Part shown: piece after piece, positions 1-49,026 of the stretch
Layout: each line of letters starts with the position of its first letter
How positions within the stretch are numbered: the stretch's first letter is position 1
DNA from: an uncultured Chitinophaga sp.
GTDB lineage: Bacteria > Bacteroidota > Bacteroidia > Chitinophagales > LD1
Reading direction: 5' to 3'
DNA: 49,026 nucleotides
NCBI GenBank assembly: GCA_964620645.1
Contig: CAZUHU010000006.1
Span: 1 to 49,026, forward strand
Made by a program: the position numbers and the translations under genes
The notes under the pieces: generated by a model
Told to the model about the DNA's origin: nothing
Seen by the model: only the letters and a program-made list of their open reading frames with translations
The model's database searches: none

Positions 1-572
1 TCCTGTATCCAGCTTTCTTCGGCATCCACGTAAATAATTACATCGTGGCGCTCTGCTTCCTCACATAATTCTATAAAGCGGTCGTACACCTTTTCGTATT
101 CCTTCTTTTCATTGCCTTTCAGGGTTTCGCCGCGTTGCACTTTTTCAAAAAGCTCAAAACGCCCGTAACCGGTAGGCTTAACACAAACCGCTTTTACGCC
201 ACGGTTTTTGCCGGCAAACTTTATGGCATCAATATTTATCTCAAGGGCCTTATTAAAATCCTCTTCGGTTTCCTTTAGCTCAATGCCGTAGTTAAGCAGT
301 ACCCCTACATTTTGCTGCGCCAGTTTGGCAATGGTGCGGGTGCATTCCTCAAAAGTTTCGCCGCCGCAAAACTGGTCGTAAACAGTCCACTTAAAAAGGG
401 GGGCAACAGGTAAATGAATTTTTAAGGCAAAGTCGGCAATGCCGCTTCCAAAACTTACTAATCCGTTATTCCCCATTAAGCTGAACAGGGCTTTGGATTT
501 TTGTAACTCACCATCGGTTTTGCCGGCAAAGGCTACTTCCGTATTATCGAAAACAGAGGGCTTGATATCCAT
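1..572 (-). CDS. Proline dehydrogenase, N-terminal ~190 codons (rest of gene lies beyond the left window edge)
   Basis: Absent from the ORF track because it is edge-truncated. My own reverse-strand translation from the ATG at 572-570 reads MDIKPSVFDNTEVAFAGKTDGELQKSKALFSLMGNNGLVSFGSGIADFALKIHLPVAPLFKWTVYDQFCGGETFEEC...VIIYVDAEESWIQ, with no stop down to position 1. The FDNTEVAF, FCGGE and DAEESWIQ stretches match my memory of stand-alone Bacteroidota proline dehydrogenases. Confidence 0.65.
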   Translation of the reverse strand, partial: MDIKPSVFDNTEVAFAGKTDGELQKSKALFSLMGNNGLVSFGSGIADFALKIHLPVAPLFKWTVYDQFCGGETFEECTRTIAKLAQQNVGVLLNYGIELKETEEDFNKALEINIDAIKFAGKNRGVKAVCVKPTGYGRFELFEKVQRGETLKGNEKKEYEKVYDRFIELCEEAERHDVIIYVDAEESWIQ

Positions 573-726
573 AACAAACGGAGGCGAAGTTGTAAATATT
601 TTTGTGCCAAAAGGAATTGATTATCCTAAACAATTCAGTTTAAACGCAATAGTTTGGGTTACAGTGTCAATTCTTAAATTTATACCTTTAATATTGCCGC
701 CCTTTTTGCGGATTTGAAGGAGATTT

Positions 727-2064
727 ATGGAGATTTTATTGCTGATTATTGGACTTGTAGTAGGTTTTGCCGGGGCTTTCTTTTTTCTGAAATCGAAAAG
801 CGAGGGCACCCTTGGCGCTGCCCAGGAAAAAGCACGCCTTTTAGAAGGCACCATCACCGAGTTAAAAAATGAACTACGACTGCTGAATGAGAGCGCCGAA
901 AGCAAACTGGCCGCTGAACGTAAACGTGCTGAAGAATACAAAACGGAATTAGCCGCTGCTAAGGCGGATAACAGCAACCTGCATCAAAAGCTGCTGGAGC
1001 AAAAAAATGAGTTGGATGAACTAAACCAGAAATTCACTAAGGAGTTTGAAAACCTCGCTAACCGCATTTTAGATGAAAAGGGCAAGAAGTTTACCGAACT
1101 GAACGAGAACAACATTAAAAATATACTTGACCCGCTACGCAGCCGCATAAACGAGTTTGAAAATAAAATACAGCAAACGCATGTTGAGCAGGAAAAGGAA
1201 CGCAGCGCTTTAAAGGAGCAGTTACGCACGCTTACGGATATGAACAAGAAGATGAGCGACGAAACCATTAACCTTACGCGCGCACTTAAAGGCGAGGCCA
1301 AAACGCAGGGCAACTGGGGCGAGATGATATTGGAGAAGATATTGGAGAAAAGCGGGCTGCGGAAAGGTATGGAGTACGATGTTCAGGCCAGCTTTACGGC
1401 TGAAAATGGCAGCCGCCTGCAACCCGATGTAATCATCCACCTGCCCGACCAGAAAAAGCTGGTGGTAGATAGCAAAGTATCATTGGTAGCTTATGAGCGT
1501 TACAACTCCAGCGATAGCAAAGAAGAACAGGAGCAATACCTGCGCGAGCATGTTTTATCCCTACGCAATCACGTAAAAGGGCTTAGCGCAAAAAGCTATC
1601 AGAACCTTTACCAGATAGGCAGTCCCGATTTTGTACTGCTGTTTGTTCCTATTGAGCCGGCATTTTCACTGGCGGTATCCAATGATGATTCCCTTTATAA
1701 TGATGCTTTTGAAAAGAATATCATTATAGTAAGCACCAGCACTTTACTTGCAACTTTGCGCACAATTGATAATATTTGGAAACAGGAGCGGCAAAGCCGC
1801 AACGTTATTGAAATAGCCCGCCAAAGCGGCGAGCTATACGATAAGTTTGCGTCAGTGGTGGAGGACTTTATCGAAGTTGGTAAAAGCATGCGTAAAAGCA
1901 GCGAGGCGTACGAGGGAGCTATGAAAAAACTACACACCGGTAAAGGAAATGTGATAAGCCGTTTCGAAACCTTGAAAACACTTGGTGCTAAAGTTTCTAA
2001 AACCATCAATCCTAAAATACTGGAGAGAACGGACGACAGAGGCGAAGAAAAACTAAGTGAATAA
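727..2064 (+). CDS. rmuC: DNA recombination protein RmuC
   Basis: 445-aa ORF with an N-terminal TM helix and a long E/K/L-rich coiled coil. The C-terminal RmuC-type region follows (QGNWGEMILEKILEKSGL..., PDVIIHLPDQKKLVVDSKVSL, FVLLFVPIEPAF). Confidence 0.85.
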   Translation: MEILLLIIGLVVGFAGAFFFLKSKSEGTLGAAQEKARLLEGTITELKNELRLLNESAESKLAAERKRAEEYKTELAAAKADNSNLHQKLLEQKNELDELNQKFTKEFENLANRILDEKGKKFTELNENNIKNILDPLRSRINEFENKIQQTHVEQEKERSALKEQLRTLTDMNKKMSDETINLTRALKGEAKTQGNWGEMILEKILEKSGLRKGMEYDVQASFTAENGSRLQPDVIIHLPDQKKLVVDSKVSLVAYERYNSSDSKEEQEQYLREHVLSLRNHVKGLSAKSYQNLYQIGSPDFVLLFVPIEPAFSLAVSNDDSLYNDAFEKNIIIVSTSTLLATLRTIDNIWKQERQSRNVIEIARQSGELYDKFASVVEDFIEVGKSMRKSSEAYEGAMKKLHTGKGNVISRFETLKTLGAKVSKTINPKILERTDDRGEEKLSE

Positions 2065-2609
2065 TGTTCTCACTAATCATTTACCTGCTTATTGTGGCCA
2101 TCGGCTTTATGATGGGCTACCTTTATAAAAGGTCGGTCACTAATGCCCAATTTTTCAGCCCCGACCCTAAAAAGTCGCTGCGCATTTTTATGACGGTATT
2201 TGTGCTGGCTATGGTAATAACCTTTGGCTTAAGCTGGGTAACTACCCATCTTTTAGCAGGTACCAGCATACCCGAGGAGGGCAGCATTAAATACCAGAAC
2301 ACCCACTCGGTAATGATTTTCGTGCTTAACTTTTTCTTTTTCGCGCTGGTGGTGCTGGCCAATTTCTATTCGCAATCCCTAAAAAAAATGGCTTGGGTGC
2401 CTTACCTGCTTACCATAGGCTACTATTGCATCTTTATACTTAAAGACGCCTACTACATTTCAGACTACTACCAAATGTGGCTTAAGGCCATGCACCAACA
2501 ACCCGGCGATATGAGCACTATCATAAGCAATGCCTGGGAAAAATGCGGCATCGGCTCTGTTGTTACGCTGTTTAACTATGGCATGATTTGGTGGGGCCTG
2601 CGCAAGTAG
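2064..2609 (+). CDS. Small polytopic membrane protein, unknown function
   Basis: 181-aa ORF with about 5 hydrophobic helices. Its ATG overlaps the rmuC TAA by 1 nt (ATAATG). No family recognised. Confidence 0.55.
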   Translation: MFSLIIYLLIVAIGFMMGYLYKRSVTNAQFFSPDPKKSLRIFMTVFVLAMVITFGLSWVTTHLLAGTSIPEEGSIKYQNTHSVMIFVLNFFFFALVVLANFYSQSLKKMAWVPYLLTIGYYCIFILKDAYYISDYYQMWLKAMHQQPGDMSTIISNAWEKCGIGSVVTLFNYGMIWWGLRK

Positions 2610-2610
2610 T

Positions 2611-3342
2611 TTAACGGTTCCAAATCCGCCAGCTTTCCTCTGCCTGCAGTTCAAGCATCTCCAAACCGTTTTTAGTTTTTGCTTTTTGCAAAGCGCCCCT
2701 TTTTAAAAACTCCGTTTCTACCGGGTTATAAACCAGGTCGAATAAAAAATCGTTTTCGTTTAAATCTTCATAGGGTATATCGACACAGGCATTTATTTCA
2801 GGATACATGCCCAGCGGGGTAGTATTAATAAACAAATTGCTTTCCTGCATTAGCAAGGGTATATCAGCATAGCCGATAGTGCCCACAATTACCTTGCGCG
2901 TAACTTTTAAATAAGGCATGCGCAGTTTTTCAAGCACATAACTAACGGCCTTAGCGCTACCGCCTGTGCCCAACACAAAAACACCACGAGGTGTATGGCC
3001 ATCTAAAAAACGCAATAGTGATTTTTCAAAACCAATTACATCCGTGTTGTAACCAATGGCTTCGCCCTCCTCTATTTTAATGCAGTTAACGGCGCCTGCT
3101 TCTTTGGCTACAGGGCTTAGTTTATTCAGCAAAGGTATTACCTGCTCCTTATAAGGTATGGTAACGTTGAGGCCGCAAAGGCCCGGTGTAGTTTGCAATA
3201 GCTTTGGCAGTTCTCCTATTTCCTTAATAGGATATAACTCATAGGCGCAATCGGCAATGCCTTCTGCGCTTAATTTTTCTTCAAAATATTTTTTGGAGAA
3301 GGAATGTGTAAGTGGATAACCAATCAGCCCGTATTGTTTCAC
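2611..3342 (-). CDS. aroE: Shikimate 5-dehydrogenase
   Basis: 243-aa ORF carrying GLIGYPLTHSFSKKYF, LNVTIPYK and the GTGGSAKAV dinucleotide-binding loop, all typical of AroE. Confidence 0.85.
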   Translation of the reverse strand: MKQYGLIGYPLTHSFSKKYFEEKLSAEGIADCAYELYPIKEIGELPKLLQTTPGLCGLNVTIPYKEQVIPLLNKLSPVAKEAGAVNCIKIEEGEAIGYNTDVIGFEKSLLRFLDGHTPRGVFVLGTGGSAKAVSYVLEKLRMPYLKVTRKVIVGTIGYADIPLLMQESNLFINTTPLGMYPEINACVDIPYEDLNENDFLFDLVYNPVETEFLKRGALQKAKTKNGLEMLELQAEESWRIWNR

Positions 3343-3347
3343 TTTGC

Positions 3348-4040
3348 TTATGCGGCGTTACCCGGTTTAACAAACCTTGCTTTAACAACCTGCCAAAATA
3401 TAGGTAACACCGAAACAAAGATAATGCCCAGCACCACCCACTCAAAATTCTTCTTTACGCTAAAATGAAAGGTTTTACCAAACAGGGCAAAGTCAAATTC
3501 AAGGCCACCCAAAAAGTAGCCAACCATGGTAATGCCCGCCACCCATAAAATAGCCCCGGTTATACAGAAAGTAATATAACGGATATAACGCATGCTTCCG
3601 GCGCCTGCTACAAACGGTGCAATGGTGCGCACAATAGGAACAAAGCGGGCCATTATAATTGCTGCGCCTCCATGCTTTTCATAAAACGCCTCTGTTTGGG
3701 TTATATATTCCTTCTTGAAGAATAATATCCGGTTTCGCGCTTTTATCTGTTTACTAAAAAAGTGGCCAACAAAGTAATTTACGTTATCACCCAACAATGC
3801 GGCAACAATCAGCAGGGGTATAATAATAGCTATATCCAGTTTACCCGTAGCAGCGGCAAGGGCGCCTGCAGCAAAAAGCAGAGAATCTCCCGGTAAAATG
3901 GGCATTACAATTAAGCCCGTTTCCACAAAAATTATAAGGAACAGGATACCATATGTAAGCGTTCCATACTGCGCCAGCAAGTCGGCCAGATGCTTATCCA
4001 GGTGCAGGAAAAAATCCAGTGCAAATTTCAGAAATTCCAT
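3348..4040 (-). CDS. DedA/SNARE-associated family membrane protein
   Basis: Carries the DedA signature region FLIIFVETGLIVMPILPGDSLLFAAGALAA. I prefer the internal ATG at 4040 (MEFLKFALDFF...) over the track start at 4169. The longer form is basic and low-complexity, and it would overlap the start of the divergent gene at 4118. The gene lies 5 bp upstream of aroE on the same strand. Confidence 0.8.
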   Translation of the reverse strand: MEFLKFALDFFLHLDKHLADLLAQYGTLTYGILFLIIFVETGLIVMPILPGDSLLFAAGALAAATGKLDIAIIIPLLIVAALLGDNVNYFVGHFFSKQIKARNRILFFKKEYITQTEAFYEKHGGAAIIMARFVPIVRTIAPFVAGAGSMRYIRYITFCITGAILWVAGITMVGYFLGGLEFDFALFGKTFHFSVKKNFEWVVLGIIFVSVLPIFWQVVKARFVKPGNAA

Positions 4041-4086
4041 ATCCGGCAAAGAAAACAAAATTGTGCAACCACTTAGGGTAATCTTA

Positions 4087-4094
4087 TATCTTTG
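4087..4094 (+). promoter_or_regulatory. Candidate Bacteroidota -7 promoter box (TATCTTTG = TAnnTTTG)
   Basis: Exact TAnnTTTG match 24 nt upstream of the ATG at 4118, with a TTG at 4061-4063 as a possible -33 element. Confidence 0.4.
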
Positions 4095-4117
4095 AAAAGG
4101 ACTCCTTTTTACTCGCG

Positions 4118-7100
4118 ATGAAGAAACTATACCTGCTGCTCGGCCTGTTGGCTGCTTTTTATTTTGCATACCCCCAGGGTGAGGCCAATATCTGGTACTT
4201 CGGCGCTATGGCCGGGGTAGATTTTAACAGTGGTAGCCCGGTGGCCCTAACCAATGGAGCCCTATCCACTGCCGAGGGTTGCGCCTCTATTTCCGATAAA
4301 ACCGGCAACCTGCTTTTTTATACCGATGGCATTAAGGTTTGGAACCGCAACCACGTGCAAATGCCTAACGGCTTTGGTATGTTGGGCGATCCTTCTTCTG
4401 CCCAGTCAGCCATTATAGTTCCCAAACCCGGAAGCAACACCCGCTACTACATTTTTACAGTAGCAGCCAGTGGTAATGCAGGCGGCTTTTGCTATAGCGA
4501 GGTGGACATGGCACTTAATGGCGGACTTGGCGATGTAATAGCAGCAACTAAAAACACCCAGTTGTTTACGCCCTCCGTTGAAAAATGTACAGCGGTTAAA
4601 CATGCCAACGGACTTTTTATTTGGGTTTTAGCCCACGGTATAAACAACAACCGCTATTATGCTTACTTGGTAGATTGTGCAGGCGTTAGCGCCCCTGTTA
4701 TAACAGATATAGGGCAGGTAGAAGGTTGGCCGGGCTGGGGCTACCTGGTAGCCTCACCTAACGGGCAAAAGTTAGGAAGCGCCATGCGCACTGTTGGTTT
4801 TGAATTGCTGGACTTTAACAATGCAACCGGGGTAATTAGCAATAACGTTTTTCTGGGCAATGCCAATGAATGTTATGGCGTTTCGTTTTCGCCCGATAAC
4901 AGTTTGCTCTACGGTTTAAAGATTAACGATGGCAGCATTTGGCAGTGGAACGTAAACGCAGGCTCAGCCGCCGCAATTATTGCCTCACAAACTTCCATTG
5001 GCACGGCCGGTGGCTCCGGGGGGCCATACCGTGGCGGGGCTTTACAATTAGGCCCCGATGGCAAATTATACATGACTCAATACAACCAGCCATACCTTGG
5101 GGTAATCAATAACCCTAATGCTTTAGGCGCGGCATGCAATTTTCAAACTAATGCCGTTAACCTCTCAGGCCGCAACTCTATTTTGGGCCTTCCTCCATTT
5201 ATTCAAAGCTATTTTGATACCACATCGCTTATCACTTATAACAGCAATTGCCAAAACCACCCTGTAACTTTTTCCATCAGTGGCAACACTACCTATCTTG
5301 ATTCCGTTCGCTGGTTCTTTGGCGACGCCGGTTCAGGAGCACAAAACACCTCCACTGTACTTTCGCCCACGCATACTTATGCCAATGCAGGCAGTTATAC
5401 TGTGCAGCTTATACGCTATCTCTCCTGCATATCCGATACTTCGTATCTGCCCATCACTATTCTGGCGCCGGTAAACTCAACGCAAAGCGTTACCATTTGT
5501 CCGGGTAGCAGCTTTACCCGGCCCTCAGGTCTTGTGGCCAGTACCACAGGCACCTACCGCGATACCATACCCTCTTCAACAGGTTGCGATAGTATTATTA
5601 CTACCAGCCTTACTGTAGGTTCAGCATCCGTAGATGCCGGAAATAACGTAAGCATTTGTAATGGGCAGAATACACAATTGAATGCAACAGGTGGCTTAAC
5701 CTATAGCTGGGGCCCTGCAGGCAGTTTAAGTAACCCCAATATTGCTAACCCACTGGCTACACCAACCGTAACTACTACTTATACCGTTACATCTCAGGTG
5801 CAATTGGGTAACCTTATAGCCAATGGCGATTTCAGTTCCGGCAATACAGGTTTTTCATCGGGTTATGTATATGCCAGTCCCAACACTGCCGAAGGTCAGT
5901 ATTTTGTAGGCACTAACGCCCAAAGCTGGAACGGCGGCATGGCCCCTTGTGGCGATCACACCACCGGAAGCGGCAACATGATGCTGGTAAACGGCGCCAC
6001 CACAGCCAACGTTTCCATTTATTGCCAAACTGTAAATGTGCAGCCTAATACAGATTATGCTTTTTCAACATGGTTGCAAACGGTTACCGCAGGCAACCCG
6101 GCGCAGTTACAGTTCTCTATTAATGGTTCCTTGTTAGGTTCTGTATTTACAGCCAATAATAACACCTGCATTTGGCAACAGTTTTATACAGTGTGGAACA
6201 GTGGCGCCAACACTACCGCCACTATTTGCATTGTGAACCAGAATACCATTGCCAGCGCTAATGATTTTACGCTGGACGATATTTCCTTCTCACCACTATG
6301 CACCGCTACTGATACTGTTGTGGTTACGGTTAATCCCACGTATAGTAATACCGTTAATGCCAACATTTGCCAGGGACAAACATACACCCTGCCCGATGGC
6401 ACTAGCACGTCCACTGCAAGCACTTACGTAAAAACGCTTACCAGCTCAAAAGGCTGCGATAGCGTAATTACTACCAACCTCGCCGTATACCCAACTTACG
6501 CATTTACCATCAACCAAACCATTTGCCCCAGCGATGCTTATACCTTGCCAGACGGCAGCACCGTGAATACGAGCGGAACATATGTAGATACACTATCAAC
6601 CATTAACGGCTGCGATAGTATTATAACCGTTAATCTAACCGTAGTGCCGCCAAGCATAACTGTTTCAAATGATACTGCTATTTGCCAGGGTTACTCTGCA
6701 CAACTTAACGCCGGAGGCGGTTTATATACCTATGCATGGACCCCCGCTACCGGCCTCAGCGATTCATCATTAGCCAACCCCATAGCTTCGCCAACGGTTA
6801 CCACTACGTATGTAGTTACTACGCAGGTGGCTTCTGCCGATCTAATCGGCAACGGAAACTTTAACGGCGGCAATGCCGGCTTTAGCAGCGATTATACCTA
6901 TACCACCAACCTGCAACCAGAAGGCACGTACAACGTTGGCTCCAATCCTACTTCTTATCACCCCGGTTTTTCTTCCTGCACCGACCATACCGGCGGTGGA
7001 AACATGATGGTAGTAAACGGAGCCGGCACACCTGGCCTTAATGTATGGTGCCAAACTATAAACGTGGTGCCCAATACCAATTATGCCTTTGGTTGCTGGG

Positions 7101-8992
7101 CGGCCAGCGTTGCGGCAGGCAGCCCTGCTGCTTTGCAGTTTGAAATAAACGGTAGCTTACTCGGCTCCGTATTTAATGCGCCGGCGGCAGTGTGCCAGTG
7201 GCAACAGTTTTATGCTTTATGGAACAGCGGCGCAAACACTACCGCCACTATTTGTATCGTAAATCAAAACACTACCTTGGGTGGTAATGATTTTGCCATT
7301 GACGACATTAGCTTCATAGGGCTATGCAATGCCAGCGATTCAGTGACAGTTACCGTACATAACCCCAGTACGGCCACTATTGATACCGCTATTTGCCAGG
7401 GCACCACTTATACTTTTCCTGATGGTTCAACCTCCACCGTAACAACTACCGATACATCCAACCTGCTCAATCAATTCGGTTGCGATAGCATCATTATAAC
7501 TAACCTCACCGTAAATCCTTCGCCTGTAGTTAACGTTTACGATACTATTTGTCAAGGCGTGAATTATACTTTACCGGATGGCTCAACAGTAAATAGCACC
7601 GGCACTTATACTGACACACTGGCTACTGTGCAGGGTTGCGATAGCATAATAATTACACACTTAAATGTTACTCCGCCACCCGTAACAACTGTATATGATA
7701 GCATCTGCCAAAACCAGAACTATACTTTACCCTCCGGTATTGTAGTACATACAGCAGGTACATATACTGACACATTAAATAACCCTTCCGGTTGCGATAG
7801 TGTTGTTGTTACCAATTTATATGTAAGGCCAACTAACACCACTGCTGTACTTGACACCATTTGCGCCGGCAACAGTTATACCCTACCGGATGGAAGCAGT
7901 GTTACATCATCAGGCGCTTACCCGGTAACACTTCAAAACCAATACGGTTGCGATAGTATTGTTACCACTACCCTTACCGTTATCTCAGTTACTTTAAGTG
8001 CCACGGAAACTGATGTGCTGTGTAATGGTGATGCAGATGGAAGCATAAGCGCTATTGCCACAACGGGCCTGGCTCCTTATATATACAACCTGATACAAAA
8101 CGGCAATACCATCGCCACAAACGCTAATGGCAACTTCGTTGCCCTTTCAGCCGGAAACTACAGTGTAAATGCTACTGACAATTACGGCTGCAGCAACCAA
8201 ATAAATGTTACAGTTAATGAACCGGCCTTGCTGCAATCTTCATTCACACAAACAGATGTAGAATGTTATGGTGAAGCTAATGGCAATATCAGTGTAACAG
8301 CAGTAGGTGGTACACCGGCATATACCTATAGCCTGGGTAACACCTCTAATTCATCAGGTAATTTTACAGGCCTTTCTGCCGGCAATTATTCTTACACCGT
8401 AACCGATAACAACGGCTGTGTTGATTCCGCCAGTGTAACAATAACTGAACCGCAACAGATTATTTTGCAGGTATTACCGGCTACAGCCATTATGGATTTA
8501 GGCGAAAGCATCCAATTATCGGCTACTTCAAATTACGATCCGGCAGCACAATATCAGTGGTCGCCATCAACAGGTTTAAGTTGTGATAATTGTGCTAACC
8601 CGGAGGTGGCTATCAACAACTCCATGGAATATCACTTACTCGTTACCGTAGACATAAACGGTAACGACTGCTTTGCAGAAATGGATGTTCCGGTAACCGT
8701 TATTCCGAACTATGATATTTTCATCCCGAATGTATTTACACCTGATGGAAGCGGCTATAACGACTACTTTGAAATTTACGGTAACAAGCAGGCCATTAAG
8801 CTGGTGGAGGTAAGCATATTTAACCGTATTGGCGAAAAGGTTTTTGAAAGCAACGACATCAACTTTAAATGGGATGGTACCTACAAAGGTAAAAAGCTAA
8901 CGCCTGATGTGTTTGTTTATAACATGCACATCGTGTTTGTAGACAACCACGCTGAGAAACTATTTAAAGGCAGCCTTACGCTGTTAAGATAA
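4118..8992 (+). CDS. Large secreted repeat protein with a T9SS type B (gliding-motility-associated) C-terminal sorting domain
   Basis: 1624 aa with a signal peptide (MKKLYLLLGLLAAFYFAYPQ) and a PKD-like stretch (WFFGDAGSG...HTYANAGSYTVQL). It has seven ~43-aa Cys-bracketed repeats (C-x-G-x2-YTLPDGS...GCDSI-x2-T-x-LTV). Two duplicated ~163-aa modules lie at 5813-6301 and 6842-7327, and there are two SprB-type repeats (VLCNGDADGSISA, VECYGEANGNISV). The C-terminus IFIPNVFTPDGSGYNDYFEI...KGSLTLLR matches my memory of the type B sorting domain. Confidence 0.85.
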   Translation: MKKLYLLLGLLAAFYFAYPQGEANIWYFGAMAGVDFNSGSPVALTNGALSTAEGCASISDKTGNLLFYTDGIKVWNRNHVQMPNGFGMLGDPSSAQSAIIVPKPGSNTRYYIFTVAASGNAGGFCYSEVDMALNGGLGDVIAATKNTQLFTPSVEKCTAVKHANGLFIWVLAHGINNNRYYAYLVDCAGVSAPVITDIGQVEGWPGWGYLVASPNGQKLGSAMRTVGFELLDFNNATGVISNNVFLGNANECYGVSFSPDNSLLYGLKINDGSIWQWNVNAGSAAAIIASQTSIGTAGGSGGPYRGGALQLGPDGKLYMTQYNQPYLGVINNPNALGAACNFQTNAVNLSGRNSILGLPPFIQSYFDTTSLITYNSNCQNHPVTFSISGNTTYLDSVRWFFGDAGSGAQNTSTVLSPTHTYANAGSYTVQLIRYLSCISDTSYLPITILAPVNSTQSVTICPGSSFTRPSGLVASTTGTYRDTIPSSTGCDSIITTSLTVGSASVDAGNNVSICNGQNTQLNATGGLTYSWGPAGSLSNPNIANPLATPTVTTTYTVTSQVQLGNLIANGDFSSGNTGFSSGYVYASPNTAEGQYFVGTNAQSWNGGMAPCGDHTTGSGNMMLVNGATTANVSIYCQTVNVQPNTDYAFSTWLQTVTAGNPAQLQFSINGSLLGSVFTANNNTCIWQQFYTVWNSGANTTATICIVNQNTIASANDFTLDDISFSPLCTATDTVVVTVNPTYSNTVNANICQGQTYTLPDGTSTSTASTYVKTLTSSKGCDSVITTNLAVYPTYAFTINQTICPSDAYTLPDGSTVNTSGTYVDTLSTINGCDSIITVNLTVVPPSITVSNDTAICQGYSAQLNAGGGLYTYAWTPATGLSDSSLANPIASPTVTTTYVVTTQVASADLIGNGNFNGGNAGFSSDYTYTTNLQPEGTYNVGSNPTSYHPGFSSCTDHTGGGNMMVVNGAGTPGLNVWCQTINVVPNTNYAFGCWAASVAAGSPAALQFEINGSLLGSVFNAPAAVCQWQQFYALWNSGANTTATICIVNQNTTLGGNDFAIDDISFIGLCNASDSVTVTVHNPSTATIDTAICQGTTYTFPDGSTSTVTTTDTSNLLNQFGCDSIIITNLTVNPSPVVNVYDTICQGVNYTLPDGSTVNSTGTYTDTLATVQGCDSIIITHLNVTPPPVTTVYDSICQNQNYTLPSGIVVHTAGTYTDTLNNPSGCDSVVVTNLYVRPTNTTAVLDTICAGNSYTLPDGSSVTSSGAYPVTLQNQYGCDSIVTTTLTVISVTLSATETDVLCNGDADGSISAIATTGLAPYIYNLIQNGNTIATNANGNFVALSAGNYSVNATDNYGCSNQINVTVNEPALLQSSFTQTDVECYGEANGNISVTAVGGTPAYTYSLGNTSNSSGNFTGLSAGNYSYTVTDNNGCVDSASVTITEPQQIILQVLPATAIMDLGESIQLSATSNYDPAAQYQWSPSTGLSCDNCANPEVAINNSMEYHLLVTVDINGNDCFAEMDVPVTVIPNYDIFIPNVFTPDGSGYNDYFEIYGNKQAIKLVEVSIFNRIGEKVFESNDINFKWDGTYKGKKLTPDVFVYNMHIVFVDNHAEKLFKGSLTLLR

Positions 8993-9005
8993 AATCAGCG
9001 TTTAA

Positions 9006-10418
9006 TCAACGGTACTGCTCAATTACCTGCAGTATGGTTGCATCATCCAACAGGGTTTCATCCATTTCAAACACCAGGGTGTGCTCATCAAAGTTAAGCA
9101 GCAAGCCACGCTCAAGGTTTATAAGCCCTTCGTGCCTGTTGCCCACCTGATAATAAAACACTGCTTTTATATAATAGATATCAGCATGGCCTTCGTATTT
9201 CTGCTCAGCTTCGTTCAATACCTGGAAAGCCTTGCGGAAATCTTCAACCCCAAAGTAAGCCGTGGCCAGGTTAATCCAGTTTTGCTTGCTCTGCGGATCT
9301 AACTGAAAAATACGTTCAAACATTTCAAGCGCACGCTCGGCTTCGCCGGTGCTAAGGTAGGCATCAGCCAAAGCGGCAAGGTACTCCACGTTCTCTTTAT
9401 TAAGCCTCACAGCCCTTTCAAAAGAGGCTATAGCTTTAAACCATTTATCTTCCTGGCGGTATGTTTCGCCAATGCGGTAAAAGGCTTCATCAAAATAAGG
9501 GTCCACGGTAATAGCCTTGCGCAGGTAGCTACGGCTGCGCGATAGATCGCCCAGCTTTTCCAATGCTTCAGCTGCTTTCAAATACAACTCTTTATTCGGT
9601 TTAGAAAGCTTAATGGCTTCCATATAAAACGTAAGCGCCTCATCATACTTCGCCATGTTATACAGCACATCTCCGCTGCAGGTATAAGCAGGGTCAAAGT
9701 TTTCCTGTATAGCTATTACATAGCTAAAAGCGTCTAATGATTTTTCGTTTTCATTAATACCGGCGTATGCATGGCCAAGGTTAAACCACGCCAGGTGCGA
9801 GTAAGGGCTTTGCTCAATAAGCTGCTCATGAAACCCAATACTATCTTCATATGTTTCGGTAAGCTCCGTGCAAAACCAAAGGCGGTTTAAGCCTTCTTCA
9901 TTTTTCGGGTCTTCGCGCAATGCGTTCTTCAGGCAGTTAATTACTTCTTCATATTTCTCCTGGTCTTCCCATATATCGGCCATTTCCAGAAAAAGCTCGC
10001 TTTTATCTTCCGGTTCAGTGGCCATACCTAAAGCATATTCCACCTCGTCCATCGCATCCTTATGGCGGCCTTCCCATAAATACACATCGGCGCGTATTAA
10101 GAAAATATTAATGTCGTTAGGGTCAAGCTTTTCGGCTTCTTCTAACGCGCTTAAGGCAGCTTCAAAATGTTTCTGGTTGGCCAGTATTTCGGCCTTTTTG
10201 GTATAAAAGTAGGAGGAGAAGGAATAATGCTCAAGGGCAGCTTCTATTACGCGCAGGGCTTTGTTGTATTCACGGTTTTCCTGGTAGAACTGGATAATCT
10301 GTTCGAACGACTCCTCTTCCAAGAAAATCTGTTGCTTCGCCTTTTCCGCCTCCTCATATTGCTTTATCAGATCAATAATCTCTCCGAACGAAGGCTCTGT
10401 GAATTCGCTTTCTTCCAT
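9006..10418 (-). CDS. Cytoplasmic tetratricopeptide (TPR) repeat protein
   Basis: 470-aa acidic ORF with no signal peptide. It shows repeated 34-aa A/Y/L-patterned units (for example AWFNLGHAYAGINENEKSLDAFSYVIAI and AFYRIGETYRQEDKWFKAIASFERAVRL). Confidence 0.8.
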   Translation of the reverse strand: MEESEFTEPSFGEIIDLIKQYEEAEKAKQQIFLEEESFEQIIQFYQENREYNKALRVIEAALEHYSFSSYFYTKKAEILANQKHFEAALSALEEAEKLDPNDINIFLIRADVYLWEGRHKDAMDEVEYALGMATEPEDKSELFLEMADIWEDQEKYEEVINCLKNALREDPKNEEGLNRLWFCTELTETYEDSIGFHEQLIEQSPYSHLAWFNLGHAYAGINENEKSLDAFSYVIAIQENFDPAYTCSGDVLYNMAKYDEALTFYMEAIKLSKPNKELYLKAAEALEKLGDLSRSRSYLRKAITVDPYFDEAFYRIGETYRQEDKWFKAIASFERAVRLNKENVEYLAALADAYLSTGEAERALEMFERIFQLDPQSKQNWINLATAYFGVEDFRKAFQVLNEAEQKYEGHADIYYIKAVFYYQVGNRHEGLINLERGLLLNFDEHTLVFEMDETLLDDATILQVIEQYR

Positions 10419-10676
10419 GGTTTGAATTTAATGAACCCCTGCTAACTCTCCTACTAAGGAGAGCAGGAAAAACTGTTTCCGCGTAAAGAACGACGTGATA
10501 ATCAACGATTATACCGTGAAGATATTTTAACGTTAAAAAAAGTCAAGTGCTTCTTTTCAACAAACAGCGCCTTGTTGTACACAATTTTCCGTACGAAAAG
10601 GAAAAGATAGACAATAGCAAAAGCAACTGTTTATTACCGGTACAACGTATACACAGCCTAAACTTATTTTAGTAGG

Positions 10677-13600
10677 ATGAAAAATTCTGTCCTTTCAGCT
10701 GTGGCATTGTTTTTTGCACACACTGTTTTTGCTCAAAACGGCCCTTATTGGCAACAACAGGTCAACTACACTATTGAAGTTACCCTTAACGATAGTACCC
10801 ACGAGTTGGACGGCTTTATTACCATCGATTATAAAAACAACTCTCCCGCCACACTTAACTATATTTTATTTCATCTGTGGCCCAATGCCTACCAAAACGA
10901 TAACACGCCTTTTGCCAAACAACTTTTAGAAAACGGCAATACTGATTTTCGCTTCAGCAAGTGGTGGCAAAAAGGCTTTATGGATAAGTTGGATTTTAAG
11001 GTAAATGCCGAAGTATGCCGTTGGGGCTTTGACACCGCCGGCCTGCGAACGGAAGTTGCCAAAGTAAATTTGAACGAGCCCCTAGCGCCGGGGCAAAGCG
11101 TGCTCATCTCCACTCCCTTTCATGTTAAGCTGCCCAAAACATTTTCGCGCTTAGGGCACGAAGGCCAGAGCTATCAAATATCACAGTGGTATCCCAAGCC
11201 GGCTGTTTACGATGCCAATGGCTGGAACACCATGCCTTACCTTGACCAGGGCGAATTCTACAGCGAATACGGCAGCTATGATGTAAGTATAACGCTTCCT
11301 AAAAATTATCGTGTAGGCGCTACCGGCGATTTGCAGAACCCCGAAGAAGCAAAGTGGATGGACTCCTTAAGCGAGGTTACCAAAGCACTAAAGAGCTTTT
11401 CAAGCGATATGGCCTTTCCTTCTTCATCAAAAGAAACCAAAACCATACGCTATACCCAAAACAACATCCACGACTTTGCATGGTTTGCTGATAAGCGTTA
11501 CAATGTGGTAAAGGGCGAGGTGGAATTGCCTTACAGTAAAAACAAGGTAACCACCTGGGCGCTGTTCACTAATAACAAGGCCAACACATGGAATAAGGCA
11601 GATGAATATTTGCGCGATGCCATTTACTACTACAGCCTTTGGATTGGTGAATACCCGTACAAGCAGGTTACTGCCGTTGAAGGTGCTTTGGAAGCAGGGG
11701 GTGGTATGGAATATCCTAACGTTACCGTAATCGGAAATGTAGCCAACAAGTTTTCGTTGGATGATGTGATTACGCACGAAGTGGGGCATAACTGGTTCTA
11801 TGGTTTACTGGGCACCAATGAGCGCCTACACCCCTGGATGGATGAGGGTATTAATTCTTACTACGAATTCCGTTACCTCAGCACCAAATACCCTAACGAA
11901 GGTTTAATACACGGCTTTAATAAAAGCACCAACCGCGTGTTTAACATTGGGCAGTATAAACATAATTATATACCGGACCTTGCCTACCAGGCCATGGCAC
12001 GCGAAAATACTGACCAGGCTCTTGAGCAAAACGCAGGCAGGTTTACTGAATTGAACTATGGCGCCATGGTGTACATGAAAAGTGCCCTCATCTTCCGCTA
12101 TCTTGAAAACTACCTTGGTACCGAAACCTTCGACAAGGTGATGAAGAAATACTTTGAAGAATGGAAATACAAGCACCCGCAACCCGATAACCTGCGGGCA
12201 ATATTTGAAAAAGAAACCGGAAAAAATTTAAGCTGGTTTTTTGATGACCTGATTAAGACCGACAAAAAGCTGGATTATAAAATAGCAAAAGCGCCTAAGC
12301 GCCCAAGGTACTATATGGATAGCGTGCACAGCGCATTGCTGATAAAAAACAAGGGAGAAATTACCGGGCCTGTTGTTATAAATTATTTGAAGAAAGATTC
12401 GGTTTTAGGAAGTGCCTGGTACGATTATAACGGCACTGCCATACCTATACCCGATAAATTTAATGGCGAAGCCGACCGCGTTGAAATTGACCACAACCTG
12501 GTTATGCCCGAAATAAACCGTAAGAACAACTTCTATCGTTTAGATAAGCCTTGCCCTACCTGCCGTGGTGTTCGCTTTCAGTTTGTAGGGTCAATTGAAA
12601 ACCAGAAACGCGCACAGCTATTCTTTTTCCCGTACCTGGCCTGGAACAATTACGACAAAACACAGATAGGCATAATGCTTTACAACTCCTTTTTGCCTAC
12701 CCAAAAGTTTAACTACCTGCTGGTGCCGGCCATAGGCACGGCTTCAAGGCAGTTTATTGGCTTTGGCAGAATAGGATATAGTTTCTTTCCTAAGCAGGGT
12801 ATGCAGCGCTTTGAAGTAGGACTTGCCGCAAAACGTTTTGATTACATTCTGTTTCCAAAGCCATTGCTGATGCAAAAGCTGGAGCCATTTGTACATATAG
12901 ACTTTAAGAAAAAAGATTTGCGCAGCCCCGATAACCACAGCCTGCATGTGCGCAGTGTAATTGCCTTTTTGGGTTGGGTAGACTTCAACAAAAACAAAGG
13001 CACGCAGCGTTACTACGTTAATGAAATAAAATACCAATACGAGCGGCAAACTACTTTAAACCCCTTGCGCATAACGGCTACCATGCAACAGGGCAACCAG
13101 TTCATGAACCTGCAACTGGAAGCAAAGTTCTTAATAAGCTACAAGCGCAAAAACGAAGGGCTGCATATACGCGTGTTTGCCGGCGGTTTCCCTTTATACT
13201 TTAAACCTGCTACCGATATAAATGCCCCGCTGCCTAAAATGTATTTAAGTACAGCCACCACTAATAGCTTTGCTTACTGGCTACAGAAGGATTACATGTT
13301 GGATGAAAATTTTGTAGACCGCAACGGCCGCGATAAATACGTAGGCCGACAGGTAGCGCTTAGCGGAGGTGCCTTCCGCAGTATTACCACTTTTGGGGCC
13401 ACCAATAAATTTTTGGCAGCCATAAACTTATCTACCACTACGCATCGCTTCTTCCCTATTTATCCCTTTGTAAACGGCGCTGTAATTGTAAACGAACTAA
13501 ACAAAGTAGAAGTAGCAGCCGAGATGGGCCTTAGCCTGGCCATAGTGCGCGATATGCTGGAACTGCACTTGCCTTTAGTAACCACCAACAACATACGCAA

Positions 13601-13709
13601 TAACGAAAAGCTGAACGGTATAAACAAGTGGTATCAAAAATTTACCTTTACCTTTAAGGTTGATCTGCCAAGGCCAATTAAGTTAGTGCAGAAGTTGGCG
13701 GGGCGTTAA
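10677..13709 (+). CDS. Secreted M1-family (gluzincin) metallopeptidase with a ~480-aa C-terminal extension
   Basis: Signal peptide MKNSVLSAVALFFAHTVFAQ. It has a GAMEN-like GGMEYPN motif and HEVGH followed 18 residues later by E (HEVGHNWFYGLLGTNERLHPWMDEG), which is HEXXH-X18-E. The total of 1010 aa is much longer than the catalytic unit. Confidence 0.85.
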   Translation: MKNSVLSAVALFFAHTVFAQNGPYWQQQVNYTIEVTLNDSTHELDGFITIDYKNNSPATLNYILFHLWPNAYQNDNTPFAKQLLENGNTDFRFSKWWQKGFMDKLDFKVNAEVCRWGFDTAGLRTEVAKVNLNEPLAPGQSVLISTPFHVKLPKTFSRLGHEGQSYQISQWYPKPAVYDANGWNTMPYLDQGEFYSEYGSYDVSITLPKNYRVGATGDLQNPEEAKWMDSLSEVTKALKSFSSDMAFPSSSKETKTIRYTQNNIHDFAWFADKRYNVVKGEVELPYSKNKVTTWALFTNNKANTWNKADEYLRDAIYYYSLWIGEYPYKQVTAVEGALEAGGGMEYPNVTVIGNVANKFSLDDVITHEVGHNWFYGLLGTNERLHPWMDEGINSYYEFRYLSTKYPNEGLIHGFNKSTNRVFNIGQYKHNYIPDLAYQAMARENTDQALEQNAGRFTELNYGAMVYMKSALIFRYLENYLGTETFDKVMKKYFEEWKYKHPQPDNLRAIFEKETGKNLSWFFDDLIKTDKKLDYKIAKAPKRPRYYMDSVHSALLIKNKGEITGPVVINYLKKDSVLGSAWYDYNGTAIPIPDKFNGEADRVEIDHNLVMPEINRKNNFYRLDKPCPTCRGVRFQFVGSIENQKRAQLFFFPYLAWNNYDKTQIGIMLYNSFLPTQKFNYLLVPAIGTASRQFIGFGRIGYSFFPKQGMQRFEVGLAAKRFDYILFPKPLLMQKLEPFVHIDFKKKDLRSPDNHSLHVRSVIAFLGWVDFNKNKGTQRYYVNEIKYQYERQTTLNPLRITATMQQGNQFMNLQLEAKFLISYKRKNEGLHIRVFAGGFPLYFKPATDINAPLPKMYLSTATTNSFAYWLQKDYMLDENFVDRNGRDKYVGRQVALSGGAFRSITTFGATNKFLAAINLSTTTHRFFPIYPFVNGAVIVNELNKVEVAAEMGLSLAIVRDMLELHLPLVTTNNIRNNEKLNGINKWYQKFTFTFKVDLPRPIKLVQKLAGR

Positions 13710-14602
13710 AAGAACTTCACTTCCTTCTCCCCCACTTCTAAAGTATAGGTTCTCCCAATAACCAAAGCGCGGTTATCCTCTACATGCCCGGCAGGGAAGC
13801 CGTAACAAACCGGGTAATTGTATTCGGCTACATTTTCAGCTATAATCTCGTAAGCCGTAATACCAAACGGCACCTTATTGTCCTTCATTTCGGTAAAGCC
13901 GCCCACCACAATACCTGCAAGGTCGTGTAATTTGCCGCTGCGTTTAAGGTTTTGCATCATGCGGTCCACATGGTATAGGTATTCATCCAAATCCTCCAAA
14001 AACAAAATTTTGCCGGAAGTATTAATACCGCTCTTGGTACCCGTAATGCTGTAAAGTATAGATAGGTTACCACCGGTTAATATGCCCTTAGCGGTTCCCA
14101 ATCGGTTTAACGGGTTGGGCTCTATTACGTATTCATTCTTTTCGCCAAACAGTTCTTTACGCAAGGTTTCAGCAGCAAGCGGTGTGCTTTTATGAAAGCT
14201 AAACGGCATTATGCCCTGCAGCGTTTGTATGCCAATGGTATTACTGATATGGATATGCAGGAAGGTTATATCGCTGAAACCCACTACCCACTTGGGGTGC
14301 TTCATAAACTCATCGTAATTCAAATCATCCATCATGCGCACGGTGCCATAACCACCGCGGGCGCAAAGTATAGCGCGCACATTGGCATCGTCTAAAGCAA
14401 TCTGAAAATCCTCTCTGCGCTCGGCATCGGTACCCGCAAACTGCCGGAATTCCTTACCGATGGTTTTACCTATAACTACTTTAAGGCCCCAGCCTTCCAA
14501 CATGGTTATAGCCGGAGCAATTTCTTCCATAGTTACCTTACGGGCAGTGCTGAGTATATAAACGGTATCGCCTTGTTTTAAAGCAGGTGGACGTAATAGC
14601 AT
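13706..14602 (-). CDS. LD-carboxypeptidase (peptidase S66 family)
   Basis: Carries GFSDITFLH (nucleophile Ser), LEDLDE and GFPAGH, as in the S66 Ser-Glu-His triad. I prefer the ATG at 14602 (MLLRPPALKQGDTVYILS), because the track start at 14671 would overlap the metG start region. The stop overlaps the convergent M1 stop (TTAA, 13706-13709). Confidence 0.8.
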   Translation of the reverse strand: MLLRPPALKQGDTVYILSTARKVTMEEIAPAITMLEGWGLKVVIGKTIGKEFRQFAGTDAERREDFQIALDDANVRAILCARGGYGTVRMMDDLNYDEFMKHPKWVVGFSDITFLHIHISNTIGIQTLQGIMPFSFHKSTPLAAETLRKELFGEKNEYVIEPNPLNRLGTAKGILTGGNLSILYSITGTKSGINTSGKILFLEDLDEYLYHVDRMMQNLKRSGKLHDLAGIVVGGFTEMKDNKVPFGITAYEIIAENVAEYNYPVCYGFPAGHVEDNRALVIGRTYTLEVGEKEVKFF

Positions 14603-14670
14603 AGGGCTAAAGTATACAGAGTAGACTTCTTTCAAAACGGTTGTTACAACCTTATTATATTCGCTACCCA

Positions 14671-16734
14671 ATGAAACAGTGGAAGAGATATACCATTACC
14701 GCGGCCTTACCTTATGCCAACGGCCCCAAGCATATAGGGCATTTGGCAGGGGCTTATCTGCCTGCGGATATTTACGTGCGTTACCTTAAAGCCAACAAGC
14801 GCGATGTGGTGTTTGTATGCGGCAGCGATGAACACGGCACAGCTATTACTATACAGGCCTTACAGGAGAATACCACCCCACGGGCCATTATTGATAAGTA
14901 TCACGTGCTTATTAAAGATAGCTTTGAAAAGCTGGGTATAGATTTCGACATCTACCACCGCACCAGCGAGCCTATACACCACGAAACCTCGCAGGAGTTT
15001 TTCCTGGATTTTTACAACAAAGGCCTGTTTAAGGAAATTACCAGCGAGCAGTATTACGACGAAGAGAAGAAAGTGTTTTTGGCGGACCGCTACATTATGG
15101 GCACCTGCCCCAATTGCGGCCACGACCGCGCCTATGGCGACCAATGCGAAAAGTGCGGCAAGTCTCTTTCGCCAAGCGATTTGATAAACCCGCATAGCAC
15201 CTTAAGCGGCAAAGCACCCATTTTAAAAAACACCAAACACTGGTATTTACCCTTAAACGATTATGAACCCTGGCTGCGCACCTGGTTGTTGCGCGACCAC
15301 GCTAAGGACTGGAAGACCAACGTTTATGGCCAGTGCAAAAGCTGGATAGAAGGCGGCCTGCAACCCCGCGCCATGACGCGCGATGGAGACTGGGGTATAA
15401 AAGTGCCTTTGCCTGATGCAGATGGCAAGGTATTGTATGTATGGTTTGATGCACCTATTGGTTACATAAGCGCAACCAAGCAATGGGCTAAGGACACCGG
15501 CAACAACTGGGAGCTTTACTGGAAGGATAGCGACACCCGCCTTATACACTTTGTAGGAAAAGATAATATCGTTTTTCACTGCATTATATTCCCGGTTATG
15601 CTGCACATGCATGGCGACTATATTGTGCCGGATAATGTGCCCGCCAATGAGTTCCTGAACCTGGAAGGTGATAAAATGAGCACCAGCCGCCGATGGAGTG
15701 TGGAAATGCACGAATACCTGCAGGACTTTGCCGGCAAGGCCGATGAGCTGCGCTATGTATTGTGCTCCATAGCGCCTGAAACAAAGGATAGTGAGTTTAC
15801 CTGGAAGGATTACCAAACCCGCGTTAACAGCGAGTTGGTGGGCATATTCGGTAACCTGGTTAACCGTGTGTTGATACTTACCGAAAAGAACTTTGACAAC
15901 AAAGTTCCTACTGCTGATGAGTGTAAGGATCTGAAAGCCTTTATTACCGCGCAACGCGATAAGATATCAGAGGCTTTGGAAAACTTCCACTTCCGCGAGG
16001 CATTGCAGGAAATGATGAACGTGGCCCGCCACGGCAACCAAATGCTCAGCGAAAAGGAGCCTTGGAAAACCATAAAGGAAAACCGCGAGTACACCGGCAT
16101 TACCTTGTATGATGGCTTGCAGATAATAGCTAACCTGGCTATTCTGTGCCGTCCGTTTTTGCCCTTCACCTCCGATAAGCTATTCAAAATGCTGAACCTG
16201 GATGGCGACAGCTTTAACTGGTTTGATGCCGGCCGTCAAAACTTATTAAAACCCGGCCATGTATTAGGTAAGGCTGAACTGCTTTACCAAAAGCTGGAAA
16301 ATGACGTAATTGAAAAACAGGTGCAAAAGCTGCAGGCCACCAAAACTGCCGCCGCAGCAGCACCAAAAACTACCACTGTGGAAACTACCGAAACGCCCGC
16401 GCAAAAGCCGGAGGTTACCTATGACGATTTCAGCAAGTTAGACCTTCGGGTAGGCACTATACTTACTGCTGAAAAGGTGGAAAAAGCCGACAAACTTTTG
16501 AAGCTTTCCATTGACCTTGGCTACGAAACACGCACCGTAGTTTCAGGCATTGCTGAGTTTTTTAAGCCGGAGGAAATTATAGGCCGGCAGGTAAGCCTGG
16601 TAGCTAACCTTGCCCCGCGAAAAATTCGTGGAATTGAAAGCCGCGGCATGATTTTAATGGCGGAGGACGAAACCGGAAAGCTGCACTTTGTATCGCCTAA
16701 AGATTTAACCAAAAATGGCAGTACCATACGTTAA
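14671..16734 (+). CDS. metG: Methionine--tRNA ligase with a C-terminal tRNA-binding (Trbp111/EMAPII-like) domain
   Basis: Carries the HIGH motif (PKHIGHLAG), a KMSKS variant (DKMSTSR), a zinc knuckle ([18 protein letters not shown]) and the C-terminal [28 protein letters not shown]. The ATG at 14671 ([10 protein letters not shown]) is preferred over the TTG-initiated track start at 14641. Confidence 0.95.
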
Positions 16735-16780
16735 ATAATTTTACATTCGATTACCATTTAATTCACAATAAAAACCCTCT

Positions 16781-17983
16781 ATGAAACCCAAAATTTACAC
16801 GGCTTTCATGCTTCTTTTATTTTCTGTGCAGGTGTTTGCACAGTGTGGCCAGCGTTATAAGGATATGATTTTCCAAAACGTTACCACTACTACTAACATA
16901 ACTTACAGCACGTCTAACAACACCACTCTTAAATTAGATGTTTACGAGCCACAAGGCGATGCAGAAACCATGCGCCCGTTAATAGTGCTGGCACACGGCG
17001 GTAGCTTTGTTTCAGGTAATAAAAGCAACGATAATGTAGTAACTACACTTTGCACCAACTTTGCCAAGCGCGGTTACGTTTGCGCTTCTATTGATTACCG
17101 TTTGGCCAGCTTCCTTGATATGCTGGATTCATCAAAAGCAATTAACGAAGTTATGATGGCCATCAGCGATGGTAAATCTGCTGTTCGCTTCTTCCGTAAG
17201 GATGCGGCTACCACCAACACTTACAAAATTGACCCTAACCGCATTTTTGTGGGCGGCAACTCTGCAGGTTCAGTTCTGTTTCAGCATTACATTTCTATTG
17301 ACAGCGTAGGCGAGGCGCCACCAAGCCTGCAAGCCATCATCAATAACAACGGCGGTATTGAAGGTAACAGCGGTAACGATGGTTACTCTTCAGAAGTGCA
17401 CGCACTTATTAACTGTGCAGGTGGCTTAAATGTTCCTGAATTTGTTGGCCCAGGCACCAAGCCTGTGGTACACTTCCACGGCGATGCTGACAACGTAGTA
17501 CCTTACGGTTGTGCTAACGCACAAGGCGGCGCTACCCCGGTTCGTTTGTGTGGTTTAGGCGCTTTAGATCCGCTTTACCAGCAGTACAACGTAACCCACG
17601 TAAGTGTGGTATTCCCCGGCGATGGCCACTGCCCTTGGGCTTCTGATAATGCCAAAATGACCAAGGTTGATACTACCGCAGCAAACTTCCTTTACTACAC
17701 CTTCTTCTGCACTTCAGGAGTAGGCATTAAGGATATGGTTAAGGAGAACGAGATAAACGTTTACCCTAACCCTGCTACCGAGCAATTGAATGTATTATTG
17801 ACTAACACCAATGATTACGCTTCAGTTCAGTTACTTGATGGCACCGGCCGTATCATCAGCGAAAAAGCAGTTAGCGCAGCTACTACTACTTTCGAAAGAG
17901 GCCAGATACCGGCAGGCGTTTACTTCGTTAAAGTAATGGCGAAAGATGCTACCTTCTCTGTTAAACGCGTAGTGTTTGAATAA
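16781..17983 (+). CDS. Secreted alpha/beta-hydrolase (carboxylesterase-like) with a T9SS type A C-terminal domain
   Basis: Has a signal peptide, an oxyanion HGG motif (LAHGGSFVSG) and a GxSxG nucleophile elbow (GGNSAGS). The C-terminus INVYPNPATEQLNVLL...GVYFVKV...VVFE is Por_Secre_tail-like. Confidence 0.8.
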   Translation: MKPKIYTAFMLLLFSVQVFAQCGQRYKDMIFQNVTTTTNITYSTSNNTTLKLDVYEPQGDAETMRPLIVLAHGGSFVSGNKSNDNVVTTLCTNFAKRGYVCASIDYRLASFLDMLDSSKAINEVMMAISDGKSAVRFFRKDAATTNTYKIDPNRIFVGGNSAGSVLFQHYISIDSVGEAPPSLQAIINNNGGIEGNSGNDGYSSEVHALINCAGGLNVPEFVGPGTKPVVHFHGDADNVVPYGCANAQGGATPVRLCGLGALDPLYQQYNVTHVSVVFPGDGHCPWASDNAKMTKVDTTAANFLYYTFFCTSGVGIKDMVKENEINVYPNPATEQLNVLLTNTNDYASVQLLDGTGRIISEKAVSAATTTFERGQIPAGVYFVKVMAKDATFSVKRVVFE

Positions 17984-18003
17984 GCACTTCAACTAATAAC
18001 AAT

Positions 18004-18036
18004 AAAAAAGCCCCCCGAGTATCGGGGGGCTTTTTT
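18004..18036. terminator. Bidirectional rho-independent terminator between convergent genes
   Basis: AAAAAAGCCCCCC-GAGTATC-GGGGGGCTTTTTT is a GC-rich stem flanked by an A-run and a T-run. It can serve the esterase (+) and the OMP gene (-). Confidence 0.85.
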
Positions 18037-18051
18037 ATTTGCAGCAGGGTT

Positions 18052-19113
18052 TTACTGGCCTGCCGGTTTCTTTTCCTTCTTCTTTAAAGTTTCTTTACCA
18101 AACACAAAGCTTACGCCTATGTTAATGCCTATATTGCTGAAAGGGCCTGTAGGGCGGATATCATCCTTTGCCTTATTGGGGTCAAACTTAGGATTGCCGT
18201 TTACGTCTTTGTTATTATCGCCATTGTTAGATGATGGGGTTAGCTCATCCACATAATTAAACATAGTGCGGTAAGGGCCGCGTGCATCTAATTTGCTTAC
18301 GCCATCCACATCCCACTGGGTAATATCCGAACGTTTAGCGCGGGTAACCAGGTATTGGCCGTTAACCTCGGCAAACACACCCATAAACGGAAGCGGTTCG
18401 TATTTAACACCCAGTGCACCGTTTACACCAAGCGAAACCGTTCCTTCAGTTTTAAGGGTAACCTTTGTGTTGTTCCCTAAAAAGTAAGGTGATTTACCAA
18501 GTATAGTGGCAATAGCCGGTGCATCAGTAAACACCTCATCCTGTATATGTATATCTATAGTGTGGGTTAAACCGCCATATACAGGCAGGCTAACACCTAC
18601 CCTTGCGTAAGGGTAAACCTTCCAACCCGGCTTGGCAGCCTGCACATAAATAGCCGGCGATACCTGCAAGCCAAAAGCGTTGGTTTTCATATCCACGCTC
18701 ATAGTATATGGCGAATGCGCAAAGAAACCGCCGCCGGCATCGTAAATCAATTCATAGTTCTGCTTGCAGCCTATGGTAGCGCTTTTAAGGTAAGATACAC
18801 CCAGTTCAACACCAAAATAGCGGTTGATTTGGTAACCCAGGCCCAGGGTAAAATTCATGCCCTGCCCGTAGGAACCACGCACCAATTGATAGGAGTTAAC
18901 AGAATCGTTCGGATGGTCAATATTGGCCATTGGCACCAGGGCATCGGTATAAGGGTTTTTAGGGTCAACACGGGGGCCCATAATGCTTTCCGTTTTAAGA
19001 AAGCCCGGCCAGGCATATCCGCCTGCCAAACGCAGGCTGAAGCCCTTTTGCGCATTAAGCGCTGCTGCCGAAAGCAACAGGGCTGCTAAAACTGCTGGTA
19101 GTTTTTTGTTCAT
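18052..19113 (-). CDS. Outer-membrane beta-barrel protein (porin-like), unknown specificity
   Basis: Signal peptide MNKKLPAVLAALLLSAAALNAQ, then alternating hydrophobic/aromatic beta-strand pattern throughout. The last strand GINIGVSFVF is followed by a Lys-rich tail. Confidence 0.6.
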   Translation of the reverse strand: MNKKLPAVLAALLLSAAALNAQKGFSLRLAGGYAWPGFLKTESIMGPRVDPKNPYTDALVPMANIDHPNDSVNSYQLVRGSYGQGMNFTLGLGYQINRYFGVELGVSYLKSATIGCKQNYELIYDAGGGFFAHSPYTMSVDMKTNAFGLQVSPAIYVQAAKPGWKVYPYARVGVSLPVYGGLTHTIDIHIQDEVFTDAPAIATILGKSPYFLGNNTKVTLKTEGTVSLGVNGALGVKYEPLPFMGVFAEVNGQYLVTRAKRSDITQWDVDGVSKLDARGPYRTMFNYVDELTPSSNNGDNNKDVNGNPKFDPNKAKDDIRPTGPFSNIGINIGVSFVFGKETLKKKEKKPAGQ

Positions 19114-19250
19114 AGATGGTTTTTATGTTCCGCTATAATACAAAAACGCCCGTAATTGCACGTTTATGAAGCACCCGAACAAATTAACCTGCCACAGAAT
19201 GCTGCCACTTGTACAGCTAGAATTTCCCGGAGCTGTAAAAATGCCAGTGA

Positions 19251-20855
19251 TTACGGCCGTATAACTACTTGCTGCGTTGCCCGCTCATAGTCCGTTTCAA
19301 CAGTCAAAATATAAGTAGCCCCCGCCTTTATCGTTACTTTAGGCTGTATAGTATGTTCGCCTGCACTTAAATTATAATGAACTTTCTCCTCCACTTTCTT
19401 ACCTCCTACATTAAACAACGTTAGCCACATAACCGTTGCTTTTTTTAGATAGAACCTTACTGCAAAGTCACCATTGTTTGGGTTCGGCAATACCTGTAGT
19501 CTTAATGTTCCTTTACTCTGTTCATTAAGGTCATGAACCGCGGTTACATCGTTTTTTACAATATACACCTTAAGCACCTCATTGCTGGCAGCGCTTTGCG
19601 TACCATTATTTATAAAAAAAATATTAGGAGCAGTGCTACTGATTCCGCCATAAATATACCCCACCATTGCGGTATCGCCCGCTATGTCATCCAACTTCAA
19701 AACTCCATTATCGTAGTGCGGTACACTATCCAGGGCTATAAACTCGGCACTGGCACCAAGTAGGCCGGGCATCTCCACCGGTAATTTATATTCCGCCATT
19801 ATACTGTCCGCCCCGCGTGTAACGCGGGCAATTGTTTTCACAAAAGGAACGTTATCATCCTGCACCAGCACATTAGCACTATCATAATACTGGGCAATAC
19901 CACCAAAGAAAACTGTATGCATTTCGTTATTTGCCGCACTGTAAACCGGCAGAACCGCACAATGGTAGTGATTGTAATATTGTTGAAAGGAGTTGTTAAC
20001 GTTATAACCAACGCTATCAATATTTACACAGTTTAAATAGGGCAAATCCACCGTTGGCTGAAAAACACCTGAAAAGGCTGTAATGCCTTCCAATCCATCA
20101 GGCAGAATCTGAGAAACTGCGTTATAGTCGCGCCGGTGTAAATTAACTGGGTCAGTTATAGCAGGTAAAAAGTTAACGGTTATGGTGGTACCATCATCGC
20201 TAAGGTTAAACTTTCTAATAGCGTTAGTATATACCTGCGTGTAAGTTGGATTACCCATCGGATTATAGTTGCCGTCAAACCTGTTACCGCCAATCAAATA
20301 AAAAGTGCCGTTTATCTTTTTCAGATGACCGCCCGTTACCGCAAAATTGGTGTCAGATATCTGCCTAAAGTAAGTGGAGAAGGAATTACCGGCAACTACT
20401 GCATCTATCACCGAAGGCACATCAACCGCTGTCAAATTGGGGAAGGTTTTGCGTGAGGAAGTAGCATTATTATAACCATACCCTCCTATAATGTATAGGT
20501 AATCACCTTGTTGATGAAACTCCATATTTGTAGAGCTAAGTTGTTCTTGTAAACTTACCGACAGCGATGTTAAGGGGGCTACCCACTTTTGTTGCGATAC
20601 AGGATCGAACACCATTAATTGATTGTTATTACCAGCAACATCAAAGGAGGCAAACGGTTGCCTGCGGTGGAGCCCATCAAGCCGCCCTCCTAAAACCAAC
20701 CATTTTCCATTGTGCTGTCCGTAGGCATAGGCTTGCAATCCGCCAAGGCCGGCAACGTTCATAGGTTCCAGGTAAATGTTGAACGGCGCATTTTGCGCAA
20801 AAAGAAAAATGCTCAACAAATTGAAAAACAACAGGGTGGATACTTTGTGCTTCAT
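19251..20855 (-). CDS. Secreted Kelch-type beta-propeller protein with a T9SS type A C-terminal domain
   Basis: Has a signal peptide and recurrent Kelch-like blades with GG pairs (WLVLGGRLDG, YLYIIGGYGYNN, FYLIGGNRFDG, TVFFGGIAQYY, GYIYGGIS). The C-terminus is LQVLPNPNNGDFAVRFYL...TYILTVETDYE...VVIRP. Confidence 0.7.
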   Translation of the reverse strand: MKHKVSTLLFFNLLSIFLFAQNAPFNIYLEPMNVAGLGGLQAYAYGQHNGKWLVLGGRLDGLHRRQPFASFDVAGNNNQLMVFDPVSQQKWVAPLTSLSVSLQEQLSSTNMEFHQQGDYLYIIGGYGYNNATSSRKTFPNLTAVDVPSVIDAVVAGNSFSTYFRQISDTNFAVTGGHLKKINGTFYLIGGNRFDGNYNPMGNPTYTQVYTNAIRKFNLSDDGTTITVNFLPAITDPVNLHRRDYNAVSQILPDGLEGITAFSGVFQPTVDLPYLNCVNIDSVGYNVNNSFQQYYNHYHCAVLPVYSAANNEMHTVFFGGIAQYYDSANVLVQDDNVPFVKTIARVTRGADSIMAEYKLPVEMPGLLGASAEFIALDSVPHYDNGVLKLDDIAGDTAMVGYIYGGISSTAPNIFFINNGTQSAASNEVLKVYIVKNDVTAVHDLNEQSKGTLRLQVLPNPNNGDFAVRFYLKKATVMWLTLFNVGGKKVEEKVHYNLSAGEHTIQPKVTIKAGATYILTVETDYERATQQVVIRP

Positions 20856-21012
20856 TACGCTCTATTTAAGCACAACAAGATTACGCTTAAAGGCATAGTG
20901 CGTCAGTAACAAATGTTACACAGGTGTAACTGCAAGAAGAATACTATGCCAACGGCAGGAAAGGCCTCTGCAATTTTGATAAAAGAAATTATTTTCGCCC
21001 TCCGTTCTTTAT

Positions 21013-21084
21013 GGTCCCGTAGTTCAATGGATAGAATAGAAGTTTCCTAAACTTTTGATGCAGGTTCGATTCCTGCCGGGGCTA
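21013..21084 (+). tRNA. tRNA-Arg (anticodon CCT)
   Basis: Folded by hand. The acceptor GGTCCCG pairs with CGGGGCT (two G-U pairs), and the D arm is GTTC-AATGGATA-GAAT. The anticodon arm is GAAGT-TTCCTAA-ACTTT, giving anticodon CCT. The variable loop has 4 nt, the T arm is GCAGG-TTCGATT-CCTGC, and the discriminator is A. CCA is not encoded. Confidence 0.85.
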
Positions 21085-21172
21085 CTAAGTTTTCGCAAAT
21101 ATCAGTGTCATCACTGACATTTAACGGCATTCCGTCTGTGAAGACATAGACGGAGGTAAAGGCAAACAACCA

Positions 21173-21634
21173 TTAAAAAGACTGCGTATCAAAATGGTAC
21201 TTTCTTAAAACTATCACATTAGCTTTCTCAAATTCATCATTTTCAAAATCGCGCTCTAGTCCCTTTTCAATCAGCAATTTCTGCAGGCTTTCGTTAAAAT
21301 TCAGAATTTCGTTACGCTCCCTCTCCGTCCTTTCCGGGTCTTCAGGGTATACTACTCCAATATCCTTAAAAGCGTCTAAAACCGTGATTTTGCCGGTATG
21401 GTCTATTCGTTTGTACCAATTGGAATAATCGTCATTGCCAACCAATTCCAACTGATAGTTATTATTCTCATCCTTCGTAAAACGGAATCGGACTTTATAG
21501 CCGTCACGCGTTCCGTTCGGATAGATTTCGATATCGTATATTTTGTTGACATCAACTACCTTGGGCATCGAAATGTTTCCATAGTTAGCCTGCTTAAACG
21601 CTGTTCTGAATATGTTTAATTGTTCGTTGTCCAT
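21173..21634 (-). CDS. Hypothetical cytoplasmic protein (153 aa), no family recognised
   Basis: Clean ORF with no signal peptide or TM helix and an acidic C-terminal half. It is divergent from the gene at 21697, with a 62-bp spacer. Confidence 0.55.
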   Translation of the reverse strand: MDNEQLNIFRTAFKQANYGNISMPKVVDVNKIYDIEIYPNGTRDGYKVRFRFTKDENNNYQLELVGNDDYSNWYKRIDHTGKITVLDAFKDIGVVYPEDPERTERERNEILNFNESLQKLLIEKGLERDFENDEFEKANVIVLRKYHFDTQSF

Positions 21635-21696
21635 TTTGAGCTATACAGTCTATAGGTAAATATAACTCAATTACATCTTATACTTGCCCAAGCAAT

Positions 21697-22395
21697 ATGC
21701 CCGAACAACCCAACAATAACTTTCAATACCCTATCGTCACCAACTTTCATGACATGGTTAATACCTCATTTGCCGGAGAGGTTAACGCAGTTTGCTGGCA
21801 ACGTAAGTTAGGTGGTGATTTTGCAGAGATAGTAAAGAAGATAGCGTTAAAGGATAACATAACGGTAATTGAGCAGGAAGAACTACGCGCGCTTGATTTA
21901 ACCGAACAGGGAGCAATGGCGCGTGAAATAATTTTAAACGATTGGGAATTATTGCAGGCGCATGGCGCATCGCCGGTGCTTAATTTAATAAAGCACTATG
22001 AAAGGGATAAGGCCTCCTCCTTCTTCCCTACCGATGTTTATTCTTTTCATGCAGATAGCTCGCCCATTGCCACCGATACTTTTTTATGTACCTACTATGG
22101 CGCGCCCAGTGAAATAATTCCAAACTCCCAATGCGAAAAGAAAGTGCTTGTTCCCGAAATACGCGCCGAGCTAAGAAAACTATACGATGGAGATGAAGAA
22201 GGCTTTGAGGACTTTCTGAAGGAGCACTTCTTTGATTTACACTATCAGGCTAAACCCAATGCTCAAATAATAAACTTAGGCACTGGTAAGCTGTGGCGTT
22301 TAGCGGTTGATAATCCTGAAAGCATGGTACCACCCTGCGTTCACCGGGCCCCGATAGAAAGAGATGGACAGACCAGGTTGTTAATGATTTGCTGA
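21697..22395 (+). CDS. Hypothetical protein, possibly DUF1826-like
   Basis: 232-aa ORF. VNAVCWQRKLGGDF near the N-terminus and PPCVHRAPIERDGQTRLLMIC at the C-terminus resemble my memory of DUF1826 proteins. The family assignment is unverified. Confidence 0.5.
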   Translation: MPEQPNNNFQYPIVTNFHDMVNTSFAGEVNAVCWQRKLGGDFAEIVKKIALKDNITVIEQEELRALDLTEQGAMAREIILNDWELLQAHGASPVLNLIKHYERDKASSFFPTDVYSFHADSSPIATDTFLCTYYGAPSEIIPNSQCEKKVLVPEIRAELRKLYDGDEEGFEDFLKEHFFDLHYQAKPNAQIINLGTGKLWRLAVDNPESMVPPCVHRAPIERDGQTRLLMIC

Positions 22396-22433
22396 CTAAC
22401 TGCCACAATTTTTTTTCCTATACATTCGCGCGC

Positions 22434-22853
22434 ATGAAAAAATCGGAATTGAACTTAAAAGTTAAGAGATCGGCAACAGGATTGGGCTTGTTTGCCATGG
22501 AATCAATAGCCAAAGGCACAAAAATCATAGAATATACCGGCGAAAAAATCGGCCTTGACGAGGCTAACCGCCGCGGGGGCATGTATTTGTTTGAGATTAA
22601 CCCCAAAACATTTATTGATGGCAAGAGCAGAAAAAATACAGCCCGCTACATTAACCATGCCTGCGGCTCAGCAGCAAACTGCGATATAGATATTAAAGCC
22701 GGCAGAATTTGGATAAACGCGAGAAAGAACATTAAGCCCGGCGATGAGCTATGCTATGACTACGGTAAAGAAATGTTTGATGCCTATATTAAACCATATG
22801 GTTGCCGTTGTGCAAAGTGTAGCTCAGCGCAAAAGGGCCGCCGTAACTTGTAG
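22434..22853 (+). CDS. SET-domain protein (putative protein-lysine N-methyltransferase)
   Basis: Carries YINHAC (NHxC), GDELCYDYG (ELxYDY) and the post-SET-like Cys cluster CRCAKCS. The ATG at 22434 (MKKSELNLKVKRS) is preferred over the track start at 22389, which overlaps the upstream gene. Confidence 0.85.
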   Translation: MKKSELNLKVKRSATGLGLFAMESIAKGTKIIEYTGEKIGLDEANRRGGMYLFEINPKTFIDGKSRKNTARYINHACGSAANCDIDIKAGRIWINARKNIKPGDELCYDYGKEMFDAYIKPYGCRCAKCSSAQKGRRNL

Positions 22854-22873
22854 AGCATGAACAACCCTATTGC

Positions 22874-23239
22874 TCAGGATTGCCGCAATATCTTCTCCAT
22901 CTTTTTGCCTTTGGCTAATTCATCCACCAACTTATCAAGGTAGCGTACCTTTTGGGTTAAAGGGTCATCAATCTCTTCTACACGGTAGCCGCATATAACA
23001 CCGGTTATTAAATGAGCGTTTGCGTTAAGCTTTGCCTGTTTAAAAAATTCTTCAAATGTTACTTTTTCGCTAATCAGCTTATCAATTTTCTTTTCATTAA
23101 ATCCACTCAACCAGCTTATTACTTCGTCAAGCTCCACTTTTGTTCTGCCCTTCTTCTCCACCTTTTGCAGATACAAAGGATAAACAGATGAGAACAACAT
23201 TTTAGCAATGCGTTGGTTTTGTTCTTCGGAATTTTTCAT
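22874..23239 (-). CDS. DUF2200-family protein
   Basis: SSVYPLYLQKVEKKGRTKVELDEVISWLSG...ITGVICGYRVEEIDDPLTQKVRYLDKLVDELAKGKKMEKIL closely matches the DUF2200 pattern as I recall it. Confidence 0.75.
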   Translation of the reverse strand: MKNSEEQNQRIAKMLFSSVYPLYLQKVEKKGRTKVELDEVISWLSGFNEKKIDKLISEKVTFEEFFKQAKLNANAHLITGVICGYRVEEIDDPLTQKVRYLDKLVDELAKGKKMEKILRQS

Positions 23240-23247
23240 AGCAACAC

Positions 23248-23673
23248 CTACAATTTTTGCTCAAGCCCAAACTTAATAGCCTCTTTCAAAACATCTATAT
23301 TTATGTCAGCCAGCTTTTTAAACTTAATACAATAACCGCTCACACTAGCCTTGCCAATCTTCTTTCCGTAGGTTTTAGCTAAGTAGGCCTTATCCTCCAG
23401 GCCGAGAATATAAACAGAGATGCCGGTAGTATTGGCACTCATGCCAATACGGTAAAACTCTCTGCTGGTGCCGTTAGCGTAGTTTATTGTATAAGCTCCG
23501 TAACCTACATTAGGATTTGAAACTATTTTACCCTTGGCATCCTTACCATCCAGAAACCATAGTTTACTCTTCGGTTTCATTTTAAGTATAAGCTTATGCA
23601 ACTCCTGCATGTCGATGCGTTTAGCTTCGTCCTGTTCGGTAATATAGTTTTGAATTTCCTGCTTTACATCCAT
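23248..23673 (-). CDS. DUF1801 (YdhG-like) domain protein
   Basis: MDVKQEIQNYITEQDEAKRIDMQELHKLI... with ...SGYCIKFKKLADINIDVLKEAIKFG fits YdhG-like proteins. The ATG at 23673 is preferred over 23745. It lies 8 bp upstream of the DUF2200 gene on the same strand. Confidence 0.65.
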   Translation of the reverse strand: MDVKQEIQNYITEQDEAKRIDMQELHKLILKMKPKSKLWFLDGKDAKGKIVSNPNVGYGAYTINYANGTSREFYRIGMSANTTGISVYILGLEDKAYLAKTYGKKIGKASVSGYCIKFKKLADINIDVLKEAIKFGLEQKL

Positions 23674-23750
23674 ATGAAGTCCGTCCTTTCTATTGTTTAA
23701 AATATGCAACATTTCGTTACCTGCATAAATGCTCAAACCACGCATTACAA

Positions 23751-24347
23751 CTATTGTTCTCCAACATTTCCCGTTTTTACCCCTCCGGTCTTCTTATACT
23801 GCGTAGCAATAACACCGTTGGGGGCAACCACGCTTTTATTTAAAGCAAACGCCCTTGCTATGGAGTCCTCATCAAACAACCTTTTACCCTTACCTAAAAC
23901 TATAGGGTATATCTTAAGCCAAAGCTCATCCACCAAATCATACTTAAGCAGCACATGAACCAATTCACTACTACCCCACACTTTCAGGTCGGACCCTTCG
24001 GTGCTTTTAAGTTTCCTGATCCCCTCAATATCACTTAGGAAAACTGAATTTTTCCAGGCGGATTCACTTCTCGTTGTAGATAATACATACTTGGTCACTT
24101 CCATAATGCCGGGCCACTGCTCAGCATGCTGCGGCCAGTAGTTCTCCCAAATATCAAATGTTTTTCTACCTAAAAGCAAGTCGGAAGGTTTCAACTCCTC
24201 CTCCAGCACTTTATTAAATACCTCATCAGTGTAAGGGGCAACCCATCCGCCATATTCAAAATCGCCCTCAGTATCTTCATCCCGTCCTCCCGGGCCTTGT
24301 ATAACGCCATCCAGTGTAATAAATGATAGCACAATTATCTGTCTCAT
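23751..24347 (-). CDS. Dihydrofolate-reductase-like (RibD C-terminal domain) family protein
   Basis: MRQIIVLSFITLDGVIQGPGG...LLLGRKTFDIW...KVWGSSELV...DELWLKIYPIVLGKGKRLF is the characteristic pattern. The ATG at 24347 is preferred over 24365. Confidence 0.8.
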   Translation of the reverse strand: MRQIIVLSFITLDGVIQGPGGRDEDTEGDFEYGGWVAPYTDEVFNKVLEEELKPSDLLLGRKTFDIWENYWPQHAEQWPGIMEVTKYVLSTTRSESAWKNSVFLSDIEGIRKLKSTEGSDLKVWGSSELVHVLLKYDLVDELWLKIYPIVLGKGKRLFDEDSIARAFALNKSVVAPNGVIATQYKKTGGVKTGNVGEQ

Positions 24348-24581
24348 GTTGTTGTAATTTAGCAATCGTTTTACCGCAAAGCGGCTAAGTCATTTTCACT
24401 TCAAAGTTCGGCAAAAAACAAAGCACCGTTAAGGTGTAATTGCGACAATAACAGGGGGCGGTTGCGTGAGGGGTGCGGCAGGCCGAAAACAAAATTATAA
24501 GTCACCCTTGCTGCGGTTATCGGAATTACAGTTAAAACCATAAATCCTTCTATTTTCGCAACGGACTCACATCACGTTAAC

Positions 24582-25157
24582 ATGGCGGCTAATACTTTAT
24601 TGGTTAAAAACATGGTTTGCCAGCGTTGCATACTATCGGTAGAAGGTGTGCTGAAAAAGCTGAATATCCCATACAGCAAAGTATTGTTTGGCGAAATTTA
24701 CCTAACGGATAAAATCAGCGCACAGCAGAAACAAAATCTATTGACCGAACTTAACCGCATTGGGCTTGAAATAATTGACAACCACACCACGGTGTTGATT
24801 GAAAAGATTAAGCAGTTGGTGATAAAAATGGCGCGCAATGAAGAATCGGAGAAGGAAAAGAAAATTAACCTCTCAAAGTATTTATCCAACCAGTTAAACT
24901 ACGAATACACACACTTAAGCAGTTTATTCTCCTCAGTAGAAGGCCGCACCATCGAACAATACTTTATTGAACAGCGCATTGAAAAAGCAAAAGAGTTGAT
25001 TGTATACCGCCAGTTAACCTTATCAGAAATTGCCTATCAACTAAACTTCAGTAGCGTAGCGCACCTTTCCAGCCAATTCAAAAAAGTAACCGGCCTTACT
25101 CCTTCATATTATAAGGAGATAGGTACAGCCAAGCGCAAAGCTTTAGATAAAGTTTAA
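24582..25157 (+). CDS. AraC-family transcriptional regulator with an N-terminal HMA-like (CxxC metal-binding) domain
   Basis: The N-terminus LVKNMVCQRCILSVEGVLKKL has the ferredoxin-like HMA pattern with CxxC. The C-terminus is an AraC-type HTH (LTLSEIAYQLNFSSVAHLSSQFKKVTGLTPSYY). Confidence 0.85.
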   Translation: MAANTLLVKNMVCQRCILSVEGVLKKLNIPYSKVLFGEIYLTDKISAQQKQNLLTELNRIGLEIIDNHTTVLIEKIKQLVIKMARNEESEKEKKINLSKYLSNQLNYEYTHLSSLFSSVEGRTIEQYFIEQRIEKAKELIVYRQLTLSEIAYQLNFSSVAHLSSQFKKVTGLTPSYYKEIGTAKRKALDKV

Positions 25158-25216
25158 ACCCAAAATTCTATAACATCTTCCTGTATTAGTATAAACCCCG
25201 GGGGTAGTAGCAGCGC

Positions 25217-25224
25217 TATGTTTG
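25217..25224 (+). promoter_or_regulatory. Candidate -7 promoter box (TATGTTTG = TAnnTTTG) for the Cys-rich ORF
   Basis: Exact TAnnTTTG match 30 nt upstream of the ATG at 25254. It overlaps the alternative ATG at 25218, which argues for the shorter 48-codon form. Confidence 0.4.
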
Positions 25225-25253
25225 CATCATTAATTAACCAAACAATCAAAACA

Positions 25254-25400
25254 ATGGAAACTACAGTAAATCCAAAGAAAGCCACCTGTGCAAACCCTGC
25301 TTGTAAATGCGAAAAATGTGCCTGCGGCCCTACAAGTTGCGCAGCAAAAACAAGCAACTGCCAGTGCGCGCCTTGTAACTGCACTAACTGCCAGTGCTAA
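25254..25400 (+). CDS. 48-aa cysteine-rich peptide, metallothionein-like
   Basis: The peptide is METTVNPKKATCANPACKCEKCACGPTSCAAKTSNCQCAPCNCTNCQC. It has 12 Cys in 48 aa and five CxC motifs, with no His or aromatic residues. It has its own -7 box and a strong terminator immediately downstream, and it sits next to an HMA-AraC regulator. Confidence 0.55.
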   Translation: METTVNPKKATCANPACKCEKCACGPTSCAAKTSNCQCAPCNCTNCQC

Positions 25401-25408
25401 TTTGAAAA

Positions 25409-25440
25409 GAAGCCGCCCTCAAGGGGCGGCTTCAATTTTT
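25409..25440 (+). terminator. Rho-independent terminator after the Cys-rich ORF
   Basis: GAAGCCGCCC-TCAAG-GGGCGGCTTC (10-bp GC-rich stem) followed by AATTTTT, starting 9 nt after the stop. Confidence 0.8.
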
Positions 25441-25515
25441 CACAGAGTTATAACATAGCCCGCGGGAAACGGGCGTTATTAAAATACACGGCCGGTAATT
25501 ACATTTGAAACAAGC

Positions 25516-26112
25516 ATGAACCAGCCGATCGCTCCACACTTGCAAAAACTCAATGCACTATTATCTGCCACCGAAGGACTACACGAGGAGGACAGGGAAG
25601 CATTCCTTAGCCTTTGGGAACCGTTTGAGGCAAAGCGCAAAGAGATATTAACACGTGCCGGCGAAACAGAGAAGTTCTTGTACTTCGTAAACGAAGGCGT
25701 GCAACGCATTTACTATTTTGATGAACAGGAACGCGAAGCCACCATTATTTTTACTTATGAGCCGTCCTTCGGTGGCGTTTTAGATTCGCTGATGCTGCAG
25801 CAACCATCGCGTTACTTTTATGAAACGCTTACCCCTTCATCATTTATTAAAACAAGCCAGCAAGCCCTATTTAATATAATGCGCAACCGCCCTGCCATTG
25901 AGGTAATGATAAGGCAAGGCATTACCACCGCCATGGCAGGCACGCTTGAGCGTATGGTGGAGTTACAGAGTTTTTCATCTGAAGAAAAGTTCAGGAAGTT
26001 TATGCAGCGTAGTCCTCACATGCTGCAATTGGTGCCTCATAAATATCTGGCCAACTATCTGGGCATTGATGCTACAAACTTCAGCAAATTGATAAACCGG
26101 GTTAAAATCTGA
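25516..26112 (+). CDS. Crp/Fnr-family transcriptional regulator
   Basis: 198 aa with an N-terminal cyclic-nucleotide-binding-like beta-roll (LTRAGETEKFLYFVNEGVQRIYY). The C-terminal HTH reads HKYLANYLGIDATNFSKLINR. Confidence 0.8.
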   Translation: MNQPIAPHLQKLNALLSATEGLHEEDREAFLSLWEPFEAKRKEILTRAGETEKFLYFVNEGVQRIYYFDEQEREATIIFTYEPSFGGVLDSLMLQQPSRYFYETLTPSSFIKTSQQALFNIMRNRPAIEVMIRQGITTAMAGTLERMVELQSFSSEEKFRKFMQRSPHMLQLVPHKYLANYLGIDATNFSKLINRVKI

Positions 26113-26180
26113 AAATCTTGGTTTTTGCCAAGAATCGGTAAATGTGCAGTTACCACATTTGCACTGTAAATATCAAACAC

Positions 26181-26735
26181 ATGAGCAAGCGCGAAAAAAG
26201 TAACTACCAACTTGTAGAAGAGTTGGAGAAACGGGTAGAAAGTCACTTACAACTGGCCATAGGCACATTTCAAAACCTGCACGAAAACACATTGGTGAAA
26301 CCTTCCTCAAACGGGGGATGGAGTATTGCCCAATGCCTATGGCACTTAAATTCATATGGCCACCACTATTTACCTCATCTCGCACAAAGCTTGCATAGCG
26401 CTGCAGATTGCCCACCAAACCATCTCTTTAAATCAGGTTGGTTAGGCAACTACTTTACTAAGTTGATGGAACCCGGTGCCAATATGAAAAAAATGGGAGC
26501 CGACAAGGCACACACGCCACCCCGTATTACTGCGCCATACCCAGTAGTAGCAGAGTTTATACAACAACAGGAAACCCTCCTGGCTTTGCTTAAAGAAGCT
26601 AAACATAAGGACCTCAATCAACGAACGGTGTCCATCTCTATCCTCCGCTGGCTGAAACTGAAACCCGGAGATGTGTTAAGCTTTCTGGTAGCTCATAATG
26701 AAAGACACTTGCAGCAAGCCCAAAGAAATCTGTAA
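26181..26735 (+). CDS. DinB-superfamily protein
   Basis: Four-helix pattern with conserved His residues (CLWHLNSYGHHYLPHL and VAHNERHLQQ). The ATG at 26181 (MSKREKSNYQLVEELEKRVESHL) is preferred over 26142. Confidence 0.7.
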   Translation: MSKREKSNYQLVEELEKRVESHLQLAIGTFQNLHENTLVKPSSNGGWSIAQCLWHLNSYGHHYLPHLAQSLHSAADCPPNHLFKSGWLGNYFTKLMEPGANMKKMGADKAHTPPRITAPYPVVAEFIQQQETLLALLKEAKHKDLNQRTVSISILRWLKLKPGDVLSFLVAHNERHLQQAQRNL

Positions 26736-26806
26736 ATAGTTTACAGGCACGGTTCACGCATCCATTACCCACATTCATATTTTCAAACACATTAAACTAA
26801 TTAATT

Positions 26807-28012
26807 ATGAGAAATTTATTTCTTCTTCTAACCCTTTTTCTGTGCTCAGCTTCCAGGGCAGCAACTGACAGTACAGTGTATACGATAACCGCACAAATTT
26901 ATCCTGTAGCGGCAGGGCAGGTAAACGGCGCAGGTAGTTACCCCAAAGGCAGCTTTGTAACTCTTGAAGCCATACCCGTAAGCGGATTTACTTTCGGATA
27001 CTGGAGCTTGAACGGAATGATAACCAGCATGAACACCACCTTTCCCCTCGTAGTTGATACAGACCTTGTTGTTCAGGCCACCTTTTTACAACAACCGGAC
27101 AGTTTTCTGGTTACCGCTAATGCATTTCCGGTAAATGCAGGTATTGTTAGCGGCACAGGTATATACAAAAATGGTGATACCGCTGTTGTAACTGCCCATG
27201 CCAATGCAGGTTATACCTTTAACAACTGGCAGCAAAACGGCATTATAGTAAGCACTGATACCACTTATGCCTTTGCGGTTACAGCCAATATTCACTTAAA
27301 CGCTAGCTACCAGCAGTTACCCATACACGTAACTATCAGCACGCAGGTTTTTCCATCGGACGACGCAGGCACAACTACAGGCGGCGGAATTTATAACCAG
27401 GGAGATACAGTGCATTTAACAGCCAGTGCCCAAGCCGGTTATGTATTTGCCAACTGGCAGGTGTTAGGCATAATTGCAAGTAGTGATTCAGCCTATACCT
27501 TTATTGCTACGGGGGACATGAATCTGCATGCTAACTTTATACCGCTTACTTATACAATAACTACCAATGCCTTACCTGCGCAGGGTGGCACTGTATTGGG
27601 TGGCGGCAGCACCAGCCATGGCAGCACTGTAACCTTACAGGCCTTCGCCTACAACGGTTATGCTTTTGATTATTGGGAAGAAAACAGCACTGAGCTAAGC
27701 CGGTTGAGCCAATATTCCTTTACCGCTACTGCCGACAGAACAATTACGGCCCGCTTTAAATTGCTTACTTCTATAGAAGACAACAAAATCCCGGATATTA
27801 TTATAACTCCAAACTTTGGCAGTGGGCCGTTTAGTATAGCGGCTGATAATACTTACCAATTGCAGCTCTTTAATTATGCAGGGCAGGAAATCTTAACCAG
27901 AACTTTAGCCGAGGGAAATAATACTATCGAGATTTCTAACCCCGGTTTATACATCCTGCAACTTACCAATAACGAAGGCGTAACAGTAACAAAGAAACTG
28001 TTGGTTCAATAA
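26807..28012 (+). CDS. Secreted protein with four ~75-aa tandem repeats (InlB-B-repeat-like) and a T9SS type A C-terminal domain
   Basis: Has a signal peptide. The four repeats each carry the G-x-V/I-x-G-x-G-x-Y and GY-x-F-x-NW cores (GFTFGYWSLNG, GYTFNNWQQNG, GYVFANWQVLG, GYAFDYWEENS). The C-terminus is IIITPNFGSGPFSI...GLYILQLTNNEGVTVTKKLLVQ. Confidence 0.8.
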   Translation: MRNLFLLLTLFLCSASRAATDSTVYTITAQIYPVAAGQVNGAGSYPKGSFVTLEAIPVSGFTFGYWSLNGMITSMNTTFPLVVDTDLVVQATFLQQPDSFLVTANAFPVNAGIVSGTGIYKNGDTAVVTAHANAGYTFNNWQQNGIIVSTDTTYAFAVTANIHLNASYQQLPIHVTISTQVFPSDDAGTTTGGGIYNQGDTVHLTASAQAGYVFANWQVLGIIASSDSAYTFIATGDMNLHANFIPLTYTITTNALPAQGGTVLGGGSTSHGSTVTLQAFAYNGYAFDYWEENSTELSRLSQYSFTATADRTITARFKLLTSIEDNKIPDIIITPNFGSGPFSIAADNTYQLQLFNYAGQEILTRTLAEGNNTIEISNPGLYILQLTNNEGVTVTKKLLVQ

Positions 28013-28077
28013 TATCCTGAAGCAGAAGAGAGACAACCCGACAGCAGCAATCCTTTTGCAAATTATACCGGTATCGA

Positions 28078-28113
28078 AGCAAAGCTGCTCCGTTAAAGAG
28101 CGGCTTTGCTTTT
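28078..28113 (+). terminator. Rho-independent terminator
   Basis: AGCAAAGCTGCTC-CGTTAAA-GAGCGGCTTTGCT is a 13-bp stem with one G-U pair, followed by TTT. Confidence 0.7.
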
Positions 28114-28170
28114 ACAATGATACGCAAAAAGAAAATTCGATATTTTAGATGCAGGACTTAAACAGCAATA

Positions 28171-28728
28171 ATGAAAAAGGAACTGCCGGCTAAACGTGCG
28201 GAAGAATTACTGAAAATACTGAAGACGCGCTTTGAGAAAAACACCAAACGCCATAAAGGCATAGAATGGGTAAAGGTTGAAGAAAAACTGAAAGCCAATG
28301 CCGCAAAGTTGTGGTCGCTAAACGAAATGGAAGAAAGCGGCGGAGAGCCGGATGTGGTAGCTTACGATAAAAAAAGTGGTGAATTTACTTTTTACGATTG
28401 CGCTGCTGAAAGCCCTAAGGAACGCAGAAGTTTTTGTTATGATCGCCAGGCCCTGAACTCCCGTAAGGAGCATAAGCCTAAAAACAGCGCTATGGATATG
28501 GCCGCTGAAATGGGCGTTGAATTGCTGACTGAAGAACAGTATCGCGAATTACAACAGTTGGGGGAATTTGATTTAAAAACCAGCAGTTGGTTGAATACAC
28601 CTGAAGCCATAAGAAAATTAGGAGGCGCTATTTTCGGCGATCGGCGTTTTGATACTGTATTTATTTACCATAATGGCGCAGAATCGTATTACGCGACCAG
28701 GGGGTTTCGCACCTGCTTAAAGGTATAG
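28171..28728 (+). CDS. DUF4256-family protein
   Basis: 185 aa. The sequence LWSLNEMEESGGEPDVV...FYDCAAESPKERRSFCYD...IFGDRRFDTVFIYHNGAESYYATRGFR matches my recollection of DUF4256. Confidence 0.7.
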   Translation: MKKELPAKRAEELLKILKTRFEKNTKRHKGIEWVKVEEKLKANAAKLWSLNEMEESGGEPDVVAYDKKSGEFTFYDCAAESPKERRSFCYDRQALNSRKEHKPKNSAMDMAAEMGVELLTEEQYRELQQLGEFDLKTSSWLNTPEAIRKLGGAIFGDRRFDTVFIYHNGAESYYATRGFRTCLKV

Positions 28729-28736
28729 TGCCCCGT

Positions 28737-29321
28737 CTATCTGAATTGCTTCGGCTTTAAGTTTTGCGCTGCCAGCTCCGAAATTTCGGTAAGCCTTTTT
28801 TGCCGGGTTTCGGGCCTTTTGGCCAACACCAGCCATTGCAATATGGCTTTGCGCGAGGATTTGCTCAAGCTTAAAAAGTATTGTCTTGAGCCGGGCCGGG
28901 CTTTAAACTCTTTGCTAAGGTCCCTTGGTATTTCTAACTCTTCTACCTTATCTAAAATACTCCAGCTTCCATTTTGCTTTGCACGCTCAATAACTTCTAA
29001 ACCGGCTTCAGCCATCAGGCCTTCATCTATTAACCGCTGCACTTTCTGCTTATTGATTTTGGACCAGCCACTGTTAGCCTTTCGCTTACTGAACAGTTGT
29101 ATAAATTTTTCATGGTCCACCGGCTTACGCACACTGTCTATCCAACCAAAGCACAGGGCCTCGTCTACTGCATCGCTCCATACAACAGATGGCACGTTCG
29201 ACTTCTTTTTATAGGCTATTAGCCAAATCGATTGCTTAACGCGGTGGTTGCGCATAAGCCACTTTCTCCACTCCTGCCTGCTTTGCGGGCAAACTGTTTC
29301 CACCCCGTCCTTTTCTTTCAT
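28737..29321 (-). CDS. YdeI/OmpD-associated family protein
   Basis: CFGWIDSVRKPVDHEKFIQLFSKRKANSGWSKINKQKVQRLIDEGLM...QWLVLAKRPETRQKR is the typical YdeI pattern. It starts 4 nt after the LytTR regulator stop on the same strand. Confidence 0.8.
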   Translation of the reverse strand: MKEKDGVETVCPQSRQEWRKWLMRNHRVKQSIWLIAYKKKSNVPSVVWSDAVDEALCFGWIDSVRKPVDHEKFIQLFSKRKANSGWSKINKQKVQRLIDEGLMAEAGLEVIERAKQNGSWSILDKVEELEIPRDLSKEFKARPGSRQYFLSLSKSSRKAILQWLVLAKRPETRQKRLTEISELAAQNLKPKQFR

Positions 29322-29325
29322 AGTG

Positions 29326-30072
29326 TTACAGGGTTATCTTTTCTATTACGGCTAAAAACTCCGTCTTGCGTTCGCGCGCCAACGGTATTTGAATTTCATT
29401 TTCCAGCAACACATAGCCTCCCTCCTGCTTTACATACTGCTTCATCTTTTTAAGGTTGATGATGTAAGAGCGGTGCGTTCGGAAAAAATTGTTCTGCTGC
29501 GAAAGGGCATCTTCAAATTCCTTTATCTTTTTACTCACCAGTATTTTTCTTCCATCGCTGAAATGAAAGTGAGTGTAGGGCCCGTCAGCCTCCAGGTGCA
29601 AAATATCTTCAACGTTTACAAACAATAGCCCCTCGGCCACGGGCAACGCCAGTTTTTTAATAGTGTTGCCTTCAAAGTTTTCGCGTAATACGGAAAGGCG
29701 TTCCCGGTTTTGCCCACGTTTCGCCTTTACTTTTTCCACGGCAGCTATCAATTCCGAAATTTGAATGGGCTTTAATAAAAAATCAATAGCACTAACGCGG
29801 AATGCCTGTAAGGCATAGTCGCTGTGGGCGGTTGTAAAAACTATTTCAAAGTCTGTTTCCTTAAAAAAATCGAGCAACTGAAAACCGGTATAGCCCGGCA
29901 TTTCAACATCCAGAAAAAGCACATCGGGTTTGTGTTGGTTAATGGCAATAACGCCGGAGGGTACGTCTTCTGCCGTTGCAACCACTTCCACATCGGGGCA
30001 ATATTCGTGCAACAGGGCCTCAATTATCCTGCGCGCCTTGGCTTCATCATCAATAAGTATTGCCTTAATCAT
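29326..30072 (-). CDS. LytR/AlgR-family response regulator (receiver + LytTR DNA-binding domain)
   Basis: The receiver carries DDE...PDVLFLDVEMPGYTG...FTTAH. The LytTR domain reads ILHLEADGPYTHFHFSDGRKILVSKKIKEFED...FFRTHRSYIINL. Its ATG overlaps the kinase stop (ATGATTAA). Confidence 0.9.
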   Translation of the reverse strand: MIKAILIDDEAKARRIIEALLHEYCPDVEVVATAEDVPSGVIAINQHKPDVLFLDVEMPGYTGFQLLDFFKETDFEIVFTTAHSDYALQAFRVSAIDFLLKPIQISELIAAVEKVKAKRGQNRERLSVLRENFEGNTIKKLALPVAEGLLFVNVEDILHLEADGPYTHFHFSDGRKILVSKKIKEFEDALSQQNNFFRTHRSYIINLKKMKQYVKQEGGYVLLENEIQIPLARERKTEFLAVIEKITL

Positions 30073-31951
30073 AACTTACGGGTATTAATATAGAAACTCT
30101 GGTGCCCTGTGGCAAATCTTCGTAAAACACGCCAATGTGCTTATCACGGTTTTGGTTCAGCAAATCAAGGCGTCGGGCATTGGCTGAGGTAGAAAAAGAT
30201 TCGTTCAGCTTGCTACGGCTTTTATTTATTTCAGATGATGCGGCCCTCCCCACACCATTATCTTCCACCACGCAACTCAATAACTCTTTGCCTTCATCAA
30301 AATTAAAAGCTACCGTCAGCTTCTTTTCGCCCTTACGGTGCAGCAAACCGTGCCGGATGGCGTTCTCTACGTAAGGCTGTATAAGCATTGGCGGTAAACG
30401 AATATCATCCGCTATATCCTCATCATTAACAGTAATGCTAAACGAAAAATCAGTTTCAAAACGCAGGCCTTCCAATTGCAGGTATTTAGTAAGCATTTCT
30501 ACCTCATCGGCCAAAGAAATAAATTGCTTGCCGCTGGCTTTTAAAATATCGCGGGTTAACTGGCTGAATTTGCCGAGGTGCTCATTGGCTAAGCGCTTAT
30601 CACCAATAAAAAACATTTCCTGTATGCTGTTAAGCGCGTTAAAAATAAAGTGAGGGTTCATTTGCGCCTTAATGGCCTTCAGTTCACTTTCGCGTTGTTC
30701 AAGCGCAGTTTGTTGCTGTTTTATTTTCAACTCCCGCAGCTCGGCTTCGCGCTTCTCGGTTTCGTAGCGTTTATTTAATAGCGCTACCTGCTTAATGCGC
30801 TCGGCATTTATTAGCTCCGCTTCCAGTTGTGCTTTTAACCTCAACGCATTATAAGCCTCCTTAAACTCCTTAAGCTGCTCATGGCATTGTGCCAACATTG
30901 CCAGGCTGGTAATATGGTCATTGGCGGGTATAGCATCGCCCTTAGTGACAATAGATTGCTGCAGAAAATCAACAGCCCTCTCGTGGTCTTTCATTAAAAA
31001 ATAAATACGGCCCATTTGAAATTGCGCACTGCCTAACTTGCGGCTATTGTTTTCGCTTACTGCTTCTGCCACCGCCTGCTTAGCAAAGTTAATGGCATCC
31101 TCTACCCTGCCCGCATGGTAATAGGTTTCTGCATCGCTAAGTTGCAACTGCTGTGCGCGGTGCGCATTTACGGCTGCATGGTGTAAATCAATTTCGCGCA
31201 GAAAAAACTTCCGGGCCAACTCCATTTCTCCTTTCCTGCTATACAAATGTCCCAACTGCCGCGCTACGCCAAGCAAGGCTGTTTGATCGTTTTCTTCATC
31301 TTTAATGCGCAACACCTCGCATCCATATTCAATAGCTTTGTCCACATCTCCGCTTTTATCAGCTATGGTTTGAAGCATTTTTAAATGGTGCACTGTATCA
31401 AGCGGGCGGCCGCACGCCTTTGCAATTGTTAAGCCCCCCATGGCTATTTCCGCAGCACGGTTAAGGTTTTCGTTCACAAGGTACTGTGCCGCCTGGTGAT
31501 AGCATTCCGCCTTCATTAAAGAATCGGGTAGTGCTTTGTAATCTTCAACACAGCGCAGTAAAATTTCGCCCGCTTCATCTGCTTTGTGCTGTCGTAATTT
31601 GTGTAGCCCAATTTTTTGCAGGGCAGTTAAGCGGCCTTGTTCATCCTTAATTTCAATAGCTAATGCCACTGCCTTTTCCAGATGTTCAATAGCCCTTTCC
31701 GATGCCGAAACGCCTTCCTCTAATATTGCCCGTACAGTCCAGTAATCTATTTCCGTTGCCTTAAAATCCCCCTCGCGGCAAATTTCAAGCGCTTTGTTGG
31801 CGTAGTCTAAAGCCAGTTTAGGGTCACTTGGTTTATGCTCTACCGCAAGGTACAAATAGGTATCAGCCTTTTGAGCACCTGTTTCGGTTTCAAGCCTTTT
31901 CAATAAATCAGCAATAGAAGTGCCGTAAAAACTCACCCTCAAGTTTACCAC
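30065..31951 (-). CDS. Soluble TPR-repeat sensor histidine kinase (LytS/YehU-type His_kinase + HATPase)
   Basis: The C-terminal half has H-box NPHFIFNALNSIQ and N-box PPMLIQPYVENAIRHG, preceded by a coiled coil. The ~400-aa N-terminal region is TPR-like, and I see no hydrophobic segment long enough for a TM helix. The track start is a GTG at 31951. The exact start is uncertain, with TTG at 31942 and GTG at 31936 as alternatives. Confidence 0.85.
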   Translation of the reverse strand: MVNLRVSFYGTSIADLLKRLETETGAQKADTYLYLAVEHKPSDPKLALDYANKALEICREGDFKATEIDYWTVRAILEEGVSASERAIEHLEKAVALAIEIKDEQGRLTALQKIGLHKLRQHKADEAGEILLRCVEDYKALPDSLMKAECYHQAAQYLVNENLNRAAEIAMGGLTIAKACGRPLDTVHHLKMLQTIADKSGDVDKAIEYGCEVLRIKDEENDQTALLGVARQLGHLYSRKGEMELARKFFLREIDLHHAAVNAHRAQQLQLSDAETYYHAGRVEDAINFAKQAVAEAVSENNSRKLGSAQFQMGRIYFLMKDHERAVDFLQQSIVTKGDAIPANDHITSLAMLAQCHEQLKEFKEAYNALRLKAQLEAELINAERIKQVALLNKRYETEKREAELRELKIKQQQTALEQRESELKAIKAQMNPHFIFNALNSIQEMFFIGDKRLANEHLGKFSQLTRDILKASGKQFISLADEVEMLTKYLQLEGLRFETDFSFSITVNDEDIADDIRLPPMLIQPYVENAIRHGLLHRKGEKKLTVAFNFDEGKELLSCVVEDNGVGRAASSEINKSRSKLNESFSTSANARRLDLLNQNRDKHIGVFYEDLPQGTRVSILIPVSYD

Positions 31952-31959
31952 AAAAATTT

Positions 31960-31989
31960 ACCATTCATAAACTGAAAGTTACCGTTCAT
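31960..31989 (+). promoter_or_regulatory. Candidate LytTR-regulator binding site: 9-bp direct repeats separated by 12 bp
   Basis: The site reads ACCATTCAT (31960-31968), a 12-nt spacer, then ACCGTTCAT (31981-31989). The second repeat matches the LytTR consensus [TA][AC][CA]GTTN[AG][TG] at all constrained positions, and the first misses one (G to A). It lies in the 114-bp divergent region next to the LytTR regulator operon. Confidence 0.55.
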
Positions 31990-32024
31990 GAAACGGGCGG
32001 AAATACCCCCTTTTAACGGCTGAT

Positions 32025-32038
32025 GTTTGCGCGCAAAC
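32025..32038. promoter_or_regulatory. Perfect 14-bp palindrome GTTTGCGCGCAAAC
   Basis: The sequence is its own reverse complement. It ends 27 nt upstream of the ATG at 32066 and overlaps a near-consensus -7-like GATGTTTG. Confidence 0.35.
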
Positions 32039-32065
32039 AAAATTCAATCAACCAAATTAAAAGAA

Positions 32066-34252
32066 ATGAAAAAGACAATTACTCTGATGGTTTTACTGCT
32101 AACCCTGTGTTTCAGTAAAACCTATGCGGGTGGACCTTCTGCCGCTACCCGGTTCGACATGGGCTTTGGCCAAAACGGATTTTATATTGACACCTTAACA
32201 GGCGGGCCGGCTGGCACCTATATACAGTATATGGAAATTTTAGCCGGGGCAGCCAACCAGTTTTGGATTGGCGGTGTTACCAATGGCAGTTACCTTGCTA
32301 ATAAGTTTGACGCCAACGGCGGCCTTATTATGAGCAAAACCGGAAGTGCCTACCAGGCGGCCGGCGGTTATACGGGTGCAATAAAAGGCAATAAGTTTTT
32401 CCTTGGTGGCCAGAACCCCAACGGAGGCCATTACCAAAACATAGCCTACAATTTTGATGGAACTACTAACCCTATGTTCCATCAAAGCACACAACCCGAC
32501 TCCTTTATTACAGAAGCGCTGTATGGGCCTAATTATCCGGTAGGCCAAAGCAACCCGAACTGCTCAGATATTTTAGTAGGAGGTGATATAGTAACAGCCG
32601 TAATCAACTACAGCGGCGATAGCTTATACATCACCCAGTTCGCTCAAGCACCTCATACTACTGTAATTACCTTTCCTAAAATTGCGAGTAGCATTGGTAC
32701 ATGGCGCCCCAAAGCGCTACGTACTATACCCGGTAGTAACACCTGCGCTTTACTGGTTTATGATGTAATGGGCAGCAGTACAGTATTTGTTATTAGCAAC
32801 GGCACCGTTATATCTTCCTATAGCTTAGGTAATGTGCGTTATAATGCAATGATTGCCGTAAACAGTTCACAAATGCTTCTGGGAGGCGATAACCTGTTAC
32901 TATTAAATATAAACACCGGCGCAACCACCGCGGTTACAGCCAATGTAAGCAACGTTTTACAGCTTACCCGGCACGCTGCAAGCGGAGAAATTTATGCCTT
33001 TAATGGCACCAACCTTTATGCGCTAACCTCAGCCATGGTTTTAGACAACACGTTTAACCCCGATGGTTTAGGCAACAATTTTGACTACACACCGGTTAAT
33101 GCCGCTTACCTGTTGGGCACGCAGCAAATTTATTTTACTGATATGGAAATGCTGGGTAACGACATTTTACTTTCCGGCTTTGCGCCCGACTTAAACGGAA
33201 CACCAACTACTGCCGGGTTCGCAGGCTTTGTAATAAAAATACTGGGTAAAGGGTCCAACCCCTCTTTATGCGCTAACTTTACAGCCCAACTGGATTCAGT
33301 TTACGGCACCAGTGGCTGCGATTGGAACGCACACATCACTTTAGCAGGTGCTTTTCCTATGACTGCTACTTTTACCTGGTCGAGTGGTGGCTCAACCACT
33401 CAAGTAACCTCATCACCTTTTATACCGGGCGGCTTATGCCCTGAAACCTACGAGATACTGTTTGAAGATACCAACCATTGTACAGGCTTGGTAAACTTTG
33501 TTACGCCTCCGCCAACACCATGCGTTACACCGGTTATCAGCACACAACTGCCAACTAACCTGCCACTTTGCGAAGGAGAAACCTTACAACTGGGCCCCGT
33601 AAACGTAAGCAACACCACCAACTATACCCAGCAATGGTATAAAGATGGGGCAGCCATTACCGGTGCAACCTTAAACAGCCTTTATACACCACTTGTTACC
33701 ACAAGTGAAAACGGTAGCTATTATTACATAGCAACTTCTAACTGCGGAGCAGGCAGCGACACCTCGGAAACCGTGGCCGTAAACGTTACCGCCAATGCTG
33801 CTGCGGTAATTCTGCAAACCGGCAATGTGTTAACCGCTACACAGTTTACACCCGGTGCATCTTTTGCATGGCACTTAAACGGTACACTTATCCCTAATGC
33901 TAACGATAGCACTTACGTTGCAACACAAAGCGGTAACTATACGGTAAGCACCACTAACGGAAACTGTATGAAATACAGCGATAACCTGAACGTAACCGTT
34001 ATTGGAATTACCGATGAAGAGGACAACAGCAAACTTTCGGTTTACCCTAACCCCGTTACTGAGCTTTTAATTTTAAGCTGCGATGAAGAAATTGAAACGG
34101 TAGAGGTGTATAGCATAACCGGCCAACAGGTATTATTTGTGAGGGGGCAAATAACCAAAGTAAATGTGGCCCCCCTCGCCAATGGCCTTTACACCCTTAA
34201 AACAAAAGCAGCAAGCGGTAAAAGCGCCGTTAAGCAATTCAGTAAACAATAA
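32066..34252 (+). CDS. Secreted multidomain protein with a T9SS type A C-terminal domain
   Basis: The ATG at 32066 gives a clean signal peptide (MKKTITLMVLLLTLCFSKTYA); the TTG-initiated track start at 32027 is rejected. The N-terminal ~400 aa is beta-rich and propeller-like, followed by Ig-like Cys-bracketed modules. The C-terminus is LSVYPNPVTELLILS...GLYTLKTKAASGKSAVKQFSKQ. Confidence 0.8.
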   Translation: MKKTITLMVLLLTLCFSKTYAGGPSAATRFDMGFGQNGFYIDTLTGGPAGTYIQYMEILAGAANQFWIGGVTNGSYLANKFDANGGLIMSKTGSAYQAAGGYTGAIKGNKFFLGGQNPNGGHYQNIAYNFDGTTNPMFHQSTQPDSFITEALYGPNYPVGQSNPNCSDILVGGDIVTAVINYSGDSLYITQFAQAPHTTVITFPKIASSIGTWRPKALRTIPGSNTCALLVYDVMGSSTVFVISNGTVISSYSLGNVRYNAMIAVNSSQMLLGGDNLLLLNINTGATTAVTANVSNVLQLTRHAASGEIYAFNGTNLYALTSAMVLDNTFNPDGLGNNFDYTPVNAAYLLGTQQIYFTDMEMLGNDILLSGFAPDLNGTPTTAGFAGFVIKILGKGSNPSLCANFTAQLDSVYGTSGCDWNAHITLAGAFPMTATFTWSSGGSTTQVTSSPFIPGGLCPETYEILFEDTNHCTGLVNFVTPPPTPCVTPVISTQLPTNLPLCEGETLQLGPVNVSNTTNYTQQWYKDGAAITGATLNSLYTPLVTTSENGSYYYIATSNCGAGSDTSETVAVNVTANAAAVILQTGNVLTATQFTPGASFAWHLNGTLIPNANDSTYVATQSGNYTVSTTNGNCMKYSDNLNVTVIGITDEEDNSKLSVYPNPVTELLILSCDEEIETVEVYSITGQQVLFVRGQITKVNVAPLANGLYTLKTKAASGKSAVKQFSKQ

Positions 34253-34291
34253 GCATTAAACTATTCTCTTTTTGAATTGAGTTTTGTTCGG

Positions 34292-34324
34292 TCCCGCTTT
34301 CGCGCTGAGAGCGGGATTTTATTT
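34292..34324 (+). terminator. Rho-independent terminator for the 32066 gene
   Basis: TCCCGCT-(11-nt loop)-AGCGGGA followed by TTTTATTT. Confidence 0.65.
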
Positions 34325-34326
34325 GT

Positions 34327-34352
34327 AAAAAGGCCCCGCTTAAAACGGGGCC
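34327..34352 (-). terminator. Rho-independent terminator for the 815-aa gene (reverse strand)
   Basis: GGCCCCG-CTTAAAA-CGGGGCC is preceded on the + strand by AAAAA, which is a T-run on the reverse strand. It lies 24 nt past the stop at 34376. Confidence 0.7.
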
Positions 34353-34375
34353 ATCCTAAAATCAGCGCTAAAAGG

Positions 34376-36769
34376 CTATTGCGCGCCGGTAATACATAAT
34401 TGTTTTGCAGTAATCTTTCCGTTGTTGTTTACATGCACCAGAATATATGCAGCATCAACCTGGCTAAGTGTTTTGGTGTAAATACCGGCTTTGGTCCAGG
34501 TATCTTCCATCAGCTTTTGGCCAAGGATGTTGTATACATCTATCTGTGCTTTTACCTGTTTCACCTTACTGAAATCGATAAAGATGTTGCTTTCGTTGCT
34601 CCACATACGGATAGCTTCTTTATCTAAATTATCAATACCGGTTGCAGACTTAGCTGTTACGGTTACCTGCTGTTGCACGGTTGATGAACAACCGTCGGCA
34701 TTAGTAACAGTAAGCGTTACGGTGTAAACACCTTCGCTTTGGTATTGGTGGGTTGCAGTAGCTGTAGTGGCTATAGCGCCATCGCCAAAGTTCCACTCTG
34801 TGGCAGTTGCATTAACTGTGGTAGAAGTAAACGTAATGTCCTCAGCAGTTTCAGCAGTCGTTTTATCAACTGTCATTGAGGCGGTCATTGCCTGAACACC
34901 GTTAACCTGAACATTCTTAACAACGGTGTAACCGCTGCTATCAACAAGGGTTACCTGGTAAACACCGGCAGGTACACTTAGGTGAAATGGGCTCACAACA
35001 CTAAGTGCACCATTACCGATGTTATTTCCTTGTATGTCATTTACGCTTACCGTCCAGGCTGCAGCGCCTTCCTGTGCCAGTTCAATTTCTCCCAAGCTTT
35101 CGCATGTGGCATTTAAAGTATTTACCTGAACAGCAGGGGTAAAATGCAATACAAACCTGTAACGGCTGTCAGTTGCTGCACTGCTGAAGCTGTAGTCCCC
35201 CTGCCTAACGTTATGCATAATGTGGAGTTTAGTATCCTCCAGCGTGATATAAGAAGTGGCATCAAAAGAAGTAAGGCCGTCAAAACTTAAAGTATAGTTG
35301 CCGTTAATGCCGGGCTCAAAACCAACAGGCACACGCATGGGTTGCGTGGGCGGCGGCAAGGTATTAAGGCAATACCATTCGGCCGTATCAGAAGTATAGC
35401 TGAATAAGGTATGCCGATTAAGTGCGCCTGCCATTTTCAATCCATCAAAAGCATTATCATAATGCGCTGTAGCGTTTGCATTAAAAGCAACAGTGGTTAC
35501 ATCTAACAACCCTGTTGCATTGTTAGCTGCCTTAATAACCAATTGCTCATTAGTTTGCTTCTGGTAATTGGGGTTATTGCCCTTTACCCTTTGCGTTGCA
35601 TTTATTACATACGAAGCAGGCCCCGGCGCGCTGCGATGCACCATAAAACCCTGGAAGGGCGCTACCACAGTTGCAGGTTGATAGCTTCCGGCAAAAGCTC
35701 CGTTTGTATTCCACACCATTTTAAGCACATCAAAGCCGGTTACCGCGCCACTTATATCCAGTTCGGCAAGGTAGGGGTTAGCTACCAGGTGCCAACCGGA
35801 GGCTACGGGGTGGCCCTGTAGCGTTACATTAAGCCAGTTGCTGTTATCTAAATTGTTAAGTGTATACGAAGAGGCAAGGTTAGGTTGTCCGGTAAGAGAA
35901 AGCACGCCTGAGCCTGTTTTATAAATAGAATAGCCCTGTGCGTTTTGCGTATTGCCGGCCACTTCAACTTTCCAACCGGCGGTGGAACATACCGCCCCTT
36001 GTGTTTCATCATAACTGAACACGGTACCGAAAGGGGACCCTACTGCAACCTGTGTTTCATCACAAGTGCCTACAGGCACTACATAGCCCGGTGTACCCGT
36101 GGCGCCCAGTTGGCTAAAAGCCACGTTATCTACAGGCGAACCTAAAAAGTGCTGGTAATAGGCGCCCGATGCCGCTGCATCGTAGTAACGTTCTGCCGTT
36201 ACTGGCCCCGTAATTGTACCGTTATAGCCAGGGCTAAAATTATCGATAATTGCAGCTTGTGCAGCATAAGTGCTTTTGAATGTCAGCACTCCACCGGTGG
36301 TAGCAAAATTACCGGTCTGCAACTGCAATTCGGAATAAATGTTTACCGCTGCGCCCGGCTGCATAACAACCCCTGCCGTGTTATTAATCCGCAGCATGCT
36401 TATCTCTATCATGCCCGAAACATTCTGGCTGCTGCTACCGGAAAGAACAAAAGCACCGCTACCCAGCACCAGGGCGTTGGAACTTGTTCCACCGGTAACA
36501 TTGCCACATACATCTATATTGCCGATAACCAAAAGCAGTGTGTTATCCTGTATTTCAATATCATGAACACTAACAGATGAGATTAACACAGGATCGTTAC
36601 CTGTATATGGTATCAATACATCAGCAGTGCAACCGTTAGGCACCACACCATTACTCCAATTGGAGGGGGTGCCCCAATCGCTGGTATTTCCCAGCCATGT
36701 ATTAAGGCCAAAAGCATTAACAGTAGCCACCAGCATGGCAACAACAAGAAAAAGAGAATTTCTAATCAT
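34376..36769 (-). CDS. T9SS cargo protein: stand-alone copy of the C-terminal module of the giant gene (PKD domain + type A-like CTD)
   Basis: The ATG at 36769 gives signal peptide MIRNSLFLVVAMLVATVNAFG (track start 36823 rejected). The mature protein starts with NTWLGNTSDWGTPSNWSNGVVP and is collinear with residues from CGANTWLGGTNDWHTAGNWSNGFVP to the end of the 41116 ORF. The two share GWH-x-VANPYLA, PFQGF-x-VHRS and RFVLHFTPA. A PKD-like stretch (WNFGDGAIATT...YTVTLTVTNADGCSS) is followed by a CTD. Confidence 0.85.
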   Translation of the reverse strand: MIRNSLFLVVAMLVATVNAFGLNTWLGNTSDWGTPSNWSNGVVPNGCTADVLIPYTGNDPVLISSVSVHDIEIQDNTLLLVIGNIDVCGNVTGGTSSNALVLGSGAFVLSGSSSQNVSGMIEISMLRINNTAGVVMQPGAAVNIYSELQLQTGNFATTGGVLTFKSTYAAQAAIIDNFSPGYNGTITGPVTAERYYDAAASGAYYQHFLGSPVDNVAFSQLGATGTPGYVVPVGTCDETQVAVGSPFGTVFSYDETQGAVCSTAGWKVEVAGNTQNAQGYSIYKTGSGVLSLTGQPNLASSYTLNNLDNSNWLNVTLQGHPVASGWHLVANPYLAELDISGAVTGFDVLKMVWNTNGAFAGSYQPATVVAPFQGFMVHRSAPGPASYVINATQRVKGNNPNYQKQTNEQLVIKAANNATGLLDVTTVAFNANATAHYDNAFDGLKMAGALNRHTLFSYTSDTAEWYCLNTLPPPTQPMRVPVGFEPGINGNYTLSFDGLTSFDATSYITLEDTKLHIMHNVRQGDYSFSSAATDSRYRFVLHFTPAVQVNTLNATCESLGEIELAQEGAAAWTVSVNDIQGNNIGNGALSVVSPFHLSVPAGVYQVTLVDSSGYTVVKNVQVNGVQAMTASMTVDKTTAETAEDITFTSTTVNATATEWNFGDGAIATTATATHQYQSEGVYTVTLTVTNADGCSSTVQQQVTVTAKSATGIDNLDKEAIRMWSNESNIFIDFSKVKQVKAQIDVYNILGQKLMEDTWTKAGIYTKTLSQVDAAYILVHVNNNGKITAKQLCITGAQ
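34409..34761 (-). repeat. Near-identical 353-bp tract, copy A (partner at 41149-41501)
   Basis: Compared block by block by eye with a constant offset of 6740 nt. The single mismatch is 34451 A versus 41191 T. Identity drops on both sides, in the last 11 codons plus 3' flank and upstream of 34762. Confidence 0.9.
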
Positions 36770-36804
36770 ATTAATTATTTTTTGAAACATAAAAAGGAAG
36801 GGAG

Positions 36805-36837
36805 CGGGGGGCTGAATAAGCATGAAAACAGCCCCCG
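36805..36837 (-). terminator. Rho-independent terminator after the SBBP-repeat gene (reverse strand)
   Basis: The reverse strand reads CGGGGGCTG-(14-nt loop)-CAGCCCCCCG, a 9-bp stem with a 1-nt bulge, followed by CTCCCTTCCTTTTTATG. Confidence 0.6.
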
Positions 36838-36864
36838 AACTCGCACATAACGCTCCCTTGATTT

Positions 36865-39465
36865 TTACAGCTTAACCAGTTTAGCGTTAAATGGCCTGCT
36901 GCCGTTAGAAATACGTATAAAGTAAGTTCCACTGACCAGGCGGTGCACATCAAGCCTTGTAATGGCTTGTGTTAAAAGCAAAGTCATTACAAGGCTTCCG
37001 TCCAATGCAAACATTTCCATAGTGCCTTCATTACCGGTAAGCTTTGTTTCTATCTCAATAGTTACTATATCCAAAAAAGGATTGGGCCCTATACTAACCT
37101 CTCTGGATTTAGTTTCCGCTATGCCCACTCCGCCTGCAGTGTAACAGCTTGAAGTATCAACGCACCCCGCATTGGTTGTTACCACCACAGCATAATTGCC
37201 CAATTGAGTTGCGATAAATGAGGAGGTTGTTTCTCCGTTAACAGCATCGCCATTTGCACAATCAATCCACTGGTATGTTCCATTTGTTTGAGAGCAGATA
37301 AGCGTATCACCGTTTTGAGTAACGCTGGCATCAACCGTGTTTACAATTACAGATATAGTATCAAAAGCCTGGCAGCCTGCATTTGTTTCTACCGTTACAT
37401 AGTACTGCGTAGTTTGCGAGGGGGCAACATCTATAGTTGAGGTTACTGCACCCGTGGACCATGTATAATTATCGCCATTAAAATTCTGATCGCTGATAGT
37501 GGTGCTTTCCCCTGCACAAACATCAGTTGCATCTAATTCCGGATTAGGGTAGGCATTTACATAAACGTCAACGGTTGCTGTATCAACACATCCGTTGGCG
37601 GCAGTGCCGGTAACAACAAAACTAAGCGGGCCTACAGCAGTAGTGGGCACCGTAGCTCCTGAGTTTACGTCACCTGTATTCCATACATAGCTAATTGCGC
37701 CTCCCGCATATAACGTTATATCGGTGCCTACGCATACATCGCCTGAAGTGGCAGTAGCAGTTACATTGGGCACCTGCTTTACGTAAATAGTTTTTGCGGT
37801 TCTCGCACCTGCGCCGCAAGTACTATCTTGCGCCCAAACCACAAAAGGGCTTTGAACATTTGGCAAATTATATGTTCCACTTGCAAGGCAGGTGCCTGCA
37901 GTCGGACTGTCGTACCAGCTTATCACCCCGTTACCGGAAGCAGAAAGACTTACAGCAAAACCTGAGCAAATCGAATCTGAAGGAGAAGCGGACACTGTTG
38001 GCGCCGGAGGAAAGTTGCAGTCGGCAAACTTTACGATAAAGCCTTCCTGCGAATTGCTAGTTGTTTCCAGCTTTCTGTTAACCGGGCTTATGTCAACATC
38101 TATATTGATGTTAAAATAGCCCGTTAAGTAAATAGCTGAATTGTTATCAATACAAAGCCCGTTACCAAGGCTGTTGCCCCCGTTAACCAAAGGGTAACCC
38201 CAAATGGGCAGTCCCGTTGTTGAGTATTTCAAAAGGTAAGGATCATGGCCCGATGTATTTACCCGTAGCGTATCAGGGCCGGGGTTAGCATCAAAAGCGC
38301 CCTCGGAATAACCGGTTACATATACGTTTGAGCTTGCATCTAAAGCAACGGTAAAGGCAGTTGTATTAAATGTGCCCCAATAACCGTTCACCCATTGGTA
38401 AACACCTGCCGATGAATACTTGGCAACATAGCCACTCACATAATTGGTTGCCGGTGCCGAAACTATAGCCGTGCCAGCTGTTGGATCAAAATCTGTGCTG
38501 CCGTTAATATAGCCGCATACGTAAGCACTGCCTGTGGCATCAACTGCCACGCCTAGGGCAAAATCTATAGCGTTAGGTCCACCAATGCTTACGCTCCAGC
38601 TTAAAATTAAAGAAGGGTTATACTTTGCCAGGAAAGCATCGCCGGCACCATTGGAGGTCATATTGCTGACTGCTCCCCCTGGGTTAAAATTAACCGTGCC
38701 CGCATAACGGCCGCTAACCAAAAAGTTGCCAGTAGCGTCTATAGCCAGGTCAATTCCAAAATCCTCACCTGTTCCACCCACTCTTCTTTCATTAACAAAA
38801 ATCCCTGCAGTGGTGTATTGTGCAATAAATATATCGTGCGCCCCTGCCGAGGTATCATTCTTTACAGCTGCAGCCGGATTAAAGTCAGCTATAGAAAAGA
38901 AGCGACCTGTTATACAGATATTTCCATTTGCAGGGTTAACACAAATGGCTGAAGCAAAGTCATCATCAGGTCCACCCATGGCACCGGCCCACAGGTAGTT
39001 TCCGGAGGTATCATACTTGGCCAGAAAAATATCATTGTAACCAACTGCACCTAACTTGTTAGTTGCCGCCGAGGGGTTAAAATCAGCAGTATCAGTAAAA
39101 TAACCTGTTATCCAGATATTACCGGATTGATCAAGCGCAAGGTCATAAGCCTCTTCGGCACCGGGCCCCCCGATACTTTTTGCCCACTGTAATTGGCCGG
39201 AAGAAGAGTATTTGGCAATAAAAATATCTAAGCCCGAGTTTACGGAGGACAAAACCGTGCTGCCGCTGCTAAAATCAAAGTCAACATTACTGCCGGCATA
39301 ATAGCCTGCAACATACACGTTACCTGCTCCATCAGTTTTTACAGCCTTAACCATATCGGTACCACTTCCGCTTACTGCCCCCGCCCAGTTATAAGCAGGG
39401 CCGGTTACAGCCCCCGAAAAAAGATAAGAACACATTGCAAGCAACAGGAGTAGATGTTTCTGCAT
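36865..39465 (-). CDS. SBBP (beta-propeller) repeat protein with Ig-like modules and a T9SS type A C-terminal domain
   Basis: 866 aa with a signal peptide. About ten repeats follow the pattern D-x-x-GN-x-Y/W-V/I-TGY-x(n)-DF (for example DGAGNVYVAGYYAGSNVDFD, DQSGNIWITGYFTDTADFNP, DASSNVYVTGYSEGAFDANP). Cys-bracketed Ig-like modules come next, then the C-terminus VSIGPNPFLDIVTIEI...GTYFIRISNGSRPFNAKLVKL. Confidence 0.85.
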   Translation of the reverse strand: MQKHLLLLLAMCSYLFSGAVTGPAYNWAGAVSGSGTDMVKAVKTDGAGNVYVAGYYAGSNVDFDFSSGSTVLSSVNSGLDIFIAKYSSSGQLQWAKSIGGPGAEEAYDLALDQSGNIWITGYFTDTADFNPSAATNKLGAVGYNDIFLAKYDTSGNYLWAGAMGGPDDDFASAICVNPANGNICITGRFFSIADFNPAAAVKNDTSAGAHDIFIAQYTTAGIFVNERRVGGTGEDFGIDLAIDATGNFLVSGRYAGTVNFNPGGAVSNMTSNGAGDAFLAKYNPSLILSWSVSIGGPNAIDFALGVAVDATGSAYVCGYINGSTDFDPTAGTAIVSAPATNYVSGYVAKYSSAGVYQWVNGYWGTFNTTAFTVALDASSNVYVTGYSEGAFDANPGPDTLRVNTSGHDPYLLKYSTTGLPIWGYPLVNGGNSLGNGLCIDNNSAIYLTGYFNINIDVDISPVNRKLETTSNSQEGFIVKFADCNFPPAPTVSASPSDSICSGFAVSLSASGNGVISWYDSPTAGTCLASGTYNLPNVQSPFVVWAQDSTCGAGARTAKTIYVKQVPNVTATATSGDVCVGTDITLYAGGAISYVWNTGDVNSGATVPTTAVGPLSFVVTGTAANGCVDTATVDVYVNAYPNPELDATDVCAGESTTISDQNFNGDNYTWSTGAVTSTIDVAPSQTTQYYVTVETNAGCQAFDTISVIVNTVDASVTQNGDTLICSQTNGTYQWIDCANGDAVNGETTSSFIATQLGNYAVVVTTNAGCVDTSSCYTAGGVGIAETKSREVSIGPNPFLDIVTIEIETKLTGNEGTMEMFALDGSLVMTLLLTQAITRLDVHRLVSGTYFIRISNGSRPFNAKLVKL

Positions 39466-39583
39466 AAGGGAGAGTTTATCGTTATTAATGGCACAAAGGA
39501 GGGAGTAAGCAGAGGCTATTAAAAAACTAAATTGACATCAAATTAGGCTAGTCAAAACATCCTTTTTTAGCTATCTTGCCCCC

Positions 39584-41056
39584 ATGGCCACCCAAAAAGA
39601 ACTATACGAGCTGGTTCATTCGCTGGATAAAAACGAGAAGAAACACGTTAGCCTCATGATAAATGCCCTTGGTGGCAAAGGGCGAGACCGGTATGCTTAC
39701 GTTTTCGATACTATAAACAAGCAGAAGGACTATGACGAAGCAAAACTGAAACTGAAACTCGCCAGGGGGGTAAGCGGCATGAACCTTTCTGAAGCCAACA
39801 ACTATGTATACGATTTCATTTGCAAGGCCGTAATAAGCTATTTACCTGGTCAAAATTTAGGCTACTCAAATCATCTAAAGTTCATCGAGTTTCTAATTAA
39901 TAAGAAGCTATTGGATAGCGGGCATAAGCAATTACAAAAGCTTATACCTGAACTGGAAAGTGCCGGCTCGCATTCGCAGTTGTTACGCGCCTACGAACTG
40001 CAGGAGTTTGTAACAATACAGCACCCCGGGGTTAATGCCGACTATGGTTTCCGTTCGCGCTTTTTCGAAAAACGGTTAACGGCAATAAGAAATCAATTGC
40101 AAAATGTGGAAATACTGCAGCTGCAGTACCGCTTTCACAAGGCCGCTAAGGAGGTTGGCCAGCCCCGCACCAAAGCACAACTGAAGCCTTTTGAAGAACT
40201 ATGGGAAAACCCATTACTGAACTACCCGCTTGAGAAAATAGAGCGGAGCTCAATAGTGCCTTACCTGCTTATGAAGATATCGCTGGCGGCCGCACTATAC
40301 AAACCCGAGGCTTATCAAATAGCTGTTGATGCAGTTAAGTTTATACAAACCAACTTTAAGGAAAAGAGTTTTGAAAACCGCGAAGCCAACCTTTTAAACA
40401 CCTTGCTTACGTTAATGATTACCCAACCCGAGGTAAACTACGGCGAGTTGCAATGGGCTACCAGAAGGATGCGCGAGATTAAAAAGAGCAACCAACACCC
40501 CGTAATATGGCAGCAACGCGAGGCGAAGATTATAATGGCTGAGTTAAGCTATTACCTGAAGAGAAAGCAATACAAAAAAGCCACCGCTTACTTTGAGCAA
40601 ATTATAAAGCCTGAAGTAAAAGATACGTGGACAGGCTCGCTGGTTAACTATGCCGTACCATGGATGGGGGCGCGCCTTTACTTTTTGGACCGAAACCCCG
40701 ATAAAGCACTTGACTGCCTTTTAATGATACAGGGCCAGGAAAAAACCATGAGCCCCAATGTTTTTATTGATTACAAATTCCTTTCGTTAATGTGCCATTA
40801 CAAACAGGAAAACCATAGCCTGGTTATAAGCACAGCCGACTCCCTATATAAACGTTTACGCAAAACAGAAAAGCTGTATGCCCCTGAAAAAGCTATGCTT
40901 AGCTTTGTAAAAAGCAGCGGCACTATAGAAAAAATGAAGCACAACATGCGCCGTCTGTATGATACCTTTCGTGTTTTAAAGAAAGACCCTTTTAACTCTT
41001 CATTCTTCTTATACAGCGATTACATAGAGTGGCTAAAAATGGAATTGGAGAAATAG
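39584..41056 (+). CDS. Hypothetical cytoplasmic all-helical protein (490 aa), no family recognised
   Basis: Clean ORF with no signal peptide or TM helix and a K/E/L-rich helical-repeat character. It is divergent from the SBBP gene and convergent with the giant gene. Confidence 0.65.
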   Translation: MATQKELYELVHSLDKNEKKHVSLMINALGGKGRDRYAYVFDTINKQKDYDEAKLKLKLARGVSGMNLSEANNYVYDFICKAVISYLPGQNLGYSNHLKFIEFLINKKLLDSGHKQLQKLIPELESAGSHSQLLRAYELQEFVTIQHPGVNADYGFRSRFFEKRLTAIRNQLQNVEILQLQYRFHKAAKEVGQPRTKAQLKPFEELWENPLLNYPLEKIERSSIVPYLLMKISLAAALYKPEAYQIAVDAVKFIQTNFKEKSFENREANLLNTLLTLMITQPEVNYGELQWATRRMREIKKSNQHPVIWQQREAKIIMAELSYYLKRKQYKKATAYFEQIIKPEVKDTWTGSLVNYAVPWMGARLYFLDRNPDKALDCLLMIQGQEKTMSPNVFIDYKFLSLMCHYKQENHSLVISTADSLYKRLRKTEKLYAPEKAMLSFVKSSGTIEKMKHNMRRLYDTFRVLKKDPFNSSFFLYSDYIEWLKMELEK

Positions 41057-41060
41057 GCAC

Positions 41061-41093
41061 AAAAAAAGCGGCCCCGTTATAAACGGGGCCGCT
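41061..41093 (-). terminator. Rho-independent terminator for the giant gene (reverse strand)
   Basis: AGCGGCCCCG-TTATAAA-CGGGGCCGCT is a 10-bp stem preceded on the + strand by AAAAAA, which is a T-run on the reverse strand. It lies 23 nt past the stop. The stem core GGCCCCG/CGGGGCC resembles the terminator at 34327-34352. Confidence 0.75.
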
Positions 41094-41115
41094 CAAATGG
41101 ATACAATCGTAAAGG

Positions 41116-44100
41116 CTATTTAGTGCCTGTTATAAATAATTTTTGCGTAGTAATCTTTCCGTTGTTGTTTACATGCACCAGAATATATGCTGCATCAACC
41201 TGGCTAAGTGTTTTGGTGTAAATACCGGCTTTGGTCCAGGTATCTTCCATCAGCTTTTGGCCAAGGATGTTGTATACATCTATCTGTGCTTTTACCTGTT
41301 TCACCTTACTGAAATCGATAAAGATGTTGCTTTCGTTGCTCCACATACGGATAGCTTCTTTATCTAAATTATCAATACCGGTTGCAGACTTAGCTGTTAC
41401 GGTTACCTGCTGTTGCACGGTTGATGAACAACCGTCGGCATTAGTAACAGTAAGCGTTACGGTGTAAACACCTTCGCTTTGGTATTGGTGGGTTGCAGTA
41501 GTTGTAGTGGCTATAGCGCCATCACCAAAGTTCCATTCGGTAGTGGTTGCGTTAGCTGTGGTAGAAGTAAAGGTAATGTCCTCAGTAGTTTCAGCAGTGT
41601 TTTTATCTGCAGTCATACCTGCCGCAATGGTTTGCACACCATTAATCTGCACGTTCTTAACTACTGTATAACCGCTGTTATCTACTAAAGTAACCTGGTA
41701 AACGCCTGATGTTGCACTTACAGCCACGCTGTTATTCTGGCTCAATGTTCCGCTGGCAATTACCACATTGTTCTGGTTGCTTACGGTGTAATTCCAGTTA
41801 GCAGAACCAGGTTGTTCAATAGTAATCTGGCCCATTGTGGCACAGCTTGCATCGGTAGTGCTAAAGGCAGCAGCCGGTGTAAAATGAAGTACAAAACGCT
41901 CATGAGCATCGGCAGTAGTGCTTTGGAAAGTATAAGTTGGGTTTTGTCTTAAATCAATCCACTGTCCGGTTAACTTATCTTCCAGAAACACATAGCTTGT
42001 AGGATCGAAGCTGTTAATGCCGCTTGCAGTAAAGGTAAACGTTCCGTTAGCGCCCGGTATAAAGTTCATAGGCACGTTTGGTGTTTCATCAATAGTGCGG
42101 TTTACGTTTATTGATAAACGTTCAGCATTGTTGGTGTTAAATGTAAAGATGGTAGGCTGGCCTAAAACGCTTAGTGGTTTGCGGTTATCGTAACCAAGGT
42201 CGTAAGCGTTAGTAGCATCCGAATTAAACTCTACGTAAGTAATATCATTAAAGCCGTTACCGCTAACCTGTATGTTCATAGCATACTGGCTGGCCTGCTT
42301 GTAGAAAGTTTGGCCGGCGTTAGTAGTACACTCACTCTTGTTAAATGTAAAGTTTACACTGCTTGAAGAGGAGCGGTGAACAATAAAGCCCTGGAACGGA
42401 GCAATGCTGCCTCCTGTAATTGGAATAGGCTGGTATGAACCGCTGAATGGTCCGCTGGTTACCCAAATAGCCGCTGCATCAAAATCAGGCGCGTGGCCAT
42501 TCAAGGTAAGCGGCGCCAGGTAAGGGTTAGCTACAATATGCCAGCCCGATTCGTAAGCCGCAGGAACAAACCCGAAGGTCTGAAGGGTGTTGCTTGCCCA
42601 GCCGATGTTATTCATACCGTTAACCGAGTAGCTTGCGCCCTGGTTAATGTTACCGGTAATGCTGAATACACCGTTTGGCAGAAAGGCAGAGTAACCGCGG
42701 CCTGCTTGTGTAGTACCGCTCACTTTTACTTCCCAACCGTTATACAAGCACTGTGCGTTTAGTGGCTTATCATCATGCCACTGGAATACGGTACCATAAG
42801 GGCTGTTAATAGCAGTTTGTGTTTGGTCGCAGTTCCAGGTTGGTAATACGTAACCCGCAACACCTGTTGCACCTAACTGGCCAAATGTGGCGTTGGTTAC
42901 CGGTGTGCCAAAGTAGTGCTGGTTAGTACCACCCACTGGCACAAAGCGCTGGGCAGTAGCATTACCGCTTAAGCTACCTGTAAAGCCTGCACTGAAGTTA
43001 TCAAGTATAGCAATTTGCGAGGCAGATGTGCTGCGGAAGCGTAAGGTAGCGCTGCCGGTGCTTAATACACCTGTTTGCAATTCTACTGCGTTAAACACAT
43101 CAACCGAAGCACCGGCCTGTAACGAAGCGCCTGCTGCGTTATTAAGGCGCAGGGTATTTACTTCCAGCTTGCCGCTTAATTGCTGGGCGCCGCTGCCACT
43201 TAATATTAAGCGGCCCGTGCCGTTAACCTGTGCCACGGTGCTTGCACCGCCGCTAAAGTTGCCGCATACATTAAGGTTAGCATTAAGGGTAAGTGTTGTT
43301 CCGTTTTGCAACTGAACGCTGCCTACGTTAACCGCACTGCTTAATACAGGGTTATTTGGTGTAACAGGTACTATAACATCATGCGAACACAAAGTAGGAA
43401 CAAAGCCGTTGCTCCAGTTGCCGGCAGTATGCCAATCGTTGGTGCCGCCTAACCAGGTGTTAGCGCCGCAGGTAGTTACGTTAACAGCTACTGTGCCTGT
43501 AGAAGTACAGCTTTGGTTATCTGTAACAGTTACATTATAAGTGCTATTGGTTGTTGGAGCCACTGAACCACCGGAAACGTTACCGGCTATACCGCTGCTC
43601 CATGCATAAGTGCTAATAGGATTGCTTCCTGCGGTTGCACCTGCTGAAATAGTAGAAGCTGCACCATTACATATAGTAGCCGGTGTAGCCGTAGGCGCTA
43701 AAACAGGTGGATTATAAACCACAAAGTTAGTAGCTGTGCGGCAAGTACTGTTTGAAGAACATGCAGCATAGAATGTAGTTGTACCCGGTGTATTAGGGTT
43801 AACCAGGCTTAAGCTTACAGGGTTTATTGATGAGCCTGTACCAACAACTGTGCCGCCTACAGCTGCACTATACCAGTTCATAGATACTGTACCAGGCAGC
43901 ATAATTTGACCGCCGCTTGGTGGTGTTACCGTCCATGTAAATGGCCCGGTATAAGTACCCGAAACAGTTGCATAAGTAGTTGAAACAAGCGTATAGGTAG
44001 TACCCGCATTTAAGGTAACAGTCATTAAAGGTTCGTTACCAGCAGCACCACCATCATCATCACCTATTACCCAGGTACCGCCGCCGGCACAGTTGCCGGG

Positions 44101-47100
44101 CACAAAAGCACCTGTGGTTATATATGCCATGCCGTCAAATGCAGTGTTATCGGTCATTTCTAAGGTATATGAACCGCTAACACTTACCTGGAACTGCTGC
44201 GCAACATAGTTACGGTTATAAACCGTGCTGCTGAATGAACAGGTAGTTGAATTTGACATGCTGCCTGTAGGGCGGTTAGCTGTAGGGTCTGTAGCGCCGT
44301 TCCATGCGCTTGATATTGTTAAACCTGAGTTTATAAAACCGCTGCAGGTAGAAGACGTAGAAATTGTTGCTGTTCCACCCGGACATATGCTTGCGCCTGT
44401 AGTAACCGGAGGAGCAGGGTTTACGGTTACTGTTGCTGAACCGGTAGCAGAACAGGTAGTTGCTGTTACGGTAGCAGAAACGGTATATGTAGTGGTTGAA
44501 GATGGACTTACAGATACAGATTGTGTTGAACCCAATGAGTTGCTCCAAGCGTAAGTAGCACCGCTGGCAGGCGAGGCCGCTAAAGTAACAGAACTGCCCG
44601 TGCCGGCACATATGCTTGAAGTTGAAGGGTTAATTGTAACCGTTGGATTAGCATTTTGTATGGCCTGGAAAGGTGCCGTAGTAGCTGAAAGGCCAGATGT
44701 GCTGCAAGTTGACTTTAAACGATAGTAAATGGTATGCGTAATAGCCGGTGACGTGTAATTGGCAGTTGTTGCGCCGCTGCCGCCTACTGCATTTGCCCAG
44801 GCATCGGTAGCACCGTTATCATCACTTTCCTCCCACTGGTAGGTTACACCGGGGGTAGTGCTTAAGCCGGTAGCATTTAAGGTTACTGTTGAAGTTGTAC
44901 CACAGAAGAATTGAGGCGTTGTTTGCGTAATAGTACCCGCATTAGGCGTGCCGCTGCAAGGGCAGGTAACAGTTATAGTACCTGTGGCACTGTTTACTGA
45001 CGATTGGTTATCTACAATAATTAAATAAGTAGTGCCCGCATTAAGCGTAATGGTGTTGCTGAAACCACCGTTATTTATTATACCAAGGCAAGTCCATCCC
45101 GTTGGGCCGCAACCTAAGCTGGCATCTTTATACAAAGTGCTAACGTTTGCTGTGCCGGTTTTAACACCGTCAAATTTATACGAGCCTGTTACGCTTGGTG
45201 TAAAGCTAAAGAATTGCTCAGGGCCTGGCGTTGCATTGCCGCAACTGTTGTTAGGGCTGGTACCCGAGAAGTTGTAGGCAGTGGCGCCTGTTGCACCCGC
45301 AACACTATAATTACCCGCCACGCCACAAGTAAGCGGCGTTGCTGTTGAACAATCTAAAGGCGTGGTAAAGCTTACAACAGTTGAGTTGCTGCTATAATCA
45401 GTACCGCTGCAGTTGTTACGTATGTATGCATAATAAGTAGTGTTAGGCGTAAGGCCGCTTATTGTTATTGGCGAACTGCTTACCGGTGCGGTTACAGTAC
45501 CGGCGCCTGCGGTTGCTCCCGTTCCGGGCGTAAATCCTGAGGTAGTGCTGTATTCAGCAATGAATGTGCCTGTGCAGCTTGTGCAGGTAAATGGCAGTGT
45601 AGCACTGTTAGGCGCAGTAGTTACCGTACCTATAGTTGGCGTTGTGGCGCACACAGGGCTTAAATCAACACTTACATCATCTACAAAAATATACCAAAGG
45701 TTGCTGGCTGATAAACCATGGAAACCTATTGAATAAGCATTGGTAGCTGATGGTGTAAAGTCGGCAGTGATTTTTGTGTAAGGGTTACCGCCTGTTATAC
45801 CAAAAGAAGTGACAATGGTTCCGCTTGTCATTGCAGCAGAAGATGGCGCCGTGCCGTACTTAACTTCCAATTGCTCAGTTAAACCGGTATAGCCTCTGCA
45901 CCAGAAAGTCAGGCGATAGGAAGTTCCCCCGGTTAAGTTTAACTGCGGCAGGAAGAACCAATCGTTCATAGCTGCTGTAGGATTATAACGTATACCCATT
46001 TGGTTGGTACCGCTGTTAGGTGTAACTGCAGTGCTGTTACCCAAAGAGGTGCTTGTGCAGGTTTGCCAGGTGTAGGCATCGGCATTGGTGTTTTCTACAC
46101 CAAAGCAACTTGGCAGAGCAGGTTGCGTTACCCCATCAAAGTTTTGAGAGTATGGTATGTTAAGTGCATTACATGGCGTAGTAAAGCTGGCAACAGGGCT
46201 ATTAGCGCTGTAGCTGCTACCGCTGCAGTTGTTTCTTACATATACATAGTAGGTTGTATTTGGAGAAAGGCCGCTTATGGTAATTGGCGAACTGCTAACC
46301 GGTGTAGTTACCGTACCGCCGCCTGCCGTTGCCCCTGTGCCGGGGGTAAAGCCCGATGTGGTGCTGTATTCAGCAATAAAGTTACCGGTGCAACTGGTAC
46401 AGGTAAATGGTACGCTGGCACTGTTAGGGGTTGTAGTAATGGTGCCAATGGTTGGTGCAGTTAAGCAGGCCGGCGTTAAATCTACGGTTACGTCATCTAC
46501 AAAAATATACCACTGATTGCTGGCCGATAAACCATGGAAACCGATACTGTAGTCATTAGATGAAGATGGAACAAAGTCTGCAGTAATTTTGGTATAAGGG
46601 TTTCCACCTGTTATACCAAAGGAGGTAACAATAGTACCGCTTGTCATTGCTGCCGAGGTTGGCGCAGTACCATACTTAACTTCCAATTGCTCGGTCAGGC
46701 CTGTATAGCCACGGCACCAGAACGTTAAACGGTAAGATGTTCCACCGGTTAAAGTTAACGGAGGCAGGAAGAACCAGTCGTTCATTGCAAGGCTGCTGTT
46801 GTAGCTTATACCCATTTGGTTGGTACCACTGTTAGGCGTTACAGCGGTTGAGTTACCCAATGAAGTAGAAGTGCAGGTTTTCCAGGTATAGGCATCAGCA
46901 TTCGTATTTTCTACGCCGAAACAAGCAGGCAATGCGGGTTGTGTTACACCATCAAAATTCTGGGTATATGGCACGCTTTGCGCTGCACAAGGCGTGGTAA
47001 AGCTGGCTACCGAACTATTGCTGCTCCAGTTGCCTGCGCTACAGTTATTGCGCACATATACATAGTACGTAGTATTGGGCGAAAGGCCGCTAAGCGGTAT

Positions 47101-49026
47101 TGGCGAACTGCTAACTGCTGAAGTAATTGTTCCGCCCCCTGCAGTGGCTCCGGTACCGGGTGTAAAGCCCGATGTAGTGCTGTATTCAGCAATAAAAGTG
47201 CCCGTGCAGCTGGTACATGTAAATGGCACACTGGCACTGGTACTTGTAGTTGATATAGCACCAACGGTAGGCGTTGTTGCACAAACAGGCGTAGGTGCTA
47301 AAGAAATATCATCAAACGAAATATAGTTAGGTGTAAGTGAGTTTACGAATACATGTATCCCAACAACATAGTCTCCTGTAGAAGCCGGTGTAAATGTACC
47401 GGTAACTTTTACAAAACTGCTTGTTGTTCCTACGTTAGCCAGCGAGGTAATAGCCGTGGTCATACCGGCCGGCGTTTGCGATGTGCCATATTTTAGTTCC
47501 GTGGCAAAAGCAGTAGCTCCTGACCCACCGTTGTTATCTGCAATGTAGTAGTAAGTAAAGTCATAACTAACGCCACCGGTTAGTGTCGTAGCCGGGGCAA
47601 ATAACCAGTCATCAGCACTCCATTGCGTATAAATAAACTGGTTGCCGGTGCGTGGCTTACGGTAAGTGGATACAGTTCCTGTAGCAGAAGTCCAATCACC
47701 GGTTTCAGACCAACACGATGGAAGGTAAGTTCCTGTTCCCGCGCCGGAGCCCGGTGTAACACTCTCAAAGCCTTCGCTCCATGGGGCACTTATCGCCGTG
47801 CACGGCGTAGTAAAGGCGCTGGTAGTAGTAGCTAACGTACCGCAGCTTGCGTTGCTGACTGTTATACGTATATCATACAGAGTACTGCCCGTTAAACCTG
47901 TTAAAGTATAAGGGCTGCCTGTAGGGGCAGGAGAAGCTGTTAACCAGGTGCCACTGGCATTGGCCTTATACTCCAACACGTAGCTCGAAGCACCCGCGGG
48001 ATTGGTCCATGTAATGGTAGCCGAAGTTGGGTTTACAGGTGTGCCGGCCAGCGCTGTTGCAGCTGCAGCACAGGTTAATTTACTGGTGGTGTAGGCAGTG
48101 GCAAAATATTTTGGCCCACCTGAACAACCACTGTTATTATAGGAATAAATGAAAATATAGTACAAAGTATTAGCCGTTAGCGACGACATAGTGAACGAAG
48201 TAGAGGCGTTTGATTGAACCACTGTGCCACCACCTAAGGCATTACCGGTGGAATAAGTTGTTCCGTCAACCGGGCCGCTGCTTAAAGTGCTACTGGTGCT
48301 GTAAACTACCAGGTAACCATCAACAGCAGGCGAGGCTGCAGGGAAAGACGTTACCGGAATAGATGTGCTGGTAACCGTACCATAAGTTAACGGGCCGGCT
48401 GTAGTAGCCGAAGGCGTTAAACATGGGTTAGATAAAGTAGTGAACTGTGTAGGGCCGCTCCAGGTGCTTTGCGTACCGCCGCAGTTTGAGCGAATCCATA
48501 CGTAATAAGTAGTAGTTAACGACAAGCCGCTTAAGGCCTGTGTTAAACCGCTTACTGCGCTGAAATTTGGGCTGGTGCCTCCTGTTGGGGCAGTATTAGA
48601 AGTAGAATAGTAAATATCGTAGCCGTTAGATGGTGCTGTGTTGGCAGCGGTCCAGTTTAAAGTAGCAGTGTTTTGGCCTATACCTGAAACAGTAACAGGA
48701 CCCAATGAGAAACATGTTGGTGAAAATTCATCTGCGCCTATATCAATAGTACCTGTGCCGCGTGTTTGGCCATCAATATCAACATAAACGCCTGCGTTAG
48801 AGCCGGCAGTTTTAGCCGGTGAACTGGTGTTGGTTATATGCAGATCGGTAGTAGAAACCAATAAAGGATCAGCCATTAAAGACTGCGCATCTTTAGTGGT
48901 AGCGGTTTGCCATGCAGACAGGTTAGCTCTATCACTACCTAAAAAGCCAAGGAAATAAGGTGCGGTACCGGCTGTTGCACCAACCCAATAAATGTTGTTA
49001 TTAGACTGGGCAAAAGTAACGCCACT
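41116..49026 (-). CDS. Giant T9SS cargo/adhesin-like protein (>2636 aa; 5' end beyond the right window edge)
   Basis: The track starts it at Met 48876, but my translation of 48877-49026 on the reverse strand has no stop (SGVTFAQSNNNIYWVGATAGTAPYFLGFLGSDRANLSAWQTATTKDAQSL-MADP...). The ORF therefore runs off the window. The domain order seen is Fn3-like modules, then three units of jelly-roll (MAM/choice-of-anchor-J-like, from memory) plus Fn3-like. Cys-bracketed Ig-like modules and the ~790-aa module shared with the 815-aa gene follow, then PKD and a type A-like CTD. Confidence 0.9.
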   Translation of the reverse strand, partial: SGVTFAQSNNNIYWVGATAGTAPYFLGFLGSDRANLSAWQTATTKDAQSLMADPLLVSTTDLHITNTSSPAKTAGSNAGVYVDIDGQTRGTGTIDIGADEFSPTCFSLGPVTVSGIGQNTATLNWTAANTAPSNGYDIYYSTSNTAPTGGTSPNFSAVSGLTQALSGLSLTTTYYVWIRSNCGGTQSTWSGPTQFTTLSNPCLTPSATTAGPLTYGTVTSTSIPVTSFPAASPAVDGYLVVYSTSSTLSSGPVDGTTYSTGNALGGGTVVQSNASTSFTMSSLTANTLYYIFIYSYNNSGCSGGPKYFATAYTTSKLTCAAAATALAGTPVNPTSATITWTNPAGASSYVLEYKANASGTWLTASPAPTGSPYTLTGLTGSTLYDIRITVSNASCGTLATTTSAFTTPCTAISAPWSEGFESVTPGSGAGTGTYLPSCWSETGDWTSATGTVSTYRKPRTGNQFIYTQWSADDWLFAPATTLTGGVSYDFTYYYIADNNGGSGATAFATELKYGTSQTPAGMTTAITSLANVGTTSSFVKVTGTFTPASTGDYVVGIHVFVNSLTPNYISFDDISLAPTPVCATTPTVGAISTTSTSASVPFTCTSCTGTFIAEYSTTSGFTPGTGATAGGGTITSAVSSSPIPLSGLSPNTTYYVYVRNNCSAGNWSSNSSVASFTTPCAAQSVPYTQNFDGVTQPALPACFGVENTNADAYTWKTCTSTSLGNSTAVTPNSGTNQMGISYNSSLAMNDWFFLPPLTLTGGTSYRLTFWCRGYTGLTEQLEVKYGTAPTSAAMTSGTIVTSFGITGGNPYTKITADFVPSSSNDYSIGFHGLSASNQWYIFVDDVTVDLTPACLTAPTIGTITTTPNSASVPFTCTSCTGNFIAEYSTTSGFTPGTGATAGGGTVTTPVSSSPITISGLSPNTTYYVYVRNNCSGSSYSANSPVASFTTPCNALNIPYSQNFDGVTQPALPSCFGVENTNADAYTWQTCTSTSLGNSTAVTPNSGTNQMGIRYNPTAAMNDWFFLPQLNLTGGTSYRLTFWCRGYTGLTEQLEVKYGTAPSSAAMTSGTIVTSFGITGGNPYTKITADFTPSATNAYSIGFHGLSASNLWYIFVDDVSVDLSPVCATTPTIGTVTTAPNSATLPFTCTSCTGTFIAEYSTTSGFTPGTGATAGAGTVTAPVSSSPITISGLTPNTTYYAYIRNNCSGTDYSSNSTVVSFTTPLDCSTATPLTCGVAGNYSVAGATGATAYNFSGTSPNNSCGNATPGPEQFFSFTPSVTGSYKFDGVKTGTANVSTLYKDASLGCGPTGWTCLGIINNGGFSNTITLNAGTTYLIIVDNQSSVNSATGTITVTCPCSGTPNAGTITQTTPQFFCGTTSTVTLNATGLSTTPGVTYQWEESDDNGATDAWANAVGGSGATTANYTSPAITHTIYYRLKSTCSTSGLSATTAPFQAIQNANPTVTINPSTSSICAGTGSSVTLAASPASGATYAWSNSLGSTQSVSVSPSSTTTYTVSATVTATTCSATGSATVTVNPAPPVTTGASICPGGTATISTSSTCSGFINSGLTISSAWNGATDPTANRPTGSMSNSTTCSFSSTVYNRNYVAQQFQVSVSGSYTLEMTDNTAFDGMAYITTGAFVPGNCAGGGTWVIGDDDGGAAGNEPLMTVTLNAGTTYTLVSTTYATVSGTYTGPFTWTVTPPSGGQIMLPGTVSMNWYSAAVGGTVVGTGSSINPVSLSLVNPNTPGTTTFYAACSSNSTCRTATNFVVYNPPVLAPTATPATICNGAASTISAGATAGSNPISTYAWSSGIAGNVSGGSVAPTTNSTYNVTVTDNQSCTSTGTVAVNVTTCGANTWLGGTNDWHTAGNWSNGFVPTLCSHDVIVPVTPNNPVLSSAVNVGSVQLQNGTTLTLNANLNVCGNFSGGASTVAQVNGTGRLILSGSGAQQLSGKLEVNTLRLNNAAGASLQAGASVDVFNAVELQTGVLSTGSATLRFRSTSASQIAILDNFSAGFTGSLSGNATAQRFVPVGGTNQHYFGTPVTNATFGQLGATGVAGYVLPTWNCDQTQTAINSPYGTVFQWHDDKPLNAQCLYNGWEVKVSGTTQAGRGYSAFLPNGVFSITGNINQGASYSVNGMNNIGWASNTLQTFGFVPAAYESGWHIVANPYLAPLTLNGHAPDFDAAAIWVTSGPFSGSYQPIPITGGSIAPFQGFIVHRSSSSSVNFTFNKSECTTNAGQTFYKQASQYAMNIQVSGNGFNDITYVEFNSDATNAYDLGYDNRKPLSVLGQPTIFTFNTNNAERLSINVNRTIDETPNVPMNFIPGANGTFTFTASGINSFDPTSYVFLEDKLTGQWIDLRQNPTYTFQSTTADAHERFVLHFTPAAAFSTTDASCATMGQITIEQPGSANWNYTVSNQNNVVIASGTLSQNNSVAVSATSGVYQVTLVDNSGYTVVKNVQINGVQTIAAGMTADKNTAETTEDITFTSTTANATTTEWNFGDGAIATTTTATHQYQSEGVYTVTLTVTNADGCSSTVQQQVTVTAKSATGIDNLDKEAIRMWSNESNIFIDFSKVKQVKAQIDVYNILGQKLMEDTWTKAGIYTKTLSQVDAAYILVHVNNNGKITTQKLFITGTK
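41149..41501 (-). repeat. Near-identical 353-bp tract, copy B (partner at 34409-34761)
   Basis: See copy A. There is 1 mismatch in 353 nt, and both copies are in the same orientation (direct repeats). Confidence 0.9.
45359..47803 (-). repeat. In-frame tandem array of three units (816, 816 and 813 bp) inside the giant gene
   Basis: The anchor GGCGT(G/A)GTAAAG recurs at 45359, 46175, 46991 and 47804. The shadow + strand ORFs containing IGELLT recur at 45467, 46283 and 47099, also a period of 816. Each unit encodes about 272 aa (jelly-roll-like module plus Fn3-like module ending in FTTP). Confidence 0.9.

Follow-up and report, generated by a model that had tools for sequence, protein, structure and literature searches.

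A candidate LytTR operator at the promoter of a T9SS cargo gene in an uncultured Chitinophaga

In Porphyromonas, genes of the type IX secretion system (T9SS) are controlled by PorX/PorY together with SigP; PorX is a non-LytTR regulator, and the genes it controls are those of the secretion machinery. Among LytTR regulators, YehT has the repeat ACC[GA]CT[CT]A, which the half-site described here resembles. LytTR sites have been described as imperfect direct repeats of the form [TA][AC][CA]GTTN[AG][TG], 12-13 bp apart and located upstream of the -35 element (PMC5600425). A more general description gives repeats of 9-11 nt and spacers of 11-13 nt, with no universal consensus, and the target of YpdB is a direct repeat of GGCATTTCAT (PMC4847170). 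In our literature search, no paper connected T9SS cargo genes with LytTR regulators, and none gave the family of TPR kinases and LytTR regulators discussed below a target, a binding motif or a characterisation.

The locus described here lies in a 49,026-nt window, the whole stretch of DNA that was analysed, taken from the forward strand of contig CAZUHU010000006.1 of an uncultured Chitinophaga sp. (GCA_964620645.1). A sequence-only reading of the window had proposed that two 9-bp repeats separated by 12 bp form a LytTR operator, placed where an activator of the neighbouring T9SS cargo gene would bind. This core proposal is backed by conservation in 8/8 loci and by a fixed distance of 36-37 nt in 15 sites. 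From the comparative analysis, we consider it probable that the repeats are the operator of the LytTR regulator encoded at 29326-30072, and that this regulator activates the adjacent T9SS cargo gene. The features of the locus are listed in Table 1.

The locus and its genes

Domain searches found a single LytTR regulator in the window, the product of 29326-30072, and its gene is separated from the putative operator by 1.9 kb. The closest named family for this regulator is BtsR/YehT, with a score under the cut-off (123 vs 246 bits, NCBIfam). The start of the regulator gene overlaps the end of the kinase gene by 8 nt. The kinase has a His_kinase module (PF06580, E = 7e-22), paired with the receiver-LytTR regulator, and its N-terminal 380 residues consist of TPR repeats. 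It has no 19-residue window at hydropathy 1.5, no hydrophobic segment and no 5TM Lyt domain, and is therefore predicted to be a soluble cytoplasmic protein. Because soluble TPR repeats replace the membrane Lyt domain, the kinase falls outside the strict LytS/YehU/YpdA group. Sequence searches of the PDB with the cargo protein and the regulator gave nothing new on function. Exact database look-ups returned no match for the cargo protein, nor for the kinase with a start at 31951, and the contigs from the regulator look-up end short of the intergenic region.

The window as a whole is unusually rich in T9SS sorting-domain genes (at least seven, with Por_Secre_tail or CHU_C domains). The sorting-domain search gave no match for an 815-aa PKD protein at 34376-36823. 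A 154-aa bacterial SET-domain protein is encoded at 22389-22853 (PF00856, E = 6e-21), beside a DUF1826-like gene. One metagenome contig (L081) encodes an identical regulator protein and agrees with the window at 98-99% to the left and right of a gap, with 166 bp (2402-2567) where the window has 1392 bp (26732-28123). The 1392 bp missing from the contig hold a 401-aa Flg_new / Por_Secre_tail gene (26807-28012). As read from this alignment, the difference is strain-level presence/absence of one T9SS cargo gene. In public runs, the locus (31700-32400) occurs almost exclusively in activated-sludge and wastewater metagenomes, which makes its source an uncultured Chitinophagales lineage of sludge. 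In a co-occurring strain of ~85% identity, the intergenic region has kept its length (118 vs 116 nt), with a sequence that is overall <80% identical.

Table 1. Coordinates of the genes and sequence features at the locus, numbered from the first letter of the window.
Feature	Position	Strand	Remarks
T9SS sorting-domain genes	4118-8992, 16781-17983, 19251-20855, 26807-28012, 32066-34252, 36865-39465		Domain search; 41116-48876 outside the scan
OmdA/YdeI-like gene	28737-29321	-	Starts 4 nt past the end of the regulator gene
Response regulator	29326-30072	-	Response_reg + LytTR; presumed binder of the repeats
TPR + LytS-type histidine kinase	30065-31936	-	623 aa; Pfam; corrected start GTG 31936
-7-like box TAAACTTG	31940-31947	-	3 nt upstream of the kinase start codon; candidate kinase-operon promoter
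Distal extended half-site TTACCATTCATAAA	31958-31971	+	
Distal 9-bp repeat ACCATTCAT	31960-31968	+	Predicted -74 to -66 from the cargo TSS
12-nt spacer AAACTGAAAGTT	31969-31980	+	First 3 nt are part of the extended half-site
Proximal extended half-site TTACCGTTCATGAA	31979-31992	+	
Proximal 9-bp repeat ACCGTTCAT	31981-31989	+	Predicted -53 to -45 from the cargo TSS
Stretch between operator and -7 box	31993-32021	+	29 nt; constant length, unconstrained sequence
-7 box GATGTTTG	32022-32029	+	Predicted box of the cargo promoter, Bacteroidota sigma-A type TAnnTTTG, at -12 to -5; 90% conserved (pairwise identity)
Start-site/leader block CGCGCAAACAAAATTCAA	32030-32047	+	Remaining conserved block; 85% conserved (pairwise identity)
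Predicted target cargo gene	32066-34252	+	728 aa; signal peptide, Ig-like region, T9SS C-terminal sorting domain (Por_Secre_tail, Ig_2)

The paired repeats and the cargo promoter

Re-reading of the sequence bears out the repeats as first described: they are on the same strand with exactly 12 nt between them, and the longer units AAATTTACCATTCATA and AAAGTTACCGTTCATG agree at 13/16 positions. The 9-mers themselves are equal at 8/9 positions, and the surrounding sequence reads ...aaaaaTTTACCATTCATAAACTGAAAGTTACCGTTCATGAAAcggg... The proximal repeat matches [TA][AC][CA]GTTN[AG][TG] throughout; the distal repeat departs from it once, with A instead of G at position 4. The distances given earlier were also right: the site lies 33 bp from GATGTTTG, 77-106 bp from the cargo ATG (32066) and 9-38 bp from the GTG at 31951.

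How often would such a site be expected by chance? The rate first claimed for the consensus, 1 in 2048, was an underestimate. The actual rate is ~1 in 1200, with 38 and 44 matches per strand in 49 kb, and one loose-consensus match overlaps the site itself on the minus strand (31967-75). Furthermore, the window contains ~12 distinct pairs of 9-mers with at most one mismatch at a 21-nt offset, so that a direct repeat by itself is not rare. A pair at this offset that fits the consensus occurs once in the window, at this site, and was not produced by any of 40 shuffles. The pattern ACCRTTCAT-N12-ACCRTTCAT, with up to three mismatches, has one occurrence in the window vs 0.14 expected, and a PWM pair scan of the window gave a single site with a score of 42, the maximum over 50 shuffles being 17. 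The automated repeat search skips the 9-mers because its exact seeds are too short. That search offered a third half-site (AAGTTTACCA / AAATTTACCA, 13 nt apart), which we rejected: its left copy is without the TT[CT]AT core, and is kept in the orthologues as a minus-strand box, TAA[AC]CTTG.

When GTDB representative genomes were searched with the kinase, no close orthologue was found, the best match being 35% identical; 80 distant GTDB loci were used for the motif scan only. The protein database contained a graded series of kinases from 89% to 53% identity, and a search of metagenome contigs with the TPR part returned the L085 contig alone. In six loci from uncultured Chitinophagales (L085, L086, L087, L088, L095 and L096), the kinase gene is divergent from a Por_Secre_tail gene, as it is in the window. 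L089 and L090 are one locus, which has two tandem TPR kinases and the same intergenic module ahead of the first. Two further orthologous kinases, in L091 (69%) and L092 (57%), have a co-directional housekeeping gene upstream. The assemblies holding L085, L086, L088 and L090 are GCA_009612935.1, GCA_046329515.1, GCA_035299425.1 and GCA_019638515.1, respectively. In all 8 divergent loci a Response_reg + LytTR regulator lies beside the kinase, and regulator identity among the orthologues is 76-95%.

Both 9-mers and the 12-nt spacing, proposed from the window alone, are kept in 8/8 orthologous divergent regions, in which neutral sites are saturated. Pairwise identities were calculated for 7 orthologous loci with kinase identities of 69-90%. 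The distal 9-mer has a mean pairwise identity of 90% and is identical in 6/7 orthologous loci; the corresponding value is 83% for the proximal 9-mer and 63% for the spacer, which is exactly 12 nt long, with no indel, in 8/8 loci. The 4-fold degenerate sites of the adjacent kinase gene provide a saturated baseline of 38%. In the alignment of the eight divergent regions, the distal unit TTTACCATTCAT is nearly invariant and the proximal unit reads TACCGTT[CTG][AG]TGAA, with the GAA flank after the repeat 100% conserved. Since the eight loci share ancestry, they represent fewer than eight fully independent observations. As judged from these alignments, purifying selection acts on the repeats, on the 12-nt spacer and on the 36-nt spacing between the site and the -7 box. 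When DNA runs were searched at 80% likeness, other strains aligned only at 31949-31992 inside the diverged spacer, which fits the conservation and was left out of the count of conserved loci.

The cargo promoter shows the same constancy of spacing. Its predicted -7 box, GATGTTTG, matches TAnnTTTG at 7/8 positions, and in these orthologues starts with G instead of T (GAnnTTTG). The flavobacterial sigma-A -7 box is located at -12 to -5 (PMC9723704), which places the predicted cargo TSS at ~32034 and gives a 32-nt leader. The proximal repeat is 32 nt from the -7 box in all seven loci and 33 nt in L089. The 29-nt stretch between operator and box has a pairwise identity of 38%, equal to the 4-fold baseline, with no indels in 7 loci and one additional nucleotide in L089; it is followed by the strongly conserved GATGTTTGCGCnCAAACAAAATTCAA. 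Across 15 sites, including 7 that did not contribute to the PWM, TTTG always follows the proximal 9-mer at 36-37 nt (15/15), and the start codon lies a variable 4-42 nt beyond TTTG. The repeats are oriented toward the downstream cargo gene. In the orthologue alignment there is no conserved -33 TTG within the 29-nt stretch, which is the expectation for an activator-dependent promoter. Repeats at about -74 to -45 without a conserved -33 would suit an activator that takes the place of the upstream promoter element.

A 16-bp perfect palindrome, TGTTTGCGCGCAAACA (32024-32039), overlaps the -7 box and the predicted start, and is followed by a conserved CAAACAAAATTCAA. In L085, L087 and L096 the symmetry of the palindrome is incomplete, with no compensating changes. 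The conserved block and the palindrome over the predicted start hint at a second, unnamed factor; an alternative is that they are a leader element. In metatranscriptomes, one contig inside the cargo gene covers 32168-32387, and contigs from RNA runs have a depth of only 2-6x. The library behind a contig that spans the intergenic region carries the label METAGENOMIC, and hence this contig is not readable as RNA.

Together, these features suggest the following mechanism. The soluble TPR histidine kinase would phosphorylate the regulator, and a head-to-tail pair of regulator molecules would occupy the 14-nt half-sites TTACCATTCATAAA and TTACCGTTCATGAA, which begin 21 bp apart, a distance of two helical turns. 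From its position upstream of the start site, the bound regulator would recruit RNA polymerase to a -7-box promoter that has no -33 element, and the single adjacent T9SS cargo gene would be switched on. This regulator as the binder, activation as the effect and the position of the TSS are all predicted.

Recurrence of the design and the choice of target gene

The site precedes two non-orthologous types of cargo gene. The first type, found in the window, L085, L086 and L096, encodes proteins of 723-734 aa with an identical MKK... start. The second type, found in L087, L088 and L095, encodes proteins of ~1900-2100 aa. The two types have only ~200 C-terminal residues in common, consisting of an Ig-like region and the sorting-domain tail. 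The sequence-only reading had also suggested that the system controls a block of T9SS surface-protein genes. With one site only for the sorting-domain genes of the window, at least seven in number, that suggestion has to be narrowed to the single adjacent gene.

Is the arrangement found at other genes? Loci around distant TPR kinases, 1.05 Mb in total, were scanned with the PWM. L089 contains a second site (score 33), which was not in the PWM set and lies before a giant cargo gene without a divergent kinase. Its distance to the -7 box is as in the window, and it has the same CAAACAAAATTCAAT leader. In L002, where the regulator is 55% identical, there are four sites, each ~75-115 nt upstream of a small secreted gene and pointing toward that gene. 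The products of these small genes start MKK/MN..., three carry PKD domains, and none of the genes has a divergent kinase. The LytTR regulator gene of the same system is no more than 3 kb away from any of the four sites, and there is a TPR kinase in the cluster. Weaker variants of the site are found in L050 (regulator 46%), ahead of a stand-alone LytTR gene, and in L047 (regulator 35%), directly ahead of the regulator gene. All of these independent sites (L089 site 2, L002, L047 and L050) point at the downstream gene, and the additional sites with promoter geometry have a 21-nt periodicity, except for that in L047, where it is 20. The scan also matched L025, L003 and L020; these matches are without promoter geometry and were discarded as false positives.

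As far as sequence matches can tell, the same geometry thus recurs at independent genes beside related LytTR systems. Motif scores weaken with falling regulator identity, from 55% (L002) through 46% (L050) to 35% (L047), and motif and regulator appear to diverge together. Two of these loci have further features of their own. L089/L090 (4133-8590, 2741-2949) encodes tandem TPR kinases of 621 and 616 aa and a single LytTR regulator, with two putative operator sites. One of these faces 70-aa and 294-aa ORFs that resemble a broken window-type cargo gene; the other faces the giant cargo gene. L002 (7002-10498) is a compact candidate regulon around the regulator gene, with one paired LytTR box and one -7 box per gene.

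The site lies between divergent transcription units, and its distance to the kinase operon depends on where the kinase gene starts. An earlier suspicion that this start was mis-set proved to be justified: comparison with the orthologues, which are 623 aa long and begin M/V-SFYGTS(I), moves it from GTG 31951 to GTG 31936. The repeats are 24-53 nt from the corrected start, vs 9-38 nt from 31951. In 7 loci, TAAACTTG, TAACCTTG or TATATTTG lies 3-4 nt ahead of the kinase start codon, which suggests that the mRNA of the kinase operon may be leaderless; in F. psychrophilum, leaderless mRNAs are only ~5.5% of mRNAs (PMC9723704). The regulator gene of L047 and the stand-alone LytTR gene of L050 likewise have TTTG 4 nt ahead of the ATG. 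Minus-strand GAATTTTG (32045-32038) was also considered as a kinase promoter and was rejected, since this block is found after L089 site 2 too, in a place that has no divergent kinase.

An alternative explanation for the site is that it mainly controls the kinase/regulator operon, by repression or by activation, and that the cargo gene is incidental. Autoregulation is common in LytTR systems. Furthermore, a gap of 12 nt separates the distal repeat from the putative kinase -7 box and one of 23 nt separates it from the corrected kinase start, and L047 has a similar site directly ahead of its regulator gene. However, the kinase start codon is 21, 23, 24, 34 or 41 nt from the distal repeat, depending on the locus, whereas the spacing to the cargo -7 box is constant, and the repeats point away from the kinase. 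In L091 and L092, where the orthologous kinase operons lack a divergent cargo gene, the ±6 kb around the kinase contains no site, and the best pairs score 8.6 and 9.0. In addition, the genes downstream of L089 site 2 and of the L002 sites have no divergent kinase. We therefore regard control of the kinase operon as an unlikely main function. The autoregulation proposed in the sequence-only reading does not fit a kinase-start distance that varies between 21 and 41 nt, nor kinase operons that have no site once the divergent cargo gene is missing. With only 12 nt between the distal repeat and the putative kinase -7 box, autoregulation may nonetheless occur as a local side effect, and part of the conservation of the distal repeat could serve the kinase promoter. 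On comparative grounds, we assign the site to the cargo promoter, and any effect on the divergent kinase operon would be at most secondary.

It is less probable still that a different protein binds the repeats, either another LytTR paralogue or an unrelated protein that recognizes direct repeats. Additional LytTR regulators are encoded near the cargo genes in L087 (13606-13857) and L089 (11371-12123), and cross-binding is possible because these genomes have several LytTR paralogues. Against this, the site co-occurs with the present regulator lineage in 8/8 divergent loci, motif strength drops as regulator identity drops, and the four L002 sites surround that system's own regulator gene within 3 kb. 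Least plausible, to the point that we give it very little weight, is a chance match, conservation by kinship only or an RNA element in a long kinase leader starting from the 32038-45 block: loose consensus matches (~1 in 1200 nt) and 21-nt-offset pairs of 9-mers are not rare and minus-strand GAATTTTG resembles a -7 box, but neutral positions are saturated at 38% vs 83-90% for the repeats, no shuffle reaches the score of the site, independent sites share its geometry, an Rfam search of 31850-32150 gave no match, and the block also follows L089 site 2 with no opposite-strand kinase downstream.

Significance and comparison with known systems

What does an operator for the LytTR regulator at the cargo promoter add to what is known? 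The site has the classical LytTR design, and its mechanism would be the ordinary textbook one; what would be new is its place in an unstudied Bacteroidota regulator family. A protein search returned 950 relatives of the soluble TPR / LytS-type kinase at E ≤ 1e-30, and pairs of such a kinase and a LytTR regulator abound in Bacteroidota. For this family, the locus supplies a conserved candidate motif, [TC]T[AG]C[CT][AG]TT[CTG][AG]T[AG][AT]A, present twice, 21 bp apart. It also supplies a promoter geometry, with 36-37 nt to the TTTG of the -7 box, and a class of targets, namely secreted Ig/PKD-type proteins, several of which have T9SS sorting domains. With motif, geometry and target class in hand, regulons of the TPR-kinase/LytTR family should be predictable genome-wide. 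The locus may also provide an example of an activator that replaces the -33 element at a Bacteroidota promoter.

A more speculative possibility, which we consider rather improbable, is that kinase, regulator, operator and promoter constitute a portable cassette for one secreted protein. Cargo genes would be swapped behind this cassette, and the TPR domain would sense the cargo or the state of secretion; it might sense, for example, the unsecreted precursor. If this is true, such cassettes would provide cargo-specific feedback control of type IX secretion.

Three groups of described systems invite comparison. The first, PorX/PorY, is likewise a two-component system tied to T9SS-related expression in Bacteroidota. 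In contrast to PorX/PorY, the regulator here is of the LytTR type and is linked with a single cargo gene, not with genes of the machinery.

The second group comprises the Firmicutes operators of the AgrA P2/P3, ComE and PlnC type, which likewise consist of two imperfect 9-bp repeats that fit the consensus, with a 12-bp spacer. In these systems the regulator is encoded nearby, as here, and the site is upstream of the promoter's upstream element, as is predicted here (PMC5600425). The present locus differs in its Bacteroidota host and in its -7/-33 type of sigma-A promoter, the -33 element being absent here. It also has a soluble TPR kinase in place of a membrane peptide receptor, and a T9SS-secreted target in place of a quorum-sensing or bacteriocin operon. 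We saw no autoinducer gene at this locus.

The third group, YpdA/YpdB and YehU/YehT (BtsS/BtsR) of E. coli, has the same PF06580 His_kinase module, and BtsR is the best named match for the regulator. The half-site, ACC[AG]TTCAT, is most like those of YpdB and YehT, and resembles the YpdB repeat GGCATTTCAT (PMC4847170). The locus differs from these systems in that its regulator is under the NCBIfam cut-off for BtsR, its kinase has a cytoplasmic TPR region instead of a 5TM Lyt domain, and its targets are secreted surface proteins, whereas those of the E. coli systems are pyruvate transporters. The logic would nonetheless be shared: in YpdAB and YehUT, and by prediction here, the system activates a single target gene that is adjacent or close by.

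Follow-up and report, generated by a model that had tools for sequence, protein, structure and literature searches.

Non-reciprocal homologous transfer between dispersed repeats of one chromosome, with sharp islands of identity, is found in tufA/tufB of Salmonella, the rRNA operons and pilE/pilS of Neisseria. Such interlocus conversion sustains itself, since the similarity re-established by one event makes further events possible. Homogenisation of the tuf and rrn genes extends along the entire gene, with strong purifying selection acting on them; in pilE/pilS, one-way diversification is programmed and draws on silent donor cassettes. Among the outer-membrane protein paralogues of Helicobacter pylori, PMC3960876 (citing Pride & Blaser 2002) describes 5′ and middle regions that group by locus across strains and a 3′ segment that groups by genome. 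In the pairs babA/babB, homA/homB and sabA/sabB, the 3′ segments evolve in concert through RecA-dependent intragenomic gene conversion. In Porphyromonas gingivalis, combinatorial modularity is described for the genes rgpA, kgp and hagA, with gene conversion and allelic exchange as its proposed cause (PMC5266723).

The genes A and B described here lie in the window, i.e., the whole stretch of 49,026 nucleotides that was analysed, and they show the same grouping by locus and by genome as the H. pylori pairs. In both cases homogenisation affects the coding region of the C-terminus, which serves export or anchoring, and the variation lies in the functional "head"; chimeric genes occur and the boundaries move. 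However, the H. pylori proteins are beta-barrel outer-membrane proteins of another phylum, whereas those of the window are predicted type IX secretion system (T9SS) cargo with a cleavable C-terminal domain (CTD). The bab and sab conversions were measured experimentally and tied to adhesion phenotypes, and H. pylori is a host-adapted pathogen while the organism of the window is an uncultured environmental Chitinophagales bacterium. As in the window, the T9SS cargo genes rgpA, kgp and hagA contain identical repeats, and their domains are rearranged as modules. The blocks shared in P. gingivalis are large adhesin (CAD/DUF2436) modules and between-strain allelic exchange is emphasised; in the window the exchanged unit is a PKD half plus CTD of 0.35-0.5 kb, the two genes are syntenic neighbours, and direction and layering can be inferred from orthologous pairs. 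Unlike the tuf, rrn and pilE/pilS systems, the window involves only a homology-limited 3′ cassette and gives no evidence of programming.

Gene A (34376..36769, minus strand) is an 815-codon ORF for a protein with a predicted signal peptide, an uncharacterised module of about 600 amino acids, a PKD domain and a T9SS CTD. Its frame has no stop back to 36823, and the ORF list and translation point to the methionine of MIRNSLFL at 36769 as the likely start. The architecture is identical in its orthologues P0013 (90%) and P0014 (88%). Looking up window proteins by exact sequence, namely the 815- and 797-amino acid forms of A and a neighbour of 490 amino acids, gave no match. Gene B (41116..49026, minus strand) continues beyond the window; the frame is stop-free over 48876-49026 and still open at the window end, and the product is a giant protein of more than 2630 amino acids composed of FN3, three choice-of-anchor-J repeat units, Ig-like domains, a module of about 780 amino acids shared with A, PKD and CTD. 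The shared module (about 2.3 kb; BLASTP, A 35-815 versus B 1800-2586) has 54% amino acid identity, the moderate protein-level similarity that the initial annotation had indicated. The approximately 600-amino acid module upstream of the PKD domain had no match in Pfam, NCBIfam or PDB sequences, and its 34 homologues are all unnamed, "hypothetical" or generic "PKD/Ig-like/T9SS sorting domain-containing" proteins. Paralogues of the A/B family are numerous in Chitinophagales genomes, and the nearest relative is a Chitinophagales (Bacteroidota) metagenome-assembled genome (MAG). The two genes are on the same strand, spaced by 6.74 kb, and are separated by two others (36865..41056): an SBBP beta-propeller/Ig_7 protein bearing a T9SS CTD (36865-39465, minus strand) and a BT2802-family-like protein (39584-41056, plus strand). 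The order of the intervening genes is kept in two independently assembled, syntenic relatives that carry orthologues of both A and B, the Chitinophagales MAG JBDHYB010000001 (L002) and WBZM01000010 (L004). The copies of the window are designated Aw and Bw, those of L002 A2 and B2, and those of L004 A4 and B4.

The island of near-identity occupies the 3′ ends of both genes. Its gene A copy (34409..34761, minus strand, the putative recipient) and its gene B copy (41149..41501, minus strand, the putative donor) are 353 nt long and, as initially annotated, differ at a single position (plus strand: A at 34451, T at 41191), a synonymous GCT/GCA alanine change in the gene sense. The reported extension to 376 nt with 2 mismatches was also recovered, the next differences being at 34762 and 34784; beyond 34784 they turn dense (34796, 34799, 34802, 34804, 34805), and the flanking mismatches allow the tract to span at most 34409-34795. 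At the 3′ edge, in the gene sense, identity collapses at 34408 and the last 11 codons read KITAKQLCITGAQ versus KITTQKLFITGTK, a boundary as sharp as had been claimed. The unconverted A-type tail (34376..34408, minus strand) consists of the last 10 codons, which encode the last CTD beta-strand and end in AKQLCITGAQ, and the stop; it matches A2, and the orthology pattern resumes there with 7 orthology sites. The B-type tail (41116..41148, minus strand), ending in TQKLFITGTK and the stop, is nearer the family consensus than the A-type tail. The 3′ untranslated regions are about 65% alike, loosely similar as described, and retain comparable terminator-like hairpins, 34332..34352 (minus strand) for gene A, with the core GGCCCCGTTT..CGGGGCC common to the gene B hairpin at 41066..41094 (minus strand).

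A codon-aware sliding window gave third-position identities between 0.2 and 0.5 along the module of about 2.3 kb, and of 1.0 in the final 120 codons or so. Inside the tract 117 of the 118 third positions agree (0.99), versus 0.37 in the module, where silent sites are saturated. The lack of uniformity across the module argues against a recent whole-gene duplication. On the upstream side, the decay within about 100 nt that had been proposed holds as a loss of identity, but not as a single step, since there is a graded shoulder at 34990-34785 with nucleotide identities of 0.62-0.90. The exchange between A and B is free of indels, the offset being constant at 6740. A window-wide repeat search found no other copy of the cassette beyond the A/B pair; it otherwise returned internal repeats of gene B and of the ORF at 4118-8992.

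The tract corresponds to residues 688-805, and the PKD Pfam matches cover approximately residues 651-722 and TIGR04183 residues 746-807, in agreement with the earlier statement that it encodes the distal half of the PKD domain and most of the T9SS CTD. PKD_4 scored 53.3 bits in A and 49.3 bits in B (cut-off 27), sequence matches in PDB were to the ColG/ColH PKD domains, and the PKD part of the predicted model superposed on 4jrw with a TM score of 0.84 and an rmsd of 2.0. Profile (PF18911 / PF00801) and predicted fold thus both point to a PKD domain. TIGR04183 scored 26.0 bits for gene A and 18.4 for gene B (cut-off 23), the two differing only in the last 11 residues; PF18962 gave 16.8 bits for A against a cut-off of 27, and 10 of the 11 family members match at E <= 0.01 (best 6e-6). 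Foldseek with a three-domain model of 210 amino acids returned mostly generic Ig-like matches, and therefore the CTD was modelled alone. The AlphaFold model of the last 91 amino acids (pLDDT 83.6, pTM 0.75, 7 strands) matched the CTDs of Flavobacterium johnsoniae T9SS translocon-bound substrates (8glk_D, TM 0.80; 8gl8_D, 0.76; 8gl6_D, 0.77) and of mirolase (8qb1, TM 0.68), with Foldseek E-values of only 1e-3 to 1e-2 and matches to generic Ig/FN3 folds as well. The model predicts a seven-stranded beta-sandwich like those, about 80 residues long, of solved T9SS substrate CTDs. A and B are, on this HMM and fold evidence, predicted T9SS cargo proteins. T9SS core genes were not identified within the window; indirect support for such a system comes from at least four other ORFs in it with Por_Secre_tail or CHU_C matches, and from the Chitinophagales MAG as nearest relative.

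The syntenic relatives permitted statistical and phylogenetic tests. A Sawyer/GENECONV-type permutation test, which the initial annotation had suggested, was carried out on the 1234 polymorphic sites of a six-sequence alignment with 5000 shuffles. The A-B pair had 99 consecutive concordant polymorphic sites, the permutation maximum was 12, and none of the 5000 shuffles reached 99, an overwhelmingly significant result. Four-taxon site patterns in the module outside the cassette comprised 569 orthology and 11 within-genome sites. Between 34785 and 34408 there were 0 orthology, 19 within-genome and 37 A2-unique (Aw=Bw=B2) sites, and orthology returned at 34408; within 34874-34432 the grouping by locus vanishes and gene A of the window has gene B states at 56 sites. 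Neighbor-joining trees of tract and flanking module were incongruent. Upstream, a bootstrap value of 100% separated (Aw,A2,A4) from (Bw,B2,B4), which are 47% diverged; in the tract the A/B split dissolved and Aw paired with Bw, again at 100% bootstrap. A further contig, L005, added nothing as a lineage because its identity profile equals that of the L002 B locus in every window compared. The tract boundaries also vary among the related genomes (window versus L002 and L004). The sliding-window identity, the permutation test, the separate trees and the moving boundaries, all of them checks put forward in the initial annotation, agree with the original proposal of gene conversion rather than recent whole-gene duplication.

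The net flow in the window lineage was from B to A. The Bw-B2 distance is 0.088 in the tract and 0.101 in the flanking module, and in the tract Aw lies at 0.091 from B2 versus 0.159 from A2; B stays at the orthologue distance to B2, while A turned B-like, and this is where non-reciprocity is seen. Upstream of the recent tract, an older B-like layer in gene A (34762..34874, minus strand; counterpart in gene B 41502..41614, minus strand, in the same register, offset 6740, without indels) covers the first half of the PKD domain and is B-type relative to the A orthologue. Its identity is 0.92 for Aw-B2 versus 0.57-0.67 for Aw-A2, and it is already some 13-19% diverged from the present B copy. Over 34880-34785 the distances are 0.115 (Aw-B2) and 0.333 (Aw-A2); the segment 34900-34785 holds 19 A2-unique and 9 orthology sites, the latter all at or above 34877 except 34846. 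Because A was already B-like in the tract, it does not reveal the direction of the most recent event itself; the comparison shows the net flow, from B to A. Several layers of exchange, partly in both directions, make up this history, and it was not one homogenising event.

Exchanges were also found in the other lineages, since the cassettes of L002 and L004 are mosaic too. In L004, A4 equals B4 at 33 of 33 positions over the last 33 nt, i.e., the segment 34376..34408 was converted to B type; this tail has a run of 15 concordant sites that was reached in 0 of 5000 permutations. In addition, A4 and B4 are 88-96% alike at 34703-34603, with boundaries unlike those of the window. The L004 events, including that of the last 11 codons, are independent of those of the window. 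The silent-site identity between paralogue cassettes is 0.74 in L002 and 0.68 in L004, versus 0.37-0.39 in the module; this is at the orthologue level and therefore indicates earlier homogenisation. Moreover, two alleles of the PKD half occupy opposite loci in L002 and L004 (18 swap versus 5 orthology sites over a segment of roughly 110 nt), an arrangement that simple one-way conversion does not account for. A 779-nt activated-sludge contig (L001, from SRR1168574) switches from a B-type tract to an A-type tail within 3 nt of the window's switch (34408/34406), and its A-type tail, which matches that of the window, and 3′ flank equal the window's except for two single-base insertions. Unless chimeric, L001 is possibly a stand-alone, truncated cassette adjoining ruvA. 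A stretch of 1.6 kb that stops at the PKD/CTD junction is 91-97% identical between paralogues of the MAG GCA_016715625.1 whose N-terminal cargo and CTDs are unrelated; modules of the A/B family therefore do get recombined into new contexts. P0004, P0007 and P0008 were considered as stand-alone or silent cassettes and discarded, as each is a piece of a long MAG gene that frameshifts or contig ends have broken up; their two parent genes have 1.6 kb in common at 91-97%.

Short-read assemblers are known to have trouble with exact repeats of some 350 nt, and the tract could be a repeat that was collapsed or joined chimerically, or reads from one copy could have been used to "correct" the other. Nevertheless, one synonymous site tells the copies apart, and on either side each continues into the orthologous flank of its own locus; a true difference of about 15%, the level found in L002 and L004, would prevent both collapse in the graph and cross-polishing. 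L001, an independent assembly from another sample, has the same junction of B-type tract and A-type tail, and the L002 and L004 cassettes are mosaics in their own right, which makes an assembly or polishing artefact extremely unlikely. A recent duplication or illegitimate domain shuffling, by which the PKD-CTD cassette was newly inserted in one gene, has a precedent in the 1.6 kb shared by the GCA_016715625.1 paralogues up to the PKD/CTD junction, yet at this position A2 and A4 already contain the cassette, collinear and in frame, the exchange left no indels at a constant offset of 6740, and the tract edges fall inside domains (mid-PKD and last CTD strand) and not at their borders. We regard such an insertion as exceedingly improbable. 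The probability is practically negligible that a functional DNA or RNA element in the 353 nt, such as an sRNA or a regulatory site, must stay identical. Only the identity itself speaks for selection at the nucleotide level; in an Rfam scan of the whole window the gathering score was reached only by one tRNA (21013-21084), outside both tracts, and over these positions the paralogues within L002 and within L004 differ by 15-16% and orthologues by 9-16%, with substitutions concentrated at third codon positions as in ordinary coding sequence.

It is very unlikely that a third source, another paralogue or the DNA of another strain, gave the tract to both copies by parallel replacement instead of direct exchange between A and B. 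The family has many paralogues in Chitinophagales genomes, extra donors would ease the explanation of the L002/L004 allele swap, and at about 10 sites of the tract Aw and Bw have derived states in common that are absent from the near-conspecific L001, whose tail and 3′ flank differ by the two insertions only. At several of these 10 sites L001 agrees with other genomes, and for this reason a third donor or strain-level exchange retains its small probability. However, the comparison of 0 substitutions in about 130 flank sites with 10 in 353 tract sites is not significant by itself, the Bw-B2 tract distance is a normal B orthologue distance, so that B needs no replacement, and searches of the window, of GTDB representative genomes and of JGI metagenomes (beyond L004 and L005) turned up no third near-identical cassette. 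The cassette search of the GTDB representative genomes produced 36 pattern matches and only 2 related loci. P0015 (52% to A) was rejected as a third donor, its cassette being clearly different.

Non-reciprocal homologous transfer from B to A after the split from L002, atop an older B-like layer, is very probably what shaped this locus. A and B are ancient tandem-oriented paralogues, of which the 3′ cassette of PKD and CTD is the sole part still similar enough for homologous pairing. After the split from the L002 lineage, the cassette of A was very probably overwritten with B sequence by interlocus gene conversion at least twice: an older event would have reached upstream to about 34874, and a very recent one would have covered 34409-34761, at most to 34795, with one synonymous difference gained since. 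The tract edges coincide with drops in pre-existing similarity, at the A-type/B-type tail on the 3′ side and at the older layer or the A/B divergence on the 5′ side, as homology-limited, RecA-type strand exchange would give. The collinear, indel-free exchange within residual homology suggests RecA-dependent gap or break repair with the paralogue as template. Independent exchanges in sister lineages, with other boundaries and in both directions, point to a long-standing recombination zone and not to a single accident. The process would be largely neutral, a consequence of the homology that the genes have retained, and would not reflect selection for identical sorting signals. The initial suggestion that the sorting signal is being kept identical stands as near-identity of the window pair, but no selection for identity is to be read from it, because the paralogue cassettes of the sister genomes L002 and L004 differ by 15-16% and the tract edges cut domains (mid-PKD and last CTD strand).

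The PKD-CTD end could instead be a dedicated exchange zone, where T9SS cargo genes repeatedly trade, and even reciprocally swap, sorting or anchoring cassettes. We consider this reading unlikely; it draws on the opposite alleles of L002 and L004, on GCA_016715625.1, where the CTD was replaced precisely at its junction with the PKD domain, and on the L001 cassette, which may be stand-alone. If it is true, environmental Bacteroidota would vary their surface display through a cassette-type system and not through passive homology-driven conversion.

Interlocus gene conversion from B to A, the preferred explanation, is a known process; the locus is a further example of it, ordinary but clean, and it introduces no new mechanism. 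The identity island, the phylogenetic incongruence, the net B-to-A flow and the recurrence are shown by the data, and the island gives no evidence for a functional need of identical sorting signals. The locus provides a well-resolved natural case of interlocus conversion in an uncultured, activated-sludge-type Chitinophagales, with direction, layering and recurrence inferable from three syntenic genomes. Such repeats break or confuse short-read assemblies, and related contigs of 779 and 1852 nt span the cassette region. The C-terminal cassettes of T9SS cargo are unsafe for naive orthology or phylogeny. As direct repeats, the 353-nt tracts are also a ready substrate for deletion of the intervening 6.7 kb, and reciprocal recombination between them would remove both genes located at 36865..41056.

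Genes A and B, paralogues on the minus strand, encode predicted T9SS cargo. Gene A occupies positions 34376-36769, with its ORF open back to 36823, and gene B extends from 41116 to past 49026. Residues 35-815 of A and 1800-2586 of B share 54% amino-acid identity. Two genes lie between them, one for an SBBP/Ig_7 protein with a T9SS CTD and the other for a BT2802-family-like protein. The frame of B has no stop across 48876-49026 (-) and its listed ATG start lacks a signal peptide; the true N-terminus is outside the window and the protein exceeds 2636 aa. Between 45402 and 47333 (-), gene B includes three tandem 816-nt units (71-77% identity), each with FN3-like and choice-of-anchor-J parts, and these repeats are also present in the related genome L002. 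Ahead of the PKD domain lies a module of ~600 aa (34960-36769 (-) and 41700-43490 (-)) for which Pfam, NCBIfam and PDB sequence searches gave no match. Public genomes and metagenomes contain at least 34 proteins with this module, the named sources being Chitinophagales or other Bacteroidota; these proteins are typically ~800 aa long and have the module-PKD-CTD order seen in A.

Both genes carry at their 3′ ends a 353-nt tract (34409-34761 and 41149-41501), the copies being direct repeats offset by 6740 nt. Direct comparison confirmed the initial annotation: the sole mismatch is 34451/41191, a synonymous GCT/GCA difference, and extension to 34784/41524 adds one more, for a total of two. Past that point differences are dense (34796-34805), and at the other edge identity breaks down at 34408. 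Neither copy matched an Rfam family. The tract corresponds to residues 688-805 of the 815-codon ORF of A. Pfam matches to the PKD domain span ~651-722 (PF18911, 53 bits), and residues 746-807 match TIGR04183, the T9SS type A sorting domain, at 26.0 bits in A (cut-off 23) and at 18.4, below the cut-off, in B, which departs from A in the final 11 residues. The window proteins were below gathering for PF18962, a family matched by 10 of 11 family members at E <= 0.01. Modelled with AlphaFold, the final 91 residues form a seven-stranded beta-sandwich (pLDDT 83.6, pTM 0.75). Foldseek matched it, with modest E-values of 1e-3 to 1e-2, to the CTDs of Flavobacterium T9SS translocon substrates (8glk_D, 8gl8_D and 8gl6_D, TM 0.76-0.80) and of mirolase (8qb1). 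In a 210-residue model the PKD part superposes on the ColG PKD (TM 0.84). The domain matches and modelled folds therefore agree with the earlier description of the tract as the distal half of the PKD domain plus nearly the whole CTD. Its edges fall within domains, away from their borders.

Orthologues of A and B, in the order found in the window, were present in two syntenic lineages: L002 (JBDHYB010000001), a Chitinophagales MAG among the GTDB representative genomes scanned (16.8 kb at ~87% nucleotide identity), and L004 (WBZM01000010), from a metagenome scan (~84%). The identity profile of locus L005 is that of the B locus of L002. L001, a 779-nt activated-sludge contig, matches the 3′ end of the window's gene A at 98-100% identity. 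Genes are named Aw/Bw, A2/B2 and A4/B4 for the window, L002 and L004.

Identity between A and B is not uniform across the module, as the sliding-window check made clear. Measured in 30-codon windows, identity at third positions stays at 0.2-0.5 (saturation) over ~2.3 kb, climbs through a shoulder of 0.4-0.8 at 35005-34825, and is 1.0 for the last ~120 codons. Summed by region, it is 0.37 in the module versus 117/118 in the tract. This contrast excludes a recent whole-gene duplication, and constraint on the protein is likewise excluded as the origin of the island. It counts against a collapse or chimera of the repeat during assembly that one site tells the copies apart, each is attached to its own orthologous flanks, copies differing by 15% would stay uncollapsed, and L001, assembled independently, passes from B-type tract to A-type tail at the same junction. 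Gene conversion, proposed initially, was supported by three concordant analyses. Site patterns among Aw, Bw, A2 and B2 in the module were 569 by locus (A with A, B with B) versus 11 by genome (Aw with Bw); at 34785-34408 they were 0 and 19, respectively, together with 37 sites unique to A2 (Aw=Bw=B2) and 14 to B2. Grouping by locus resumes downstream from 34408 (7 sites over the first 33 nt, 19 over the following 76 and 78 over the 174 after those). Separate NJ trees divided the upstream module into A and B clades (47% divergence, 100% bootstrap), paired Aw with Bw at 100% in the tract, where the A/B split is gone, and grouped the tail as (Aw,A2) versus (Bw,B2,A4,B4). In a Sawyer/GENECONV-type permutation test (1234 polymorphic sites, 5000 permutations), the Aw-Bw concordant run was 99 sites (34760-34457) against a permutation maximum of 12.

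In the tract, Bw lies as far from B2 (0.088) as the B orthologues do from each other upstream (0.101), and Aw is nearer to B2 (0.091) than to its own orthologue A2 (0.159). These distances point to a net flow from B to A in the window lineage after its split from L002. Positions 34762-34874 of A are also B-type, with the switch point between 34877 and 34874; at 34900-34785 there are 19 A2-unique sites, and identity is 0.92 for Aw-B2 versus 0.57-0.67 for Aw-A2. Since 34762-34874 has about a dozen differences from the present B copy, with the B2 state kept at eight, it indicates an earlier B to A event, afterwards overwritten in part by the recent one. The window lineage has had at least two nested conversion events. 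Silent-site identity between the A and B cassettes is at the orthologue level in L002 (0.74) and L004 (0.68), compared with 0.37-0.39 in the module, which dates homogenisation to around the time when the three lineages separated, or earlier.

Sister lineages had separate conversion events with other boundaries, so that the tract edges do shift among relatives. A4 and B4 agree at every position of the final 33 nt and are B-type there, the tail left A-type in the window (34376-34408) included; this concordant run of 15 sites (34408-34379) was matched in 0/5000 permutations. Their identity runs on into the 3′ UTR, and 34703-34603 is also 88-96% alike. The B-type sequence of L001 exceeds that of the window at both edges, by one informative site on the 3′ side (34408) and by 40 nt or more on the 5′ side (to 34913). 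At 34906-34796 (~11864-11974 and 5121-5231 in L002), the first half of the PKD domain comes in two allele types, which sit at opposite loci in L002 and L004, A2 resembling B4 and B2 resembling A4. Of the informative sites, 18 support this swap, against 5 that support orthology and 1 that groups by genome. This placement looks like one that would need reciprocal exchange or serial conversions, and it is the one feature that simple one-way conversion leaves unexplained.

L001 (ERZ937820 k127_497312) leaves the cassette upstream of ~141, and the opposite strand of its positions 1-143 encodes, by eye, a RuvA-like N-terminus (MIAKLTGILDV...GVGYLV) absent from the window, L002 and locus L003. The rest is the A 3′ end, B-type to 34913, with an A-type tail and flank equal to the window except for two 1-nt insertions. 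The contig is either a real rearrangement with a truncated 178-aa PKD-CTD ORF or a chimeric metagenome contig. Back-to-back terminator-like hairpins (34290-34318 (+) and 34332-34352 (-)) separate A from the convergent gene 32027-34252 (+). The hairpin core 3′ of A (GGCCCCGTTT..CGGGGCC) is kept 3′ of B (41066-41094) within UTR that is ~65% alike, and the terminator was probably part of the original A/B duplication. The window is rich in other T9SS cargo genes, among them 4118-8992 (+), 26807-28012 (+), 32027-34252 (+) and 36865-39465 (-), of the SprB-repeat/CHU_C type B, Flg_new repeat, Ig_2 and SBBP propeller kinds. Each has an unrelated CTD sequence of its own, and their DNA contains no repeats in common with the cassette of A and B; within ORF 4118-8992 a 158-nt stretch occurs twice (6173-6330 and 7199-7356, 72% identity). 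In a more distant Bacteroidota MAG (GCA_016715625.1), the paralogues L084:4693-6289 (JADJZU010000045) and L085:4786-6547 (JADJZU010000003), which lie on different contigs and are interrupted by frameshifts, have a 1.6-kb stretch in common (91-97% nucleotide identity) that ends at the PKD/CTD junction. Since their N-terminal cargo (CARDB/HYR versus RCC1 repeats) and CTDs are unrelated, reshuffling of module and CTD seems general in the family.

In the H. pylori pairs babA/babB and homA/homB, grouping is by locus for the 5′ and middle segments and by genome for the 3′ segment, a pattern ascribed to RecA-dependent intragenomic gene conversion (PMC3960876); A and B show the same split. The P. gingivalis T9SS cargo genes rgpA, kgp and hagA have identical repeats in common and combinatorial domain modularity, for which gene conversion and allelic exchange have been invoked (PMC5266723). 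A and B are a fresh example of a known process, not a new mechanism, in an environmental Chitinophagales lineage. The exchange is collinear, without indels (offset 6740 throughout), and limited to the sole part of A and B that stayed over ~80% identical, and it ends where prior similarity drops. This is the pattern expected of RecA-type homologous strand exchange, which may have used the paralogue as repair template; every conversion would renew homology and make the next one likelier. As to the initial proposal that the sorting signals are being held identical, there was no sign of selection for identity: sister genomes tolerate cassettes 15-16% apart, and their identity does not appear to be a functional requirement. 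The 353-nt direct repeats flank 6.7 kb, and a reciprocal crossover between them would join the B body to the A tail, with loss of the body of A and of both genes in between.
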